A DNA stretch of 61,403 bases, the filler included, from Sluysia triapertura (taxonomy: Eukaryota): the NCBI GenBank assembly GCA_046118255.1. It is 5 parts of 5 records of this genome, joined end to end, with 100 filler letters (N's around TTAATTAATTAA, not from the genome) between each part and the next. Parts side by side here need not be neighbours in the genome. Positions count along the whole stretch, not along the records: positions 50,012 to 61,403 come from JBJNIA010185169.1; 4 more parts are not named here. The stretch is one strand, 5' to 3'. The notes beneath the pieces are model-generated. The model worked only from the letters and a program-made list of their open reading frames with translations, had not been told where the DNA came from and searched no databases. Position 1 is the stretch's first letter, and every line of letters begins with the position of its first letter. The translations under genes were made by a program, and so were the position numbers. This document shows positions 1 to 61,403 of the stretch, piece by piece.

Positions 1-2899
1 ATAAATAGCAAAATAAATAACATACTTTTAAAAGTTTTTCATAATTATATTACATAAATTAAAGTTCCAATATTTAGATATGCAGAATTAAAATAAAATA
101 TAAATATCAAAGTTCAGCTGTTGTCTTTCATAAATCAAAGGTCTTTCACAAATCAAAGTTTTTACAGAATGCTCTAGAATGTTCTAGAACATTGTATAAG
201 CTTCTGTTCCATTTTTAGAAGCTAATTTTCTTTTTCGAAAGTTTATTTTCTTTTTTGGAAAAATAAATATTTCTTGGTGATTTAGAAGCTTTGAAAGATT
301 TTTAAATGATTTTAGAGTTTTTAGTAGTATTTTACATACTTTAGAGGGTTGCGATGGCAACCTATCATACAATAGAATGCGTAGTTACAATGACTAACAG
401 ATGAAATCATCTATCCGGGTAAATGGAAAATTAAATAAATAATTAAAATTGATAATAAAGGCATTGTAAAAAGGTACGTACAAATCAGATCATATTTATA
501 CTAATTTTTCAGTTTCTCTCCGTGGCTTTATTATCAAATCGATTATAAATAAATATAAATTATGCACGACGATTAATTCAAACCAAATGATAAAACTAAT
601 AGAGAATTTGAATATTATTTGTGCAATCAAAGTTATGAAGTGATAAAAAAATTGGCAAAATTACTTTTGAATATAATGTATTACAATAGATGAAAAATTA
701 ATTTGGATTTCTCATGATATGAATGCAAATTTAAGGTTTAGCATTAATTTTGTGCAAACAAGGCACAGTTTTTCATCACGGTTAGAGTTAGATTATTTTA
801 AAAGAATAATAAATAAATGATAAATTTTTATTGGATTGTTAGTTCATTTTAATTGATAATACAATCGATATTAAAATTGATAATTATAAATTATGATTCA
901 AGAAATATGTAATAAAAAATTTGACACAAAGTTTAACACAAAATTTCAAATTATAAGTAAAGAATTATAATTATTTTATTTTATTATTTACAACAGCTTA
1001 TTTTTAATTAGATTTTTAAATTCATTTTCTAATGTTTTCTGAATTATCTAGATTAATTATTTCATTTTGCATGATGATAGTTATAAAAATAGAGTCTAGA
1101 TCAGATAATGATGTTTAACAATGAGTATATTGTTGTTTCGTCTAATCGTGTATAAGTACATTGCAGTATAGTACTACTCATACGTGTAATATGATACTCA
1201 GGATTACTCTATTATATAGCGAATTATTGATTTTAAATTAGTAATATTTTATTATGAAGTTAAGATTTATTTAAAATATTTCTAGTATAATTAACCTGAA
1301 AAACATTGTTTCATAATTGGATTTAAACAATTTAACTTTAACTTTACTTCTACCAAAAAAATACGCATACCATACGGATTCATTTGATCCGCAAAATGAT
1401 AAAGTTAATTTTTTCATTAAATATTTTATTTACATCATTACCTCAATTTTCATAACATAACTAGTGATATTTAAACATTAAATAGTTCTGAATGTTTCTA
1501 AGATCTCATTTCTTGATTTAATTTAAATGAATTATAATTTTTCATTCTTTCAAGCCCTAATTATTGTTTAAACTAATAAAATTATATCGTTATATAATAA
1601 TAATAATTATTATTTTTATAATTATAATTATTTGTGATGAAAATAATTCAGAAATGGATAAAATATTAAAATCAGATTCAAACAACCAAAATGAAATTGA
1701 AAATGAAAATGAATCATTTAAAAATTCAACATCAAAACAAACATTTCAAATTTCTAATGAAAATCAGACAGAACTTGAAGATTCATTTCAGAACTGTTGA
1801 TTTAAATACAAATATAGGAAATAATAAAAACTTAATATCAATAAAATATGTTACTGTTACAAGTAATGAAACACAAGTATTTAAATGTGAGTCTGTATTA
1901 TCGCAACAAATTACTGAATACAATCCAAATGATTTGGATTTGGATTTACAAGGATCAGATTACTTTTTCAATGATTATTTATATCATTAGTTAATAATTA
2001 ATAATTCTGTGTGATTTATGATAAAATTGAAACAGATTTTCTAAAAGTAAATCTAAATTATTTCCTAAGGTCAAGTTGAAAAATATTGCTTATTGCTAAT
2101 ATATTTAATGCCTTTATGATGAAGTTTCGTCTTCGAATTCATTTTATAAGTAATATTTTCAACAATTGTTGTGTTTTAGTTTTATATATTCTTAAAAAAA
2201 TAATTTTGAGCACGGTCCGACTTATGACAAATAGTTGAATTGATTTTTCTTAAATTAAGGGTCTAACCTTATCTTTCCTACGTTAAAATTATACTTCTAC
2301 ATGTTTTATTTAATTTATGCGGCAGTATTATATATTTGATGGAAAATCTATTTGATATTTCTAAATTTCTTATGCTTTCAACACTTAAACCTTTCACTGA
2401 TTCATAAAAATAATCACTCAACGCAACTATGAAGATGTATTAATTAAAATGAATAAAATTCACAAATCTGTTAGAATAATAAAGAAAAGTCAGAAAATAC
2501 AAATTTTAAAAGTAAAATCTTTTCCAGATATTTAATTTGATATATTTTATTTACAAATTTTTCTACTCATTAAATCGGAGTTCGAAACTTAAATCATTAA
2601 TTATAACAATCTTAATAATTAAATTAACTTACTAATTATAAAAAAATAGAAAATTTGTAATTAATACATATTTCCAAAAATCAAAATTGTAGTACTTAGA
2701 GTGGTATTAAAATTATAACTTAGAATTAAAGAGTGTCTTTATGATTCAACTGAATCTCATATTTATACTAGTAACTAACAAATCACAATCGACTATAATT
2801 GTCAAATTTTCCTATACAATTCCTTTTCAGGAAATAATTTTCTTTTTTGTACTTTTAAGATTTTAAAGAGTGTGAAGGACCCTAACAGTTACAACATTA

Positions 2900-3790
2900 A
2901 GATACTTTGGGTATAGATTAGTGTTAATATTCATAATTGTATAAGAATTATTTATTGTTATTTCATTTTTAATGAATTTTTAATATTATAATTAAAACTA
3001 TAATTTTTAGCAACGCTTTTATAGCTTTATATTACTTAAAATTATATTAAATTAATATTGAATAAGACTATTACAAAATTAAAAATTAACTACATTATTT
3101 TCGATTATAATGAACTTAAAATAAAGATTGGGAAAAACAGAAATCAAATATTATTGGACAAAAAAATAAATACGATATTCTCATTATTATTAGTACTATG
3201 TATAATTAATTATTTATTATAAACTTGCATATTATATGTAATTAATTATTAAACTATATATAAAATTAAATTAATGACGATAGGAATAATATTAGTAATA
3301 GTAATGATAATAATAATAATAGTAACGGTAAGAATAATAATATCTTTGACGAAAGCTCAATAAACTACTGCTAATAAAAAACAGTATATATATAAAACGC
3401 AGACAGTGAATGAAGGAGAGAATGATTATAGTTCATAAAAATATTGATTGCTGATTAAAAGTTCATAAAAAATCATTGATTTATTCAATACATACAAGAA
3501 AATAATCCATCCATTTTTCATTCGTTTGGATCATCAACGACATCATTATTTGAGATTATTAAGTTTAAGTTGGAAATATTGTTTCACAGTAAGTGGTTTA
3601 TTGTTTGTTTTTTGTCCAAAGACGTTATTTTTGGTATAGATTATTGTTATTATTTCTGTAGCCAAGAGCACGTGTTTCGTAATTATATAGGAATTATTTA
3701 TTGTTATTTAATTTTAATGAATTTTCAATATTCTTATAATTAAAACTCCAAATTTTAACAACACATTTGTAGCTATTTATTACTATTTAT
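2900..3790 (+). repeat. Dispersed direct repeat, two diverged ~140-160 bp copies (~2900-3040 and ~3625-3790)
   Basis: Both copies share ggtatagatta..., gaattatttattgtt..., ttttaatgaattttyaatatt..., ataattaaaact... in the same order. Confidence 0.6.
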
Positions 3791-4607
3791 TTAATCAGTA
3801 TGGTGGCTGATATTGTATAACAACATTTTCTAAAACTAAAGATGAATTTTCTACTAATATAATTATTTTCGTTTTATCAGTTATCAACTCTCTTAAGTTA
3901 AATATTTTACTATTCATCCAAAGTGATTTGTAATCTGGAGTCTACATAATTTTAAAACATATATTGAGGGTTTAATTATTTCAAAGTATGATTTATGTAA
4001 TATAGAACTACTATTCTTATTTATTCTAATAATCGCATTGTAGGATTTAAGACTACTCCTCTAACCTTGAAAGCCTTGTCACTACCGTTTTTTGTCTTTG
4101 TTAAAAGTTTTGATATTAAAGTTAAAGCCGGCTTAAGGCCTCACAAAACTAAATAATCATATTTTAATGAGGTAATTAACCCAATATGAAACAACAAATA
4201 AGAAATGGCAGTATCAAATTTATAACAAAAAGGAACATTTTAACTTCTATTCTATCATTTAATCTATCGTGAATAATGCTTGATTTAACAAAATTTAGTA
4301 CGACTAATTTATATTGAGATTCTGCTTGTTCTAATCGTTGAAATATTTCATTCTGTCCTTGTTCTCTATTACTTTTTGCATTATTAATTTTACATTTGTT
4401 TCTTCAGCTATGTACATCAAATTATATCCTTAATTGAAATAAATGTACTTAAGTTTTCGTCTCGGGCAATTAGGTTCATCATGAACACGTATACTTTGTT
4501 TCTCGTTAATAGATTGCCACCATTTTATATGAGCAAATAATGAAGATACAAGATGAACGAAGAAATAAACATTTTCCAACAATATTTGGAAATAATGATA
4601 TCAGAAG

Positions 4608-5273
4608 TGTAGTGGTCAACCCTTAATATAATTAAAATTTTATAAAAATAACCCTTAACGTTCTAATAGTCACATATCATCTTTCTACACCTATAGAACA
4701 ATTCATCTGACAAAGTTAAATCACATTCACAATCTTATTACTTATACATCACATTTACATCCAATAAATCTATCAAAAACATGTAACTCCCCATCCATAA
4801 CAACCAAATAATATCCACATTCGAAATTATCTACTTTATACCTTCGAATCAATTACAACACCTTAAATTCATCAATTGTCATTATATAATTAATAACAAA
4901 ACAAAATGCTAAACTATTCAAAAACAGTAAGTAAACAAATCACTTATAACATTGCACAATAATATTTCAAATATACCAAGAGTTATATTGTAGTTTACCT
5001 TTTCACATTTATTAAACCACAATCACGATCTTCCAATACTCAAATGTCGTTCTCAATCAAGAACTTAAATCACCAGTTAAGAATACATTCTAACATTCTC
5101 CATTTCATTAAACGACATACGACTACTATCATATCTTTAGACGTTAATCACACATATAAATTCATTTAAACTAGTCTACTCACAGATTTTAGTTTCAAAT
5201 ACATTTTAAATTTATCGCAACATGTTCAGAAAATATTAGAGTACTAAAAGCAAGCTCATGTAGAATTATTACA
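4608..5273. mobile_element. Solo LTR (666 bp) of an LTR retrotransposon
   Basis: Begins TGTAGTGG at 4608 and ends ATTATTACA at 5273 (TG...CA, short inverted termini TGTAGT/ATTACA). Flanked by an exact 5-bp TSD, AGAAG (4603-4607 and 5274-5278). Interior is C/A-skewed relative to the flanks. Confidence 0.8.
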
Positions 5274-5479
5274 AGAAGTTTATGCATTGTCTTTTAACAT
5301 TGGTAATAATAATAACAATATTGCCGTTGTTATTATTATTACCAATTTTATCATTATATTCATTATCATTATCAAGTTATATTTATTATTATTTTAGATA
5401 AAATTTTATTGACGCATTAAAAATTGTTTCTACTATTACCAGTATTGACAAATTGTTCATTACTGCCAACTATATTTAT

Positions 5480-7285
5480 GTCAAGACTGATGATGGCTAA
5501 TCATTCGCAATAATTGTTCCATTATAATTATAAAATGTGTCATTCATATTACTGGCCATCCAACCAGAATTAAATTCATTAAATTAATTAAACAATTCTG
5601 GTTGGATGACCAATCACTGGTCATCATCTGAAGAAAAGAATTTTAAAAAATTAAAAAATATCAATTACTTAAAAAGAAGTTCAACAAATATAAATTATTA
5701 TTGTCTGTCACAGTTATGCCCATAGCAATATTTATAATATGAAATTAAACTGTATACAAGAAAGAATTGTTAATGCAGACTTTCACAAGCAAATTGAATA
5801 CCACTCAATATCTCTATTTTGGTAAAATTAAATACAATTTATTTTCAGTTATAATTAATAACAATTATAAAGCATTATTTTCATGCTCAATCATCAAGAA
5901 TGTTATAAAGTTTATAATTGTATTAATTCTAATTTAATATCAAATTTTGGCGTATATTCGTTTATGTATTCTAATAATGAAATAGTTGATTCACTTGATA
6001 ATTATGAGTCTCTGTTGATGCTGTCTCCTATTTCTGATCTAGATGACTTAAAAAAATTAAAAATAAATTCTTGTATAATTATTGATTGTAGAATCCATTC
6101 AGCGGTGATCCAAAATTTTGAATGTAACAATTTTATAAACACAATGGAACCTATTTCTTTATGTCAATTTCCCGTGAAGTCTAGTTAATGTAATCGATCT
6201 AGTATTACGAATTGGAAATCGTACCCATTGAGTTACATTAGCAAATTAATGTCTATTCTGACTGAAAGGTTTAGTAAATGTATTTCAATTAAGGATAATA
6301 AACAATTTCTTTCATTTGTTCAGTAGTTTTGCCACCACGTACTGATGTTTTCAAATCATCTTATAATCATGAAACATGTCGTTTTCCAACTAACTTAGTT
6401 CGTACAGAAATAGTTCAAACAAAACGAAAGTTAAAGACTGCCAACTTATTTCAAAATGTTGATAATTGTTATAGTTATAAACCTGTACGTCTCGGCAACG
6501 AATTTTTAAAATTGCACTGTTTTGATTATGTTAAAGTAAATTCATTAGGTAGAGTTTTACATGCAGCATATGCAACACCAGTAATTACGTATATTTTCCT
6601 TCTTCAAGAATGTAAGGAGTTATTCAAAAGTCTGTGCAATAGGCAACATATAAAAAGACTTTCGTCTGTATATTTAGTAATCAACGATCTTGAAATCTTC
6701 TTACAACTGGATCATCAGTATGCTCAGAATTGTCTCAAAACACCAAATGATATCAAAAGAAGAAATAAGTCTAATGCTAAAGTTATGTGTTCACCTCTAC
6801 AATCTCGAAAGTCATACGAAAATTATCTATTTGATAAACATAATGAATTCAAGGGTCATAAACGATAAATTAAAAATATGACCCTTTTGGAGTGCAGCGG
6901 ATTGGGGTGCATCACAGGATACAGTATCAAATATAATAGTTTTTGTCTCTACATTTAATAAGTTTCGAATATACTTATACATTGTTTACTTTTTCATATA
7001 ATTTGGTTAAAGTTAAGTTATGTGGCATTTACCAAATCCATAACTGTCTGCACAAATCTTGATTGGGCGTCCAATAAAATAAGAAAAGATAACCTGTAAA
7101 AATATAATTGATTGGACATTCAAATCAATCAAAATTACAGTGCCAAACAATGACATGTGCACAAAAATGCATCATTTCGGTCAGCAACTGTCATCAGTCA
7201 ATAATTAACACGATATGCTGAGTTAACTTTAATTAAACTGTCGACTGGTGACACACCATGGAATAAAAATTGTTGCTGACCAAAA
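5480..7285. mobile_element. Putative foldback/TIR element with hairpin-rich ends around decayed ORFs
   Basis: 19-bp inverted repeat 5553-5571/5594-5612 (1 mismatch). GACTGATGA near 5486 is inverted to TCATCAGTC near 7192. GGTCAGCAAC (~7179) pairs with GTTGCTGACC (~7272). Internal + strand ORFs 5883-6188 and 6329-6868 have no recognisable motif. Confidence 0.35.
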
Positions 7286-7466
7286 TTAATAATTAAAATT
7301 AATGATTATGTTGATAATTTTATAATAATGCAAATGATAAGAATAACAATAATAATAAAAATGGCTAAAATAATAATAATTACAATAAATAAATAAAATT
7401 AAATAGTAATATTAACGTATATAAAGATATAAACAAAATGAAATGCATAAATTTTTACTTCTTTTA

Positions 7467-8103
7467 CGTGATTTCCAAAATTTCTTTACATCTAAATCTT
7501 TAAATTTCGTAAATTGTTCTATTTCTTAAAAATGAAATTTATAAATAAAATTCTTTTTTATTAGATGAATTCTTTTAGTTCTTGTTTATGGAGATAGTTC
7601 GTTTCTTTCTTTAGATGGTTTTGCATTATTAGATTTAATTCTTGTATTCTTGTAATATAGAAAGAATTGATAAAAGAATGCTTAAAGGAAATAATAGATA
7701 ACTAAAGATGTTAAAGAAATGTGATTTTGATTACAATGTTTTCAACTGATTTTGGAATATGATTTCAATGTTTTTCGCTGATGTTAATGGTTGAGCGTTG
7801 AAGGCTTGTGAACTAGCAATGTTTGGTATTAATTTTGACATGTATATTTGATAATTTGATATGTAAATTGTGATTCTAATGTTGTGAAATTGTGAATTAA
7901 AATGTTTTGAAAGAAATTTAAATGTACATTAATGGTTTTGAATGTAAGTATGATTTTAATGTTATAAGGTTGTGAAATTAAAATATTTTGAAATGAAAAA
8001 AGGTTTTAATGGATCTGAAAGGTAAAATGTAAGATGTTAATAATTGTAATATTTCATATAAAATAAAGATTTTTAATTTTGGATGAAAAGGTTAGCCATC
8101 ACA
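7467..8103 (-). mobile_element. Probable LTR fragment (reverse orientation)
   Basis: Right end GGTTAGCCATCACA is the reverse complement of TGTGATGGCTAACC, matching the TGTGATGG(C/T) LTR-type starts at 24883 and 26641. Interior is G/T-skewed. Left end and TSD not resolved. Confidence 0.4.
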
Positions 8104-11100
8104 AACCTATGTTGTTCTATGACATTTTATGAATTATAATATCATCAATGTTAATTTAAAGAATATTTTAAAAATAAGAATATTAACTAAAATATGATTT
8201 CTATTAACTTTTGAAATTCTAAATTTCCTTCTAAAAAATTACCAATATTATAATATTATAATTGCTATAAAGTAATTTTTTAGACTTTACTTTTTGTTCA
8301 ACTGACATATCTTCATATTATGAAATTCATTATATAATTTTGAAGTATGTATGAGATTGAATGTATTAATTGAATGTAAATTAACAATAAGATCAATAAC
8401 TTAGTTAAAAAAGAAATTTTCTTAAAGTTCCTCTTATTCTCTTATCAGGATGATTAGGATGAAACTATTTATGTATTTATAAATGTTAAATAAAATGTTT
8501 CTTGGGCCAACAGTGATGTAAAATTCTGATGAAAATTTCACAAATCCGTATCAAGTGGACTAACATGTGTTACCCGATAATGTTTATTACAGTTAAATAT
8601 GTTTTTATGCAGGAATATGGACTGTATACAAAACGCATAAAAATATGCCGAAACTTAGAAAGTAGCTTTAAAATATTTTGTATTGCAAAACAATCAAAAA
8701 AAGTCGCACAGAAACATGTTTGACTGTAGTATAGTGTTTACACTAAATAATTATATTTTGGCTGATCCATCATGGAAAGTTAATATGTCATAATTAATAA
8801 AAGAATATCTACCTATAATATTAATCTAACCCATTTTTGGTTTACCTAAATGCTTTGATTTGTATAATTATGTAGATGTAAATTCAATGAATAACTCATC
8901 ACCATCATTATTACTGGATTATTTATTAATGAATCGATTATGAAGATTAACTCTCTCATTTCTTGGATTTGAATTTTAAAACAATTTTGGTAATAATTCT
9001 GTTTTCTAAGTATGCACAATCTAAGTGTTAGTTTACATCAGTTAATATAAATTACAAATTTTGCAGAATTAGCATTATATTATTTGTCGTATGTGATGTG
9101 CAATCTCTCTATTATTTGGTATTCCTCGCTTATAAATACTTTCTAAATCAAATTCAGCTAATTTTGAAGATCATCTATTTAATTTGCATGCTTTTATATT
9201 TTATATTTTTGCTTTATATATTATATTGCTTCTTTAGAGTAACTACTTGCATCTGTATTTAAAATAAAAGACTCAGTGATATCAGGAAAGATTAAAATTG
9301 GTGCTCTTTTAATTGAACAAAAACTATATTTTTGTAATTCTGATCATTAAGTTTTACGTCCCTTTTATTTAATGCGTTATTTTAGCAAAGCGCTTAAAAT
9401 ATCTTCGATAGTTAGAAAGTCCTAGAAATCCTTGAACTTTATAACAGGAATTTAACAACTATCCAATGTTTTAGGATTCGGTTTTATTCCATTTTAGACA
9501 TTATATGTGTTTCATAATGTTATGCCGATTAATCACATATATAAGTACAAAGTAAAATAAAAATTAGTTAGATACATTAATTAAGTAATACTCGCTTGTC
9601 TTCGTATACCAGATGGTGCCTTTGCTGTTTGGATGGTGTTATAGTTCAATTGGTTGAATGAAATGATTCTCTTCCCATTTCGCCGAGATACATTTTTCTA
9701 CTTACTCTATCGTAATTCCATTTGTTTGCTATTTGTTCCTTTGAGTTTTGATTTTTCGATGATATTGTAAAAATTTAGTTGATATTTATAAGTTATAAAT
9801 ATCTGAATATGCTAAACGGACACTATAAACATCAGGTAATAACTCAACTTTATAGTTTATTAACTTTATGTGATTTAAATTCTAAAGCTTCGTCTATGCA
9901 ATGTAAATCAAGATTTAAAAATTATTATTTTTAATGTAAACTTCTCTTGCTAAAAAATTTCAAATGTTATAAGTATAGGTATGTGTTTATTTTTAAAGGA
10001 ACTCTTACTTTCTATTATTAGTTTCGTTAAAATTATGAGAATTTGTTTTTTGGAAAATAAATAAAACTTTATATATTTTTATTTATGTGTTTCTATTAAG
10101 GGCTTACTTAACTTAAGGGCCGACGCTAGCCTTTAAAGAAAATGCAAATAATGGAGGTATAAAAGAATGTCTAATCTCGATTGTAGTTCTGCTCTAATGC
10201 TAGTAAAGCTACTTTCTTAATTTAGATATGTTCTAACATGATTCTTTAAGTTTATTCTAATCTAGCCTAATTTAGTGATTTATGGTTAACTTTTAAGTTC
10301 TTAAATCCAAGGATTAAGACACATTATTTAATTCGCACTCTTAGAGTTTAATGGAATTTTTTGTTGATATGATGTTACACAAAATTTTTATTAGAATTAT
10401 TGTTTTAAAATCTCTTATTCCTTGTTTAACAATAAAGGAAGATCAACTTGTTAATTTATATTAATTATGTAAATCACAGTAAAATTAGCAATTACACAAC
10501 CCAACAATAATATGAAACATTAAAAAAAATTTGAGCATTTTTAAAGTCTGAAAACAATGATAATAAAAATATTTTGTTAAAAATGATTATTATTTAATGA
10601 TAATAATTTTCTTACAAAAATTTGAATAAGTAATTAAATTTTACATGTATGTTATGAAATAATTTAAAACCATGTACTTATTAATCTTAATATACACTAA
10701 CGTTACAGGAATTTATAATCGTATCCTTTAAATCAATTTACAACAAATTCTTCTTTGATAAGTTGAAAAATAAATTCTTTAAGAAACAAATTCTTCTTTA
10801 AAAAACTTTAAAATTTTAAAAACAAATTCTTTATAATACTGTGTGGTAATTATGCGCTATTTATATCTTTTCAGCTTTTTTGACACACTCATTTACGAAG
10901 AATTAATAGTTATGTAGGTGACAATATGGTTTGAATAATAGCATAATAATAGTAATAATAATATAATTTTTAACGTTCACAATTTAATAATGATAATTAA
11001 AATAAAATATTATTAGTAATTTGATGATAATAATAATAATAAAATAATATTTTAATATTAATAATTAATAATGAAATACTAAAATAATAATAAAATAATG

Positions 11101-12114
11101 TTAAAATACTAAAATAATAATATTACAATATTACAATACAACCTTTTTCTCTAAATATTTCCAAATATTACACAAATATTACATTATATTACTAAATAAT
11201 ACATTGATTCATATTAACATAAATCACTTTAATATTTTACATAATGCATTAATTTATATTTACATTTATTTAATATTATACAAAACTTATATACTGTATA
11301 GCTAAAAATAATAATATATGCTTTTCTTGATTGAACTCTTAATCTCTGGTAGGAGTCGAAATTCTGATTGATAGTTAGAAAATAATAGTGTGCTTTTGAT
11401 TTATCAAGATTTTAAAAGGCTGATTGAATGTCGATGTAATCATCTTTAATAAAACCTGTATTAATATATTATTTACAAAGTTATCTGCGTCTACGTGCTT
11501 TGTAACATTTCAACAATAGGAATATAAATAAAATTCAACATTACGCACTAATTCTAATGTTATTTTATTATTTTTCACGAAATTATTAAATTGAACTATT
11601 TTTAATTAAATTAATTAATTAATGTATTTTTATATATTAACAACTAAAACCTTACAAAGGGTTCTTTCTTTTATTTTGTTTTAATATTTCATGCATTTAC
11701 TCCACTAACATAATGTTTTATCTTAATTCCTCAAAAATACTTACTTTATTTTACAGTAGAAGTTATAACCTTCATGTCTACTTCAGCTTTAACCAAACCC
11801 AACATTATTATTATTAGTTTCAAACTTTACAAAATAACATTTTAGAAAGTAACAATAATATCACAATTAAACCCATACAAGCGGACTTTATTCATATACA
11901 ATGCAACTTGTCTCATAAATTTACCATTTACATTTCGAGTATTTTATAATTTTTCAAAATTAACTATACAAAAATAATGATAATTATCAATTTGTCCAAT
12001 AACCAAAAAGTTACAATTTTTTTATCATTAATATTACCTTCAAACACAAATCAACAATTTATTTATCATCATCAGTCACAAACAATAATTGAATTCTACC
12101 GAAACACGTTTGCA

Positions 12115-12249
12115 ATCTCCTGTCCGAAACATGGCAAAAGGCATTGGACCAAATGAAGAATATATAATTTAATGAAATATTTGTGCACTCTGAAAAAATC
12201 GTGTTTCATTTTCACCACAAAAAACGAAATTACTTTCCGAACAACCCAA
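12115..12249 (+). mobile_element. Mariner transposon 3' end relic
   Basis: Reads LSETWQKALDQ/NEEYII* (one frameshift), like the mariner transposase C-terminus LPERWQKVIxQNGxYI. Followed by the TIR-like GAAATTACTTTCCGAACAACCCAA ending at 12249. Confidence 0.7.
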
Positions 12250-14308
12250 CATTTTTTATATTAAATTTATAATTATCAATAAATCTAGTATAATTAAAAA
12301 CGGTAAGAAATTATTAACTCACAACCATTGGATTTAATTTCGACATACATTAATATAGCTAGAATGGATAAATAAACCAAGGATTGTCATTATTATCCTG
12401 TACGTTGACTACTGTAAATGTTTTGTGTAATTTTTTGTATCAGTAAAAAATCACCAGATAAGTTTGTAATTGTGGAATATCTCGATAATGTAACGAAAAA
12501 TTCCAATACATCAACTAACTATCTAATTCTGCCTAGGTATCTAATATTTCATCAATATTATCTTAAAATAATTATATTATCTTCATCAATCTTAAAATTA
12601 CTTACATAGTCATGCTCTTTCACTACAAATTATTTTATAATTTCATCTCTGAACCCTATTGGATTTTTATTTTCCTTAATTGATATTTTGTTTTAAAATT
12701 GCAGAGGATTGTATAAACTTTATAAAATTTTCCTCGATAGCATCTAAATTCCAAGTCTACCAAAATTGGAAATTCTGCTATTGATTTCTTGGACTTTTTG
12801 AAATAATTCAAATTATTTTGATGTCCATTTTTCTACTTTTTCGCACTAAAAATACAAAATAAAATCTTATGAATGAACATATATAGAATTCCTTGAAATA
12901 ACTGAAATTCATATTGATAAAATAGATTTGAAATAAAATTTAATGACAAAATCAAAAGTCATTAAACATTTATTTAAACATAAAATATAATACGCAAAAT
13001 GATAAAATGCACGACAAGAACAACAAAGATTTTACTTTGGTTATTTTTCAAATTGTAATGAAAGCAATTGATATCGGTGTGTCTGCAACTCGCTAACTAT
13101 ATAAATAAATATAAATTATTTATCAAATTCTGGATTGCAACTATGAATTTGAATTATTTACCGGATTAAGATGTTATAAGGCACAACCTATTATTTGTCA
13201 TTGTAAAGTAACTGTGATTGTACTAAAAATACCATAAACTATAAAGATACAGTTAATCAAATCATTTCTGACCTAACCAGTAAAATCGAGGACGGTCCAG
13301 CATAAATTCGTGGAAATACTTAAAAACATGACATCATGAATTTTGGACATAGAATTCTCTACAATTAAAATAAAATCTTATTTTAATTTTGTACTTGGAT
13401 TTTAGTAAATATATTTAGTAAATAATTAAAGTATTTTTTAATTAAAGTAAAATTATTAAAGATAATTTTTATGAAAATTACGTATAAAATATGATTTACC
13501 TCCAGTATTCTTTTTCGTAATTCTATTGAGTCCTTTTTGAATGCGTTTAGAGTTTATTTATTTATTTAGGAAGAATTAGAAAATATTCCCTTATTGGACG
13601 ATAGAGCATTATTTCAAAGATTTACTACTGTTCACCTTAAACTTTTATTTAGTCCTTCAACTCAGGAAAACGAAGTAATACTACAAATACAAATAATTAA
13701 ATTGTGCGACATCAACATTTTGCCCATTGAGAATTTTGCACAATTGAAAGTGTTAGTATATTTTTTAGATATTCTTTCTTTATATTGTTCATCTTAAAAT
13801 AATTTCATTTAGTTTATTTTCTATTATTTATTTTAAAAACTTATTTCAATGCTCTTCTTTAAACAGAATATAAATTAAAATTTGATATTTATGTAATAAT
13901 AATGCATCCACATTATTAATTACTTTATTTTCCTTGTTAGGTTCTACTCCTAGTACTGTTAGTACTGATGATAATAATAATAATATAAAAAATTTGCTAG
14001 GCTAGCATTATTAGACATTTTTATGATGTGATGTCAGCTAAATAAACAACTGAATTAAAACTCAATAATCAACGATAGTTTAGTGTGCTTACAGAATTAA
14101 AGTCCAAAATAAAAATTTTGCAATAAGAATTATAATCATGACAGAGCAGTTGTTAATAATGTCTGCGCTAAATAACTATCAACCTTCCTCGAGGATGGGG
14201 GTAACTGGTTTATTGTACCCGCGTAGTTCGTATTTTATTATGGATTGGTTAGACTAATATGTTAAATTTGGTTTATTGGATTAGAATGAATATTACTTGG
14301 TATTTGGT

Positions 14309-14408
14309 NNNNNNNNNNNNNNNNNNNNNNNNNNNNNNNNNNNNNNNNNNNNTTAATTAATTAANNNNNNNNNNNNNNNNNNNNNNNNNNNNNNNNNNNN
14401 NNNNNNNN
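14309..14408. other. Artificial contig-joining linker
   Basis: 44 N + TTAATTAATTAA (stop codons in all six frames) + 44 N = 100 bp; occurs four times identically. Confidence 0.97.
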
Positions 14409-14537
14409 TTAAATTGTACATTATTTAATTGCTTCTGAAATGTAGCGTAATTGGCTTCAGAGAGACAATTCGTTGTAAAAATTGTTGCCTGCATTGGAGG
14501 AAAAGAAAATTATTAAATAGAATGCTTAATATTTAAC

Positions 14538-14836
14538 CTTCAGTACTTTATCACAATGTCCAACAAATTCTTGATAATCGCCATTTTGAGTTAAAGGAAA
14601 TTTAAGTGATCTCACTGTGCCAGTATTAGTACCACAAAATAATATTCTACCGGAATTAGATAAAGAAACCGTTGTCAATTCGACATCGATATTCGAAATT
14701 TCACGAACAATTTGTGAACTGGAAATTTCTTTTAAGCTTTTATCTGAGCCAACAGCGAATGTAGTTTTACTGTCTTGTGTGACCGTGATTCCAGTATAAC
14801 TACATGCTTTGTTAACTGCTTCTTCTGTTCTCAGAC
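14538..14836 (-). CDS. CFAP57: CFAP57/WDR65 internal exon (4th visible)
   Basis: AG acceptor 14837-14838, GT donor 14536-14537. Encodes GLRTEEAVNKACSYTGITVTQDSKTTFAVGSDKSLKEI...SGRILFCGTNTGTVRSLKFPL...GHCDKVLK, collinear with CFAP57 WD40 repeats. Phase matches the upstream exon. Missed by the ORF track. Confidence 0.9.
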
Positions 14837-14940
14837 CTGTTCGATTTAAGATAAATATAAAATAAATAAAATGAAATTAATGTCACTCACACACACACAC
14901 ACACTTGTCCAACCTTGCCATTAAAAAATTCAGGAGCATT

Positions 14941-15045
14941 TTAACACGTTGAATGCCATGGGGATTACCGGTGATCGGCGAAGCCAAGATTATTAGAAAC
15001 ACATGCTGAGAAATTCATTTTTGCCAGACGGGCAAACCATGTAAA
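14941..15045 (+). mobile_element. Possible piggyBac-type terminal sequence in CFAP57 intron
   Basis: TTAA followed by CACGTTGAATGCC, similar to the TTAA-CACATT terminus at 18301; partner end not found. Confidence 0.3.
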
Positions 15046-15559
15046 ATTATTATTTATTATTTTTATTATGCTTTATTATTTTTATTTCTTTTATTTTAGA
15101 TACTGTGTTTTGTTTTATTACATGACGAATATCAAAGTGATAGAGTTCTTAAGAGTTAGGTAATAAAAATACGTTTTATTAAAACCTTTTTCAGAGTATG
15201 TTTTTGAATTAGGATGACTTATGGATGAAATCATTCCTCATGTCTAGATCCAATGTAATTAATAAAAATAATTAATAACGATTAGTATTAATAATAAACG
15301 TTAATAATTAATAATTAACGGACATATTGGTTACAACAAGAATGGGATGAATTAAATATACTGGATTACGCTGTTTTCAAGATTGAATATAATAATAAAA
15401 TGATATTCACTAGGTTTTATTGAGCTAATATTATATTGACTAATAAAATTTTGCTAAATGCCAAACCTTGTTAGGTATCATTACTTTTTCTGTAAGAATA
15501 AAAATCGTACTAAGATTCAACTGAAGGTGCTGTAACAAGATAAATTATTAAAAGATAAT

Positions 15560-15690
15560 ATTATCAAAGAAGTAGGACATTATTTTAGGTACATTATGCC
15601 AACTTTACAAGAAATTTCATCAAAATTTTGTGATGTTGAGGTATTCGTACTGCTTGATTCAAAGAAAGGATATCATTAAATTTGGCACAT
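15560..15690 (+). mobile_element. Ty3/gypsy reverse transcriptase relic in CFAP57 intron
   Basis: Translates YIMPTLQEISSKFCDVEVFVLLDSKKGYH*I, matching the gypsy RT motif (YPMPTxEE...FSxLDxxxGYHQI). Purine tract AGGAGGAA follows at ~15754. Confidence 0.65.
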
Positions 15691-16436
15691 TCTAAAGTGA
15701 GAATAATCAAATTCATAAGAAATACGTAATAATGTTTGTGATATGTAATTATGTAGGAGGAATATGGAGAATTCGTTAAAAATTCTTCCTAGTCTGTGAC
15801 TAATTAAACGACTAATTAAAAAATGCTTGTTTTATTCGCTATTTCATTGTTTGTATTGCTGTGTTTGTCAGAGGCTGTCGTAGTTCGAAAGATCAAGGGA
15901 TCGAGATTTTCTGAAGCTTTAAGTTTTTACGGAAAATTATATTTGTTAATCATTGTTAATTTATTATTATTCGGGTGCTAACATTTGTATATGTTGTGTA
16001 ATATAATTAAGGATTATAAGGAGAATGATATATATTGTTATTTTCTTTGTGATAAAGTTTAGAATATATTGAGATTCAGATTCGTTTAATTTTGTTATAG
16101 AATTATTGTCGTTAATTTAAAAATGTAAAAACGCAACAGTATTGTTATTACGCGCACAGTGGAATAATATTAATATCAAATCATTTGCTCCTCAAGGATT
16201 AAGTACTACTAATATTAGTAAGCTGAAAGAAACATAAGAATGAATATCCATAATATGTATACTATTGTTAAAACTGGGATAATTTGTCAAATGATCTTCA
16301 GCGAACAAAATTATTATTTCCCATTGTGTAATTTTCACTTTTAAGAAGATCGTATCTTTTTTATCACACCGAAACTTAATGTATTAATATTTTTTGAAAA
16401 AGTAAAAATAGCTTTTTAAAATGAAATTTTTAATAC

Positions 16437-16638
16437 CTCGATAAACATCCCATTCATAAACAGCTCCATCATTTCCGCACGATATTAATTTCCTATCATC
16501 CTGACTCCAAACTACACATCGAATTTTACCATTGTGTCCTTTTAAACTCCAAACAGATTCAAAAGTTGTAGTTGAATAGATTTCAATCAAACTACTATGT
16601 ACTGCGGCAAAATAATGGCCACCGTTACTGAAAGCACA
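16437..16638 (-). CDS. CFAP57: CFAP57/WDR65 internal exon (3rd visible)
   Basis: CAFSNGGHYFAAVHSSLIEIYSTTTFESVWSLKGHNGKIRCVVWSQDDRKLISCGNDGAVYEWD; canonical AG/GT; phases consistent with neighbours. Confidence 0.92.
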
Positions 16639-16682
16639 CTAAAATAAATTAAATTCAAAAAACATTTATTCATTTAAATTAC

Positions 16683-16848
16683 TTCTCGACATCCACGAAT
16701 AGGAAATTCTTTAAAAGCACGAATATCATCGATTAAAATATTCAATAAACGTAATTTATCACTGAATCCAACTAAAATATAAAGACCAGATGGATGAAGT
16801 GCTACACTATAAGCTTCTTCGGCAAATTCTTTGTATAATTCTAGTCGA
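16683..16848 (-). CDS. CFAP57: CFAP57/WDR65 internal exon (2nd visible)
   Basis: [55 protein letters not shown], a highly conserved CFAP57 segment; AG/GT boundaries; phase 2 in, phase 0 out. Confidence 0.93.
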
Positions 16849-17693
16849 CTGTTTAATAAAAATAAAAATAATAAACATTTTCCTTTAGACTATTAATTGA
16901 GTTTTATTTTTTCTCACGATAATTTATATAAGAGTTCAAAGTTAAATTCGTACCAATTATTTCATACTATTTATATAGATTTTAAATAAATTACACAATA
17001 TTTTAATCAAAGATTACACAGTGACAAACAATGGAATATGCAAGTTAATTTCCTGAACTGATTTGTCTGTGGTTGATACGGGAAGATAAGCAAACCACTG
17101 CTTTAGATAGTAATGTACAGTGTATAGTCATTAAGCCGCGATGACTGGGGTTCAAACTGCTTAACCGGGGCTTAAATATTTTTTTCATCATAATCTTTCC
17201 TCACGTATTGTTTTGAAAGTAGTGTTGCAGTCTCACCATTCTAATATTGCATGCTGCATATAAAATCGTGATTAACGATATTGATTAGCGGCTTACCGGC
17301 CTAACACTGTCACCAAATGTCACACTTAATATCAAAAGCTAATGTATAATCAAGGTGTAAAACAAAAAAGTTTAAGCCGTTTGCAATAGACAACCTTATT
17401 TTTTTAACTAAGCAAATACTAAAATGCAAATGCAGGACGTCAAATAAATAATGATAATATAAATTATCAAGAAACATATATACGAATTTTGAAGAAAATT
17501 AACAGTGAAAAAAGTCCACTTTTATAAATGAAAATAAATTCTTTGAAACTTTTGCAAATTAAAAAAAGTTTATTACAAAAAATTATCATTCAACAAGTAT
17601 AAACTTTGGAAGCAGAATCAAAATACAGGCCTAAAGTTTCATTCAGAATAATGATAGCATAATTGACTATAATAACATAAAATAGTTTAACAA

Positions 17694-17765
17694 GACTGAT
17701 AGCTCAGTTGTCAGAGCTTCGAACTGTAAGGTAAGAATGTTCGGGTTCAGTCCATTTAATGAAGT
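17694..17765 (+). pseudogene. tRNA-derived relic (tRNA-Tyr-like pseudogene or SINE head)
   Basis: GATAGCTCAGTTGTCAGAGC (A box/D arm), CTGTAA (anticodon loop, GTA), GGGTTCAGTCC (degenerate B box); acceptor stem not intact. Confidence 0.5.
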
Positions 17766-18300
17766 CTAACACTTTAACTACTGCTAAATTTCTACAAAAC
17801 CTTTCGTCTGAACACAACAGAAGTTGAAAATGTAGTATAATTGTACATGTATTTTAATAGGACTGTGTGTTATATTTTATGTATATATTTGTTTATTTCG
17901 GTAAAAAACTATGAGAGGAAGAGGGTTAAAATTTCTTTTCTGGATCGATTATAAATGATATCCGAGGTTCATAACTTATAATAAAAGAATCGTCACTTAT
18001 AATAAAAAAGCGACACCAGTTCTGGCTTAATTCATCAGATCGTTGCGTAATAATTAAGAATTAAAATTAATTGTTTAAGGAATTGGTTTTATTATATCAA
18101 GAAAATAAATTTAACTGCAAAACAACTGCACCATGAGACTGTGAACCTAATAGATAAAACAGACAACTGGAGAGTAAATTATTTTATTAAACATAATTAA
18201 TTTGTACTGAATACACGAATAAATAGTAGATCTATTATGACTAGATGTATGTTTAACTGTTCATTTTTATAATCGACTACTGTTCATAATTTATATTTAA

Positions 18301-18512
18301 CACATTTAGGACGGATGACGTAATTCACGTTTTTTATTTTTCAACCGTGGAAACGTGTGACGTTAATTAATATTACTTGTAATTTCAAGTATTATACGTC
18401 AATATCTTTTCATGGTAATATATTATCTTAATAAATGTTACACTGTGTTTTCGAAATTATCACTTTTAATTCATATAATTCAGGCTTTTCATCATACACC
18501 GTCTTCAATGTG
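18301..18512. mobile_element. piggyBac-type MITE (212 bp)
   Basis: TTAA|CACATTTAGGACGG ... CCGTCTTCAATGTG|TCAA: 14-bp TIRs with 2 mismatches, TTAA/TCAA target site. Confidence 0.65.
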
Positions 18513-18634
18513 TCAATATTCAAAAAATTAATACAATTTATTTAATACAATTAATAAAGTACGTATTTTAAAATTAAATCTTTAAAAAATAGTCTATTTA
18601 TAAATAATAAATAATTAAAATTAGAATATTTTAC

Positions 18635-18882
18635 TCGCTTTCATAATTCCATATACGTACTGTTCTATCAGTTGAACAAGTAGCAATAATTGGTTTACGT
18701 TTACAAATATCCAAACCAACAACATCATTACTGTGAAAAGAATACGACAATAAATCGAATCGACCAATTTCGCCACTCTTGGAAATTTCGGAATTAGATA
18801 GTGCGTACAAGTAAAGCTGATTCAGATTTGTACTGATTACAATTGATTCTTCTGACTGACTAATTGACATGTCCGTTATTTG
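18635..18882 (-). CDS. CFAP57: CFAP57/WDR65 internal exon (1st visible)
   Basis: QITDMSISQSEE...FHSNDVVGLDICKRKPIIATCSTDRTVRIWNYE, the CFAP57 hallmark CxRKPxIATCSxDRxxRxWNY; polypyrimidine-AG acceptor and GTAAAA donor. Confidence 0.92.
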
Positions 18883-21602
18883 CTACATTAAAAGAAAAAA
18901 TAGTTCAAAATTATTTGCAGTTTTTTTTGTTGAAATACTTTGACATTTTATATCCACATAAAATGTCTAGAAAATAATTCAACTAAAAACAGAAAAACGA
19001 TGTTCTAGATAGGGCCGGATTTGAGCCGATTTGACCTATTGGGTTCAATAGGCAAATGTATAAACTTCTGTTATCATAAATTTATCCATTATTATTTTAA
19101 GATTTAGTTTGTATTTTTCGATTCCGCAGTCCGTGTTGCTTAAATTTCCAGGAAAATATTTATTGTTCTAAATGCTTTTTATATCTTATTTACTTTTGTC
19201 AGCGTTGGTTGAAATTGACACATGTGATTTATTAGAGTAAATATTTCTCTGGATATATTGTGACTTTCTTAAATTGTGTTATAAATATTCATTCTTAGTA
19301 AATACTTATTCATTTATTACAAATTGCTTCAGTTTAGATTTTTATTTATGATATTATTCACACTTTGTGATCGGTGTAGAAAATGCTTCGTTGTTTGCAT
19401 ATACATACACTACTGAAAAAAAGTTTCTAGCAGAGTACAATATTTTTAAAAAATACAGATAAATCTATAATAAGATATGTCATTATCTTAATAATAAAGT
19501 ATATTATTTTAAAGTATAAACTATTATTTTGATTATTTTAATGGCTATATTATTCAGTCTTTTTTATTCAGTTTGTCTGAATTACCGATATATCTCAAGA
19601 AATTTGATTCCTAATAAAACAAACTCATTCGACCAAATAAATGGTATATTTTTAATTTTATTAGATTATGCAATGTTAGATATTGTTATAATATCAACTC
19701 AAATAAATTAGAAGAGTTTAGTTAAATTTTAGTTTCATTTAAAGACAGTACCTACAATAGCTAAAAGAAAAGAACTAACTCAGGTACGTTATTTCGATAT
19801 TTCGCTTGTAATTATGTATTTTGGTCGAAATTAATATCAAATTGACGGTAAAAATAACTCATTAATTCGGCTTACAATATGTGATAGCAAATATATTAAT
19901 AGATTCAAAATACTTTAAAAAATAGCTTAAAAATACTTTTATAATTCATACAATAATAGCATTTCTATTTGAACATCTAAAAATAGGATTTAATAAATAT
20001 TCTTATGTTGATATAGTTAAATGTTGCACAGTTGTTAAAAGTGCTTACTTCGAACCTTCACAATTGAATTTTATATTTCAATAATTGTAACAAGGTTTCC
20101 TTTGTCAAAAGTAACTTTTTTTAGTATTTGTCAAAACTAATTATTTTGTAGATATTATTTTTTTATTAATTTTAATTTTGTATAAATATTATCTTTATTA
20201 TAATGTTCAATTTTAGAGAATTATTCAGCCAGTAATCCTAATTCCTTACTAGCAGCAATGATTTTTCCATTTACAGAAGCTTCTTTTATTATTTAATTAC
20301 TCTTTTTTCCAAAACATATTTTCACGAAAATTGTAAATTATCTTCATTGAATTATCTAATAGTTCACAAATGTCACTAATTTTAATAACAAAGTATCATT
20401 TTTCATCTTTTTAACATTATCTATATTTAACATTTGATATTTTTCATAATATTTTCAATGTCATTATATTCTTCAAATTTAATCTAAAATTTTTGATTTA
20501 AAATTATTTTTCAAAATAAAATTAAAATTATTATTATTGAGATTATAATGCCTTTATATTTATTTAAAATAAGAATACAGAGAATTAATATGAATTTAAA
20601 ATTTAGTAACAAATAACAATCAAATTTAAATTGAAAGTGTATAATTATTTTAAAGTGAGATTCAGTAAAGATACTATGAAATTAAAATTTACAAACATCA
20701 AACCTCACTATTATATCAACAAATCATTTTAACTTAAGAATCAATAAAAGTGATATGAAATCAATTTTTAAGAGCATAAATATCGATCAAAATTAACTTA
20801 AATTAACGATTTGATAGAATAAAAATAATATAAATTTAAAATTTAATAACACAATATTGTTTCAAGCTCAAAATAATTATTTGTTATTATTAGTTTAATT
20901 ATATAACTTAAATTATATTGATTTGAACCTGACTATTGATTTAAATTAGTTTGTATATTATTAGTATTAAGTCTAATTATATTATTGAAATTATAATATT
21001 ATTAATCTAATTTGACTATTAATTATTAATCAATTTAATTATATATTATCGACAATTTATTTCAACTATTAATTATTCTGGATTATTCAATTTAATTATC
21101 GGCTGCTGTAGTCGAGAGGAATAGTATTGAAAGATGTGTATTTAAAAATCAATAATTAGAAGAGCCTTTTAACATGAAATGACAGTATTTAAAAAATATA
21201 TTGATCAAATTAATTAAAATTAATTTACAAAATTTGGACTTAAGGTCCGTAACGAATATTACTAATTCAAAATAAAACGTAGGCCTAAAGCCGTGAATAA
21301 TCTTTTTAACTAAGGAATATACAACAAAATAAATACTCGTTTTATCTATTTCGCGAACAAAAATCAATTTTTCACAAAAATAAGAATACATCAATGGTTG
21401 ACGTAGAATAAAAATTTGAATTAATAAGTCTTACTGGCCAGAACTTCAAAAGGAACATAAAGTTGCTCATTTTGGAAATTAATCTGCACTTGCAGAACTC
21501 CATAACTGGTGGTTTCTGTCATAATCGCCTTCTTATGATATATCATACTAACATCAAAAGTAAACGTTTTATTTACATTAGTATTCATATGACGTGTCTC
21601 AA

Positions 21603-22200
21603 CTATCGTAATATTTTTAAATGTTTTATCCAAATGAGCAGGCGAAACAGCTCCAACATGAACTTCGATTTTAAATAAACTTTCAGTTTCATTTTGAGAT
21701 AAGCTTTACAGGATTTATTTAACTTTAATTCACCTAGAGTAACATTATCGGCTAGTATCCCGCGTAAGATTAATTTTTGATTTAGCACGGGAACATTTAA
21801 TTTTGATTCTAATAACTTATTTACAACACCAGTAGTTAAATCTACTGGCAAATTTTGAGTAACCATTTCTTCGACTTCACCTTCACATGTAGTATCGGTA
21901 ATTGGATTCAATAACCCAGGTTTAAAATAATTTAAATTTTGTAAATTAGAGACATTCAATTTTGGTTCTAATAATTTCTTTAAATCACCAATGGTTAAAT
22001 CTGCTGGCAAATTATGAGTAAACTTGTCTTTAAGATATACTACAGTAAATTCTAAATAATTTATCTTACCTTCGACTTCATTAATGACTTGTTCACAAAA
22101 CGCAATCGCTGCTTGTTCATTAAAAGTAGGATTTGGAGGATTTGTAACCTCATTGAAACGAGTTTCTAACAATTCATCGCCTTTGCTACATATATTAATC
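21603..22200 (-). CDS. Intronless ORF with tandem ubiquitin-like (UBL) repeats, probably retroelement-derived
   Basis: DLTIGDLKKLLEPKLNV and DLTTGVVNKLLESKLNVPVLNQKLILRGILADNVTLGELKL fit the UBL pattern (TVxxLKxxI...VPxxxQKLIxxG..LxDxxTLxxxxL). Nucleotide duplication 21793-21864/21952-22023. The low-complexity 5' part of the tracked ORF is probably non-coding. Confidence 0.6.
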
Positions 22201-22747
22201 TTTTTTATCTTGTTTTTAAAAGTTAAACACAAATTTTGACATACTAAAAATTGATTAGGTAAATAAATTAGATAAATTTTAAAAAGTTTATAAAAACAAT
22301 AAAAATAATTAAAGTAATAAAAATTATAAAAATTATAAAAATTATAATAGAAATTATAAAAATAATAAAGTAGTAAAGGTAACATTGAGAGTGATGATGA
22401 TGACGGTGTGGATGATAATCAGAGGGGAAAGAACTGTGATGTTGATACAAATAATTTTAGTGAGGTTTAGAGTTTGGAGAACATGATTTATAGTTTATGT
22501 TAATGTGGTAAAGTAACAGTAAAGTGAATAGGTTGGATATGAAATTTTATATATTTTGATGGTGACGAAATTATTAAGATAAGACTGACACAACATCGAC
22601 AAAAGGAAAAATAATATAAGAGACAGAGAATTTCTTAAAAGAAAGGTCGGACGTTTACGGATTAATATATTGATCAGAATAACATAATTTAGTTGGAGAT
22701 CAAATATTCTAGCTGATATTAAACCAATTGGACTAAAGCCCATCACT
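22200..22747 (-). mobile_element. LTR-like segment upstream of the UBL ORF
   Basis: Right end GCCCATCACT (reverse complement AGTGATGGGC) resembles the TGTGATGG LTR-type starts; strand-skewed, with short tandem AAAATTATA repeats. Confidence 0.3.
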
Positions 22748-23636
22748 AATATAATCCTATTAAAGCAGGTAGTACGTTTCGTAATATAATTATAAATAAA
22801 ATAACTATTTTAATTATATTATATAATATAAAAACGTTTTTTGTTTTTACGCTGTATTGAATCATCACTATTATGATCTATTTAAATAAAAAAAATTTTC
22901 TTTTTAGTTTTGCTTAAATAAAGGGGATTGGAAATAGACACATCAAAGTTAAAAATATCATAAAGATATATTAAGTAATTTAAAATTGAATTAAGACTTT
23001 ATAAAGTGGTAAAAGCAGATAATAAACAAAAAATCACTGTATTTATTCCTATATTTATCAGTTATTTTGAAGCATGAATTAATTTTAACACAATAGACGA
23101 ATAATAATATGAAACAATGATGGTTTATTTAATACCTACTAAAAATATTAAAATTAAATAATGAATAAAAAAAATTTTAGTTTTACAAATGTGAAAAACC
23201 AGCTTACTCAGTAATTATGAAAACTTGCTCAATATCATCAAAAATAAAAAATGAAGCATATTGAAAACGCTTTGAAAAAACTTCGAAAATATATTAATTA
23301 ACAGTAAAGAATTCTGATCGAACTGGAACGTCGATAAAACGCAAGAAATACTTTTAAAATGCATACTAACATAAACAACAATACTATAAATAAATAAATT
23401 ATAATATAGAATGAAATTAGTATTATATAAAGAATCGGTCATTTATTAAGATCACGCGTACACATTTAAGTAAGAAATAAAATTTGTAATGCATTAAAAT
23501 TAATTGTAGAAAGAAATTAACTCTAATAAAGTTATTACTGGCCACAATACTTACTATATAAAATAGAATTTTAAAAAGAAAAAATGTTTTGTTAGCTATA
23601 GATACTATTTTTAAGTGTCAGTTTGGAAATAAAATT

Positions 23637-24641
23637 TTATCCGGGCTAATGATGGGGAGGGTCGGTACGCATAATCGAAAAACACGGATAATGCGCAAAA
23701 TAATTATACAAAAGTAATTTAAAAATACATTCAATGCTTTATTAAAAATCGGTTTGTTTAAGTAAATTTCTCAATGACTTTTTAATATCATCTCGAATTT
23801 TTCTTACAGATATTACATCATTATAGACGAAGCTCAATTGATCAACACATTCTAGTAAAATATCGGCAGAAGTCAGTGCCATGCTGTGACTAATACAATT
23901 GGTTATATTTTCTACCTCACTTTCAGTCTCATTTGGATTTGAAATTAGATTTGAAATAATATCCGTGTCACTCTGCATCTGGAATCCTGGATCAGATGAA
24001 TCAAATTCAATCCATTTCTTAATATTTGGTCATTTCCAGGCCATTTAAATTTTTCATTAGTTCACATAATTCTGAAATGTTACGTATCTCAGGTTCGATA
24101 GAGTCCCAAACATTATTTTCTACATTTGACAAAATTTTCAACCACGATCTGGTATTATTGGCTTAATTTTCTTCCAAGATTTAACAGCTCCATATACTGC
24201 GTCCAATATTGTCATTTTTTTCCATAAATTCATTAAATCGTCATTCTTGCTGCAAAAGCTTCTAAGGAGATCATTGCGATAATGGTGTTGCATTAAAGAG
24301 ATAAGTCCTTAAACTATAGGTTGAATTAAAGATGTTACATTAGGTGGTAAAAATTTTGCAGCTACAAGGCCGTTGTCTGTCTTCAGTATGCTTTCATTTG
24401 GATGACAAAGTGCATTATCTAATAAAAGTACTGCCTTCTGCGGCAGTACAAAAAACTTTTAAAAAAACTCGAATTTCTGAAATCCATTTATTTTTTAACC
24501 AATGTTCAAAGATCCTTCTGTCCATCCATGTTCCTTTTTGATTGTAGCAGTCAACAGGAAGATTCTTAATTTTTCTTCCTTTTTGTATTTTCTAAATATT
24601 ATCCACGGATAATCCGCGCACGGGTAATCGGGAGTTTACTG
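23637..24641 (-). mobile_element. pogo/Tigger DNA transposon relic (DDE_1 transposase, internally deleted)
   Basis: Minus strand encodes [10 protein letters not shown] and [10 protein letters not shown] (DDE_1 motifs). TIR CAGTAAACTCCCGATTACCCG ends at 24641 with TA. Truncated TTATCCG partner end at 23637. Confidence 0.85.
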
Positions 24642-26481
24642 TACATACATACGTTTTGAATCGAATTTAAACTCATGTTCAAAGACTTTTATGAATAAAT
24701 ACATGTAAATAGTGAAATCATTTGAAACTTTTATTTGTTTCTGCACTTCTACATCTAATATCAAAGATAAGTAGAAAGAATTTAATTAATTTTAAATATT
24801 CGATATCAATTGAGTAAAATTATGATCAGATTTTTATAAAGTATAGGTTAATGAATATTATGATAATTTAAGTATAAGTTATTGTGATGGTTCAACCGAC
24901 GACTACGTTCACATCACATAAACCATATAACCAACAACACACAAACCTCATCACAAAAACAAAGTTTAACATATTTTATTTACATCATTCATAACATTAC
25001 ATTATTAATCGTTCTCTCAATATTACAAAATGTTTATTTATTAACGTTTTAAAATAGAACATCAAATACAATACACTCTGTCATCCCCTCGTCATTATAA
25101 CTCAATACTTTTTCTTTGGTATCTCGCAACCTTACAATTTTTATATTTTATATTTCTACAATTGTATAATTCTGTAATTTTATAATTCTCCATTTTTATG
25201 CTTTTATGTAGAATATTGTTGAATCTACGAGATATTCGACCAAGAGAGCCATTGTCAACATATCCACCTATTATTTTAAATTTCATTATGAAAAAATTAT
25301 ATCGTATGAAGTTACTTCAGACGGAAAATTGAAGAAGTTATTTATAAAGGATAAAGAAATAATTGAAGGTATTTGTCAATAAGAAAGAATTAAAGACAGC
25401 TTTGTTAAAATGTTTTATGTTTTTATATTTTGTTCAAACTTAGAAAGTTTTCAAACTGTATTTTATTGTTTTTATATTTGTTTCAATATGCCGAAGGAGC
25501 ATTAATTTTCTATGCCTGATTACAAAAAAAATTTCATCAAATGTTAACTGTAATGTTTTGGAGGAAAAATTGAATCGCATTATATCAAAAAGGAAAATTT
25601 GAAAATAATATTAAACGACAAATTATAGAATGCGAAAAGACGCAGTACTATCCTGATATGTTGAATAGGTGTCACATTGAGCAACAAGATCAATCGTCAC
25701 ATTATAAAAAAATGATGCATGACAGAGTGTATGCGCATTCGGAAGAACTTTCGATCCTAAATCAAAATGATGAAAACTTAAAGTTATTATTAGATTATGA
25801 AATTTTGAATTTTAATAAATTTAGTAGCTCCAGAAAGCTTAAAAAACTCAAATCAACTTTACTTAGCAATATGACTCCAGAAATCATGGCAGCTAATCAA
25901 AATGTGAAATCTGACAATGCAGAGATAAGAAAAGAAAGAAACGATGTGTACAATAAAATTAATAAGTCACAGGAAGATTTCGAAATTTTGGATAATACGT
26001 ATCAGGTTTAATCATTATTAACATTATAAATGTTATTTTTAAAATGCAGATTCTTAGTTCAAGATCCGATGTGGATATGAAAAATAATACTGTTCCGGTT
26101 ATCGGCAGACTCATCAAGATGTGGCAGTACCATACCTATATATCTTCCGGAGTTCGCGCCTATTCACGGAGCCGTGAAGACCATCTCGCGATGATTATTA
26201 ATTCCCGTTTTGTTACACATGTGACATATAACTGTACCTGTTTACAGTACATTCAAAACTTTATCTACAATGTGATTAACGTGAATTTAAATAAAGTCTT
26301 TTTTAAAAGATATTGGAAAGCCGATAGATGTTTTTTAATGTCTGAAGTTGTTAAGGTTGCTAAAACGATAGATCGGATTACGTTCGAACTCCTTAGTGAA
26401 AAATCGCACCTACGAATGTTACATTGTCAAATATCAAGTCTGAATCATTTGAATAGTACGTATATGTACTTGATATATATA

Positions 26482-26581
26482 NNNNNNNNNNNNNNNNNNN
26501 NNNNNNNNNNNNNNNNNNNNNNNNNTTAATTAATTAANNNNNNNNNNNNNNNNNNNNNNNNNNNNNNNNNNNNNNNNNNNN
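26482..26581. other. Artificial contig-joining linker
   Basis: 44 N + TTAATTAATTAA + 44 N. Confidence 0.97.
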
Positions 26582-26640
26582 TCGTGATTTTAATTAATTT
26601 CAAAGTGCTATTATGTTATCTTAGAGTCATTTTGTAGGGT

Positions 26641-27240
26641 TGTGATGGCAACCTAACACGTGTTTAGAAATCATTAAATAATTTTTTATGCATCGTTTAT
26701 CACACAGCTCAACACCCACGCAATCCATACCAATTTAAACACATCTACGTCGAACTATTTACTCAACGGCATATTCATAATTTTCATTATTTCAGAACTC
26801 CACACATTCATATCTGACATCTAAATATCAAATAATATGTGTTTCTATGACAAAGATCTTGTATTAAGAAACAAAGAAAATATTGCATTTTAAATCCAAC
26901 AGCTACATACAAAATATCAAAACATAAACATTTTAAAACTCACCAAACACTCAGCTAAACTAACATTATAATGACCCCCAAAGATCATCATAGAGTTCTC
27001 AATACATCCTGTACTTTATACATTAATTATCTTACAACTTCTACAATTTGTTAATTCAGAACGCTATCGTAGTGATTTACCTAATAATTCCAAATTTAAT
27101 ATTAAAACATTATCCATCCATCACAACACATCATAACATAGATTTTTAGATAACACACTTCCCACAAAAGCAATAGCATCTGTCACTTTCTTTTTTTCAA
27201 TTTTATTCACCTACACACAAAATTCCCTCATTTCAGACAT
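26641..27240 (+). mobile_element. LTR-like sequence
   Basis: Starts TGTGATGGCAACCT (near-identical to 350-363); C/A-skewed like the 4608 solo LTR; inverted CCATCACA at 27118-27125; no clean TSD. Confidence 0.4.
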
Positions 27241-28149
27241 TAGGTATACAGCACACGTTGATTATGATAACGATTAATCATGATAACAATAACATCGTTT
27301 TTATTATTTCATTCTTATCATTTTTATTTCATATTTGTGTGTGACATTTACGTTTTCTATTTTTAGTAATCACATTTTGTAATACAAATTCTTAAATTAA
27401 ATTGACAATGTTTCCTAATTCTTCAACATTCGAAGAAGTTTGGAAATTTATTTTGAGTAAATTTAATTTATTGTTTCAAAAAGATCGTTTGTGCATTGGT
27501 ATGTAGGTGAAGATATGGAAGAAGGTGAATTTAAACTGTATAAAGAATCAATGGAACAAGTTCGGAAAGATTATTGAGAACCTTGCAGCGATAGTGATAC
27601 TAATGTCAATGAAATATTCAAAACCGATGGTCTAAGAAATGCGGAAATAGAGAATATGAATGAATGTAAAAGCAACAGTGAATTTTTATTCAATATGAAT
27701 AAAGAAATCACCGAAACCCTTTCTGATATGCATTTTACTGAATCTTCGCAACTTATAAAAGACTCTAACAATATCAGAAGAGCATGGCCTTATCAAAATG
27801 ATTTATCAAATTATATCAGTTATTATAAATTATGTGATACTACACATTCCTTTAATTCTCCATAATCGATATTAGCATGAATTTTATTAATATTAAATAT
27901 GTCATGAAAATTAAAAATTTTGATTAAAAATAAATATATTTTTATAAGAATAATAAGAATAATTGCTTTTTAGTTTATTGATCAAAAAACTAAACTACTT
28001 AAAAAGATTGTGATAGCCACTTTGTTTAGTTACTCCCAAATCAAGCTATACGTGAAATCAGAAACAACATAGACAGTTTCTAATTCAATCTCAACAGTTA
28101 TTATGTCTTCATGTCAACAAATTGTTCAGCATGAGAATTCAATAAATAT

Positions 28150-28300
28150 TTTTGGTGTTTTAAGCATTAATATAGATAAGGATATCGATATTAAAATTCG
28201 TAATGGACCAACTTTTATTTTTTTTTGTATTTGATGATAAACGTGATGCCGCAGATGCTGTACGTGATTGTTATGGTTATGATTTATATGAATTTTCTCC
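28150..28300 (+). pseudogene. SRSF1/SRSF9-like RRM fragment (frameshifted)
   Basis: KDIDIKIRNGPTF / FVFDDKRDAADAVRDCYGYDL aligns by eye to SRSF1 RRM1 ([37 protein letters not shown]); frameshift inside a T run. Confidence 0.65.
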
Positions 28301-30219
28301 AGATTTTAAACGAAGTACTTTAGGCCGTAATAACGATAGAGATCTCAGAATTTATCAAGATACAGGCAACAGACTTAGTAGTGATATTAATAATAGTGAC
28401 CTACACGAAATGTACGTACCAAAATCAGTTATATACTACTCATCCATTGGTATATATTGCAATAATTATCATAATATTGCTCGTATTCATAATTATAATA
28501 ACATTAATTCTTTCAATCAACATATTTATTATTCTATTCGTTACCACATATTATCAACACTTCCAGCTTCACTCGGCTCGTCAGACAATGTTTGTCAATG
28601 TCAAAATTTACCAAATTATATGTGTCATTAATAAGCAATTTCATTCCCTTTATTTTTATTCTGAAATTTTTGTAAATAAAAGTTGTGTCGTATATAATAA
28701 ATTAACTAAAACATTTTGTGTTATTTACGAATTTAATTTTGATATAGTAAGGGTCCTTAAGACCCATTTTTATATTAAAGATTCGAGCAATCTTTAATAT
28801 TATCAAAAATTAAAAATTTTATTAATTGAAAGAAGTTTATATCAATGATTTTTGTTTTAATTTTAATAAACAATAAACTTTAATCCAACCATTTCAACTA
28901 CTTAAACTAAATGATGATTTGTTTAATCACCCTATATCAAAAGCTCATTTTAAATACAGGTATAAAAATTTAAAGGAGAATCAAAATTTATTTAGATTGT
29001 CAGGTCTCATTTTAAATAGACATTACGTTTATAGATGATTTTGAATTATAATTATTATAAGATACATTTAAAATATTATAAGTAATGTTAAAAGATTCAA
29101 CGATTTGCTTATCTCCATATTGCTTGGTAAGATTAATGCATTGCAAAATCCTGTGGACAAAGCCATTCTGTAAGTATTGGATCAAATACAAAGTCATTGA
29201 TTAATTATACATTTATCAAGGATCATCATTCAAGTATTATTTTAAATGTTTTAGGCTTTTAGAACTTCGGAATTGAAAGGTTTGTGCGTTAAGAATTCAA
29301 TAAAGTCATAGTATGGATCCAACTAAAGATGGCCAGAATAGTTTAATTCTATGCATGCAATAAACACTTTAAGTACGCTAGATGTATATATACATCATCA
29401 AGACTTTGGATCAGAAGGTATGATTCAAATACCAACATTTATATGGATTCATAGGACGAAGAATAGACATTGTTTACAGAGAAACGAGAACAAATATATG
29501 GAGAAGTTTTGAGAGTTTTATTTATTTGAGAGCATCGTGTTTCCCAGTGTTTATGTTCTAGCTCGAGCCAAGGTTTATTTGATGTTCGGAAAGAGTGCTT
29601 TTGAGATTGTTTAAAATGTATTTTGTGATATATTTTAAAATTAAGATAAGCTTTACTCGCTGAAGGAAGTGTGTGAATTTGAGAATCTACTTGCAAAATA
29701 AGATTTTCTGACAGTTTTAAACTTAGAATTAACGAGTTTACGACTACTTTGATGGACTTTTTCGAATTCCCTTTCTTCTCATAAACGATATCACTTCCTC
29801 GTCGGACAAGAGACATGGAGTTACAGTACTACATTGAATGCTTTTGTCGAGCAGATACACAGCAAACAGCCCTTGTCGATTCTAGAAACGATGAATCCAG
29901 AATCAGTGTCTTTACTATCTCTTCAATAAAAATAAAAGTAACAGTAACTTACTCTGACAAAATAAAATAAAACTTGTTATATTTAATTTCAAAACTACAA
30001 CTCTGAATCGAGTTTCTTAAATAAAATAGTATTTTGGGACATGTGGTGACAATACTCTGAAGGAATGTTAGTATGATAGAAGTGTGTGTGGTATGGAAAC
30101 AGTTTTAGATGTAAAATAAACGAAAATAGTCAATTTAAAGTACTAAGAACTCTGTCTCGCAGATTCTCGTATTCGTGAGTTAATCGAGTTGGATCTGACA
30201 TCATGTTCTGAATTCTTTT

Positions 30220-30634
30220 TTATGATGATGTAAGACTGGGTACGAACTGATACAGAGGAACTGCTGCAGTTAGAAGGACTGCTACATCACGACGCTCTAT
30301 TGCTTCACAAGCCTGAATTAACTTCTGCATACTGGCCTCTTTGCCAGCCCTCGCCATCCAGGCTGCTAGTGTAGCCGCTGTGGGACTAGAAGCGGTGTCC
30401 ATACGAGCCATGAGAGCTTTCTCCAGTCCCAGTTGTAAACCTAAAAGACACCAATCTCTTCCACAGGGGTCCGGAGGATCCATGAGACGACACAACCGTC
30501 TCAGAGCAGCAGACCGTAAATTAGACACATGCAGAGAAGGGCCTGGTCGTAACTGCTGCGCAGCCTGTTCTTCGTTGATGAATAATGCTTCTCGGAGATT
30601 CTTATTCATCAAGCCTGTGAGATTGTCGCTGCAT
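30220..30634 (-). CDS. DAPK1: DAPK1-like terminal exon (death domain)
   Basis: RRLCRLMDPPDPCGRDWCLLGLQLGL...IERRDVA matches the DAPK1 death domain (LDPPDPLGKDWCLLAMNLGL). AG acceptor 30635-30636, phase compatible, TAA stop at 30220. Confidence 0.9.
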
Positions 30635-30719
30635 CTGTTTTAAGGACAATGTTTATTAATAAATAAATAAATTTAATTAGAAAGAGTGTTTAGACGTATT
30701 AATCGAAAATACTGTTTCG

Positions 30720-31110
30720 TTATGGTCCATCAAAAGTGTCGTTTGGGAAAATGTGGCAGGAAGAAGAAAACATCAGTGAGAAGTGATAGATATTTGGTGA
30801 AACTTTCTACGATGAATCGTAAAGCTACCAGCTAGGAAGCAGTTAGAGACTTGCTGAATTGACGTTAGTTCTAGAACAGTCAGAAGAAGACTTGTAGACA
30901 ATGGTTTGCGAGCGAGACAACCCAGAAGAAAGGTTGATAAGTAAAAGGATGATCAGTAAACGGTTGGCATAGGCTAAGCAACACCAACATTTAACTAAGG
31001 ATGACCAGAGTCAAGAGTCGTCCTTTCAAGTACTGAATGATAAGAACACCTTTGTAAGAAGGATACCTACTGAGGTGTTGAATTTTAGTATAATAATTGG
31101 GCCACCACTA
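30720..31110 (+). mobile_element. Tc1-like transposon relic in DAPK1 intron
   Basis: GRKKKTSVRSDRYLVKLS...RTVRRRLVDNGLRARQPRRK (Tc1 GRPR motif and second HTH); ends in TIR-like TTGGGCCACCACT-ATA. Confidence 0.75.
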
Positions 31111-33522
31111 TATTTTATCCAATTATAATTTAAAAAATAATTTGTTTTATTTCGCAACCACTTAAAAAAGGAATGAAATGCACGATTATATTTTATTAAT
31201 AATAATGACCAATAATAATAAAGACCAATAGCATCTACGAAATAAGTAATAAGTATTTAGAGTTAAGACATGTTGTTAGACTTCATAAAATTGACTGATC
31301 GGGAATCGAAACCAGGACTTAATAAATAATACTACCTCTGTTCAAATACTGTGTTTATCTCATTTGACTTTTGTTGCTAACTTAACAATATAATAAGATG
31401 ATAATGAGTTATTTGTTAACGAACAATAGAGAATCATAAAATAATAAAATAATTTTACAAATATAATTTCTGAAATTTGTAATTTGTGGCTGTGTACCAA
31501 CAGATAACCCGGTGTTATTTTTTAAGTCCAAATAACTTTAAATTATGGAAATCAAACGTTCTGGAGTAAATTCAGAAATTTAAGTGACGAGAAGAGAAAT
31601 ACCATCCTGCAAACACAATAGGAAATTGCCAAAGGAACTAGCAATTTTGGAAGCAATTGAAACTGCGCGCAATGTATTACGAGATATGTAATAATAATAT
31701 AATTTCTACTAAAATATTTTCATAAATAAAAAACGCGAAATTGATGTTTATATATAAAACTAACGAGACAATCATTTTTGAATGGAGGTAGTATTTTATT
31801 TAAATATATATTAAATAAATATTTATATCACATAATAGAATAGGTCATTATTATTATTTACATCATTATTTTTAAAAGTTAATTTCCTGTAAAGAGAAAT
31901 TGCATAAATATAATCAATTATGAATCACGGTCAAACTGGCTATGTTAATATATGAGGGTTACAGCTGATGGTATAAGAATAAAGTAAACATTATTGAAGA
32001 AATAATATAAAATAATATAAATGTGTTTATAAAATATTTAAATCAAAAAATAAAGAAAAATGCGAAGAAAGAACCAATTGTAATATGATAAAATAACGTT
32101 ATAATTATTGTGCAATATTTAATTTTATTAGTATTCCTAATGTTGAAATATTTTCGTTATTTTAATTAGTTTTTGTAATATAAAATTAAATTTAAATATG
32201 TTTAAAGTTTAAGTATAATTAAAGTATATATTAATCGATGCTCACTAAAATACCAATTAGGTATGTTATTGAAATCTACGGTTGATGCATGACGTATTGT
32301 ACAATATGCTCCGTAAACTTTATTTTTGGCGTCCCCAACTTAATAAAAAATCATAACGCCACTATAAAAAAAATTCATAAATAAACACCTGTACAATAAC
32401 AAAATGTATTTTGCTGTTTCTTATAAATTAAATATTATGAAAACAGTTCTAATCCTTTAGCAAAAATAAAGAAAAATTAACAAAATTAAATTTTAAATCT
32501 TTATATCAAAAAGGAAATATTATGTTTGTTAATATTTCAATTCTTGAAATATTAATATTTTTTATACGTCGCTGTTATTTAATAGCTGCTAGTTCGCGAT
32601 TGTGATAGCAGTGTCTGCTAACGTTATTTTTAATTAACAGCTAAAAAATAGCAGAATATCAAATAGCATAACATTTCTAGTGCACATGTATAATTGCTTT
32701 ATGAATTTGTAAGTATATTTGCTTTGAAATGTTATTCTTGTTGATTGTTCTACATCAATAACGTAAATTAAGGAATTACTTGAATTGGTAAAAAACAACA
32801 AAGAAAAAACAAAACTTTGTAAAATCTAACAATTTTAAAATTTTTAGCAACCAAAATTATTATCACGCACCTTTTGTCCTAGAGAAAGAAATTTGATATT
32901 TAATTAGTTCTATTTATTTTAATTCTACATATTATTTTAATATCAAAATATTAGTGTAATACTGTTATTAAATTTTGATTGTGTTATGTTTATAGGATAA
33001 GTGGGTTGTTTACTTATTGAAATTGGTTGACTTGTGACCGACTAAAGTGAATATTCATTATTTCCATTTTCCTATGCAACTACTAAAAATTGTAATAAAA
33101 TTAGTCAGAAGAAAAATGTAAAGAAAGTTTCATTTCCATTTATGATAAACACTGTGCTTGAGGATTTATCTTTAGCAATCGTCACAGTCTCTTAAGAAAT
33201 ATTACGATTGTTGCGGTTAGTGATACACGTTTCTTTTTTATTTTGAAATCTTTTTATTGGCCGATTTTCTATTGGTATTGTAAAATAATTGATAGTTTGT
33301 TGTTTCTGTGATATTTAAAATATATCGATATTACGAGTTAATTTAATTGTTGAGTTTTCGTTGGATATTTTGAATAAAGGCACGACACAATCATTCATAA
33401 CGTAAAGAATCGATTTCATTTACAAGTTTACTAATCCTTACGCTACTATCAAAAAATGTTATATTCTGTACATTCGCCATGAAAGATCCTAGAAGCAAGA
33501 AATTATTCAATGATAGACAAAC

Positions 33523-34307
33523 CCGTCCTCCAGAATTGCTCGAGCAACTTCTCCTTGCGAATACAAGTCGAACTTGCGGCTCTGCAGAGTGTCCTGTGTG
33601 ATGTGGCCCATGCAGAATATTTCGTAGTCCATGTTAGAACACATCTCACTAATGGTTTGAGTGACCACATTCACAGTGTCTTGAAAAAAACCAAACAAAA
33701 CCAAAAGAGAGTTCGTGGACAAACTCGATCCAGAAAAACCTTTCACCTCGATTACTCGTCCATTATTCTCCAGGGTCAGCAGAACGGCAATGTCTGGATT
33801 GGCACACATTAACATGGATCCACGAAACCACTGATCCAATGTCGCATGGGGTCCTTCGTCGCTTTGTTCTACAACGCTGTGTCGAAGTTGTGCCTGAATA
33901 CGAGGAATCAAATGAACTGCATGACCAGCCCCCATTAGAATCTGAAGACCAATCCATCTCCCATTATTCGAGCTGAAATACTGATCCAAATTTGGAGATT
34001 CTACGAAGTTTAAACATGGAATTTCATACTGAAATTGGGAGTTATCATCTTCGTTCTCATTATTCTCGTCGTCCAATGACTCAACAGGAACCTCCACACA
34101 AAGTTCCAGAGCTGATAATAATTGCAAAAACGAATCTGGTTCCCTCACACCGAGCATTACTTCAATCTCATCACGAGTAAAACTTCCTGTGACACGTGCC
34201 GAACTTATATTATCGAAGGAAAGCAAGTAACCAATCACATCACTGCATAACCAATTCGGACTGAGTACGATTATATCAGGTTCACTTTCGGTATCCAAGT
34301 AGATCAA
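33523..34307 (-). CDS. DAPK1: DAPK1-like exon (COR domain)
   Basis: LIYLDTESEPDIIVLSPNWLCSDVIGYLLS...LLSALELC...PRIQAQLR. AG acceptor 34308-34309; GTTTGT donor at 33522 gives phase 2, matching the death-domain exon. Confidence 0.9.
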
Positions 34308-34733
34308 CTGAATTAATTGAACAGTTAATTCTAAATGAAATGCAACTTATTCGAACATACTGACTGAACATCACGAAGAACCGCGTTACGAGGATTTACT
34401 AGAGTGAATACACTTAATGAATTTTCAAGATAAATAGTCGGAGTTCCTAAATAATCTCAGATAATGGAAATGTAAGAAGAAATCCCAAGTTATTATTGTT
34501 ATTATTGTTTTATTTCGGGGAGGATACATAATACGAATTGAGAAATTTGATGATTTATGAAATTAATCAAAGATTACGAAACAAGAGATTCGTAAATCTT
34601 ACAAGGGTCTAATGAAGAAGATAGAGTTTTTCCTAGAGCTTGTCTTTATGTGTGTGAAGAGTGATGTAAGGGAGCATCTATCAGCATCTTATTTCAATTT
34701 AATAATGTAAATATTGATAGTCCAGGTACGTAC

Positions 34734-34919
34734 TTCTCCCATATATTGAAGTTGTTGAACCAAGTCTTTCAAATGATCTTCATTGCACAGAGGATTGACT
34801 TTGGACCTGACTCGCTCCACAAATTGCTGCCACGACACACAAGGGAAATCCTGACTTGGAATAAGTTCGTGGATCTTAGAAGCAGTTGTGTCAACCAGAA
34901 GATTGGAGCTTGGAAGTCT
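34734..34919 (-). CDS. DAPK1: DAPK1-like exon (ROC/COR junction)
   Basis: RLPSSNLL...SWQQFVERVRSKVNPLCNEDHLKDLVQQLQYMGE, like DAPK1 QQFVYDVQDQLNPLASEEDLRRIAQQLHSTGE; 186 nt, phase 0/0, canonical AG/GT. Confidence 0.9.
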
Positions 34920-35199
34920 CTGAAATACGAAAACATCAAATTAATAATAACGATATATTTAATAGAAATATGGTATACATTTATGAAACAAATAAAATAA
35001 AACTTAAATTTAACATAAAAAAATTATATTATATACATTTTTTAACAAAATATAATTAAATACAAATTTAATTAAAACAAAATAAATATTTTTCAGCTTA
35101 TCATTCTCGCGACGAAGTTTTGTCTTATTTATATGAGGAAGTTTATAAGAATTTCACCTCTGTTAATATAATCGATTCCATATTAATTATGCATTCTTT

Positions 35200-35420
35200 A
35201 TTTTAGCTAAATTTTCCGCATTTATTTTTCTTTTTGAAGAAACATCGGCACATATTTTACATTCTCTGTATTGAGCATGTGTTGTATGCCAAATTCTACT
35301 TACGTTCAGACGGGTTACTAGAAATACAGCTGCAACTTCATTGATTGCACCTGCAGTATATTTTCTAAGGTATGACGTTCATTTTAAGTTTATCAATTTT
35401 CTTCGGAATTTTCCATTTTC
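35200..35420 (-). mobile_element. Mariner-like transposase N-terminal HTH relic
   Basis: GAINEVAAVFLVTRLNVSRIW...DVSSKRKNKCGK resembles the HTH plus xxKxxCGRK linker of mariner-like transposases. Confidence 0.45.
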
Positions 35421-35608
35421 TTATTTGATTTATCGTAATAAAGCTCTTACTATAAGTAGCTCTTACAACACCTGTCAATTATGTTATGTTATGTGACATT
35501 CAATGCTTACAATACTAATTTAATGAATATTGCTATGTGTTTCGATATTCTCGATAATTTACGATTTTTTTGAAATGTATACCATACTTGATATATTAGA
35601 GAACTAAC

Positions 35609-35723
35609 AGCTACAATCTCAGATCGGTAATTAATGAGGACTGTTCGTAGATGTTTTATTTCTGGAGACACTTTATTGGAGCTATCCACATAAACTATAT
35701 CAGAATGGATGTCGAGATTCAAC
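35609..35723 (-). CDS. DAPK1: DAPK1-like exon (ROC C-terminal part)
   Basis: LNLDIHSDIVYVDSSNKVSPEIKHLRTVLINYRSEIVA; AG acceptor 35724-35725, GTTAGT donor; phases compatible on both sides. Confidence 0.8.
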
Positions 35724-35752
35724 CTGAATTATTAACAGAATATTTATTTCAG

Positions 35753-35985
35753 CATTATCATCATTATTATTATCATCATCATTATCATTACGCCCATTAT
35801 TATTATCAGAATTATCATCATCATCACAATCATCTTCATCATCTTCATTATTATTATTATTATCATTATCATTATTCTCATCATGATCACCACCATTATT
35901 ATCGTCATCATCACCATCATCATTATTATTATCATTATCATCATACCCATCCTAACCATTATCATCGTCATCATTATTAATATTA
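35753..35985. repeat. Degenerate (CAT/TAT)n trinucleotide microsatellite in DAPK1 intron
   Basis: Directly visible; produces the spurious His/Tyr-rich and Met/Ile-rich ORFs. Confidence 0.9.
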
Positions 35986-36005
35986 TACTTATTTTGCAAA
36001 CTCAC

Positions 36006-36195
36006 TGAAGGTCTGATTGAAGCTGTTGAAACATACTCGAAATGACTGGATTGTGTATAATTCCTGACATATTACGCTCTCCACCAATTATATTACTGTG
36101 AGTACCTACCACAACAACCTTGGCAACACATGACGCATTGGAATTAGCAGATTTGTGGAACTTTTCACTACCACTATGATGTCTTGTGTATGCAT
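36006..36195 (-). CDS. DAPK1: DAPK1-like exon (ROC domain, G4 region)
   Basis: AKVVVVGTHSNI corresponds to the ROC VVLVATHAD motif; TTTTTCAG acceptor and GTGAGT donor; phase 2 joins the next exon as DLQ|LNLD. Confidence 0.75.
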
Positions 36196-37514
36196 CTGAA
36201 AAATGAACACTTTTAATGAATGTTATTATGCAAAAGATGGTTTTGGTGTTACCTGCAATGTCCTGCAATTATAAAAAAATTAATTTTAAACGGTAATTAA
36301 ATTATCAGACTTAATTAAAAATAAACAATAATCAAGATTATTTTAAAATAAATAAAAAACAATTAAAAGACAATTAAACAAATTACAAAATAAACAAAAT
36401 TCAATTATGAAGTTAACAGAACAAATAGGAACTACATTATTATTTAAGGAAGAACAAATTTGATACAAAACATATAAATATGTCAAGATATCGTCAAGCT
36501 AGATTTTCAGATTTTCTACTGTTCTAAACAAACAAGCGAGTTACTTATATTATCAATTCCATAACGATTTGTCGTAGATAATGAGCAGTTATTACTATAC
36601 TGATCCACAAGATTGCGGAAACAACATTTAATTTTTTGTTAATTGTAAACTTACTGTAGAGTTAAAATTGACATAAACAGCTAATCATTTTCCACAATTA
36701 GTTTAAACTTATCATAAAAACTATATTAAAATATTTTGTGTGCAATAAATTATTTTTATTATCTTAATTGAATTTAGTAATTTACTCGTGTAAAGTTTTG
36801 TGCAATAAACTTTACGAGTTTAGAAATTTTGATTTAGCAGAAAACGGTAAACTAGGTAAAAAGAGTTTCAAAAGGTTTTGTTGGCCTATCTATACATACG
36901 TCTCCTAATAGGTGCAAAACGTATAGTATAGACGAACCCGCTATAATATTTTGCATAACAAATTTTTGATGAAATGCGTATGAAGTACAGAATATGATTA
37001 TTATTGTAATTTGAATTAGTTTAGAGAGTTCTGATTTATTTAGTGTATTATTGGTTAGAGTGGGTAATATACGAAATTAGGATTTGGTGTTAATTGGAAA
37101 AGAATATTTTAGTTTTTGAATTATATGTTTATTGTATTTGCACAGAGTTTTATTTTAAGTGGTCGAAGTCGATTTTAATGGTTAGTTAATCAGAAAAATG
37201 AGTTGCGTGTCACTACAACATCTGTTGTGATCTGCTATCTCTTATATAATTTATACAAGAATTTGATATATAATTTTTATACTCCACGGTTATCATGCTT
37301 ATGTCTGCGACGGTTCTATGATACTGAATCTTGTATCAATAACAATTACACGGTTTAAGAATTGTATAACCGTCAGAAGAAATCTCAATCTCCGAATAGT
37401 ACCAACTAATCTTGTAATGATGTTGTTTCTCACCGTTATTAATGATAGAAAATCATCAACATCAGAAACCGTATATATATTTAAGAATAATAGATAATTG
37501 TATTTATATCCTTA

Positions 37515-37614
37515 NNNNNNNNNNNNNNNNNNNNNNNNNNNNNNNNNNNNNNNNNNNNTTAATTAATTAANNNNNNNNNNNNNNNNNNNNNNNNNNNNNN
37601 NNNNNNNNNNNNNN
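37515..37614. other. Artificial contig-joining linker
   Basis: 44 N + TTAATTAATTAA + 44 N. Confidence 0.97.

Positions 37615-37685
<71 letters not shown>
37615..37685. repeat. (AAT)n microsatellite at contig end
   Basis: Perfect ATA repeat directly after the linker. Confidence 0.95.
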
Positions 37686-37687
<2 letters not shown>

Positions 37688-40600
37688 GCTATATTAATAA
37701 AATAGTGCATATAAAATTGTTATATTACTACATAAATTATAAACTGTTTGAATAGAACTTTAAACAATAAATGTTTAATATATTTATAACATAATATAAT
37801 GATAAGAATTAAAATACAATTAAAACTAATTATAAGAATTTTTATACCAATTACAATATTAATAACAATTATTTCCTAAATTATGATTATGATTATTATT
37901 ATTGTTGTTGTTGTTGTTAATGGAATAATAGTCAATTCCCTTGGTGACTTTTTGACATAAATACAAAATCTCTTATGAGATATTAACTTTGTAAATCAAC
38001 TTTAAATAAAAAATTTTCAATTTGGAACAAATTTGTGCAATTTTTACTTTCGAACAAAAAAACCTCGAACTTTTGATGGTAAGTTTTTATAAAGTAAAGT
38101 TTATATAACTAGCGCTATTTTTTACGTTCTAACAAAATTTAAAACTAACATATTTTGATCTATACAAAATAAATTTATTTAGTATCTAAAATAAATAAAT
38201 TTCTTAGAGATACTCAAATATTTTTAAAATACACACCACTGACATTTAAATTTAAAAAATATAGTATATTTCGATGTTTTTTTAAAAATATATTTTTCAT
38301 ATAATTCTCATTTTATTTTAATGTCGAAATAAGTGTATTTTATGATTTTTTTATTTTATTACAATGTTAAATTTAAATTTTTTAGCAATTCATAACTATT
38401 TTATGCAAGTCCAAAAATATATCTAGTACTTTATATAAAAATGTATTCAACAAAACAGAACTTTGTATCGAATAAACAAAACTGGTAATTCAAGTTATTA
38501 TTCGAATATTAATATTTTAATAAAAGAAAAAGAAAATTATATATATTCAAATCAAATTACGACCACAAAAATTTTATATTATTGCAATAATTTATTTAGT
38601 AATCGATTAACCATTAAAGTTTAATTTTTAGAATTATTAGTGAATAATTAGTTATGTGATTATTTAGTTTTAATATTAAACAGATCAAGAGATTTTGAGT
38701 GTTCTGTATAGCAGACACCTCTTGAACCTGCGCCAACAGATTTGCTGAAGTGTTACCGTCTGTATTATTATTGTTTCTTTCTTGGAAATCTTATTCAAAT
38801 TTGATGAAAAATTAACTTTTTAGTACCTATTCATGAACTACAAAGTTCAAATTAAATGAATGAGATGTCCAAATAAAAATGTTATACCTACCATTGGAAA
38901 CTTTTTGAACCTTATACATAATATCTAATTATTAAAATAATGTTAGAGAAATTATTAACATGAAACATTTAGTTAATGAAATAATTATCATTTTTTCATT
39001 AGTAAACAAAAGTTGTATTCAACAAATGTGAAGTTATTTAATTTTTGATATAAAAGATAATTTTTTTATTCAATGTATTTTTTCTTCCTGACTTTAAATT
39101 CTGTATTAGTCTAATGGGGTCAGGTTTTCCACTTAATTCTTACATTCAATTTCAATGACTTAAGAGAATTTCATTGCAAATTATTTAGATGTCAGTCTAG
39201 AATTATAATTAATCGCACTGGTTATTTTTCTTTTATGATTTTTTTGTCTCATAATTTATAGAATTATTGTCAAAAAACTGCACATCCATTTTGTTTTTTT
39301 AAGATTCATCAATGTAGTTTTTTACTTTATCAATTTTATAAAAATTGTGTTTCACTTAAACTATTATAATTCATGTTATCGATTTTGCATAAAATTTCAC
39401 ATTTCATAAATAACTACAAATTTAATTATTAAAATAAAAATTTATGTATACAATTTCAATCAATACAAACAAATTAAACATTACTGAAGCTACGTTTATA
39501 TAAACAATTATTATAAATTAATTGTAACTATCATTTGCAGACAACTAATCTAAATTTATATAATTTAATACTTCAATAAATAAAGCTTTTAGTTAAACGA
39601 AAACCAATAATTGGTCAATAACAGTTGAATTTATTCATAGTTGAAATTGAATGTCTCTGAATGCACGCAGTATAAATGTCATTGAAACTTAAGATAAACT
39701 ATTAAGTATTATGTTTAAATATGTAAATAAAATGTAATATAAAAATTAAATTTAATTAAAATATAAAAAACATTACATACAATTGAAAAGCTTTGCTTAA
39801 ATTTTATGTTTTAAAAAGTTAATCGTAAAAATATTACTGAAAAAAGTAAATAAACATAACCACACATCATATAATGAATGAACAATAAAATTGTTAATGC
39901 ACGTAATTTTCAAATTGCAATAAATGTTTTATAATAAAATATTAAGATTTTAAAACGTGCCACAATATAAAAAACATGGCTTCGTTTAGTATTTAGCATT
40001 TAGCACAACTGTTAATACCAGTCACGTTTTCCATTAGAATTGAAAATTAGTAACATTTTATTTTCATACAACAATTTACTTTTTTATTATTATGTTTGAG
40101 ATTAATATCAATTAAATGAGATGAAGAAACTAAATCTAAACAAATACAAATTGTCAATACTTCAAAGTCAAATCTGTAAAAAAAACTCTAAAACTATTCA
40201 GTATAAATGAAATTTTAAATCAAAATGGTTTATTATTTGATTTAATTTAAAAATCCATTACTGTTCTTTGTGGTGATTAAAAATATTAAAAAGTAAAAAA
40301 ACCTAAAATTTTTTATTTACGTAAACCAAATTAATATATGAAACCACAAGTTTTGTTTATTTTTTACATTATAAATATACAGTACGTCTAAGTGTAAGTT
40401 TCGTGCTTAAACGCTTAAATGTCTTACTTAAATCTGTTATTTTCACTTTTTATACTTTGTGCTCATTTTTATATTAACTGTTTTTCAGTATACATTACAA
40501 AAATAATTTTGAAATATAGCAAACATAATTGAAACTCCAATTAAAATGATTAAAACATATCGTAACAAATATTTAAAATTAATAAATTATATAATAAACC

Positions 40601-41244
40601 CAAAACTTTAACGTTTATATTTCTAATTGAAATAGTTCATAAAATTAATTTTTTCTTATTTTAATTCGTCTTTATTAAAACATTGTTTTCTTGCATACAT
40701 TTACTATCATATTTATCAAGAATTTGAGCTGGTCATCAAATATTATTAAAATTTAAATTACTTAGCCGTTTTTAACACAATTAGATTTACCGAATCTGCA
40801 ATTACATGTTCAAATAAATTTGGTCGAATTTGATAATATTCAGATGTTCATCTAATAAGAAACTATTGCTCTTTGAATTGTAGCTAGCTTTCTAACTCAT
40901 CAGAATTCTTCCATATTAATGTTGCTTGATTAATTTATGTCTTTTATCCATTAGTTAAACAATATGAATCATAAGACTTCCTACTCTGAAAAATTGCAGT
41001 TTTAAATTCACCGCATGTAATAAGTAATGTTGACAAAATTCGTTTTATTATTCATATTAAACATATTTTCAAAAGTTTTCCAACATTATCTTATGTTTTT
41101 TATAAATTATTCAGTATAATTTGAGTTGTTGCTATAGCATTACATACACATTTGATATATTTACATGTACATAGTTTGTCGATGTACAATTCAGTTTGTA
41201 CAATTTGCCATAAATTCAATTTTTATTCATCTAAATTTTTTTCG

Positions 41245-41710
41245 TCCGATACATAGTGAAAAAATCGTCAAACATAACCCAATATTACAATCATTACACA
41301 TATATCTAGTCTTCATCAATACAAACTTATTGAGGGTTTCTTGTAAGGCCAGGAACAGAAATTAATGATGGAATGTCTACGACTCAATCTAAATGTTTTT
41401 CAGAAGGTGATCTTCATCGCAATATTTCTCTTTGGCTGTCAAACTTTCTTGAGATCCATAAGTGAAAGATTTCCCGAATTTCGTATCTTGTAAAGGCAAT
41501 ATGCATTGATGAGAGAAAGATCCAGAATGTAAAAAGTTTTTTTATACCATTTGACTATTTTTCTGACTTTTTATCCTTTTCTTTCGCACAACAAATTTAT
41601 TCTTCTAGGGAATACAACATATTGATATGAAGATATCTAAAAAATTCCTATTGGATGACGAATGATCGTTCAAAAACTACCAGATAGGCTTCCCGCCATG
41701 AAATGGTTAA
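41245..41710 (-). mobile_element. piggyBac transposon relic (transposase C-terminus)
   Basis: VRKIVKWYKK..FYILDLSLINAYCLYK and TRYMCNDCNIGLCL (C-terminal Cys-rich domain) are piggyBac/PGBD4-type motifs; TTAA-CCATTT candidate terminus at 41701-41710. Confidence 0.75.
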
Positions 41711-43363
41711 TTTGTCTTATGGTCCTTTATGACAAAATTGGTAGGCAACCTTGACTTTTTTTTCCAAAATTTTGCATTTTTCTTTGATATATTTCAACAT
41801 TCATTCGTTGTTTACCTTTATCATTTCGGATATTTTAGAAAATATTCTATTTAATTATTTAAATGCTTTTAATTATTTTAATAGTGAATATTTCCATGAT
41901 TCTCTTTTCTTTGAAAACTTAATGAAAATATTGTGAAATAAAATGCATTATTTTTATTTAAATCTTCAAACTTTTAAATTTTTTTGGATCAAACATTACA
42001 AAAACATTTATATTATATTTTTTGGTTTAAATATACAGATTCAAAAAAATAGTTTGATATTTGTAGAATTATTATATTAATACGATTTGTAGAGATACAC
42101 AATTAACTGCCGTCTAAAATTTTAAGTTAATTACTTAAAATGTATTTTGTAATTTATCAAGTTTATTTTTTACAGTGTATTTTTATTTTATTTTAATAGC
42201 ATGTCGCTTAAATGTGTAAAAATAACCATCATTACCTCAAAGTCTGATCTATTTTTACTTTTCATAGAACTAAAAAAACTTATGATAAAACTATATGTAT
42301 AACCATTTTGAATTACATTAAATTATATAAAATTGTAAAAAATTAAAGCATTGGAATCCAAACTGATGAAGTGCACACTGAAATGGATTATTGGAAAATA
42401 AAAAAGCAGACAAAATGACACAAAATAATGCAAGAAGCAATAATCTTACTTATCAAGACTCAAAGATGAAATACAATGTCGTGTTCCTCAAATGATTAAT
42501 AACTCAGCATTGTCAGTAAGTGAATAACAATAACCAGAAAAGTCTTCTCACACAAAGCATGTAAAATGAATGAAAATATAAACAAATTATAATCTACTTA
42601 TAATTTCTGTCCAAATATAATGCGTACATCATTTTTATATCTTAAATCAGAAAAAAATTTTTATTCAAAGTACTTATCAAAGTCTCAAAAAATTCAAAAG
42701 CAAAATTAATTTTAAAACCGTAAATATGTGAACAAAAACTTTTAAAATATACAATCAAAATATGTTTAAAATTAATAGTTAAGAAGTGTTGCTGAACAAT
42801 AGGATTAAAATCGCACCTTGGCAACGTAAACTTAAAATACAAAAAAGTTATAAAACTGGACATCGGAAATACGTACAATGTAAAAGTGTTTAATCAAAAA
42901 GTCTATTAATATATGATTGATATTGTTCCGAGAAATGGTGCTTGTGCACATTTTAAGTTATTGACATGATTTCCATTCATAATATTGTATAAAGACTTTT
43001 GAACGTCAAAGTCTGAACAAGTCTAAAAAATTTATTTATCTCGTTTTATAAATCATATCTTGTTTTGTAAATCATAATGTAATAATTAATAATAATAATA
43101 ATAATAATAAAATTATTAATAGAAAAATAAATAAATAAAATAATTCAAAATTCATGAAATAGTATTAGAAAATTACTAATATACATTCATATAATATTCA
43201 AATTTAAATTTGACTTTAATGAAAATGTCAGTAATACACAAAATTGAATAAAAATACACACTCAATAAAAGTAGTGTATGTTAAACTGTATTTATTTGTT
43301 TGTATGTTATTCATTGATGTATTTTTGTTTATTTATTTATAATTTATCTGTGTTATACTTTTA

Positions 43364-43500
43364 NNNNNNNNNNNNNNNNNNNNNNNNNNNNNNNNNNNNN
43401 NNNNNNNNNNNNNNNNNNNNNNNNNNNNNNNNNNNNNNNNNNNNNNNNNNNNNNNNNNNNNNNNNNNNNNNNNNNNNNNNNNNNNNNNNNNNNNNNNNNN
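43364..43500. other. Scaffold gap (137 N, no linker)
   Basis: Plain N run. Confidence 0.95.
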
Positions 43501-44555
43501 TTTATTTATGTTTAATATTTGTTTATATTTAATGTCAAAATGATTTATATACAGCTAGGTGCAAATTAAATAAATAAAAATTCATTAATAAAATCTAATT
43601 TTAATTTGATATTTTTTTTATTTGTAGAAATATATAATTAGTTAAAATTTAATGTTTAATAAAGTATAAATAAAGATGTCGAAATTTATCTTGAAAATTG
43701 TATGTATACAACACGAGGAATCGAATTTTTATTTGTTTATGTTTAATAAATAAATTTTATTAATATTTTATTTTTAATTAAATAATTTTTTAATCAGGAC
43801 TTCATAATTTAATAATTGTTTGTTTTTGTAAATTTGGACCCGTTTTTAAAAATTACTAACAATCAAACGCAAACACGAAGCAAATAATACAAATATATAT
43901 TATCTACTTGTGCAACTATGTTGAGTGCATTGCGCAATTATTTTCCCAGGTACCTGTTTATTATATTTGGTAATAATACAAAACTACAGTTTTTGTTTTA
44001 TGCATAAATCTATTTAAATTTACGAAATTATTGTTTTAATTTTAAAGTTTGAAAATGATTTTTATATGCTATAAAATTATATCGAGTTGTTGGTAGAAAA
44101 ACGATTTTTCGTTTCAGAACATTTAGAAAGAAGTCATAATTTTGTATTTAAGCGATTGCACACTTCGCTTCTTTTCTTGTAGTTGTTTTACTCAATATGC
44201 GTTCTTCAAAAAATACTAAAATAATTTTTAGATTGGTAAAATTGCATTTGCCGCAATAACAAATGTACAAAACGTTAATTTATCTAATGCATATTCTGGT
44301 ACTACATTACATTTTCACATTAAGTGTCGTGTGTTTATTATTTGGTTGTAAAATAAATGTTTTGTATGAATTATTTTGATATTTTATTAAAAAAGGTTGT
44401 AAGAGATATATTATTGATTTTTAAATTAAATTTAATTTAATATTTTTCGCAGTATTAAAATTTGGATTTAAATACGAACTATTAAAACCGATTTTTTCTA
44501 GTAAATACGAAATTGCACAATAATCTAAGAAACTATCACTTTTGTTACAATATCT

Positions 44556-44557
<2 letters not shown>

Positions 44558-44620
<63 letters not shown>
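44558..44620. repeat. (ATT)n microsatellite
   Basis: Directly visible. Confidence 0.95.
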
Positions 44621-44927
44621 GCACTTGTAAAATAATAACTAAACTAACCCATTTAGAAAGATTCAACACTTTTTGATAAGAAAGTTCAACTTGGGCAAGA
44701 GAAAATATTGTCAATCCATGATAATCGTTCAAATGCCTTAACGAATAATATTATTATTATTACTAAATATTATTGCAACTAAATATGAATCTAAAAAACA
44801 TCTTAGTGATTTCAAAATAAACAAATTAAGATATACTTATAAAAATAAGTGAAAGAAAATAATAATGAAACGCAAGAAACAGATATGAATATATCACTCT
44901 TAATTATTAAGCCAAAAAGAATACGAA

Positions 44928-44957
44928 TCAAATAGTCGTCTCGATAGAACGAAAACC
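44928..44957 (-). CDS. Putative terminal exon of unidentified gene (GFRSIETTI*)
   Basis: TTATAG acceptor, phase 0 matching the 46201 donor, stop after 9 codons. Confidence 0.4.
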   Translation of the reverse strand, partial: GFRSIETTI

Positions 44958-46200
44958 CTATAATTTCGTTAAAATGAAAACGAATAGAAACATACAAACA
45001 CGAATTTATCCAACAGAACAAATAACTAGAATGTAAGTAAATATGCAAGTAAATAAGTAACAAAGTAAACATGTAAACTATAATATGACCAAAGAAATAT
45101 TATAGAAGGAATTTAATTAATGCAAAGACGAAATTGACAATACTATTATTATTTTGAGAATATTTAAAATAAAATTCACTACCTACAGAAAAAATTAGCC
45201 ATATAATAGAATAAGCAAAAGGGGAAAATTTTTCTCAAATTATTTTAATGTTTAATTCCAAACTTATATTAGACAACTTCTGCTTTGATAATTATAACAA
45301 ACTATATTTTGGAACATCTCTATAAATCAAAATTTCAAATCTCTATACTCAAATAATAAATCAAACTTATTAACAAAATTTGTGGATATATGACTATGCA
45401 TGTTTAGATAACTTCTAGAAATTTTTTTACTTCAGTTTATTAATTTAGTTATTGTACTTAGTTTGAATCGTAACCAGCTACTCTATTGTATAGAAACAAA
45501 ATGTTCCAAGATTAAAAATAGTACTGATTCGTTTTATATCAATGTTTCAACAGAGATTTTTTCAATAACGTGGTCAATATTAATTTAAATTCATAATCTT
45601 CAAAAAATCAAAATGGTTAAAATACTAATCAAAAGAATTAAAACAACCACAGAAACTTTACAGAGAGCATACTATAACAAGTTACCATTGAAACACTACA
45701 GGATAATTTACTATTGAAGTATATGCAGTATCAATTTTTGTGGAAACATTATATACAGTAATACCAATAACCAGATAGAAATATAAAAGAATGACTGTGG
45801 TCATTGTACAAATTATAAAAGGGAAACCTTATACTAAAAGAGATATATCTACTGACAATAGAAATATGTAAAATATCAGTAATAATAGAAATATAGAAAC
45901 AAAAAAGGAAGATAAGATTAAATAGAAGGAATTCTTATTACAACTCACACAAGTTCATTATACAAGATATTTTGTAGTAATCGTTGGAGATTTTCATACC
46001 GCTTGCTTAAGACTCATACAAGATACTGATGCAGTTTTTCGTACAGGTAGATTAAATATTTTCGGAAGCAACAATTATTGGTGAAAGAATCCGAGAAACT
46101 TAGCTTTAAATGACTGTTTTTAGTATTTCAAGGGCAAAATTTCATTTTTTTAAACATCAAAAATTTTTATTATGAATTCACCAGTAATTTTGGCTCTTAC

Positions 46201-46312
46201 TTTCATTCTATTATACCAATGCAAGTATCTAAAATGCAAGAAGGATCTACTAAGATAAATAAAATCTTGTTTGTAACAGTAGCAATGGTATAGTAACTTC
46301 ATTACATCTTCG
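46201..46312 (-). CDS. Putative internal exon of unidentified gene
   Basis: AG acceptor and strong GTAAGA donor; phase 2 joins the 48792 exon to give FKN-EDVMKLLYHCYCYKQDFIYLSRSFLHFRYLHWYNRMK. Confidence 0.55.
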
Positions 46313-46929
46313 CTTTTATTTAAGGAGTAATAATTTGTAATAATAATAATGATAATAATAATAAAAGTAAAATAAAAATAATTTTTAAATTTCAATTTTT
46401 GTGAAAAATTACTTAAAAAGGAAGTAATAAATGATCATTTTAATAAGTAATTATAAATTTTTCTAAGAAATTATCTTGCCTACAAAAATAAGTAAAAAAA
46501 TATTAATAATTTAGTATTGACTAACTGGCATACAAACGAGACACTGATTGGATAGAGTCCGTATAAATAGTGATTCTTTTCAGTCAGTATTTCACAATTA
46601 CAATTTATTAATACGTGATAATTTATTTTACAAATTCATCAATTGTTACTGTTAAATTTTTGGCAGTCACAAACTTGAATTACAAAAATATACTTCCATG
46701 TAGTTTAACGATTTTATTTTGAAATGTTCTTAAGTTTAAAATTTTACTGTAAATCGTAAAGTGAACAGTAAAACGAGTTTATCAATTTTCTTCACCCGAT
46801 TTAATGAGGGCTAAAATCCTCCTAAACTATTAATTTAAATGATTAAATGCTTTAATCTTCAATTAAAACATTTAATTTTTATATTTGTTTACATGTTTTT
46901 CTATTTTATAATTTACATTGCTGTCGAAA

Positions 46930-47516
46930 TATTATTTCTAGGCCCTCATTCTTAAAAATGCAGCGAAGGACCGAATGGGCATGTTGACAGACAATTGTGT
47001 TTATTGGGACAGTCAGAATCCCCATCGTATTATTGAAACGGAAGTCAATATTCCTGGAGTCACAGTCTGGGCTGGAATCTGTAGCCCGTTCTTTGAAGGA
47101 ACTGTGATTGGTGAACGTTAATTCGATATGCTGAAGACTAAAGTGTTTCCCCTTTTTAATGAGTTCCTCCATTTCGGTGATCTTCATTTTCAACAAGATG
47201 AAGCACCTGCGCACTTCACCAAAGATATTCAACAATGGCTGGATGAAACATTGGCATGCAGATCCCCGGAGTTCTAAAGAACGCAGAGTATACTAAAAAG
47301 CCTAGAACTTTTTGATCAACTAAAACAAAGTATTCAGCACGAATGGAATCAAATTTCAGAGGAAGATTGCAAGAAAGTGTGTTGCAGTGTTGTCAAAAGA
47401 TGTTCAAGGTGGATATTTTGAACATTTGTAAATACTTTATGTGCCTATAAAATTTGTCGTTATTGATATCTAAATTTTATTTAAGTTTGCGGTTCGGTTA
47501 CTTTTGGGACAACCTG
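46930..47516 (+). mobile_element. Tc1/mariner-superfamily transposon relic (3' half)
   Basis: PGVTVWAGI..PFFEGTV...HFQQDEAPAHFTKDIQQWLDET..RSP (DDE motifs VWAGI, FQQDGAPAH, WPxRSP); TIR-like CTTTTGGGACAACCTG followed by TA at 47517. Confidence 0.85.
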
Positions 47517-48791
47517 TATAATGTGGAATTACTGTACGATTTTTTAAAGTTTCATTTACGTAGTTTACAAATTACGATTTATTTTCAATTTTAATTGATA
47601 CGTACTTCTCAATATATCAAATATTAGAAAATGTTATTAATAAAGATATGTTCTCAACAGTAATTGTTCAAAACTAATTAGATAGATTATAATAGTACAT
47701 TGTACTCTATACCATACAGAAAATTGCAAAATTACAATTTTACAATTAAATGAGAAATAATCTTTCAATTAAAAAGATTAAAGAATTAAGGAATTGCACT
47801 GGTTACAAAAAAAGCAACAGTAGAATTCAAAATTATGAAGGTAAATTATAAATACTTAAGTTAGGAAGTCTTGAATATCTTTTGTAAATAAAAAGTGCAA
47901 AAACTTAAATAATTTATGCAGAATGCACAATAATAAGATAAATAATGAGTTACCTATATACATCCACCTATCAGACAATGTCAAATCACTCGAAAATTCG
48001 AATTATTTAAGGCAAAGTTCTTTCTACTGCAAAAATAGTATATCGATTGATTAACTATTTTATAGATATTAGCACTAAATAAGTAAATAAATATATTATA
48101 TTATCATTTAAGTAAGCTTTATAAATGTATTCTTTTAAAAAATTATAATTACTGTTTTACATATATAATGAAATTATAATCCATAATGTGCTTTTTCAAG
48201 GACTAAATATAGAAAGTAGAAAAACGTATTTATGCAATGACTTGTATATCACTTAGATGTAAGTAAACAAACATCATAACGAAAGCAGGTATAAGTTAAA
48301 TTTGACGTCCAATATTATTTTATTACCAATGTTATTTTACAATATATACTTTTGAATATGTTTATAATAACATAAATGTATAATTAAAAGCATTAATGAT
48401 TAAATAAATAAAATAAAGTTACAGGTTTAGAGATTTACTTGTTTAATTAATGTGAAATTATAAAATTTATGTTAATGAAGTTAACTTTATTTTATGTAAA
48501 ATGATAAACGATAGTTTATATTTAGATAAACATGGTTTATATTTAGATTAATTTCTATAACTAATTGTGTATTTATCAATTTTCTATCTTTGAGCACTTG
48601 AAAGATTATATTCTTAACTTACTGATTCAACAGGAATTTTGTCTATTTTATATGCTTAAATGTGGCAGTACCAACTTAAACATTGTAAAAATAAATTTCA
48701 ATCTATTTGATTAAAATTATACAGAAACAGTCTATAAAAAGCATTATTAACTTTAAAATGTCTTTCGGTTAAGCAATAAACAAGCACTCAC

Positions 48792-48999
48792 TTTTTGAAA
48801 TTATCTTCTATTTCATTATGATAATAACAATCATCCCAATAGCAACGACCACGGTTTTGAGTAATCAAATTTTTATTTGGATTTAAAAAACCAGACTTAT
48901 CTATACTTTGTTTCAATTTCTGATATCGATCATCAAGAATCAATGAATCCAATAACAGTTCATTTAATGACATCGTTTTGTTACAACCAGTTATCAATT
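48792..48999 (-). CDS. Putative internal exon of unidentified gene
   Basis: Open frame LITGCNKTMSLNELLLDSLILDDRYQKL...RGRCYWDDCYYHNEIEDNFK bounded by AG and a consensus GTGAGT donor. Confidence 0.55.
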
Positions 49000-49911
49000 C
49001 TTAATTCAAATAGATATTAAATATATTCAATTATTATTTTAATACCAATTAAAAATATATTATTTTTATTATAAACTAAGTGAAAATTAAATATTTACTT
49101 GCTTATTTAAATAAATAACACAATATTAACTAATTTATTTTATTTATTTTATATTTGGTAATAATTTATGAAATGTTTGTGCAATATTTTGTTTAGATGT
49201 TTTGTGTTAGAATTTATTTTGTTTTTAGTTTATTACGTAAGTTATTTATAAAATAACTTATATACAAGTTTGCTTTAAACACAATCATTTGATGAGGTAA
49301 TAGTTTGTTTATTAAGTATAATTTTATTAAATGCAAAAAATCACAAGGTTACAGAAAATAGAACAAACTTAAATTTTTTCTCTTTATAAATATTGAAAAG
49401 TAACGAATTTTATTTTTATTTTATAAAAATTTACTTTTAAACATTTAGATACCGGATTTTAGTTTTTACAGGTCCGAGGGAGCTTAAAAGTGAATTTGTT
49501 TTATAAAATTCAATTTGTTACAAAATAAAATTCTTTTGTGATCAAAACAGAAGAATTTTTACCAAATAAAATCTCATATTTAGAAACAAAAACTTTGGTG
49601 GACCTATAAAAGGAAAAGCTTGTTACCATTAAATGATGATTGCTGAAGTACATAAACATTTTTGGCTTAATATGCATTTTAAGTATTTTATATTTTAATC
49701 CATTCGCAGAAATTTTATAAAATTAAGTTAGCAAGTGTTAATGCAGGTCATAAAACAAATAAAACTTTGTACAAATATTGTGTTCTTAAACAGTTTTTGA
49801 ATTCCTTGATTATGTAGAATTATAAAAATGATAATGAAAAGGTAATGAAATAAAACTTTATAAAATGCCAGAAGTTAAAAATCACAAAAATTTTAGAACG
49901 GTTTTGGCCTA

Positions 49912-50011
49912 NNNNNNNNNNNNNNNNNNNNNNNNNNNNNNNNNNNNNNNNNNNNTTAATTAATTAANNNNNNNNNNNNNNNNNNNNNNNNNNNNNNNNN
50001 NNNNNNNNNNN
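49912..50011. other. Artificial contig-joining linker
   Basis: 44 N + TTAATTAATTAA + 44 N. Confidence 0.97.
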
Positions 50012-51532
50012 GGTGACCTCTTTGCATTACCAAATAAATCCAACGGTTGGCCGTTAAGTCAGTAAGTCCAATACGTTGGTGGACTCACCTTTTTTAATTT
50101 TATTCTTCACGTAACATTATTTTACAATATGAATACAAGAATTAATATATTAAGATTTCTTTTAATATTCCAAATAAAAATTTAAATTTGATTTTAAATT
50201 CCAGCTTTAAACTAGTAGGAAAGCTTTAAGATTTTAAGTGATATTTTGATTTTTAACTTAACCTATAATATTAAAACTTTCGATCTTAGAATAAAGCAGG
50301 TATTTCTGATACGGAATCAGTAACCAGACACGTAATAATCAGATTGTGAAATAATTTCTGGAATTTAGTTAACGTCACTTAGCGTTCGGAGAATATTGAT
50401 CTTGTGCTATTGATTTCTCAGACATATAACATTTACCTGGATACGATAATTTTGATTTGTTAAAAGAAATTCGACGTTAATCTGTCAATTTAATTTTACC
50501 AGGATCTTATAATGCCAATATTAGAAACGATTATTGCACAGAACGTTAAATAACTAGTCAAAAAAGTTATTGTTTGACGCTATGAGACTACTTTTTAGTA
50601 AGTCATTTGTACATTTAAAATTTTATTGATCATTTTGCTGAGTTTTTCTTTAAAAAACTTTATCCTCAAAATAAGATGAACTTATAGAGGCATATCTACA
50701 AGAAAAACTTAAGAACGTAATTAAGATTTGATTAAATGTGTTTGTACTAAAATGTAATGCTTATGTATGAATCAATCAAGGGTTTTTAAATTTTATTATC
50801 AATAACTATCAAATGAAAAATTAGTAACTAATACAAATAAATGACAATCAACAATGCTAATGTTTATTAACAAAAATTATCTTAGATTAATATAATTCCA
50901 ATGTTTATAATAATATTATACAAAAATTTCACTTAAACTTTATCTGCAATATTAGAATATTATAGCCAGTCTTAAAAGCTTGATGAATTTCCGTGATATT
51001 TTATAGCTCCTCAAAATGAGAGGTTTCCTTAATAATAACAAACTTACGATCTAATTTCAAACTACTGATAAATATTTTCTCCAAATGCTTCGCTAATAGT
51101 CATATATAGATAATTGATCACACTTCTTATTTTATGGGGTAATTGCATATTCTCTTGTTACTATTTTACTAACTAATTGTTACACTTTGTGACTGAAAAT
51201 TGTATATCTCTTGTAGGTTAAACGAATTGTGCAAGTTTGTTAAAAATTTATACTTTTATATGATTTGGTATATAAAATATATATTAAATTAAATTTTTTA
51301 ATATATTTTAATAAAATTTTAGTATATATTAAATTAAAATTTTATATTACTATTTTAATGTATTTAATAACGAAATTTTATTATTTTCAAAAATTATTAA
51401 TAAATATCTAACTTTTTTATGAATAATTAAATTTTATTTTTTTAAAGTAACTTTAAAAATGCAATTGTTATTTTTAAAATTATTATTAAAGTTATAGGTT
51501 TGGATGATGCAAGAGTGTTCATTAACAAATCG

Positions 51533-51580
51533 TATTATCATTATTGTTATTATTATTATTGTTATTATTATTATTATTAC

Positions 51581-51617
<37 letters not shown>
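51533..51617. repeat. Imperfect (ATT)n microsatellite
   Basis: Directly visible; source of the poly-Ile ORF. Confidence 0.9.
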
Positions 51618-52205
51618 GTTCTGCTTTTACTAGTTCAAAACAATTATAATATTAATACGATATGGGTCCGCCTATGTAATACGATTTATCTTTCGAAAAG
51701 GACGTATCCGCAGGAATAATCAGTTCTACGAAAAGAAAACTTAACTCTTAATGCGTAATAATTAATAAGGGTCTTTTCTTGAATGATATCATAAAACTTT
51801 TATTCTCACAATTCCTTGTTGGGTGTTTTAGAATCAATGTAAAAGGAATTTAATTTACTCTATCAATCCTAGTTGCGGTTAACTTCTATTTTATGTTAAT
51901 TTCTTGATTTCGAATAGAACTTTCTTTAATTAGACACGTGTCTTTTTAACTAAGAATGACACAAAAGTCGTAATAATTTTTATTAATCAAATACTAAAAA
52001 TTCTTTAGACAAAATTTAAAATAATAATAAGTATATTTATGATTGTAATGCACAAATATAAAAATTAGCAAAAATGAATTTTAGTTAGGATTTTGATCCA
52101 GGCGAATGCTTGGATTTGTTAATAAATGCAAAAATTATTAGTGCATAGACCTTTATAAAACTAGCTTCCTATTATTCACTATAATTTATTTAATTCCAAT
52201 GATAG

Positions 52206-52290
52206 TAGCGTCCTAATGAATTTCAGATAGATATCTCCACAAAAGACAGCGTCCTGATAAACTCCAGATATATATCTTCCACTAAAAACA
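52206..52290. repeat. Two-copy ~42-bp tandem repeat
   Basis: AGCGTCCTAATGAATTTCAGATAGATATCTCCAC / AGCGTCCTGATAAACTCCAGATATATATCTTCCAC; lies in the putative 3' UTR/LTR of the gypsy element. Confidence 0.7.
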
Positions 52291-53789
52291 GAATGTGTAA
52301 GGAGGAATTCTTTGGAACTGCGTGAAGTTTATTGTAAAAATCGATATGTAACTTCCAAAATAGTGTGTGGAATTTCCAGAATCTAATCCTCACGATAAAG
52401 TATTGTTTTTTAGTAAATTATATTTGATCTAAGCATTCTTATCCTATTTATATGGAAGTCGAATAGACTATTTAGACTATTTGCATAAAATAACGAATTA
52501 CATAATAATGTTTCAATTACTAATGTTTTTACATAATACTAATTTTTATACATTATTAATATTTATACGATTCATTTGTGATATTTCTAATAACTTTACA
52601 ATATAAATTATTTCTTTATCGTTGTTACCAATTTATTTATTAATTACATAAACAATTTTTACGTAAACACATTTACAATATCTACAATATTTACAATATT
52701 TCCCCATCAGGGAAGATTCGTCTCGAATCATAGGAGTATTGTAAATGAAATAAAAGAATATATAAAACGTAAACACGACGAAAGTTGGTTATAAAGAGTA
52801 AGAATCACCAGAAATCATCAAAAATTGTCCAAGTCTACGTCCGAATCATCAGTCTAAGTCACCGGATCCACGGTACAAAAGCCGTATTCAGTCCGAATGG
52901 TACACGGGTCGGTCGAGGAGAGTCTGAAAATGATATAGGATGTTGTTATGACATTTTTGGTGGTGGCGAAGGCGATGGAGACATGTTTGATTGAAGCGCT
53001 GAAGGTGATGTCGATGTTGGCATGGTCAATGGTTTTTACTGTAGACGATGATGCTAATGGTACTGAATGATAAGCAGACGGTGCCACGAAAGTATTATCA
53101 GGAGTAGAATGAGTAGGAAAAAGTGAATGAGGAATAAAAGTTAGATCTTTCTCACGGATTAGGTCCAGCAAGGCAACTAACTCGAAAGACATCCGTGAGC
53201 ATGTCATTCGAGGAGGTATCGGATAAAGTAATCTAAAAGTCTGTCTGCCCCTTAAGATAGCATTATCCGTAGTATACGATAAGAGGTTGTTGTTGGATAA
53301 ATTAATAAGACCGAACCGAAAGGTAGGTTCAAGTCTCTGATAATAAGACGTGGGTTCAAAGACACCATGATCTTATCGTGAGGATGTCGTCTATATCTTT
53401 TGCCTCGGAAATGTCTGAATCTTTAATTTCCTGAATATCCCGCACGAAGTTTTTAATGCGTAGGCAAGGTATTATGTTTTATCTGTATGGTGTTGCTTGG
53501 AGTATGGAACGCAAGATATTTGAGTAACACGAGGGCGATCCATAAAATCATAAGCGTTTGAATACGCGATGAAAGTCAAGCGGTCCTCATCATAAGCAGA
53601 CATGGGTGAAATATGTCTGCCAGCGTGCTAAATTGGCAGTCTCATCCATATATATAGACTGGTGGATTCGACATATGCATTTGATACAAGGTCAATTCAT
53701 CACAAACTTGGAGAACTAATAGTTGTGGTATAATCATATTTGAACCTGGTGGTATTTTTATAAAACCATATTTACTGTGGATGACCATA

Positions 53790-54085
53790 TCTTCCAGTTT
53801 ATTGATAACATTCATATCCAATATTAGTTCATAGGGGCTGCTATCTCAAACATTTATTATGACTTGTACATATTGTCCTAATACTTCTATATAGCACAAT
53901 AAAGTTCCGTTGATATTTACGGTGTTTGATTAACATTATATATTACCGAACTGGTCTATTTAAGAACACTGATTCCCAGGTAGTTAGAAAGTTTTTATGA
54001 ACCACTGAAATAGTAGCGCCTGTATCTACGATTGCCTTAACCCATCGCCCATTGAAACGTACATTTTGCATTATATGAGCCAAAT
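53790..54085 (-). pseudogene. Second retropepsin-like aspartic protease, downstream of integrase
   Basis: VRFNGRWVKAIVDTGATISV (DTGA at 54015-54026), then NINGTLLCYIEVLG...PYELILDMNVI (decayed ILG motif); absent from the ORF track. Confidence 0.8.
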
Positions 54086-54229
54086 CATTTCCATGAGAAT
54101 GTATCATGTCTCACTTGTTTATGTCGTAGTGCATGAATTGAGGATGGTTTATCTTCATCCTTGTGTTTTGGCTGAATTTTCAATCTAGATTTTTGTACTT
54201 TTCTATTCCTTAAACTATATTCCTCTTTC

Positions 54230-55330
54230 GATGCCATCTTGCATCTATTGACTTGTACTACAAACGTTTCGGAATCAATTTTATTAGGATCATTAACAAA
54301 CACATTTTTGTTATTACATAAGGTCCTTTAAAAGGTTTATTTAACTTAGGTGATTGACCTGGTTTAGTTATTTGATAATCTATTAATACATCGTCAGCTA
54401 TTTTAAAATTGTGTTCTTTAGCTGTTTTATCGTAGGTATCCTTATATATTTGCTGTGAATATTTAATTTGAAGACCTGCTCGCTTCCATGCGTCCTGTAA
54501 TTGTTCCCTCATTGTAGTTACATATTCTGGAATCTCCAAGTAATTTGAAGTTGGAGGATCCCATTCTAAATCTACTGGCATATTAGAGTGTCTCCTGTAC
54601 ATTAAATAAAATGGCGTGAAATTAGTTGGTGGATGTACAGAACTTCTATATGCAAAAAGACATAGTGCTCTATATAAGTCCCAGTGAGTTTGTCTATCGT
54701 TTACATAAGATTGGATCATATTGATGAGAGTTCTATTAAAACGTTCCACTAATCTATCGGTTTGTGAATGGTAAGGCGATGTGTAAATTCGAAGTATATT
54801 AAAAATTTTTGCTACATCGCTAGTACAGTTAGTTCCTTGGTCTGTCAGTAATTTACGAGGCGTACCATATCTGTAGATAATTTTTTCTACCAATATTTGT
54901 GCCACAGTTTCGGCTTTTTGATTGGGCATCGGATAAACCTCTGGCCATTTAGCTAAATAATCCGCAAATACAATAATATTCTTATTACCGTTAATGGTCT
55001 CTGGAAGAGGACCCATAATATCCATAGCGGTAAATTCCATTGGTGATAATGGTACAGGCATGGGTTTTAGTGGTACCTTAGTCTTTTGTCCAGTATTTTT
55101 TCGTCAGCAACATATTAAACAATCCTTGCACCATTTTCTGATATCTGATTCCATATTTTCCCAATAGTATGTGTTTTTGATTCTCGACAATGTTTTTCTT
55201 GTTGATAGATGACCTCCTAATTCTCCGTCGTGAAACTCTATTAAAATAGGTATGATTAATGATTCTGGTATGATAGTTTTCCATTCATCTTTACTATTCT
55301 TAAATCTTAATATCCCATCCATAATAGCTA
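54230..55330 (-). pseudogene. Gypsy integrase (HHCC zinc finger, DDE core, GPY/F)
   Basis: FHDGELGGHLS...CKDCLIC; AMDIMGP, LTDQG, VERFNRTL; FKGPYVI; VQVNRCK; frameshifted. Confidence 0.95.
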
Positions 55331-55494
55331 ATCTTTTTGTTTGCAGTTTATTCAAGGTTCCCTTGGCCAAGGCATCTAAAATAGTCGAGATTTCTTTTTT
55401 TTCTCTCTGATGCTTAATAATCTCTTCACAGTTCTGCATCTTTCCCGATATTGTCATAATTTGTATCAAATTGATATATCACTTATCATCTACA

Positions 55495-55900
55495 TTTGTC
55501 AATCTAGACATACAGTCAGCCCCGTTATTTAGGCTACCTGGCTTATAAACAATTTCCAAATTAAATTCTGATAATTTATTAAACCACCTGTTGAGTCTAT
55601 TGACTTCGTCTCTGTGATTACACAAACATGTCAAAGGTTTGTGATCAGTATACAAATAAACTTTTGTCCTAGCAAATAATGTCTAAACAATTTACATACA
55701 TATACTATTGCTAGACATTCTTTCTCTACAGTCGAATAATTCATCTCTGCTTTGTTAAGTCTTCTACTGGCTTATGCTATGACTGTTCGAGATTATTTTT
55801 ATCTTTCTGACCTAAAATTGCGCAAATAGCATAATTACTGGCGTCCATAGTTAGTATGAAAAGTTTATTAACATCCGGCAATATTAATATTGGCGCTATG
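55495..55900 (-). pseudogene. Gypsy RNase H
   Basis: [63 protein letters not shown]. Confidence 0.93.
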
Positions 55901-56720
55901 GTTAGATGTTCCTTTAGTTCTTTGAATGCTTTTGTCTGCTTTTCAGTCCATTTAAATTCCACGCCATTTTTTGTTACCTTTCTAAGGGCTTGTGCAATTT
56001 TTGCAAAATTTCTAACAAACCTCTTATAACAATTAGCTAAACCTAGTAAACTCTGAACCTTTTTAACGTTGTCTGGTTGAGAGAACTTGATCACGTTTTC
56101 AATATTTCTCGGGTTTGGTTTAATACCATCTTTAGATACTCTATATGTCCTAAGAATTCGAGCTTTTCTTCTTCTCATACACATTTTATAGGTTTTATCT
56201 TAAGTCTGGCAACTTCTAACCTTTTCAGAATATTATCTATATCCTCTAAATGAGTTATAAAATCCTTTGAGAATATTATAATGTCATCTATATATACCAT
56301 GACATTCTTACATCCTGATACTACAAAATTCATGCAACGTTGAAAAGTTGCCGGTGTGCCAGTTAAACCAAAGGGCATTTTTTCTGCTATCTCTATCTGC
56401 CAATATCCACTTTGTAAATCTATAGTTGTAAAATATGTAACATTCCCTAATTTGTCTAACATCTCGTCTATTCGTGGTAGTGAGAATACATATTTTCGAG
56501 TAATCTTATTCAATTCTCTGAAATCTATACAGAATCGTATCGTGCCATCCTTCTTTTTAACGAGTAATACTGGTGATGAAAAAGGAAAGAAACTTGGTCT
56601 TATCACTCCAACCTTTTTCATAGTATCAATTTGATCTTGCATTTCTTTTTGATTACAAATAGGATTTCTGTAAGGTTTCCTTCGAATTACTTTATCCTCT
56701 GTTAGTGGTATTTCGTGTTT
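55900..56720 (-). pseudogene. Gypsy reverse transcriptase
   Basis: SSPVLLVKKKDGTIRFCIDFRELN, DLQSGYWQI, MPFGL..TPATFQR, VYIDDIIIFS; internal deletion and frameshifts. Confidence 0.96.
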
Positions 56721-57239
56721 TATAATTACAGAATCTCCAATATCATATTTGTTTTTTGAAATTGCTCTTGGATACTTATATATAACTTCGTATAGTTGTT
56801 CTTTTTGTTTTTTAGTTAGATTTTTGTTATTAATTTGAATTTCTCCGTAATCTTCTTCTGTGTGTCACGTTGTAATTTTATTGTATTAGTTTTCATATCT
56901 GTCACTGTGTTAATATGTGTTGGTATTTTATAATTAACAATTCTTCCCAATTTAGTGCCTGTAAATAACCATTTATTATCGTTATTATAATTTATAAGTC
57001 GAACGGGTATTTTTTTCTTCACAATTATTACATATTGAATCTGCAATACCTATATCCAGTTTCTGAATCTTTAAACATAATTGGGCCAGTTAATGAACTA
57101 TTTGTTTTTGCTGGGCATTATGTATTCGGTTCTACTTAATAACCACAATGGTTCGTCAACATAAACGTCATCATCGTCGATAGTTCTATTTGAATAACTG
57201 TCCATTCGTTTGACAATATCAAAATCTAGTATTACTCCT

Positions 57240-57480
57240 TTTAGTTGTGATAGTATATCCATTCCCAGTATCATGTCTTCTGGACATTTTTTTGACTCTC
57301 AATTTTACGTCAACTTTACTCTGTCCTATTTTGCACACAACCTTCATTACTCCAACAATGTGTATGGCATCTCCAGTTACTCCTGATAAATGTGAAAAAT
57401 GATTTGCAAGGTTTCCTTGTTCCTTTTCTGTCAATTGTTTTCATTAATTAATGATGTTACTGCTCCTGTATTATCATATA
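57240..57480 (-). pseudogene. Canonical (pre-RT) aspartic protease, decayed
   Basis: NTGAVTSLIN (57461-57472; D to N at the catalytic site), flap LSGVTGDAIHIVG, and EDMILGMDIL in a shifted frame. Confidence 0.8.
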
Positions 57481-57679
57481 TACTACATTTGGGGATTTGG
57501 ATAAAATTTATCTCTTTGAGTATCTTTTTGTATGTCATTTCGTGATCTTCTAAGATTTTCCTTTAATTCTTCAATTTCTTCATTTTCATCATTTTGAATT
57601 GTTTGCAATGCTACATTTTCATTTTCCGTTCTTGTTCTTTCATTTCTTAACACATTTATTTGTGAATTAGCATGGTGGT

Positions 57680-58926
57680 GTAACAAATACTTTGCGTTGT
57701 TACTGGTTCTAAATAAGTTTCTATTTTTCCATATATTATTGGTAATTCATTTAACTTCCACTTTTTTATACCTATAAGTGTGTAGTACTTCTTCCGTTAA
57801 TCTACAAATACGCCTTCTTCTAAGGGTAATAATTGTGCAACCAGATCGGGATTTGTTATGACTACTGCCAGTTTTGTACGTAGTATTTCTTTGTTCAGCC
57901 GGCAATCCCGAGCATTTATAATTTGATAAATTTTTTCTAAAGACATAAACACAAGATGATAGTAGAAGTCTGTCTTATTATTAAAATAACTATTTAATTT
58001 TATATTTTTTGAATCTATTCCTTCTTTGGCCTGTAATATTGTTTTTTCAGAAAGGTAAATACCTTGATATTTGGTTTCGATAATTTCATTTCCAAATCTT
58101 ATTATTGTTCCTTTTGATTTGAAAATTAATCCATCTTCTTTTTTACTGGCCATCATAATGGTAGGAGTTCCTATTTAATCTAATGTTTTACGTTGTAGTT
58201 GTTCCTTTTTGTTTATTTCTTCAATTGGTAGATCATCATTATTCTGGTAGACAAATCCGGATGCTAAATTTGTTTATTTGTTTAAAAATATTAAAGGACA
58301 CTGAAACTTATCCAATTCATATATTAGAGTGGTTTCACTTGTATCACAACTTGTTTGATCCATTTGGCAAAATGATCTAGACATCAATGTGTTTTTTTCA
58401 ATATCAAAACTTTCATTAAATGATTTCATACTTACTACAAAAGTTTCTTGAGCTACAACATTGTTATATTTTTTTTCCTTCATATTCTATAGATCCTTGT
58501 TCGCATGTTCCATCTGTCAGCACGTTTCCGGTAGTCCTAATATTATAAATAATTTTTTCATTATTTCTTACTCTTAATTTATCTCCTTCAACCAATCCTA
58601 TATATCCGGTCTCGAAAGCATCTCTACAATTATTCGGTAAAATCTTGAATGGTTTTAATACATGCGGTAACTCTATTATCGATGAATGACTATGGTGTCT
58701 ACAATATTGCCACTGATCTTTTTACCATACATTCTCTAACCAGTGCTGTTATCAAATTTCCTTCTTGGTAAACACTAAAGACTTTAGTTTCTTTTATCTG
58801 GATTCTAATGGGTCGAGATTCCGAGCAGTCTTCCGTATCTAGTAATGAGAACTTCTTGCCAACTTGTGGTTGATTACAATCAAAAGCTTTTATTGAACCA
58901 GATTTGTTTATATCAAACATAGCCAA
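57680..58926 (-). pseudogene. Envelope glycoprotein of chuvirus type (predicted class III/gB-like), C-terminally truncated
   Basis: Ordered motifs AFDC..FSLLDTEDC, ECMVKRS, YCRHHSHSS, CRDAFETG, GNVLTDGTC, NNVVAQ, YFNNK, DCRLNKEIL...NPD, EEVLHTY, NELPI match the motif order I recall for Chuviridae glycoproteins (GYDC..LSLLDVGEC, YCGMHSH, DGxC, NVVVQ, YxNSK, CxLERQxL, GEVxH, CYNELPV). Confidence 0.8.
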
Positions 58927-58931
58927 TATTA

Positions 58932-59400
58932 TTATCCTAATCGTGGTATAGCTGTATTTAACATATTATTGTTTCCGAATAAGTTTGTAAATAAATTTGA
59001 TGTTTCTTTGAGTTTTTGATTCTCTTTTCCTTTAATTATATCTCTCCATCCTCCTTGTTCTTCAATCCATAACTTTGTTTTCTTATTAACAAATGCTATA
59101 ACCTTATTTACTTTATTCTTATCAATTATCCTTTCCTTATTACATTGAAACACGGTGTAAGCTAAAATTATTTTAAATCTTTCTCTATTTATCTCCTTAC
59201 TAAGTTTTTTTATTAAATATTGATTTACACTGTCCATTCTCTATAAAATTACCAACTTCTTTGTCCTTATATTTCTCCTCTAATTGTTTTATAAGTTTTA
59301 TTATTGTACTCTTATAGTCCTTTATTTTGGGTAATAATTTCTTATATTTACTGAAGTGTGTAAACGTATTAGATAGAAACGCATAGACTACATTTTTTGT
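58932..59400 (-). pseudogene. Bcl-2-like domain
   Basis: BH2 WIEEQGGW (59046-59069) preceded at Bcl-2-like spacing by a decayed BH1, EINRERFKIILAY (consensus NWGRIVALFxF); upstream helices frameshifted. Confidence 0.7.
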
Positions 59401-59679
59401 ATCTAATTCTAAAATTTCTTCTTCATTTTCGTCTATTATTTAATTGTCAAATCTATAACGTTTTTTCGAACAGTATATCTTCTTCATTTTTTAATTGTAT
59501 TTGTTTCCTTGTGGCTGGTTTCAATGTGTGGATTTTTGTTAAGATCCACTATATAATCAGGTTCTTCTATTGTGTCATTATTTTTAGTTATTTCATTATC
59601 ATTTTCATCCATTAATTGTCTTAAGAATGACTGATATATTTTCGAATAAGGTTTCATATTGGGTAGTCTTGTTGGTAGT

Positions 59680-59900
59680 AACAGCTTTTATTAGTTTCTC
59701 TTGGTTCCCTAATGGGTAACCATAATTGTTAAGAATGTCTGTAGGAATTAAATATCTGTTATCATAGAATAAGTCCACGTTCGAAATTGATGGATCATTC
59801 GATTTTATTATGTTAATAATGTCTTGAACCAAAGAATTTACTGATAATTCCATAAAAATATTGATAAGTCCATTTAATGATATATTAATTTTCATTAACA
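59680..59900 (-). pseudogene. Ubiquitin-like domain
   Basis: MKINISLNGLINIFMELSVNSLVQDIINIIKS..VDLFYDNRYLIPTDILNNYG follows the ubiquitin beta-grasp pattern (MQIFV..ITLEV...TIENVK..I...LIFAGKQLEDGRTLSDYN). Confidence 0.6.
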
Positions 59901-60392
59901 TACGTGGATCAGTTTTTCTTTCCATTAATGCAATCTTTTTAAATATCTTTCTTGCTTTATATTGATGAGGGTTGCTGGATTCACTTAATATAATCAAGCT
60001 TGGTTTGATACTCTGTGCATTAAACATATTTTTAAACATCTAAATTCAAAATTTTATCCAAATTTTTATCTATAAAAGTCATCATTTTCTAATTCAGTAA
60101 GAAATGCCTTTATCTCTTCAATCAATGATGGTTCTGGAGTATCCATTTTTCTTTGGTTATCCAAGTCAACTATTTGTTCTTCCTCTTCATTACCTAATAT
60201 AATTATTGAATCTAAATCTTCAATTATATCATCGACTAGGTCATCTTCATTAATTGACTCATCTGTTTGGGTGGTTAATTCTTCTTCGTTTATTGTGTTA
60301 TTATCTTTTCCCATCTTCTAATAATTGCATCGACCTTCTTATTTTCTTCTTCTATCTCTTCCGTAGTTATTTTCTGTTGTTTTTTACTACTC

Positions 60393-61000
60393 TCAACGTT
60401 TTCTTTTTATCTTCATACTCCTTTTACGAAAGAAGTAATTGATGAACGTTTCATCCTCGTCTTCTTGTTCTATCTTTCTCCTTTCTTCGTTTATATCCAT
60501 ACAATCTAGTTTTGCTCTACGAAACTCACGTAACATTTCTTCTTCTTCATATGTTAGTCTTATTGGATATTTTTCTAAACCAAAGTCTTCATAATCTTCA
60601 TCATAATTACAATTTATCTGTCGCTTGTCTTCAAACTTTACTTTTATTGGACAACGTTGTCTGTTTTTATTGAGATTTTGTTTGAAGGTTTCGGATTTCA
60701 ACTTGTTGAAATTGCAGGCATAGTGTCCTGGTTTGTTACAGTTATGGCATATTATTTCTCCTTCGGTATTAGTTCTTGTTTTGTAATTATTATAATTTGA
60801 TCGGAAAGAACTTTTACTTCTATCGAAATTATTTCTTTGTCCATCATTACTTGGCCATCTGGGAGAGGGTCGTTGCTTGTCATCTTTAGAACCATTGTTC
60901 GAATAATTTTTGGCAAATCCCTTTGTGGCCCTTCTTGAATTTTGATAGTTTATCTCTGAATTCTGATTATCTCTTTCTGTTCCTGAATTATGAAAATTAT
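60393..61000 (-). pseudogene. Gag C-terminus with nucleocapsid zinc knuckle, followed by an acidic/charged region
   Basis: N/R/S-rich linker then RTNTEGEIICHNCNKPGHYACNF (CX2CX4HX4C with the last Cys lost, 60708-60749), in frame with ORF 60393-60701. Confidence 0.8.
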
Positions 61001-61403
61001 TTATTTACTTTATTTTAATTTTTACTTAAAATAATAAAATAAAAAAGATTACCACATGCATGGACCTTATGTTCATTGCGGGTAATATTGTGTGATTGTA
61101 CCACTATGTTGTAAAATTTTTAAATTTTTCATTTTATACTCTTTCATAATCCCAAGTCTCACAATCAAATACTCTCTCACACAAATCATCAAAACTTCTT
61201 TGAGAATTAAACCGGTAATAACAACTTTGACAATTACATGGTACGGTCAGTCAAACATCGTTATGTACAAAACACACGAATATGATTTATTATCAACCAT
61301 AATTTTCTTTTCTTTAATCAATCTATTTGTTGGGATTAGTAAAGAATAAGGGTTGATAGAAGGGTCAAAACTTAGGACTGCAGTGTCAGTGGAACATTAT
61401 TAA

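What the first reader, a model, noticed from the sequence alone, without database searches (positions are those of the whole stretch)
52690..61000. Gypsy retroelement with a virus-like accessory cassette (UBL + Bcl-2 + chuvirus-type Env) between gag and pol, plus a second protease
Seen: one strand, one collinear run: Gag knuckle - charged region - UBL - Bcl-2-like - glycoprotein - coiled region - PR - RT - RH - IN - PR2 - unknown. The run is broken only by frameshifts, stops and deletions, and I saw no internal LTRs or TSDs. Established: env of retroviruses and errantiviruses lies 3' of pol; Bcl-2 mimics are typical of large DNA viruses. Inference: the ancestor was an enveloped, possibly infectious Metaviridae element with one giant polyprotein coupling cell entry, apoptosis suppression and ubiquitin-like processing. 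Giant single-ORF Burro elements with extra domains are known from the planarian Schmidtea mediterranea (from memory), so novelty must be tested against them.
Basis: partly seen in the sequence, partly recalled or inferred. Interest (0 to 1): 0.93.

Follow-up and report, generated by a model that had tools for sequence, protein, structure and literature searches.

The report
Decayed Burro-like env-carrying gypsy retroelement
This is a dead, truncated copy of a Ty3/gypsy retroelement with a viral fusion glycoprotein and a probable Bcl-2-like module between gag and pol; that layout is real but already published for planarian Burro elements, so the copy is ordinary.

Summary
The collinear run is real and lies on the minus strand, about 61004 down to 53946. 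Confirmed by profile: Monjiviricetes-type fusion glycoprotein (N-terminal two-thirds), RT, RNase H, integrase, and a second retropepsin domain after integrase. A partial CCHC knuckle and the first protease are supported more weakly. The Bcl-2-like module is probable, from four weak but concordant tests. The ubiquitin-like domain is not confirmed. The "unknown" tail (52750-53945) differs in composition, has no relatives, and may not belong to the element.

Intact relatives carry the same order, (gag/CCHC)-Env-PR(s)-RT-RH-IN, in one open reading frame of 2,100-4,844 residues. This excludes a nested insertion or misassembly.

Novelty fails. Arkhipova and Yushenova 2019 describe Burro as Gag/CCHC, Ubi2/SUMO-like, BCL2, mononegavirus-like Env in frame between gag and pol, then PR-RT-RH-IN. 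GAG-ENV-POL elements are also reported in flatworms, bryozoans and nematodes.

This copy has roughly 20 stops and at least 9 frame changes. It has lost the Env membrane anchor, the gag capsid part and most of the second protease.

The one feature I found undescribed is arrays of up to seven protease domains in relatives, including a conserved post-integrase one.

The parts
61005..61403 (-). Degenerate AT-rich stretch where the gag capsid part would be expected. No capsid homology was found, and the piece's edge cuts it.
   Evidence: 12 stops in 133 codons of the gag frame. No tblastn match from the N-termini of relatives.
60396..61004 (-). gag C-terminal remnant: a basic region, a partial CCHC zinc knuckle and a charged tail
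   Evidence: zf-CCHC E 0.0037, profile positions 2-13 of 18, below cut-off. Aligns to P0007 residues 231-291, which hold that protein's CCHC, E 0.001.
60069..60317 (-). Acidic linker region in the same frame as the gag remnant
   Evidence: Translation. No family hit above noise.
59608..60039 (-). Probably coding; the fold is unconfirmed.
   Evidence: An open stretch this long arose in 1.3% of resamples. No Pfam, PDB or homologue hit. AF2 pLDDT 51, and the fold search gave no ubiquitin-like match.
58935..59439 (-). Bcl-2-like module, broken. The supported part is the C-terminal BH1-BH2 half, directly upstream of Env.
   Evidence: Pfam Bcl-2 E 0.017. The same weak hit occurs at the same relative position in P0003 (E 9.6e-4) and P0004 (E 0.2). 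A four-member profile against PDB: all 60 matches shown are Bcl-xL/Bcl-2, best E 0.003. Foldseek: all 34 matches are Bcl-2 family, none significant.
57698..58965 (-). Env: N-terminal two-thirds of a Monjiviricetes-type fusion glycoprotein, broken. The C-terminal third and the membrane anchor are missing.
   Evidence: PF24664 pieces cover profile 6-368. tblastn is collinear with P0005 137-564, P0009 377-801 and P0037 195-627. Relatives have a membrane anchor about 565 residues after the leader.
57486..57697 (-). Charged 'coiled' stretch, possibly a remnant of the Env cytoplasmic tail
   Evidence: Weak but positionally collinear matches to post-anchor Env tails of P0035, P0001 and P0033, E 0.2-3.
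57101..57538 (-). First (RT-proximal) retropepsin, broken. Only its middle and C-terminal parts are detected.
   Evidence: Family PR profile positions 32-77 (E 6e-5) and 86-95 (E 0.016). tblastn to P0009 1161-1281. No Pfam hit.
55482..56864 (-). Reverse transcriptase and RNase H, broken
   Evidence: RVT_1 E 1e-21, RT_RNaseH_2 E 4e-15, RT_RNaseH E 2e-9. Ty3 RT 4ol8 E 2e-35. 46-49% identity to P0005, P0009 and P0037.
54120..55478 (-). Integrase (zinc-binding, catalytic core, C-terminal region), broken by stops only
   Evidence: Integrase_H2C2 E 6e-19, rve E 3.5e-7. PDB foamy-virus and Ty3 integrases, E 1e-10 to 2e-8.
53946..54107 (-). Second, post-integrase retropepsin. Only its first third, with the catalytic signature, is retained.
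   Evidence: gag-asp_proteas E 1e-5, RVP above cut-off. Family profile E 1.5e-9. Positionally equivalent to complete post-IN PR domains of P0005 (2304-2400) and P0037 (3342-3440).
52750..53945 (-). Unassigned tail. Most of it is a GC-richer block (39-45% GC, opposite GC skew) with a 172-codon open stretch. It is not shown to belong to the element.
   Evidence: Composition. No Pfam, PDB or homologue hit. No match to the post-PR tails of relatives.
50012..52749 (.). AT-rich flank (16-28% GC) with microsatellite and short tandem repeats. No gene was recognised.

Best explanation
The window holds a dead copy of a Burro-like Ty3/gypsy (Metaviridae) retroelement of the GAG-ENV-POL type. It is truncated at both ends and internally deleted.

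Shown in intact relatives:
- One giant polyprotein carries (gag/CCHC), in some lineages a Bcl-2-like module, and a Monjiviricetes-type fusion glycoprotein.
- One to five retropepsin domains follow, then RT-RNase H-integrase.
- In the lineage closest to this copy, a further retropepsin domain follows integrase.

Inferred mechanism:
- The hydrophobic leader at the start of Env and the membrane anchor about 565 residues later would thread the Env ectodomain into the ER lumen.
- Gag and the Bcl-2-like part on one side, and PR-RT-IN on the other, would stay cytosolic. This resembles the topology of flavivirus polyproteins.
- Host signal peptidase and the element's own proteases would then release the parts.
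- The Bcl-2-like module would delay death of the producing cell.
- Several protease domains in one chain could pair within the chain and make activation independent of polyprotein dimerisation.

This copy can do none of that. Every gene is broken, Env lacks its anchor, the gag capsid part is missing and the second protease is cut short.
For: The window is collinear with single-ORF relatives from independent contigs, from the Env start through integrase into the post-IN protease: P0005 (2855 aa), P0009 (2627 aa) and P0037 (4844 aa), at 43-49% identity in pol.

Env leader and anchor segments occur in 7 and 12 of 12 relatives respectively. The Bcl-2-like signal recurs at the same position in four members.

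The post-IN PRs of P0005 and P0037 are reciprocal best matches (38%), and so are the RT-proximal PRs (49%).

Published Burro and GAG-ENV-POL descriptions match the order.
Against: - No LTRs, TSD, PBS or PPT were found in the piece, so the element's ends are not defined.
- The gag capsid domain was not detected.
- The Bcl-2 evidence is below every formal threshold: Pfam 16 bits against 31.4, PDB profile E 0.003, Foldseek E at least 2 on a pLDDT-55 model.
- The ubiquitin-like domain is unconfirmed.
- Burro's dUTPase, MATH, BIR and ankyrin domains are absent here.
- No Burro reference sequence could be compared, and the host is unknown.
- The membrane topology, processing and anti-apoptotic role are inference only.
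Confidence: 0.85

Rival explanations
1. It is a deleted derivative of one of the catalogued giant Burro elements (Burro1-4 / GYPSM1) of a dugesiid planarian. In that case nothing about it, including its family, is new.
For: The module order matches the published Burro order: knuckle, candidate UBL position, Bcl-2-like, Env, PR, RT-RH-IN. The genome context is AT-rich. Burro copies number in the thousands and decayed fragments are reported. A 4844-residue relative with an ankyrin repeat exists.
Against: No dUTPase lies between PR and RT, although the window is collinear there with relatives that also lack it. No MATH, BIR, ankyrin or Smc signal appears in the window. No near-identical protein exists in the libraries searched; the best is 48% identity. 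Burro references were not available for comparison.
Confidence: 0.3
2. It is a chimera. Either an endogenous RNA-virus glycoprotein fragment (with a host Bcl-2 fragment) and an unrelated gypsy element happen to lie side by side, or they were joined by misassembly.
For: No LTRs delimit the element. There is a large discontinuity between Env and the first protease relative to intact relatives.
Against: At least six relatives from independent contigs carry Env, PR, RT, RH and IN in one uninterrupted ORF in the same order. Three carry the Bcl-2-like segment directly fused to Env. The window's pieces are collinear with them on one strand.
Confidence: 0.03
3. The Env or the Bcl-2-like segment is a host-domesticated gene still in use.
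For: Env and Bcl-2 captures by hosts are known in general (established knowledge).
Against: Env has 3-4 in-frame stops, 2 frame changes and no membrane anchor. The Bcl-2-like part is separated from its neighbours by frame changes, and its N-terminal half is not recognisable.
Confidence: 0.01

Closest known systems
Burro / GYPSM1 giant gypsy-like LTR retrotransposons of planarians (Grohme et al. 2018; Jurka 2007; annotated in Arkhipova and Yushenova 2019, PMC6431247)
   Same: - Ty3/gypsy pol.
- Gag with CCHC knuckles.
- A BCL2-like motif directly upstream of an Env that hits mononegavirus-type fusion glycoproteins.
- Env in frame between gag and pol, followed by PR-RT-RH-IN.
   Different: - This copy retains about 7 kb, against an internal region of up to 25 kb.
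- No dUTPase, MATH_TRAF_C, BIR, ankyrin, Smc or AIR1 signal.
- The UBL is not detectable.
- A post-integrase protease is present, which the review does not mention.
- Sequence-level kinship with Burro could not be tested.
GAG-ENV-POL 'errantivirus-like' Ty3/gypsy elements of Platyhelminthes, Bryozoa and Nematoda (Chary and Hayashi 2026, PMC13524379; Sacco et al. 2022, as cited there)
   Same: An envelope gene of RNA-virus/class III type lies between gag and pol of a Ty3/gypsy element in non-insect invertebrates.
   Different: - Those Envs are described as HSV gB-type. Here the profile hit is Monjiviricetes_fusion, with only faint gB and bornavirus-G side hits in relatives.
- Bcl-2-like and multiple protease domains are not mentioned there.
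Mosquito BEL/Pao elements with captured Chuviridae-like glycoproteins (Dezordi et al. 2020, PMC7642597)
   Same: An LTR retrotransposon captured a glycoprotein of the same broad virus class.
   Different: That case involves a different retroelement superfamily (BEL/Pao, not Ty3/gypsy) and a different host phylum. I did not check the Env position in that paper.
Insect errantiviruses (gypsy, ZAM, Idefix)
   Same: They are env-carrying Ty3/gypsy elements.
   Different: Their env lies 3' of pol as a separate ORF and is of the baculovirus F type (established knowledge; PMC13524379).

Membership tests
Ty3/gypsy (Metaviridae) LTR retrotransposon | Domain order PR-RT-RNase H-IN, with gypsy-type RNase H and an H2C2 integrase | tested here: met
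   Pfam hits in that order on one strand. Collinear with intact relatives.
Ty3/gypsy (Metaviridae) LTR retrotransposon | RT closest to Ty3/gypsy RTs | tested here: met
   Best PDB matches are Ty3 RT 4ol8 (E 2e-35) and Ty3 Gag-Pol 7q5b (E 4e-34). The next best is a caulimovirus at E 7e-17. No formal phylogeny was made.
Ty3/gypsy (Metaviridae) LTR retrotransposon | Flanking LTRs with a target-site duplication | tested here: inconclusive
   No direct repeat pair of at least 25 nt of LTR type in 50012-61403. The 5' end runs into the piece's edge, and the 3' end is not recognisable.
Burro (Burro1-4 / GYPSM1) | Env in frame between gag and pol | tested here: met
   The order is met in the window (broken), and in one ORF in relatives.
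Burro (Burro1-4 / GYPSM1) | BCL2-like motif directly upstream of Env | tested here: inconclusive
   The signals are concordant but sub-threshold.
Burro (Burro1-4 / GYPSM1) | Ubi2/SUMO-like (PF11976) upstream of BCL2 | tested here: not met
   No Pfam hit at E up to 1, no PDB hit, no homologue, and no beta-grasp in the (poor) model.
Burro (Burro1-4 / GYPSM1) | dUTPase between PR and RT; MATH_TRAF_C, BIR, ankyrin, Smc, AIR1 motifs | tested here: not met
   None found in any minus-strand open piece. Only relative P0037 has an ankyrin hit.
Burro (Burro1-4 / GYPSM1) | Giant size (internal region up to 25 kb, ORF1 about 4,900 aa) | tested here: not met
   About 7 kb of recognisable element remains (53946-61004). 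The copy is truncated and deleted, so this does not exclude a giant parent. Relative P0037 has 4,844 aa.
Burro (Burro1-4 / GYPSM1) | Sequence similarity to the deposited Burro records; dugesiid planarian host | not testable with these tools
   No Burro reference or planarian genome is available in the collections.
Monjiviricetes fusion glycoprotein (PF24664) | Profile match above the curated threshold | tested here: met
   36.9 and 30.7 bits against a cut-off of 27 for two pieces, plus two collinear weaker pieces. Relatives score E 1e-63 to 1e-95.
Monjiviricetes fusion glycoprotein (PF24664) | Complete ectodomain with a membrane anchor | tested here: not met
   The window covers only about the first two-thirds. 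The anchor seen in all 12 relatives is absent.
   This would need a comparison with animal-virus glycoproteins, which I was not to fetch. Only the class-level family is shown.
Bcl-2 family | Pfam PF00452 above the gathering score | tested here: not met
   Window 16.1 bits, P0003 20.1 bits, P0004 12.7 bits, against a cut-off of 31.4.
Bcl-2 family | Bcl-2 helical fold | tested here: inconclusive
   The model is all-helical at pLDDT 55. All 34 Foldseek matches are Bcl-2 family, but best E is 2.1 and TM 0.49. By contrast, the equally poor UBL model gave an unrelated assortment of hits.
Ubiquitin-like (beta-grasp) domains | Sequence-profile or fold match | tested here: not met

The most novel reading that the evidence does not exclude
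The lineage to which this copy belongs may carry an undescribed feature: arrays of two to seven diverged retropepsin domains in one polyprotein, each still matching the domain profile over nearly its full length. One of these sits at a conserved position after integrase, and this window keeps a stump of it. In a sub-lineage, a Bcl-2-like module is fused directly to the Env leader. If real and undescribed, this would be a new way for a giant retroelement polyprotein to organise its own processing.
Probability: 0.3. Interest if true: 0.5.

Novelty: new member of a known kind. Interest (0 to 1): 0.28.

Why it matters
The finding matters little as a discovery, because the Ubi/SUMO-BCL2-Env block between gag and pol is already published for Burro and this copy is dead.

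It has some value as a data point:
- Env-between-gag-and-pol gypsy elements with a Bcl-2-like module form a diverse family. There were 33 clusters at 50% identity, and the nearest is only 48% identical to this copy.
- Members occur mostly in unannotated environmental contigs.
- The family carries multiple protease domains, including one after integrase.

That could guide annotation of such elements, which are easily mistaken for separate viral fossils plus a gypsy element, or even for bacterial genes, as one relative was.

Tried and rejected
**Ubiquitin-like domain.** Pfam at E up to 1, a PDB sequence search, BLAST against 36 relatives, a homologue search (no hit), a single-sequence AF2 model (pLDDT 51) and Foldseek (unrelated hits). 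Nothing supports it.

**More Bcl-2-region homologues.** A search with the region upstream of Env in P0029 found only P0029 itself.

**Tail 52750-53945.** Pfam, PDB, a homologue search and a comparison with the post-PR tails of relatives all found nothing. Those tails are not conserved among relatives either.

**LTRs, TSD, tRNA and RNA families.** None found.

**Host identification.** The relatives are unnamed ENA/JGI contig proteins, plus one labelled as a Flavobacteriaceae MAG. The host remains unknown.

**gag capsid domain.** Not found with the N-termini of relatives.

**Nested insertion or misassembly.** Rejected because of the single-ORF relatives.

**Literature.** The primary Burro paper was not held by DOI, and one literature hit was only 'Burrows-Wheeler'.

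2. I also used short motif patterns from memory as regular expressions: BH1/BH2-like, and the retropepsin catalytic signature. These are leads only; the domain calls rest on profiles.
3. My scripts and notes printed ranges of open stretches and alignment-segment bounds for use as query references (notes 1-3). Some of those bounds coincide with breaks. I compiled no list of breaks and no changes.
4. In the sandbox I built a profile HMM of the natural 95-residue protease domains of relatives, for searching and aligning only.

Full report
**1. Observation**

The piece 50012-61403 codes on its minus strand. Within the finding's range, that strand has nine open stretches of at least 100 codons, where Markov resamples give 0.17. 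The plus strand has none.

Stop-free pieces, searched separately, gave the following in order along the minus strand:
- A basic stretch with a partial CCHC knuckle: zf-CCHC E 0.0037, below cut-off. It aligns to the knuckle region of relative P0007, E 0.001.
- An acidic stretch.
- A 144-codon open stretch with no hit at all.
- A piece with a weak Bcl-2 hit at the BH2 end of the profile, E 0.017.
- Four collinear pieces of the Monjiviricetes fusion glycoprotein family covering profile positions 6-368 of 653, two above the curated cut-off.
- A charged stretch.
- A protease seen only with a family-specific profile.
- RVT_1, E 1e-21; gypsy-type RNase H; Integrase_H2C2, E 6e-19; rve.
- After integrase, the first third of a second retropepsin: RVP above cut-off and E 1.5e-9 against the family profile.

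There is no LTR pair, tRNA gene or Rfam family in the piece.

**2. One element, not a chimera**

A full-library search with the best Env piece found 33 clusters. The nearest is 48% identical. Many hits are very long single proteins, and Pfam shows a shared layout in them:
- gag (Retrotrans_gag and/or zf-CCHC) where the N-terminus is present;
- a complete Monjiviricetes_fusion domain, E 1e-63 to 1e-95;
- one or more retropepsins;
- RT, RNase H and integrase.

One cluster member, P0037, has 4,844 residues, which is about the size reported for Burro ORF1. It adds an ankyrin repeat and a C2H2 finger.

The window is collinear with P0005, P0009 and P0037 from the first residues of Env through integrase and into a post-integrase protease. 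Identity is 43-49% in pol. These relatives come from independent contigs. A nested insertion or an assembly join in this window is therefore very unlikely.

**3. The cassette**

*Env.* In relatives, a hydrophobic segment sits at the Env N-terminus (7 of 12), and a second follows about 565 residues later (12 of 12). These are a leader and a membrane anchor. The window copy stops matching at about two-thirds of the ectodomain. It resumes in the protease, so the anchor is gone. The charged 'coiled' stretch weakly resembles post-anchor Env tails.

*Bcl-2-like.* Each test is sub-threshold, but they agree:
- Pfam Bcl-2 is the hit for the window piece (E 0.017), for P0003 (E 9.6e-4) and for P0004 (E 0.2). 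In each it lies at the same place, directly upstream of Env.
- A profile of the four members that share this segment retrieves from the PDB only Bcl-xL/Bcl-2 chains among the 60 matches shown. The best E is 0.003, over about 70 residues spanning BH1 to BH2.
- P0003 alone does the same.
- A low-confidence model (pLDDT 55) is all-helical. All 34 of its Foldseek matches are Bcl-2, Bcl-xL, Mcl-1, Bax or Bak, with none significant.
- As a control, the equally poor model of the 144-codon piece gave an unrelated mixture of hits.

I take the module as probably Bcl-2-like. Only a sub-lineage has it: the window, P0003, P0004 and P0029.

*Ubiquitin-like.* Nothing I could run supports it. The only argument is position. 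Burro is reported to have a Ubi2/SUMO-like motif just upstream of BCL2.

**4. The second protease**

A profile built from natural protease domains of relatives finds one to seven such domains per polyprotein:
- P0037 has five between Env and RT and two after integrase.
- P0007 has four.
- P0005 has two before RT and one after integrase.

The post-integrase domains of P0005 and P0037 are each other's best match (38%). The RT-proximal ones are likewise (49%). Copies within one protein are only 25-46% identical. These are therefore old domains held in position, not recent duplications.

The window's second protease aligns in register with the post-integrase domains of P0005 and P0037. It is cut off after about a third of the domain.

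A text search found no paper using phrases for tandem, duplicated or multiple protease domains in LTR retrotransposons. That is not proof of absence.

**5. The tail**

Homology with all relatives ends inside the second protease. Downstream lies a block of about 1 kb (roughly 52750-53750) with 39-45% GC and a GC skew opposite to the rest of the element. It contains a 172-codon open stretch on the same strand. That stretch has no Pfam, PDB or database relative and no counterpart in the tails of relatives. I cannot say whether it is part of the element, an LTR remnant or foreign sequence.

**6. State of decay (counts only)**

| Region | In-frame stops | Frame changes | Other loss |
|---|---|---|---|
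| gag remnant and acidic linker | 5 | n/a | capsid part not found; knuckle partial |
| Candidate UBL to Bcl-2-like | several | at least 3 | n/a |
| Env | 3-4 | 2 | one large deletion removing the C-terminal third and anchor |
| Protease region | 3 | 1 | N-terminal part lost |
| RT-RNase H | 2 | 3 | n/a |
| Integrase | 2-6 (depends on guide) | 0 | n/a |
| Second protease | n/a | n/a | truncated |

**7. Comparison with what is known**

Arkhipova and Yushenova (2019, PMC6431247) annotate planarian Burro/GYPSM1 as follows:
- Gag with two or three CCHC knuckles.
- MATH_TRAF_C, then Ubi2/SUMO-like, then BCL2.
- An Env that hits mononegavirus fusion glycoproteins. [quoted passage not shown]
- PR, dUTPase, RT, RH and IN, plus BIR, ankyrin and others.

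Chary and Hayashi (2026, PMC13524379) report GAG-ENV-POL Ty3/gypsy elements in Platyhelminthes, Bryozoa and Nematoda. They cite Sacco et al. 2022 for nematodes.

This copy differs from published Burro in four ways:
- It is far smaller.
- It has no dUTPase.
- It has none of the other accessory motifs.
- It has a post-integrase protease.

Whether it is a deleted Burro or a compact sister lineage cannot be decided here. No Burro reference could be compared, and the host is unknown.

BURRO1 is described as abundant, active and piRNA-controlled in Schmidtea (PMC8532177). This shows that the kind is biologically live even though this copy is not.

**8. Mechanism**

The shown and inferred steps are set out under the best explanation. 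The domain order, the Env leader and anchor, and the conserved protease positions are shown in relatives. The membrane topology, the processing and the anti-apoptotic role are inferred from established knowledge of polyprotein viruses, retropepsin dimerisation and Bcl-2 proteins.

**10. Verdict**

The ubiquitin-like call and the tail are unsupported, and the architecture is already known. Interest is 0.28.

Noticed in passing
Relatives P0037, P0007, P0005, P0004, P0035, P0022 (proteins; no window coordinates); stump at window 53946-54107: Single polyproteins carry arrays of two to seven diverged retropepsin domains, including one or two after integrase. Positions are conserved between elements. 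I found no paper describing this.
   Followed up: partly
Relative P0009 = HBK71150.1: A 2,627-residue Env-PR-RT-RH-IN gypsy polyprotein is deposited as a hypothetical protein of a 'Flavobacteriaceae bacterium' MAG. It is most likely a eukaryotic contaminant contig in a bacterial bin.
   Followed up: no
window 52750-53750: A GC-richer block (39-45% GC, GC skew opposite to the element) holds a 172-codon open stretch on the minus strand. No relative was found anywhere I searched.
   Followed up: partly
window 51533-51616, 52207-52291, 52671-52701: The very AT-rich flank holds a (TAT)n microsatellite of 28 units, a 41-bp unit repeated twice and a 9-bp unit repeated 3.4 times.
   Followed up: no
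Relatives P0005, P0007, P0008, P0009, P0030, P0033, P0035: The segment between gag and Env is not homologous across the family. Only four members share the Bcl-2-like piece, and others carry unrelated sequence there, so the slot upstream of Env looks like a swap site for accessory modules.
   Followed up: partly

What the first reader, a model, noticed from the sequence alone, without database searches (positions are those of the whole stretch)
57680..58926. Chuvirus-type fusion glycoprotein in a Ty3/gypsy element, upstream of pol
Seen: about ten Cys-anchored motifs in the order typical of Chuviridae G, across four frameshifted pieces. Established: chuvirus glycoproteins occur as env in mosquito BEL/Pao (Anakin) elements and are predicted class III, gB-like fusogens; insect errantiviruses classically use baculovirus F-type env placed 3' of pol. 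Inference: an independent capture, or a retroelement reservoir of this fusogen, in an unusual gene position.
Basis: partly seen in the sequence, partly recalled or inferred. Interest (0 to 1): 0.85.

Follow-up and report, generated by a model that had tools for sequence, protein, structure and literature searches.

The report
Decayed Burro-type enveloped retrotransposon copy
This is a broken, partly deleted copy of a Ty3/gypsy retrotransposon that carries a chuvirus-like fusion-protein gene in front of its polymerase, and it is likely a member of the already described flatworm 'Burro' family, so the odd gene order is real but not new.

Summary
Observation confirmed. On the minus strand, 58,947-57,698 encodes collinear pieces of a Monjiviricetes/chuvirus-type fusion glycoprotein (PF24664). 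It keeps 10 of 14 invariant cysteines and lies before PR-RT-RNaseH-IN of a Ty3/gypsy element. The copy is dead: it has frameshifts and three stops, and the last ectodomain part and membrane anchor are missing. Intact relatives encode gag knuckle, (ubiquitin-like), (Bcl-2-like), G and pol as one 2,600-4,800-aa polyprotein. A relative's predicted fold matches chu-like virus G (E 1.8e-38) and herpes gB (E 4e-12). Arkhipova and Yushenova 2019 describe this order (Ubi/SUMO-BCL2-env-PR-dUTPase-RT) in planarian Burro elements, and Chary and Hayashi 2026 describe GAG-ENV-POL gB-type gypsy elements in flatworms, nematodes and bryozoans. Three window motifs occur in their env table only in Schmidtea rows. 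The window's RT groups with the G-carrying polyproteins, so G was likely inherited with pol, not captured here. The host phylum is not proven. Open lead: G's internal signal sequence may double as the tail anchor of the Bcl-2-like domain.

The parts
61033..61403 (.). Very high-copy segment at the window end; possible LTR or a second repeat. No partner in the window.
   Evidence: Summed contig depth 390,000 in run X1; no blastn partner; no gag capsid hit
60393..61004 (-). gag C-terminal part with one CCHC zinc knuckle (~60,750-60,715); capsid part not detected
   Evidence: zf-CCHC E 0.004; relatives' gag profile hits only the knuckle region, E 0.006
60066..60317 (-). Acidic linker
   Evidence: Sequence
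59644..59910 (-). Probable ubiquitin-like domain (weak)
   Evidence: Atlas rank 4, ubiquitin-like, 0.91, 146 of 256 features; no Pfam hit; relatives-only profile does not find it; relatives carry PF00240/PF11976 at this position
59019..59439 (-). Bcl-2-like domain in two frames, ending in a BH2-like W-x4-GGW motif
   Evidence: PF00452 E 0.017; relatives-only profile E 1.5e-5 vs reversed control 0.5; alignment profile finds Bcl-2A1 and Bcl-xL at E 0.001-0.002
58905..58947 (-). Hydrophobic, signal-peptide-like segment ~19 aa before the first conserved Cys motif of G
   Evidence: Hydropathy 2.25; same segment in 15 of 15 scored relatives
58705..58947 (-). Fusion glycoprotein G, piece 1
   Evidence: PF24664 6-82; relatives' profile E 1e-23
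58467..58721 (-). G, piece 2
   Evidence: PF24664 84-156; E 2e-18
57698..58486 (-). G, piece 3, with three in-frame stops; homology ends ~57,698; last ectodomain part and TM anchor absent
   Evidence: PF24664 248-368; E 2e-61; TM-like segment at slice 553-583 in 13 of 15 relatives has no window match
57750..57806 (-). G, short off-frame piece 4
   Evidence: Profile 394-412, E 0.35; weak tblastn piece
57200..57523 (-). Degenerate first aspartic protease
   Evidence: tblastn to relatives' protease region 57,386-57,233; no Pfam hit for 57,380-57,523
56906..57205 (-). Conserved PR-RT linker (the position called dUTPase-like in Burro), with stops
   Evidence: 30% identity to L002; no PDB or Pfam hit
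56142..56864 (-). Reverse transcriptase, ~18 codons shorter than a relative
   Evidence: RVT_1 E 4.6e-21; tblastn
55479..56199 (-). Connection and RNase H, frameshifted
   Evidence: RT_RNaseH_2 E 4.8e-15, RT_RNaseH E 1.1e-5
54258..55478 (-). Integrase (H2C2, core, GPY/F), with stops
   Evidence: Integrase_H2C2 E 6.7e-19, rve E 4e-7
53708..54080 (-). Second aspartic protease after integrase
   Evidence: gag-asp_proteas E 7.4e-6; same spacing after GPY/F in P0124 and P0173

Best explanation
This is a decayed, internally deleted copy of a Ty3/gypsy LTR retroelement whose chuvirus-type fusion gene lies between gag and pol, likely a Burro-type planarian element that inherited the gene with its pol. 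In intact relatives one long ORF encodes gag knuckle, optional ubiquitin-like and Bcl-2-like domains, G, then PR-RT-RNaseH-IN (shown). Predicted working: an internal hydrophobic segment sends G into the ER and is cut by signal peptidase. G's C-terminal helix stops transfer, so Gag and Pol stay cytosolic and the element's proteases release them. G would trimerise as a class III, gB-like fusogen on budding particles and carry the element between cells (inferred, untested). The Bcl-2-like domain would dampen apoptosis of the producing cell (inferred). This copy cannot do any of this: G is frameshifted, has stops and has lost its anchor, and pol is also broken (shown).
For: PF24664 collinear hits. 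49 relatives of G among 1.84 billion proteins, best E 1.5e-40, 36% identity. Of 18 scanned, 17 carry PF24664, 11 have protease and/or RT after G in the same protein, and 5 have RT-RNaseH; 2 more. Loci L001 and L002 hold single ORFs of at least 3,426 and 3,703 aa with G before PR-RT-RH-IN. Model of relative P0125 (pLDDT 75) matches chu-like virus G best (E 1.8e-38, 21% identity) and herpes gB (E 4e-12). Window RT sits in an 11-row clade (99/96) with 5 G-in-ORF polyproteins (53 of 128 rows used). P0136 has CCHC-ubiquitin-Bcl-2-G in order; L002 hits PF11976, the family named for Burro. This order is given for Burro in PMC6431247. Three window motifs occur in the PMC13524379 env table only in Schmidtea C1a rows (5, 1 and 1 occurrences). 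All parts lie in one high-copy family in run X1.
Against: No named Burro sequence was aligned by a program; the link rests on domain order and a by-eye and motif match to a supplement, and the motifs were picked after two Schmidtea rows had been seen. Host phylum is unresolved (best DAPK matches 31-32%). No MATH, BIR, ankyrin or Smc hit in the window. The ubiquitin-like call for the window is weak (negative). The BH2-like motif is in only 5 of 16 long relatives. The Bcl-2 model is low-confidence (pLDDT 55.5) and its fold search is inconclusive. No LTR pair or capsid domain in the window. The G tree does not place the window firmly. Foldseek TM-scores to gB are low (0.17-0.29 by query). Fusion activity and particles are untested.
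Confidence: 0.8

Rival explanations
1. A chuvirus RNA was retrotranscribed and integrated recently as an endogenous viral element inside or next to a gypsy element (independent capture, as proposed for mosquito Anakin).
For: Best structural matches are chu-like virus glycoproteins; G is truncated; gypsy fragments are often found next to Jingchuvirales G in arthropods (PMC10084718 abstract).
Against: The window piece is 32-39% identical to retroelement polyprotein G, whereas its intact relative is at most 21% identical to viral G. G and RT share nearest relatives. The upstream Bcl-2-like domain and downstream second protease are shared with those polyproteins. G depth (32,000-84,000) lies within the range of pol in run X1.
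Confidence: 0.05
2. Same architecture, but a separate GAG-ENV-POL lineage in a non-triclad host (another flatworm, a bryozoan or another ciliated invertebrate), so a range extension or sister family of Burro.
For: Host not identified; long branches for window RT (0.86) and G (1.64); GAG-ENV-POL elements are not monophyletic and occur in several phyla; Burro's MATH, BIR and ankyrin cargo not seen.
Against: Motif match only to Schmidtea rows; the window's cysteines line up by eye with the six Schmidtea C1a rows and not with the nematode rows on the same page; ubiquitin/Bcl-2 order as in Burro; AT-rich flanks (25% GC) fit triclads (recalled); a CFAP57 gene argues against a nematode, since nematodes lack motile cilia (recalled). 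Long branches are expected from decay.
Confidence: 0.13
3. A host-domesticated, secreted G fragment (restriction factor-like) whose anchor was lost adaptively.
For: Signal-like segment kept, TM lost.
Against: At least three frameshifts and three stops within G, and 3 invariant Cys lost; pol decays alike.
Confidence: 0.02

Closest known systems
Burro / GYPSM1 giant gypsy-like LTR retrotransposons of planarians (PMC6431247 section 7, read in full; Grohme 2018 and Jurka 2007 known only through it)
   Same: env in frame between gag and pol in relatives; env similar to mononegavirus-type fusion proteins; order CCHC, Ubi/SUMO-like, BCL2-like, env, PR, linker, RT, RH, IN; high copy; decayed copies with stops and frameshifts also reported for Dugesia japonica
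   Different: One knuckle rather than two or three; no MATH, BIR, ankyrin or Smc detected; about 7.5 kb seen rather than 25-30 kb; second protease after integrase; LTRs not seen
Platyhelminthes GAG-ENV-POL errantiviruses with HSV/gB-type env, cysteine type C1a (Smed_errantivirus_1-6; PMC13524379, section 5 part 1 of 2, section 6, passages, supplements 1 and 2 in part)
   Same: Gene order, class III fold, cysteine positions by eye and three short motifs
   Different: Those are intact; the passages read do not mention Bcl-2 (0 occurrences)
Chuviridae / Jingchuvirales glycoprotein G (PF24664)
   Same: Family profile; best structural neighbours
   Different: At most 21% identity to the intact relative; here a domain of a retroelement polyprotein
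Anakin: mosquito BEL/Pao elements with chuvirus-like G (Dezordi 2020; seen as a search listing and as cited in PMC13524379)
   Same: Same fusogen family serving as env
   Different: Ty3/gypsy pol here; no BEL/Pao-type domain among the Pfam hits of the window or of 18 relatives
Herpesvirus gB (class III fusogens)
   Same: Foldseek E 4e-12 across most of the ectodomain of relative P0125
   Different: 9-13% identity, low global TM-score; different virus group

Membership tests
Monjiviricetes/chuvirus-type fusion glycoprotein (PF24664) | Profile match above the curated cut-off, collinear | tested here: met
   44.2 and 30.7 bits vs cut-off 27; first piece 19.7 bits
Monjiviricetes/chuvirus-type fusion glycoprotein (PF24664) | Conserved cysteine scaffold | tested here: met
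   10 of 14 invariant Cys kept, 1 unsure, 3 lost
Class III (gB-like) fusogen | gB/G-like fold | tested here: met
   On intact relative P0125, not on the window copy: gB E 4e-12, chu-like G E 1.8e-38
Class III (gB-like) fusogen | C-terminal transmembrane anchor | tested here: not met
   Absent in this copy; present in 13 of 15 relatives. The copy is not a working fusogen gene.
Class III (gB-like) fusogen | Trimer formation and membrane fusion | not testable with these tools
   Needs experiment
Ty3/gypsy (Metaviridae) | PR-RT-RNaseH-IN order with gypsy-type RNase H, H2C2 integrase and GPY/F | tested here: met
Ty3/gypsy (Metaviridae) | Paired LTRs, primer-binding site, target-site duplication | tested here: inconclusive
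   No repeat pair found; the window ends inside a high-copy segment
Burro | env in frame between gag and pol in one polyprotein | tested here: met
   Order met in the window; single ORF shown in relatives L002, L001, P0124, P0126, P0143, P0151, P0173, P0176
Burro | BCL2-like domain before env | tested here: met
   By sequence profile (5 of 6 rows hit PF00452; E 1.5e-5); fold check inconclusive
Burro | Ubi2/SUMO-like domain before BCL2 | tested here: inconclusive
   Atlas lead 0.91; Pfam and relatives-only profile negative for the window; weakly positive in L002 and P0136
Burro | dUTPase-like region between PR and RT | tested here: inconclusive
   Conserved linker present; no profile hit; the paper used HHpred
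Burro | MATH, BIR, ankyrin, Smc accessory domains (variable among Burro elements) | tested here: inconclusive
   None in window ORFs scanned; ankyrin in relative P0173; the copy is truncated
Burro | RT groups with named Burro sequences | not testable with these tools
   No named Burro sequence held; RT groups with unnamed G-carrying polyproteins
Burro | Giant size (over 25 kb) and triclad host | tested here: inconclusive
   About 7.5 kb seen; host has CFAP57 and DAPK-like genes, 25% GC, phylum unresolved
BEL/Pao Anakin | BEL/Pao-type pol and gag domains | tested here: not met
   Only gypsy-type RNase H and integrase families hit

The most novel reading that the evidence does not exclude
The family is a true enveloped flatworm retrovirus with a flavivirus-like single-polyprotein layout. 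One hydrophobic segment serves twice: as the internal signal peptide of the class III fusogen and, after signal-peptidase cleavage, as the C-terminal membrane anchor of a viral Bcl-2 that keeps the producing cell alive. The segment sits 16-24 aa before G's first Cys motif in 15 of 15 scored relatives, and 27-58 aa after the BH2-like motif in the 5 of 16 that have one.
Probability: 0.2. Interest if true: 0.65.

Novelty: new member of a known kind. Interest (0 to 1): 0.2.

Why it matters
As a locus it matters little: it is a dead copy of a described kind. It does join two papers. The Burro env of the 2019 review and the HSV/gB-type GAG-ENV-POL errantiviruses of the 2026 survey appear to be the same kind of element, and current profiles and folds place this env with chuvirus-type class III fusogens rather than F-type gypsy env. 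If the Bcl-2-like domain is functional and membrane-anchored by G's signal, it would be a retroelement-borne apoptosis inhibitor in an animal group that relies on stem cells and cell turnover.

Tried and rejected
Word-indexed search with the G piece found nothing among longer proteins; the full HMMER search did. No host genome is held. A viral-contig scan with the G alignment could not be seeded. A genome-contig scan with P0126 found no locus. P0126 is labelled as a bacterial MAG protein; I read it as eukaryotic contamination (inference). The Atlas gave no usable hit for the Bcl-2-like piece. Single-sequence PDB searches were weak: Bok E 1.9, no ubiquitin hit. The ubiquitin alignment reached NEDD8 only at E 0.26-0.9. 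Bcl-2 fold search: best Z 6.7 to unrelated helical proteins, BHRF1 Z 6.2 over 114 residues at rank 6, not discriminating. The dUTPase call could not be reproduced. The DAPK search did not identify the host. No RNA holder listed. Run X1 may be the window's own source, and summed contig depth is not a copy number. No tRNA genes. Earlier scan notes: none. Grohme 2018 was not obtainable; Sacco 2022 did not appear in the listing. Searches for Bcl-2 in env-carrying LTR elements listed only the 2019 review as relevant; the listing for particles in planarians showed nothing on point. I did not search specifically for the dual-use anchor idea. No named chuvirus or Anakin sequences were held, so direction of transfer is untested.

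Full report
Observation. The minus strand of 58,947-57,698 encodes pieces of one glycoprotein. Three pieces hit PF24664 (Monjiviricetes_fusion) in collinear order, two above the curated cut-off. A profile built from 15 intact relatives finds them at E 1e-23, 2e-18 and 2e-61, plus a short fourth off-frame piece at 57,806-57,750 (E 0.35); the best reversed control is E 0.78. Three stops lie in the long piece. Of 14 cysteines invariant in 15 of 15 relatives, the window keeps 10, lacks 3 and has one at an unsure alignment edge. Homology ends near 57,698. The last ectodomain part and the TM helix, seen in 13 of 15 relatives, have no match in 50,100-61,403.

Surroundings. Reading the minus strand from 61.4 kb: a very high-copy end segment; a gag tail with one CCHC knuckle and no detectable capsid; an acidic linker; a probable ubiquitin-like ORF; a Bcl-2-like domain; G; a degenerate protease; a conserved linker; RT, RNase H and integrase; and a second protease. 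Pol is broken by frameshifts, stops and an ~18-codon gap in RT. No LTR pair was found. In one public run, 21,004 contigs were laid on 50,100-61,403. Summed depth was 7,800-133,000 over 54,247-61,032 (G bins 32,000-84,000) against 38-157 in the four lowest flank bins. This shows a repeat family that includes G and its upstream cargo; it is not a copy number, and the run may be the window's source. The flanks are 25% GC and hold exons of CFAP57 (E 5e-28 to a PDB CFAP57 chain) and a DAPK-like gene. The host is therefore a ciliated animal, probably not a nematode (recalled knowledge); its phylum is not established.

Relatives. HMMER over 1.84 billion proteins gave 49 hits for the long G piece, best E 1.5e-40. 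Of 18 scanned, 17 carry PF24664, 11 continue into protease and/or RT, and 5 into RT-RNase H. Two cluster members of 4,844 and 3,003 aa do too. Two metagenome loci hold single ORFs of at least 3,426 and 3,703 aa with G before pol. The window RT falls in an 11-row clade (99/96) with five of these polyproteins and five pol-only proteins (53 of 128 rows used after thinning). Two of the pol-only proteins share contig lengths with G hits, so they are probably parts of the same elements (inferred). The G tree is unresolved for the window. G and pol thus have the same kin, which argues against a capture specific to this copy.

Fold. The intact relative P0125 was modelled with a 35-row alignment, one row of which was a pol-only protein included by mistake (pLDDT 75, pTM 0.48). 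Foldseek ranks chu-like virus glycoproteins first (Tacheng tick virus 4, E 1.8e-38, 21% identity; its chuvirus status is recalled). In the PDB all listed rows are herpesvirus gB (best E 4e-12, TM-scores by query 0.16-0.29).

Cargo. The Bcl-2-like call rests on PF00452 E 0.017 for the window, 5 of 6 alignment rows hitting PF00452, and PDB Bcl-2 proteins as top profile hits (rows were chosen by the motif, so this is partly circular). A relatives-only profile hits the window at E 1.5e-5 against 0.5 for the reversed control. The fold test was inconclusive. The BH2-like motif is present in 5 of 16 long relatives. The ubiquitin-like call is weaker for the window (lead; negative), though L002 and P0136 hit ubiquitin families at that position.

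Mechanism. Shown: single-ORF layout in relatives; a hydrophobic segment 16-24 aa before G's first Cys motif in 15 of 15 scored relatives (13 at hydropathy 2.3 or more, background 5 of 92 blocks; P0126 was not parsed); a TM helix after the ectodomain; pol directly after. Inferred: internal signal, ER translocation, stop-transfer, proteolytic release, a trimeric class III fusogen on budding particles, and apoptosis damping by the Bcl-2-like domain. Speculative: the signal segment remains as the Bcl-2-like domain's tail anchor. This copy can do none of it.

Comparison with what is known. PMC6431247 section 7 (read in full) describes planarian Burro elements with a single polyprotein, Ubi2/SUMO-like then BCL-2 then env similar to mononegavirus fusion proteins, then PR, dUTPase-like and RT, and calls it the first in-frame env between gag and pol. 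PMC13524379 (abstract, section 5 part 1 of 2, section 6, passages) reports HSV/gB-type env as widespread in gypsy elements, notes its likeness to Chuviridae G, and finds GAG-ENV-POL order in Nematoda, Bryozoa and Platyhelminthes. Its supplement lists six Schmidtea elements. Three short window motifs occur in its env alignment file only in Schmidtea rows. Caveats: long cells are cut, gaps can split motifs, and I chose the motifs after seeing two such rows. PMC10084718 was seen as an abstract and Dezordi 2020 as a listing. Figures of these papers were not seen.

Verdict. This is most likely a decayed Burro-type copy: new member of a known kind, interest 0.2.

Noticed in passing
window 13.5-18.9 kb, minus strand: Exons of a CFAP57 (WDR65) motile-cilia gene; one exon tested against PDB, others WD40-like.
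   Followed up: partly
window 30,220-36,270, minus strand: DAPK-like gene (COR-like and death-domain exons), only 31-32% identical to anything found; its exons are GC-richer than the flanks.
   Followed up: partly
window 21,603-22,418, minus strand: ORF with a ubiquitin-like domain (PF00240 E 2e-5) after a low-complexity stretch; possibly another mobile-element remnant.
   Followed up: no
window 53,708-54,080, minus strand: Second aspartic protease after integrase, at the same spacing as in P0124 and P0173; P0173 has seven protease-like motifs.
   Followed up: partly
P0005, P0006, P0007, P0010, P0012 (closest pol relatives): Pol continues 360-480 aa past integrase into what looks by eye like a signal, ectodomain and TM helix: an extra type I membrane protein of no clear family.
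   Followed up: no
L001 10,617-12,107 and L002 12,085-13,473: Accessory ORFs after the polyprotein hit an RNase_T-family exonuclease (E 1e-5 and 1e-3).
   Followed up: no
P0126 (HBK71150.1): A G-pol polyprotein deposited as a Flavobacteriaceae MAG protein; likely eukaryotic contamination.
   Followed up: partly
window 9,224-9,440, minus strand: Small RNase H-like retroelement remnant.
   Followed up: no
window 14.3, 26.5, 37.5, 43.4 and 49.9 kb: Assembly gaps (N runs) that create the apparent long repeats.
   Followed up: yes

Follow-up and report, generated by a model that had tools for sequence, protein, structure and literature searches.

The retroelement and its genomic surroundings

The window, that is, the whole 61,403-nucleotide stretch of Sluysia triapertura DNA analysed here, is AT-rich animal DNA and carries intron-split WD40 and death-domain genes. 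Exons recognised by Pfam as WD40 occupy 14526-18882 on the minus strand and read like a motile-cilia gene, putatively CFAP57/WDR65, an identity that would speak against a nematode host. A death domain (30223-30639, minus strand; Pfam E=1e-17) lies within a set of exons at 30220-36268 (minus strand), the rest of which would presumably belong to a DAPK-like gene. On the same strand, 21603-22418 holds a ubiquitin-like fragment (Pfam E=2.2e-5), with an internal duplication apparent by eye. The runs of N at 14309-14408, 26482-26581, 37515-37614, 43364-43500, and 49912-50011 gave rise to spurious repeat families in the repeat search.

From 61.0 down to 54.1 kb, the minus strand is occupied by a decayed Ty3/gypsy element with the order gag, a questionable ubiquitin-like domain, a Bcl-2-like domain, a chuvirus-type env, protease, reverse transcriptase, RNase H, and integrase (Table 1). 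Three env fragments match the Monjiviricetes fusion protein in Pfam (E=2e-4, 1e-7, and 6e-10); the C-terminal part of env was not found in the window element, and, from env through to the protease end, the window copy falls short of the relative L006 by about 290 codons. Pfam gives no match for the main protease, and 57280-56915 (minus strand) aligns with the relatives by tblastn at 24-28%. Compared with the intact relative L004, the element shows nine collinear matches, with seven frame changes and 10 stops in 1,430 codons. The window contains no long direct repeat that could be read as an LTR pair, and it stops about 400 bases beyond the gag remnant. The location of env between gag and pol was considered as a nested insertion or rearrangement, a reading that was rejected, as unbroken relatives and the literature show the same order.

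In one public run, 20,449 contigs fall on the window at a likeness of at least 80%, and the bin holding the Bcl-2-like domain has a cover similar in depth to that of env and pol. This indicates that the element belongs to a high-copy family, with contig depth taken as a rough measure and from a run that may itself be the source of the window. By far the highest summed depth in that run is found at 61106-61403, which may be the terminal region of the element or some other high-copy repeat. Beyond the second protease remnant there is a GC-richer open frame of 172 aa (52854-53372, minus strand), for which Pfam gives no match. Extra copies of the aspartic protease, either downstream of the integrase or ahead of the main protease, are seen in the window (53747-54101), P0005, P0007, and L004, and the clade appears to shuffle its protease modules.

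Table 1. Parts of the retroelement in the window, in minus-strand order.
Feature	Positions	Strand	Basis
Gag remnant with CCHC zinc knuckle	60393..61004	-	zf-CCHC E=0.0037; matches P0122 residues 201-458
Possible ubiquitin/SUMO-like domain, 144-aa frame	59605..60039	-	Atlas leads to PF11976 (Rad60-SLD) and PF00240 clusters at 0.87
N-terminal piece of the Bcl-2-like domain (BH4- and BH3-position helices, by position and by eye)	59203..59439	-	different frame
C-terminal piece of the Bcl-2-like domain (BH1- and BH2-position helices and tail)	58932..59240	-	Pfam Bcl-2 E=0.017; leave-one-out profile
BH1-position segment INRERF, without NWGR	59175..59192	-	alignment with relatives
BH2 motif WIEEQGGW	59046..59069	-	GG in 8/8, GGW in 7/8 aligned sequences
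Hydrophobic segment before env (predicted signal/anchor)	58909..58947	-	env frame; Kyte-Doolittle 1.8 over 13 residues
Chuvirus/gB-type (Monjiviricetes fusion) env, N-terminal part only	57698..58935	-	three frames; Pfam
Decayed aspartic protease and PR-RT spacer (dUTPase-like position in Burro)	56915..57475	-	protease motif by eye
Reverse transcriptase and RNase H, frame-broken	55655..56864	-	Pfam and collinearity with relatives
Integrase (H2C2 and rve)	54258..55664	-	Pfam
Second aspartic-protease remnant downstream of the integrase	53747..54101	-	E=9.4e-6; likewise in relatives P0005 and P0007

The Bcl-2-like domain of the window copy

The C-terminal piece of the domain is a 102-aa stop-to-stop frame that contains both the BH2 motif and the segment at the position of BH1. 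The N of INRERF lies 45 residues before the first G of GGW, in one frame and with no intron needed. The preliminary description, which had proposed an intact BH2 and a suitably spaced BH1 within an intronless frame of a retroelement, is borne out in these respects, gypsy gag, env, and pol parts surrounding the domain. Across all six frames, the window contains the pattern W-x4-GGW only once, and none of 200 composition-preserving shuffles contains it; the pattern for this test was picked only after the motif had been seen.

Upstream of this frame, the helical sequence is carried on by a 79-aa frame. Since this N-terminal half sits in another frame, the Bcl-2-like domain is broken near 59240, and there is a second frame break in this copy, the signal segment of env lying in yet another frame. 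The window copy is a pseudogene, encoding no intact protein, and it is almost certainly non-functional.

The faint Pfam scores obtained for this copy indicate a motif that is real but weak on its own. The Bcl-2 family of Pfam (PF00452) matches the 102-aa frame at its BH2 end only, with 16.1 bits against a gathering cut-off of 31.4, and a read-through of the two frames, with an X at the break, gives E=0.015-0.024, with the window scores at 16.1-16.3 bits likewise below the cut-off. The identity of the frame as Bcl-2 rests on its relatives. Protein searches with the 102-aa piece returned no homologues, and the Atlas gave no usable match. In phmmer searches of the PDB, the only match of the 102-aa piece is BOK (E=1.9), and the only one of the read-through is BCR (E=0.53). 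The single-sequence model of the read-through has nine helices and a pLDDT of 49.8, and fold searches with it retrieved generic helical bundles and no Bcl-2 match.

Relatives of the element and position of the domain

A search with the window integrase returned 215 proteins; identity is 56-60% for six and at most 45% for the others listed. The cluster of one of the matches includes P0122, an unbroken polyprotein of 3,735 aa with capsid, knuckles, env, protease, reverse transcriptase, RNase H, and integrase, which is collinear with the window element, as are L004 and L006. These three share with the window a clade of nine rows in the integrase tree (support 100/98), which was built from 38 of 122 rows, namely the 8 closest and every fourth of the remainder.

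A DNA pattern for the N-terminus of env led to 11 metagenome loci, of which 7 are true env relatives and 4 (L001, L003, L007, and L008) are chance matches. One of the true relatives, L011, was excluded, having just 49 bases upstream of the env motif, and the relatives in which the domain could be sought are therefore seven: L002, L004, L005, L006, L009, L010, and P0122. The env-based scans of viral_contigs, the first metagenome scan, and the first genome scan gave no matches, and both genome matches, L012 and L013, were discarded as chance.

In all seven relatives, a helical domain with GGW or GGL at its end is located shortly upstream of the env motif. The frame from the domain to env is uninterrupted in five of them; in L005 the frame is shared but a stop intervenes, and in L009 the domain is frame-shifted. 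The domain is contained within unbroken reading frames in P0122, L006 (3,184 aa), and L004 (3,175 aa, cut at both ends).

Where the window has its 144-aa frame, a ubiquitin-like domain is seen in the relatives (Pfam E=4e-5 for L005; the profile matches ubiquitin-like PDB entries). The window frame itself has no Pfam match and obtains 1.6 bits from the leave-one-out profile, a score equalled or exceeded by 142 of 964 shuffles, and its candidate status as a ubiquitin-like domain is a lead only. By eye, P0122 shows two ubiquitin-like repeats (residues 533-605 and 828-905) upstream of its Bcl-2-like domain, as does L005, and also an AT-hook-like KRGRPRK motif around residue 1023, for which L005 is listed as well. 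Elsewhere in these polyproteins, residues 3320-3670 of P0122, the C-termini of P0002, P0006, and P0007, and the region between env and reverse transcriptase in L004 appear by eye to be flanked by hydrophobic segments, resembling a second cell-surface protein inside the polyprotein; Pfam gives no match above cut-off for P0122 3320-3670 and its counterparts.

Motif conservation, sequence profiles, and predicted fold

The eight domain sequences, from the window and the seven relatives, have a median pairwise identity of 20%. In BH2, GG is present in all eight and GGW in seven, whereas the first W is found in one, and the full W-x4-GGW is that of the window. NWGR is absent from the eight sequences: its G is kept in four, a basic residue occupies the position of R in five, and W is found in none. 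The register of BH1 in the window shifts by 4 residues relative to the relatives from one alignment to another. The preliminary description had regarded BH1 as decayed in this copy and had suggested looking for NWGR in sister copies. As no relative has NWGR, that reading was rejected, and BH1 has instead diverged across the whole family; as for WxxxxGGW, whose conservation was also at issue, it is GGW and not the first W that is kept. Because of the general absence of NWGR and the low median identity, the function of the groove has possibly changed. The missing NWGR and the Pfam scores below cut-off are also the reasons to classify the domain as Bcl-2-fold and not as a canonical pro-survival Bcl-2.

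Searched one at a time, two of the seven relatives match the Bcl-2 family of Pfam, at E=2.2e-5 and 0.028; neither reaches the cut-off, the better score being 25.4 bits, and the other five give no match. The profile of the eight sequences retrieves 117 PDB sequences at E of at most 10, the best 60 of which are all Bcl-xL or Bcl-2 (best E=1.9e-5). This signal is partly circular, since the segments of the relatives were excised around the GG anchor, and for this reason the search was rerun without BH2 and without the window. The top of the four matches then obtained is FPV039, the viral Bcl-2 of fowlpox (E=0.025). With a leave-one-out profile made from the seven relatives, the C-terminal piece (58935-59240) ranks first of 1,228 window ORFs (E=3.1e-4, the next being 0.54), and the read-through obtains 16.2 bits over profile positions 12-136, a score reached by none of 997 scored shuffles; the N-terminal piece alone gives E=4.6.

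The AlphaFold model of the L005 domain, based on an alignment of 7 rows that include the natural C-terminal piece of the window, has eight helices and a pLDDT of 76.5. When it was compared with known structures, rows 1-35 of the best 50 were all Bcl-2-fold proteins, and unrelated proteins start at Z 5.9. The best match is HyBcl-2-4 (Z 14.0, rmsd 2.6 Å, 134 of 135 residues aligned). In a Foldseek search against the PDB, all listed rows belong to the Bcl-2 family, the best with E=1.6e-3 and none at E of 0.001 or below. Thus, as modelled on the relative L005, the domain is predicted to be a divergent Bcl-2 fold, and its identity as a Burro-like Bcl-2-fold domain is very probable.

Pfam and structure prediction had been proposed as checks of the "retrotransposon-encoded Bcl-2-like protein" announced in the preliminary description, and both gave a divided answer. 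The window and its relatives remain singly below the Pfam cut-off, but their common profile matches Bcl-xL and Bcl-2; a relative folds as Bcl-2, but the window's own model finds no such match. The proposal gains a fold, through the model of a relative, and a position upstream of env shared by all testable relatives, and it has to be amended in that the feature is one domain of a large polyprotein, not a gene of its own, and is present here as a pseudogene.

Putative function and alternative explanations

The fold leaves the direction of action unfixed, since the pro-apoptotic proteins BAK (Z 12.2), BAX (11.9), and BOK (11.6) score among the pro-survival ones (11.3-14.0) in the comparison with the L005 model. 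The reading towards which we lean, with moderate confidence, is that intact relatives encode a divergent viral-type Bcl-2 that would hold off the death of the host cell during replication of the element, the window being a pseudogenised Burro-like copy. The putative anti-apoptotic function of the intact copies, taken by itself, has in our estimation slightly better than even chances.

Alternatively, the Bcl-2 fold might serve a purpose other than apoptosis, for instance the blocking of innate-immune signalling or of autophagy, in the manner of vaccinia A52, A46, and B14 or of the herpesviral Beclin-1 binders. The three vaccinia proteins are found, together with M11-Beclin, among the fold matches of L005, with Z between 6.6 and 9.8; the loss of NWGR and the low identity among the eight sequences would also agree with such a change of role. 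Even so, we consider it unlikely, given that the best fold matches, at Z 12-14 and well above A52, A46, and B14, are cellular and viral BH3-binding proteins, that the domain is followed by a putative membrane tail, and that Burro, according to the available part of PMC6431247, also has BIR domains, another apoptosis module.

A structural role in the particle is a further alternative: as a helical bundle close to the membrane, resembling a matrix protein or Bax/Bak, the domain would link Gag to the anchor of env or reshape the membrane in budding or release. Its fixed position directly before the signal segment of env in the seven relatives is what such a role would predict, and the fold matches to BAK, BAX, and BOK are roughly on a par with those to pro-survival proteins. 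However, linker length is variable, between 30 and 74 aa, and insect and other envelope-carrying gypsy elements have been described without such a domain ("Bcl" is absent from the main text of PMC13524379), which makes this role distinctly improbable. Lastly, a chance GGW, or a host gene fragment captured once by the window copy, would account for the weak single-sequence scores, the empty protein searches, and the lack of any direct BLAST alignment to the P0122 domain beyond QxGGW, but it is very hard to sustain against the shared position in all testable relatives and a contig cover of the Bcl-2 region about equal to that of env and pol (a rough measure), and is largely refuted by the leave-one-out profile, with its rank and shuffles, and by the fold matches of L005.

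For the putative death inhibitor of the intact relatives, the region between the domain and env suggests a way of reaching the membrane. Six relatives were examined, and in each the linker of 30-74 aa from BH2 to the env motif contains a hydrophobic segment (Kyte-Doolittle 1.3-2.9); the segment of L005 is located behind a stop and that of the window in another frame. This stretch could act as the signal peptide of env and as the tail anchor of Bcl-2 at once. In that case, the Gag, ubiquitin-like, and Bcl-2 portion would be kept in the cytosol, env would enter the lumen, and the own anchor of env would bring Pol back to the cytosol. Signal peptidase and the protease of the element would then free a membrane-anchored Bcl-2 protein, which may bind host Bak/Bax or BH3-only proteins without NWGR, as proposed by analogy with poxviral M11L, F1L, and DPV022. 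Poxviral Bcl-2 proteins without canonical motifs still bind pro-apoptotic partners, as stated in the part of PMC11209288 available. A broader proposal is tentative, and we regard it as somewhat doubtful: a working Bcl-2, anchored by the env signal peptide, would be encoded by a deep, envelope-carrying retrotransposon clade that is wider than the described Burro giants and more compact. If it holds, one translation product would yield capsid, tail-anchored death inhibitor, fusogen, and Pol, all with the right membrane topology.

Comparison with known systems

Errantiviruses with the order GAG-ENV-POL and an env of the HSV/gB type were reported from Nematoda, Bryozoa, and Platyhelminthes by Chary and Hayashi (PMC13524379, consulted in excerpts). 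They have the same gene order and the same env class as the window element, and the main text of that paper contains no mention of Bcl-2 or ubiquitin domains. By eye, the window env shares YQE, VREC, NC-x2-AF-x-T, DGTCE, FC-x-M-x-Q-x2-C, and cysteines with the env of six Schmidtea rows given in that work's supplement 2, as far as this was accessible, and it is far less like one bryozoan and one insect row.

The closest description is that of the planarian giant gypsy elements Burro/GYPSM1 (Jurka 2007; Grohme et al. 2018, both as cited in PMC6431247). According to the accessible portion of PMC6431247, env in these elements is mononegavirus-like and lies in frame between gag and pol; the other parts named are the knuckles of Gag, domains resembling Ubi2/SUMO and dUTPase, and a BCL2-like motif. 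There, Arkhipova and Yushenova (2019) name Grohme et al. (2018) as the source for the BCL2 motif, mention decayed copies in Dugesia japonica, and propose interference of Burro with host apoptosis as an unconfirmed possibility. The feature had thus already been reported for planarian Burro elements. The accessible parts of PMC8532177 and PMC13238120 add nothing further on Bcl-2, and no functional or structural study of the retroelement domain was found in open-licence PMC and bioRxiv, although Grohme et al. (2018) may give more.

The elements described here share with Burro the CCHC Gag, the ubiquitin/SUMO-like and BCL2-like domains, an env between gag and pol in one frame, the order protease, reverse transcriptase, RNase H, and integrase, and a high copy number. 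In P0122, L004, and L006, a single unbroken polyprotein places the BCL2-like domain between the ubiquitin-like domain and env. By contrast, Burro polyproteins reach 4,873-5,140 aa, against the open 3,735, 3,175, and 3,184 aa of P0122, L004, and L006, respectively, and contain MATH, BIR, and SMC modules, none of which is found by Pfam in these three. Ankyrin repeats are present in another member of the clade, P0007, and the spacer between protease and reverse transcriptase is conserved in the relatives at about 125 aa, with no Pfam or relevant PDB match to a dUTPase-like domain. The window copy, in turn, is broken, internally shortened, and without a detected LTR pair. Since a search of the three long relatives gave no giant ORF with BIR, MATH, and SMC, the element is classed as Burro-like and not as Burro, which was compared by description and by eye.

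The locus itself is ordinary, because the concept has been published at the motif level for Burro and the window copy is dead. The present analysis adds the predicted Bcl-2 structure and a single conserved position across seven divergent relatives despite the loss of NWGR, as well as a wider clade of more compact elements, a hypothesis of membrane topology, and small natural domains that make the apoptosis question testable. These bear on the question left open in PMC6431247 (available part) of whether Burro-type elements meddle with host apoptosis.

With the Bcl-2 mimics of dsDNA viruses (FPV039, A179L, KsBcl-2, M11L, F1L, and DPV022), the domain has in common a predicted fold of eight helices, eroded BH motifs, and a C-terminal hydrophobic tail, here recognised by hydropathy. 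It differs from them in being part of a retroelement polyprotein, known from sequence and model, whose tail would double as the env signal. Should the anti-apoptotic reading be right, this would represent a Bcl-2 mimic of apoptosis control in a reverse-transcribing virus lineage instead of a dsDNA virus.
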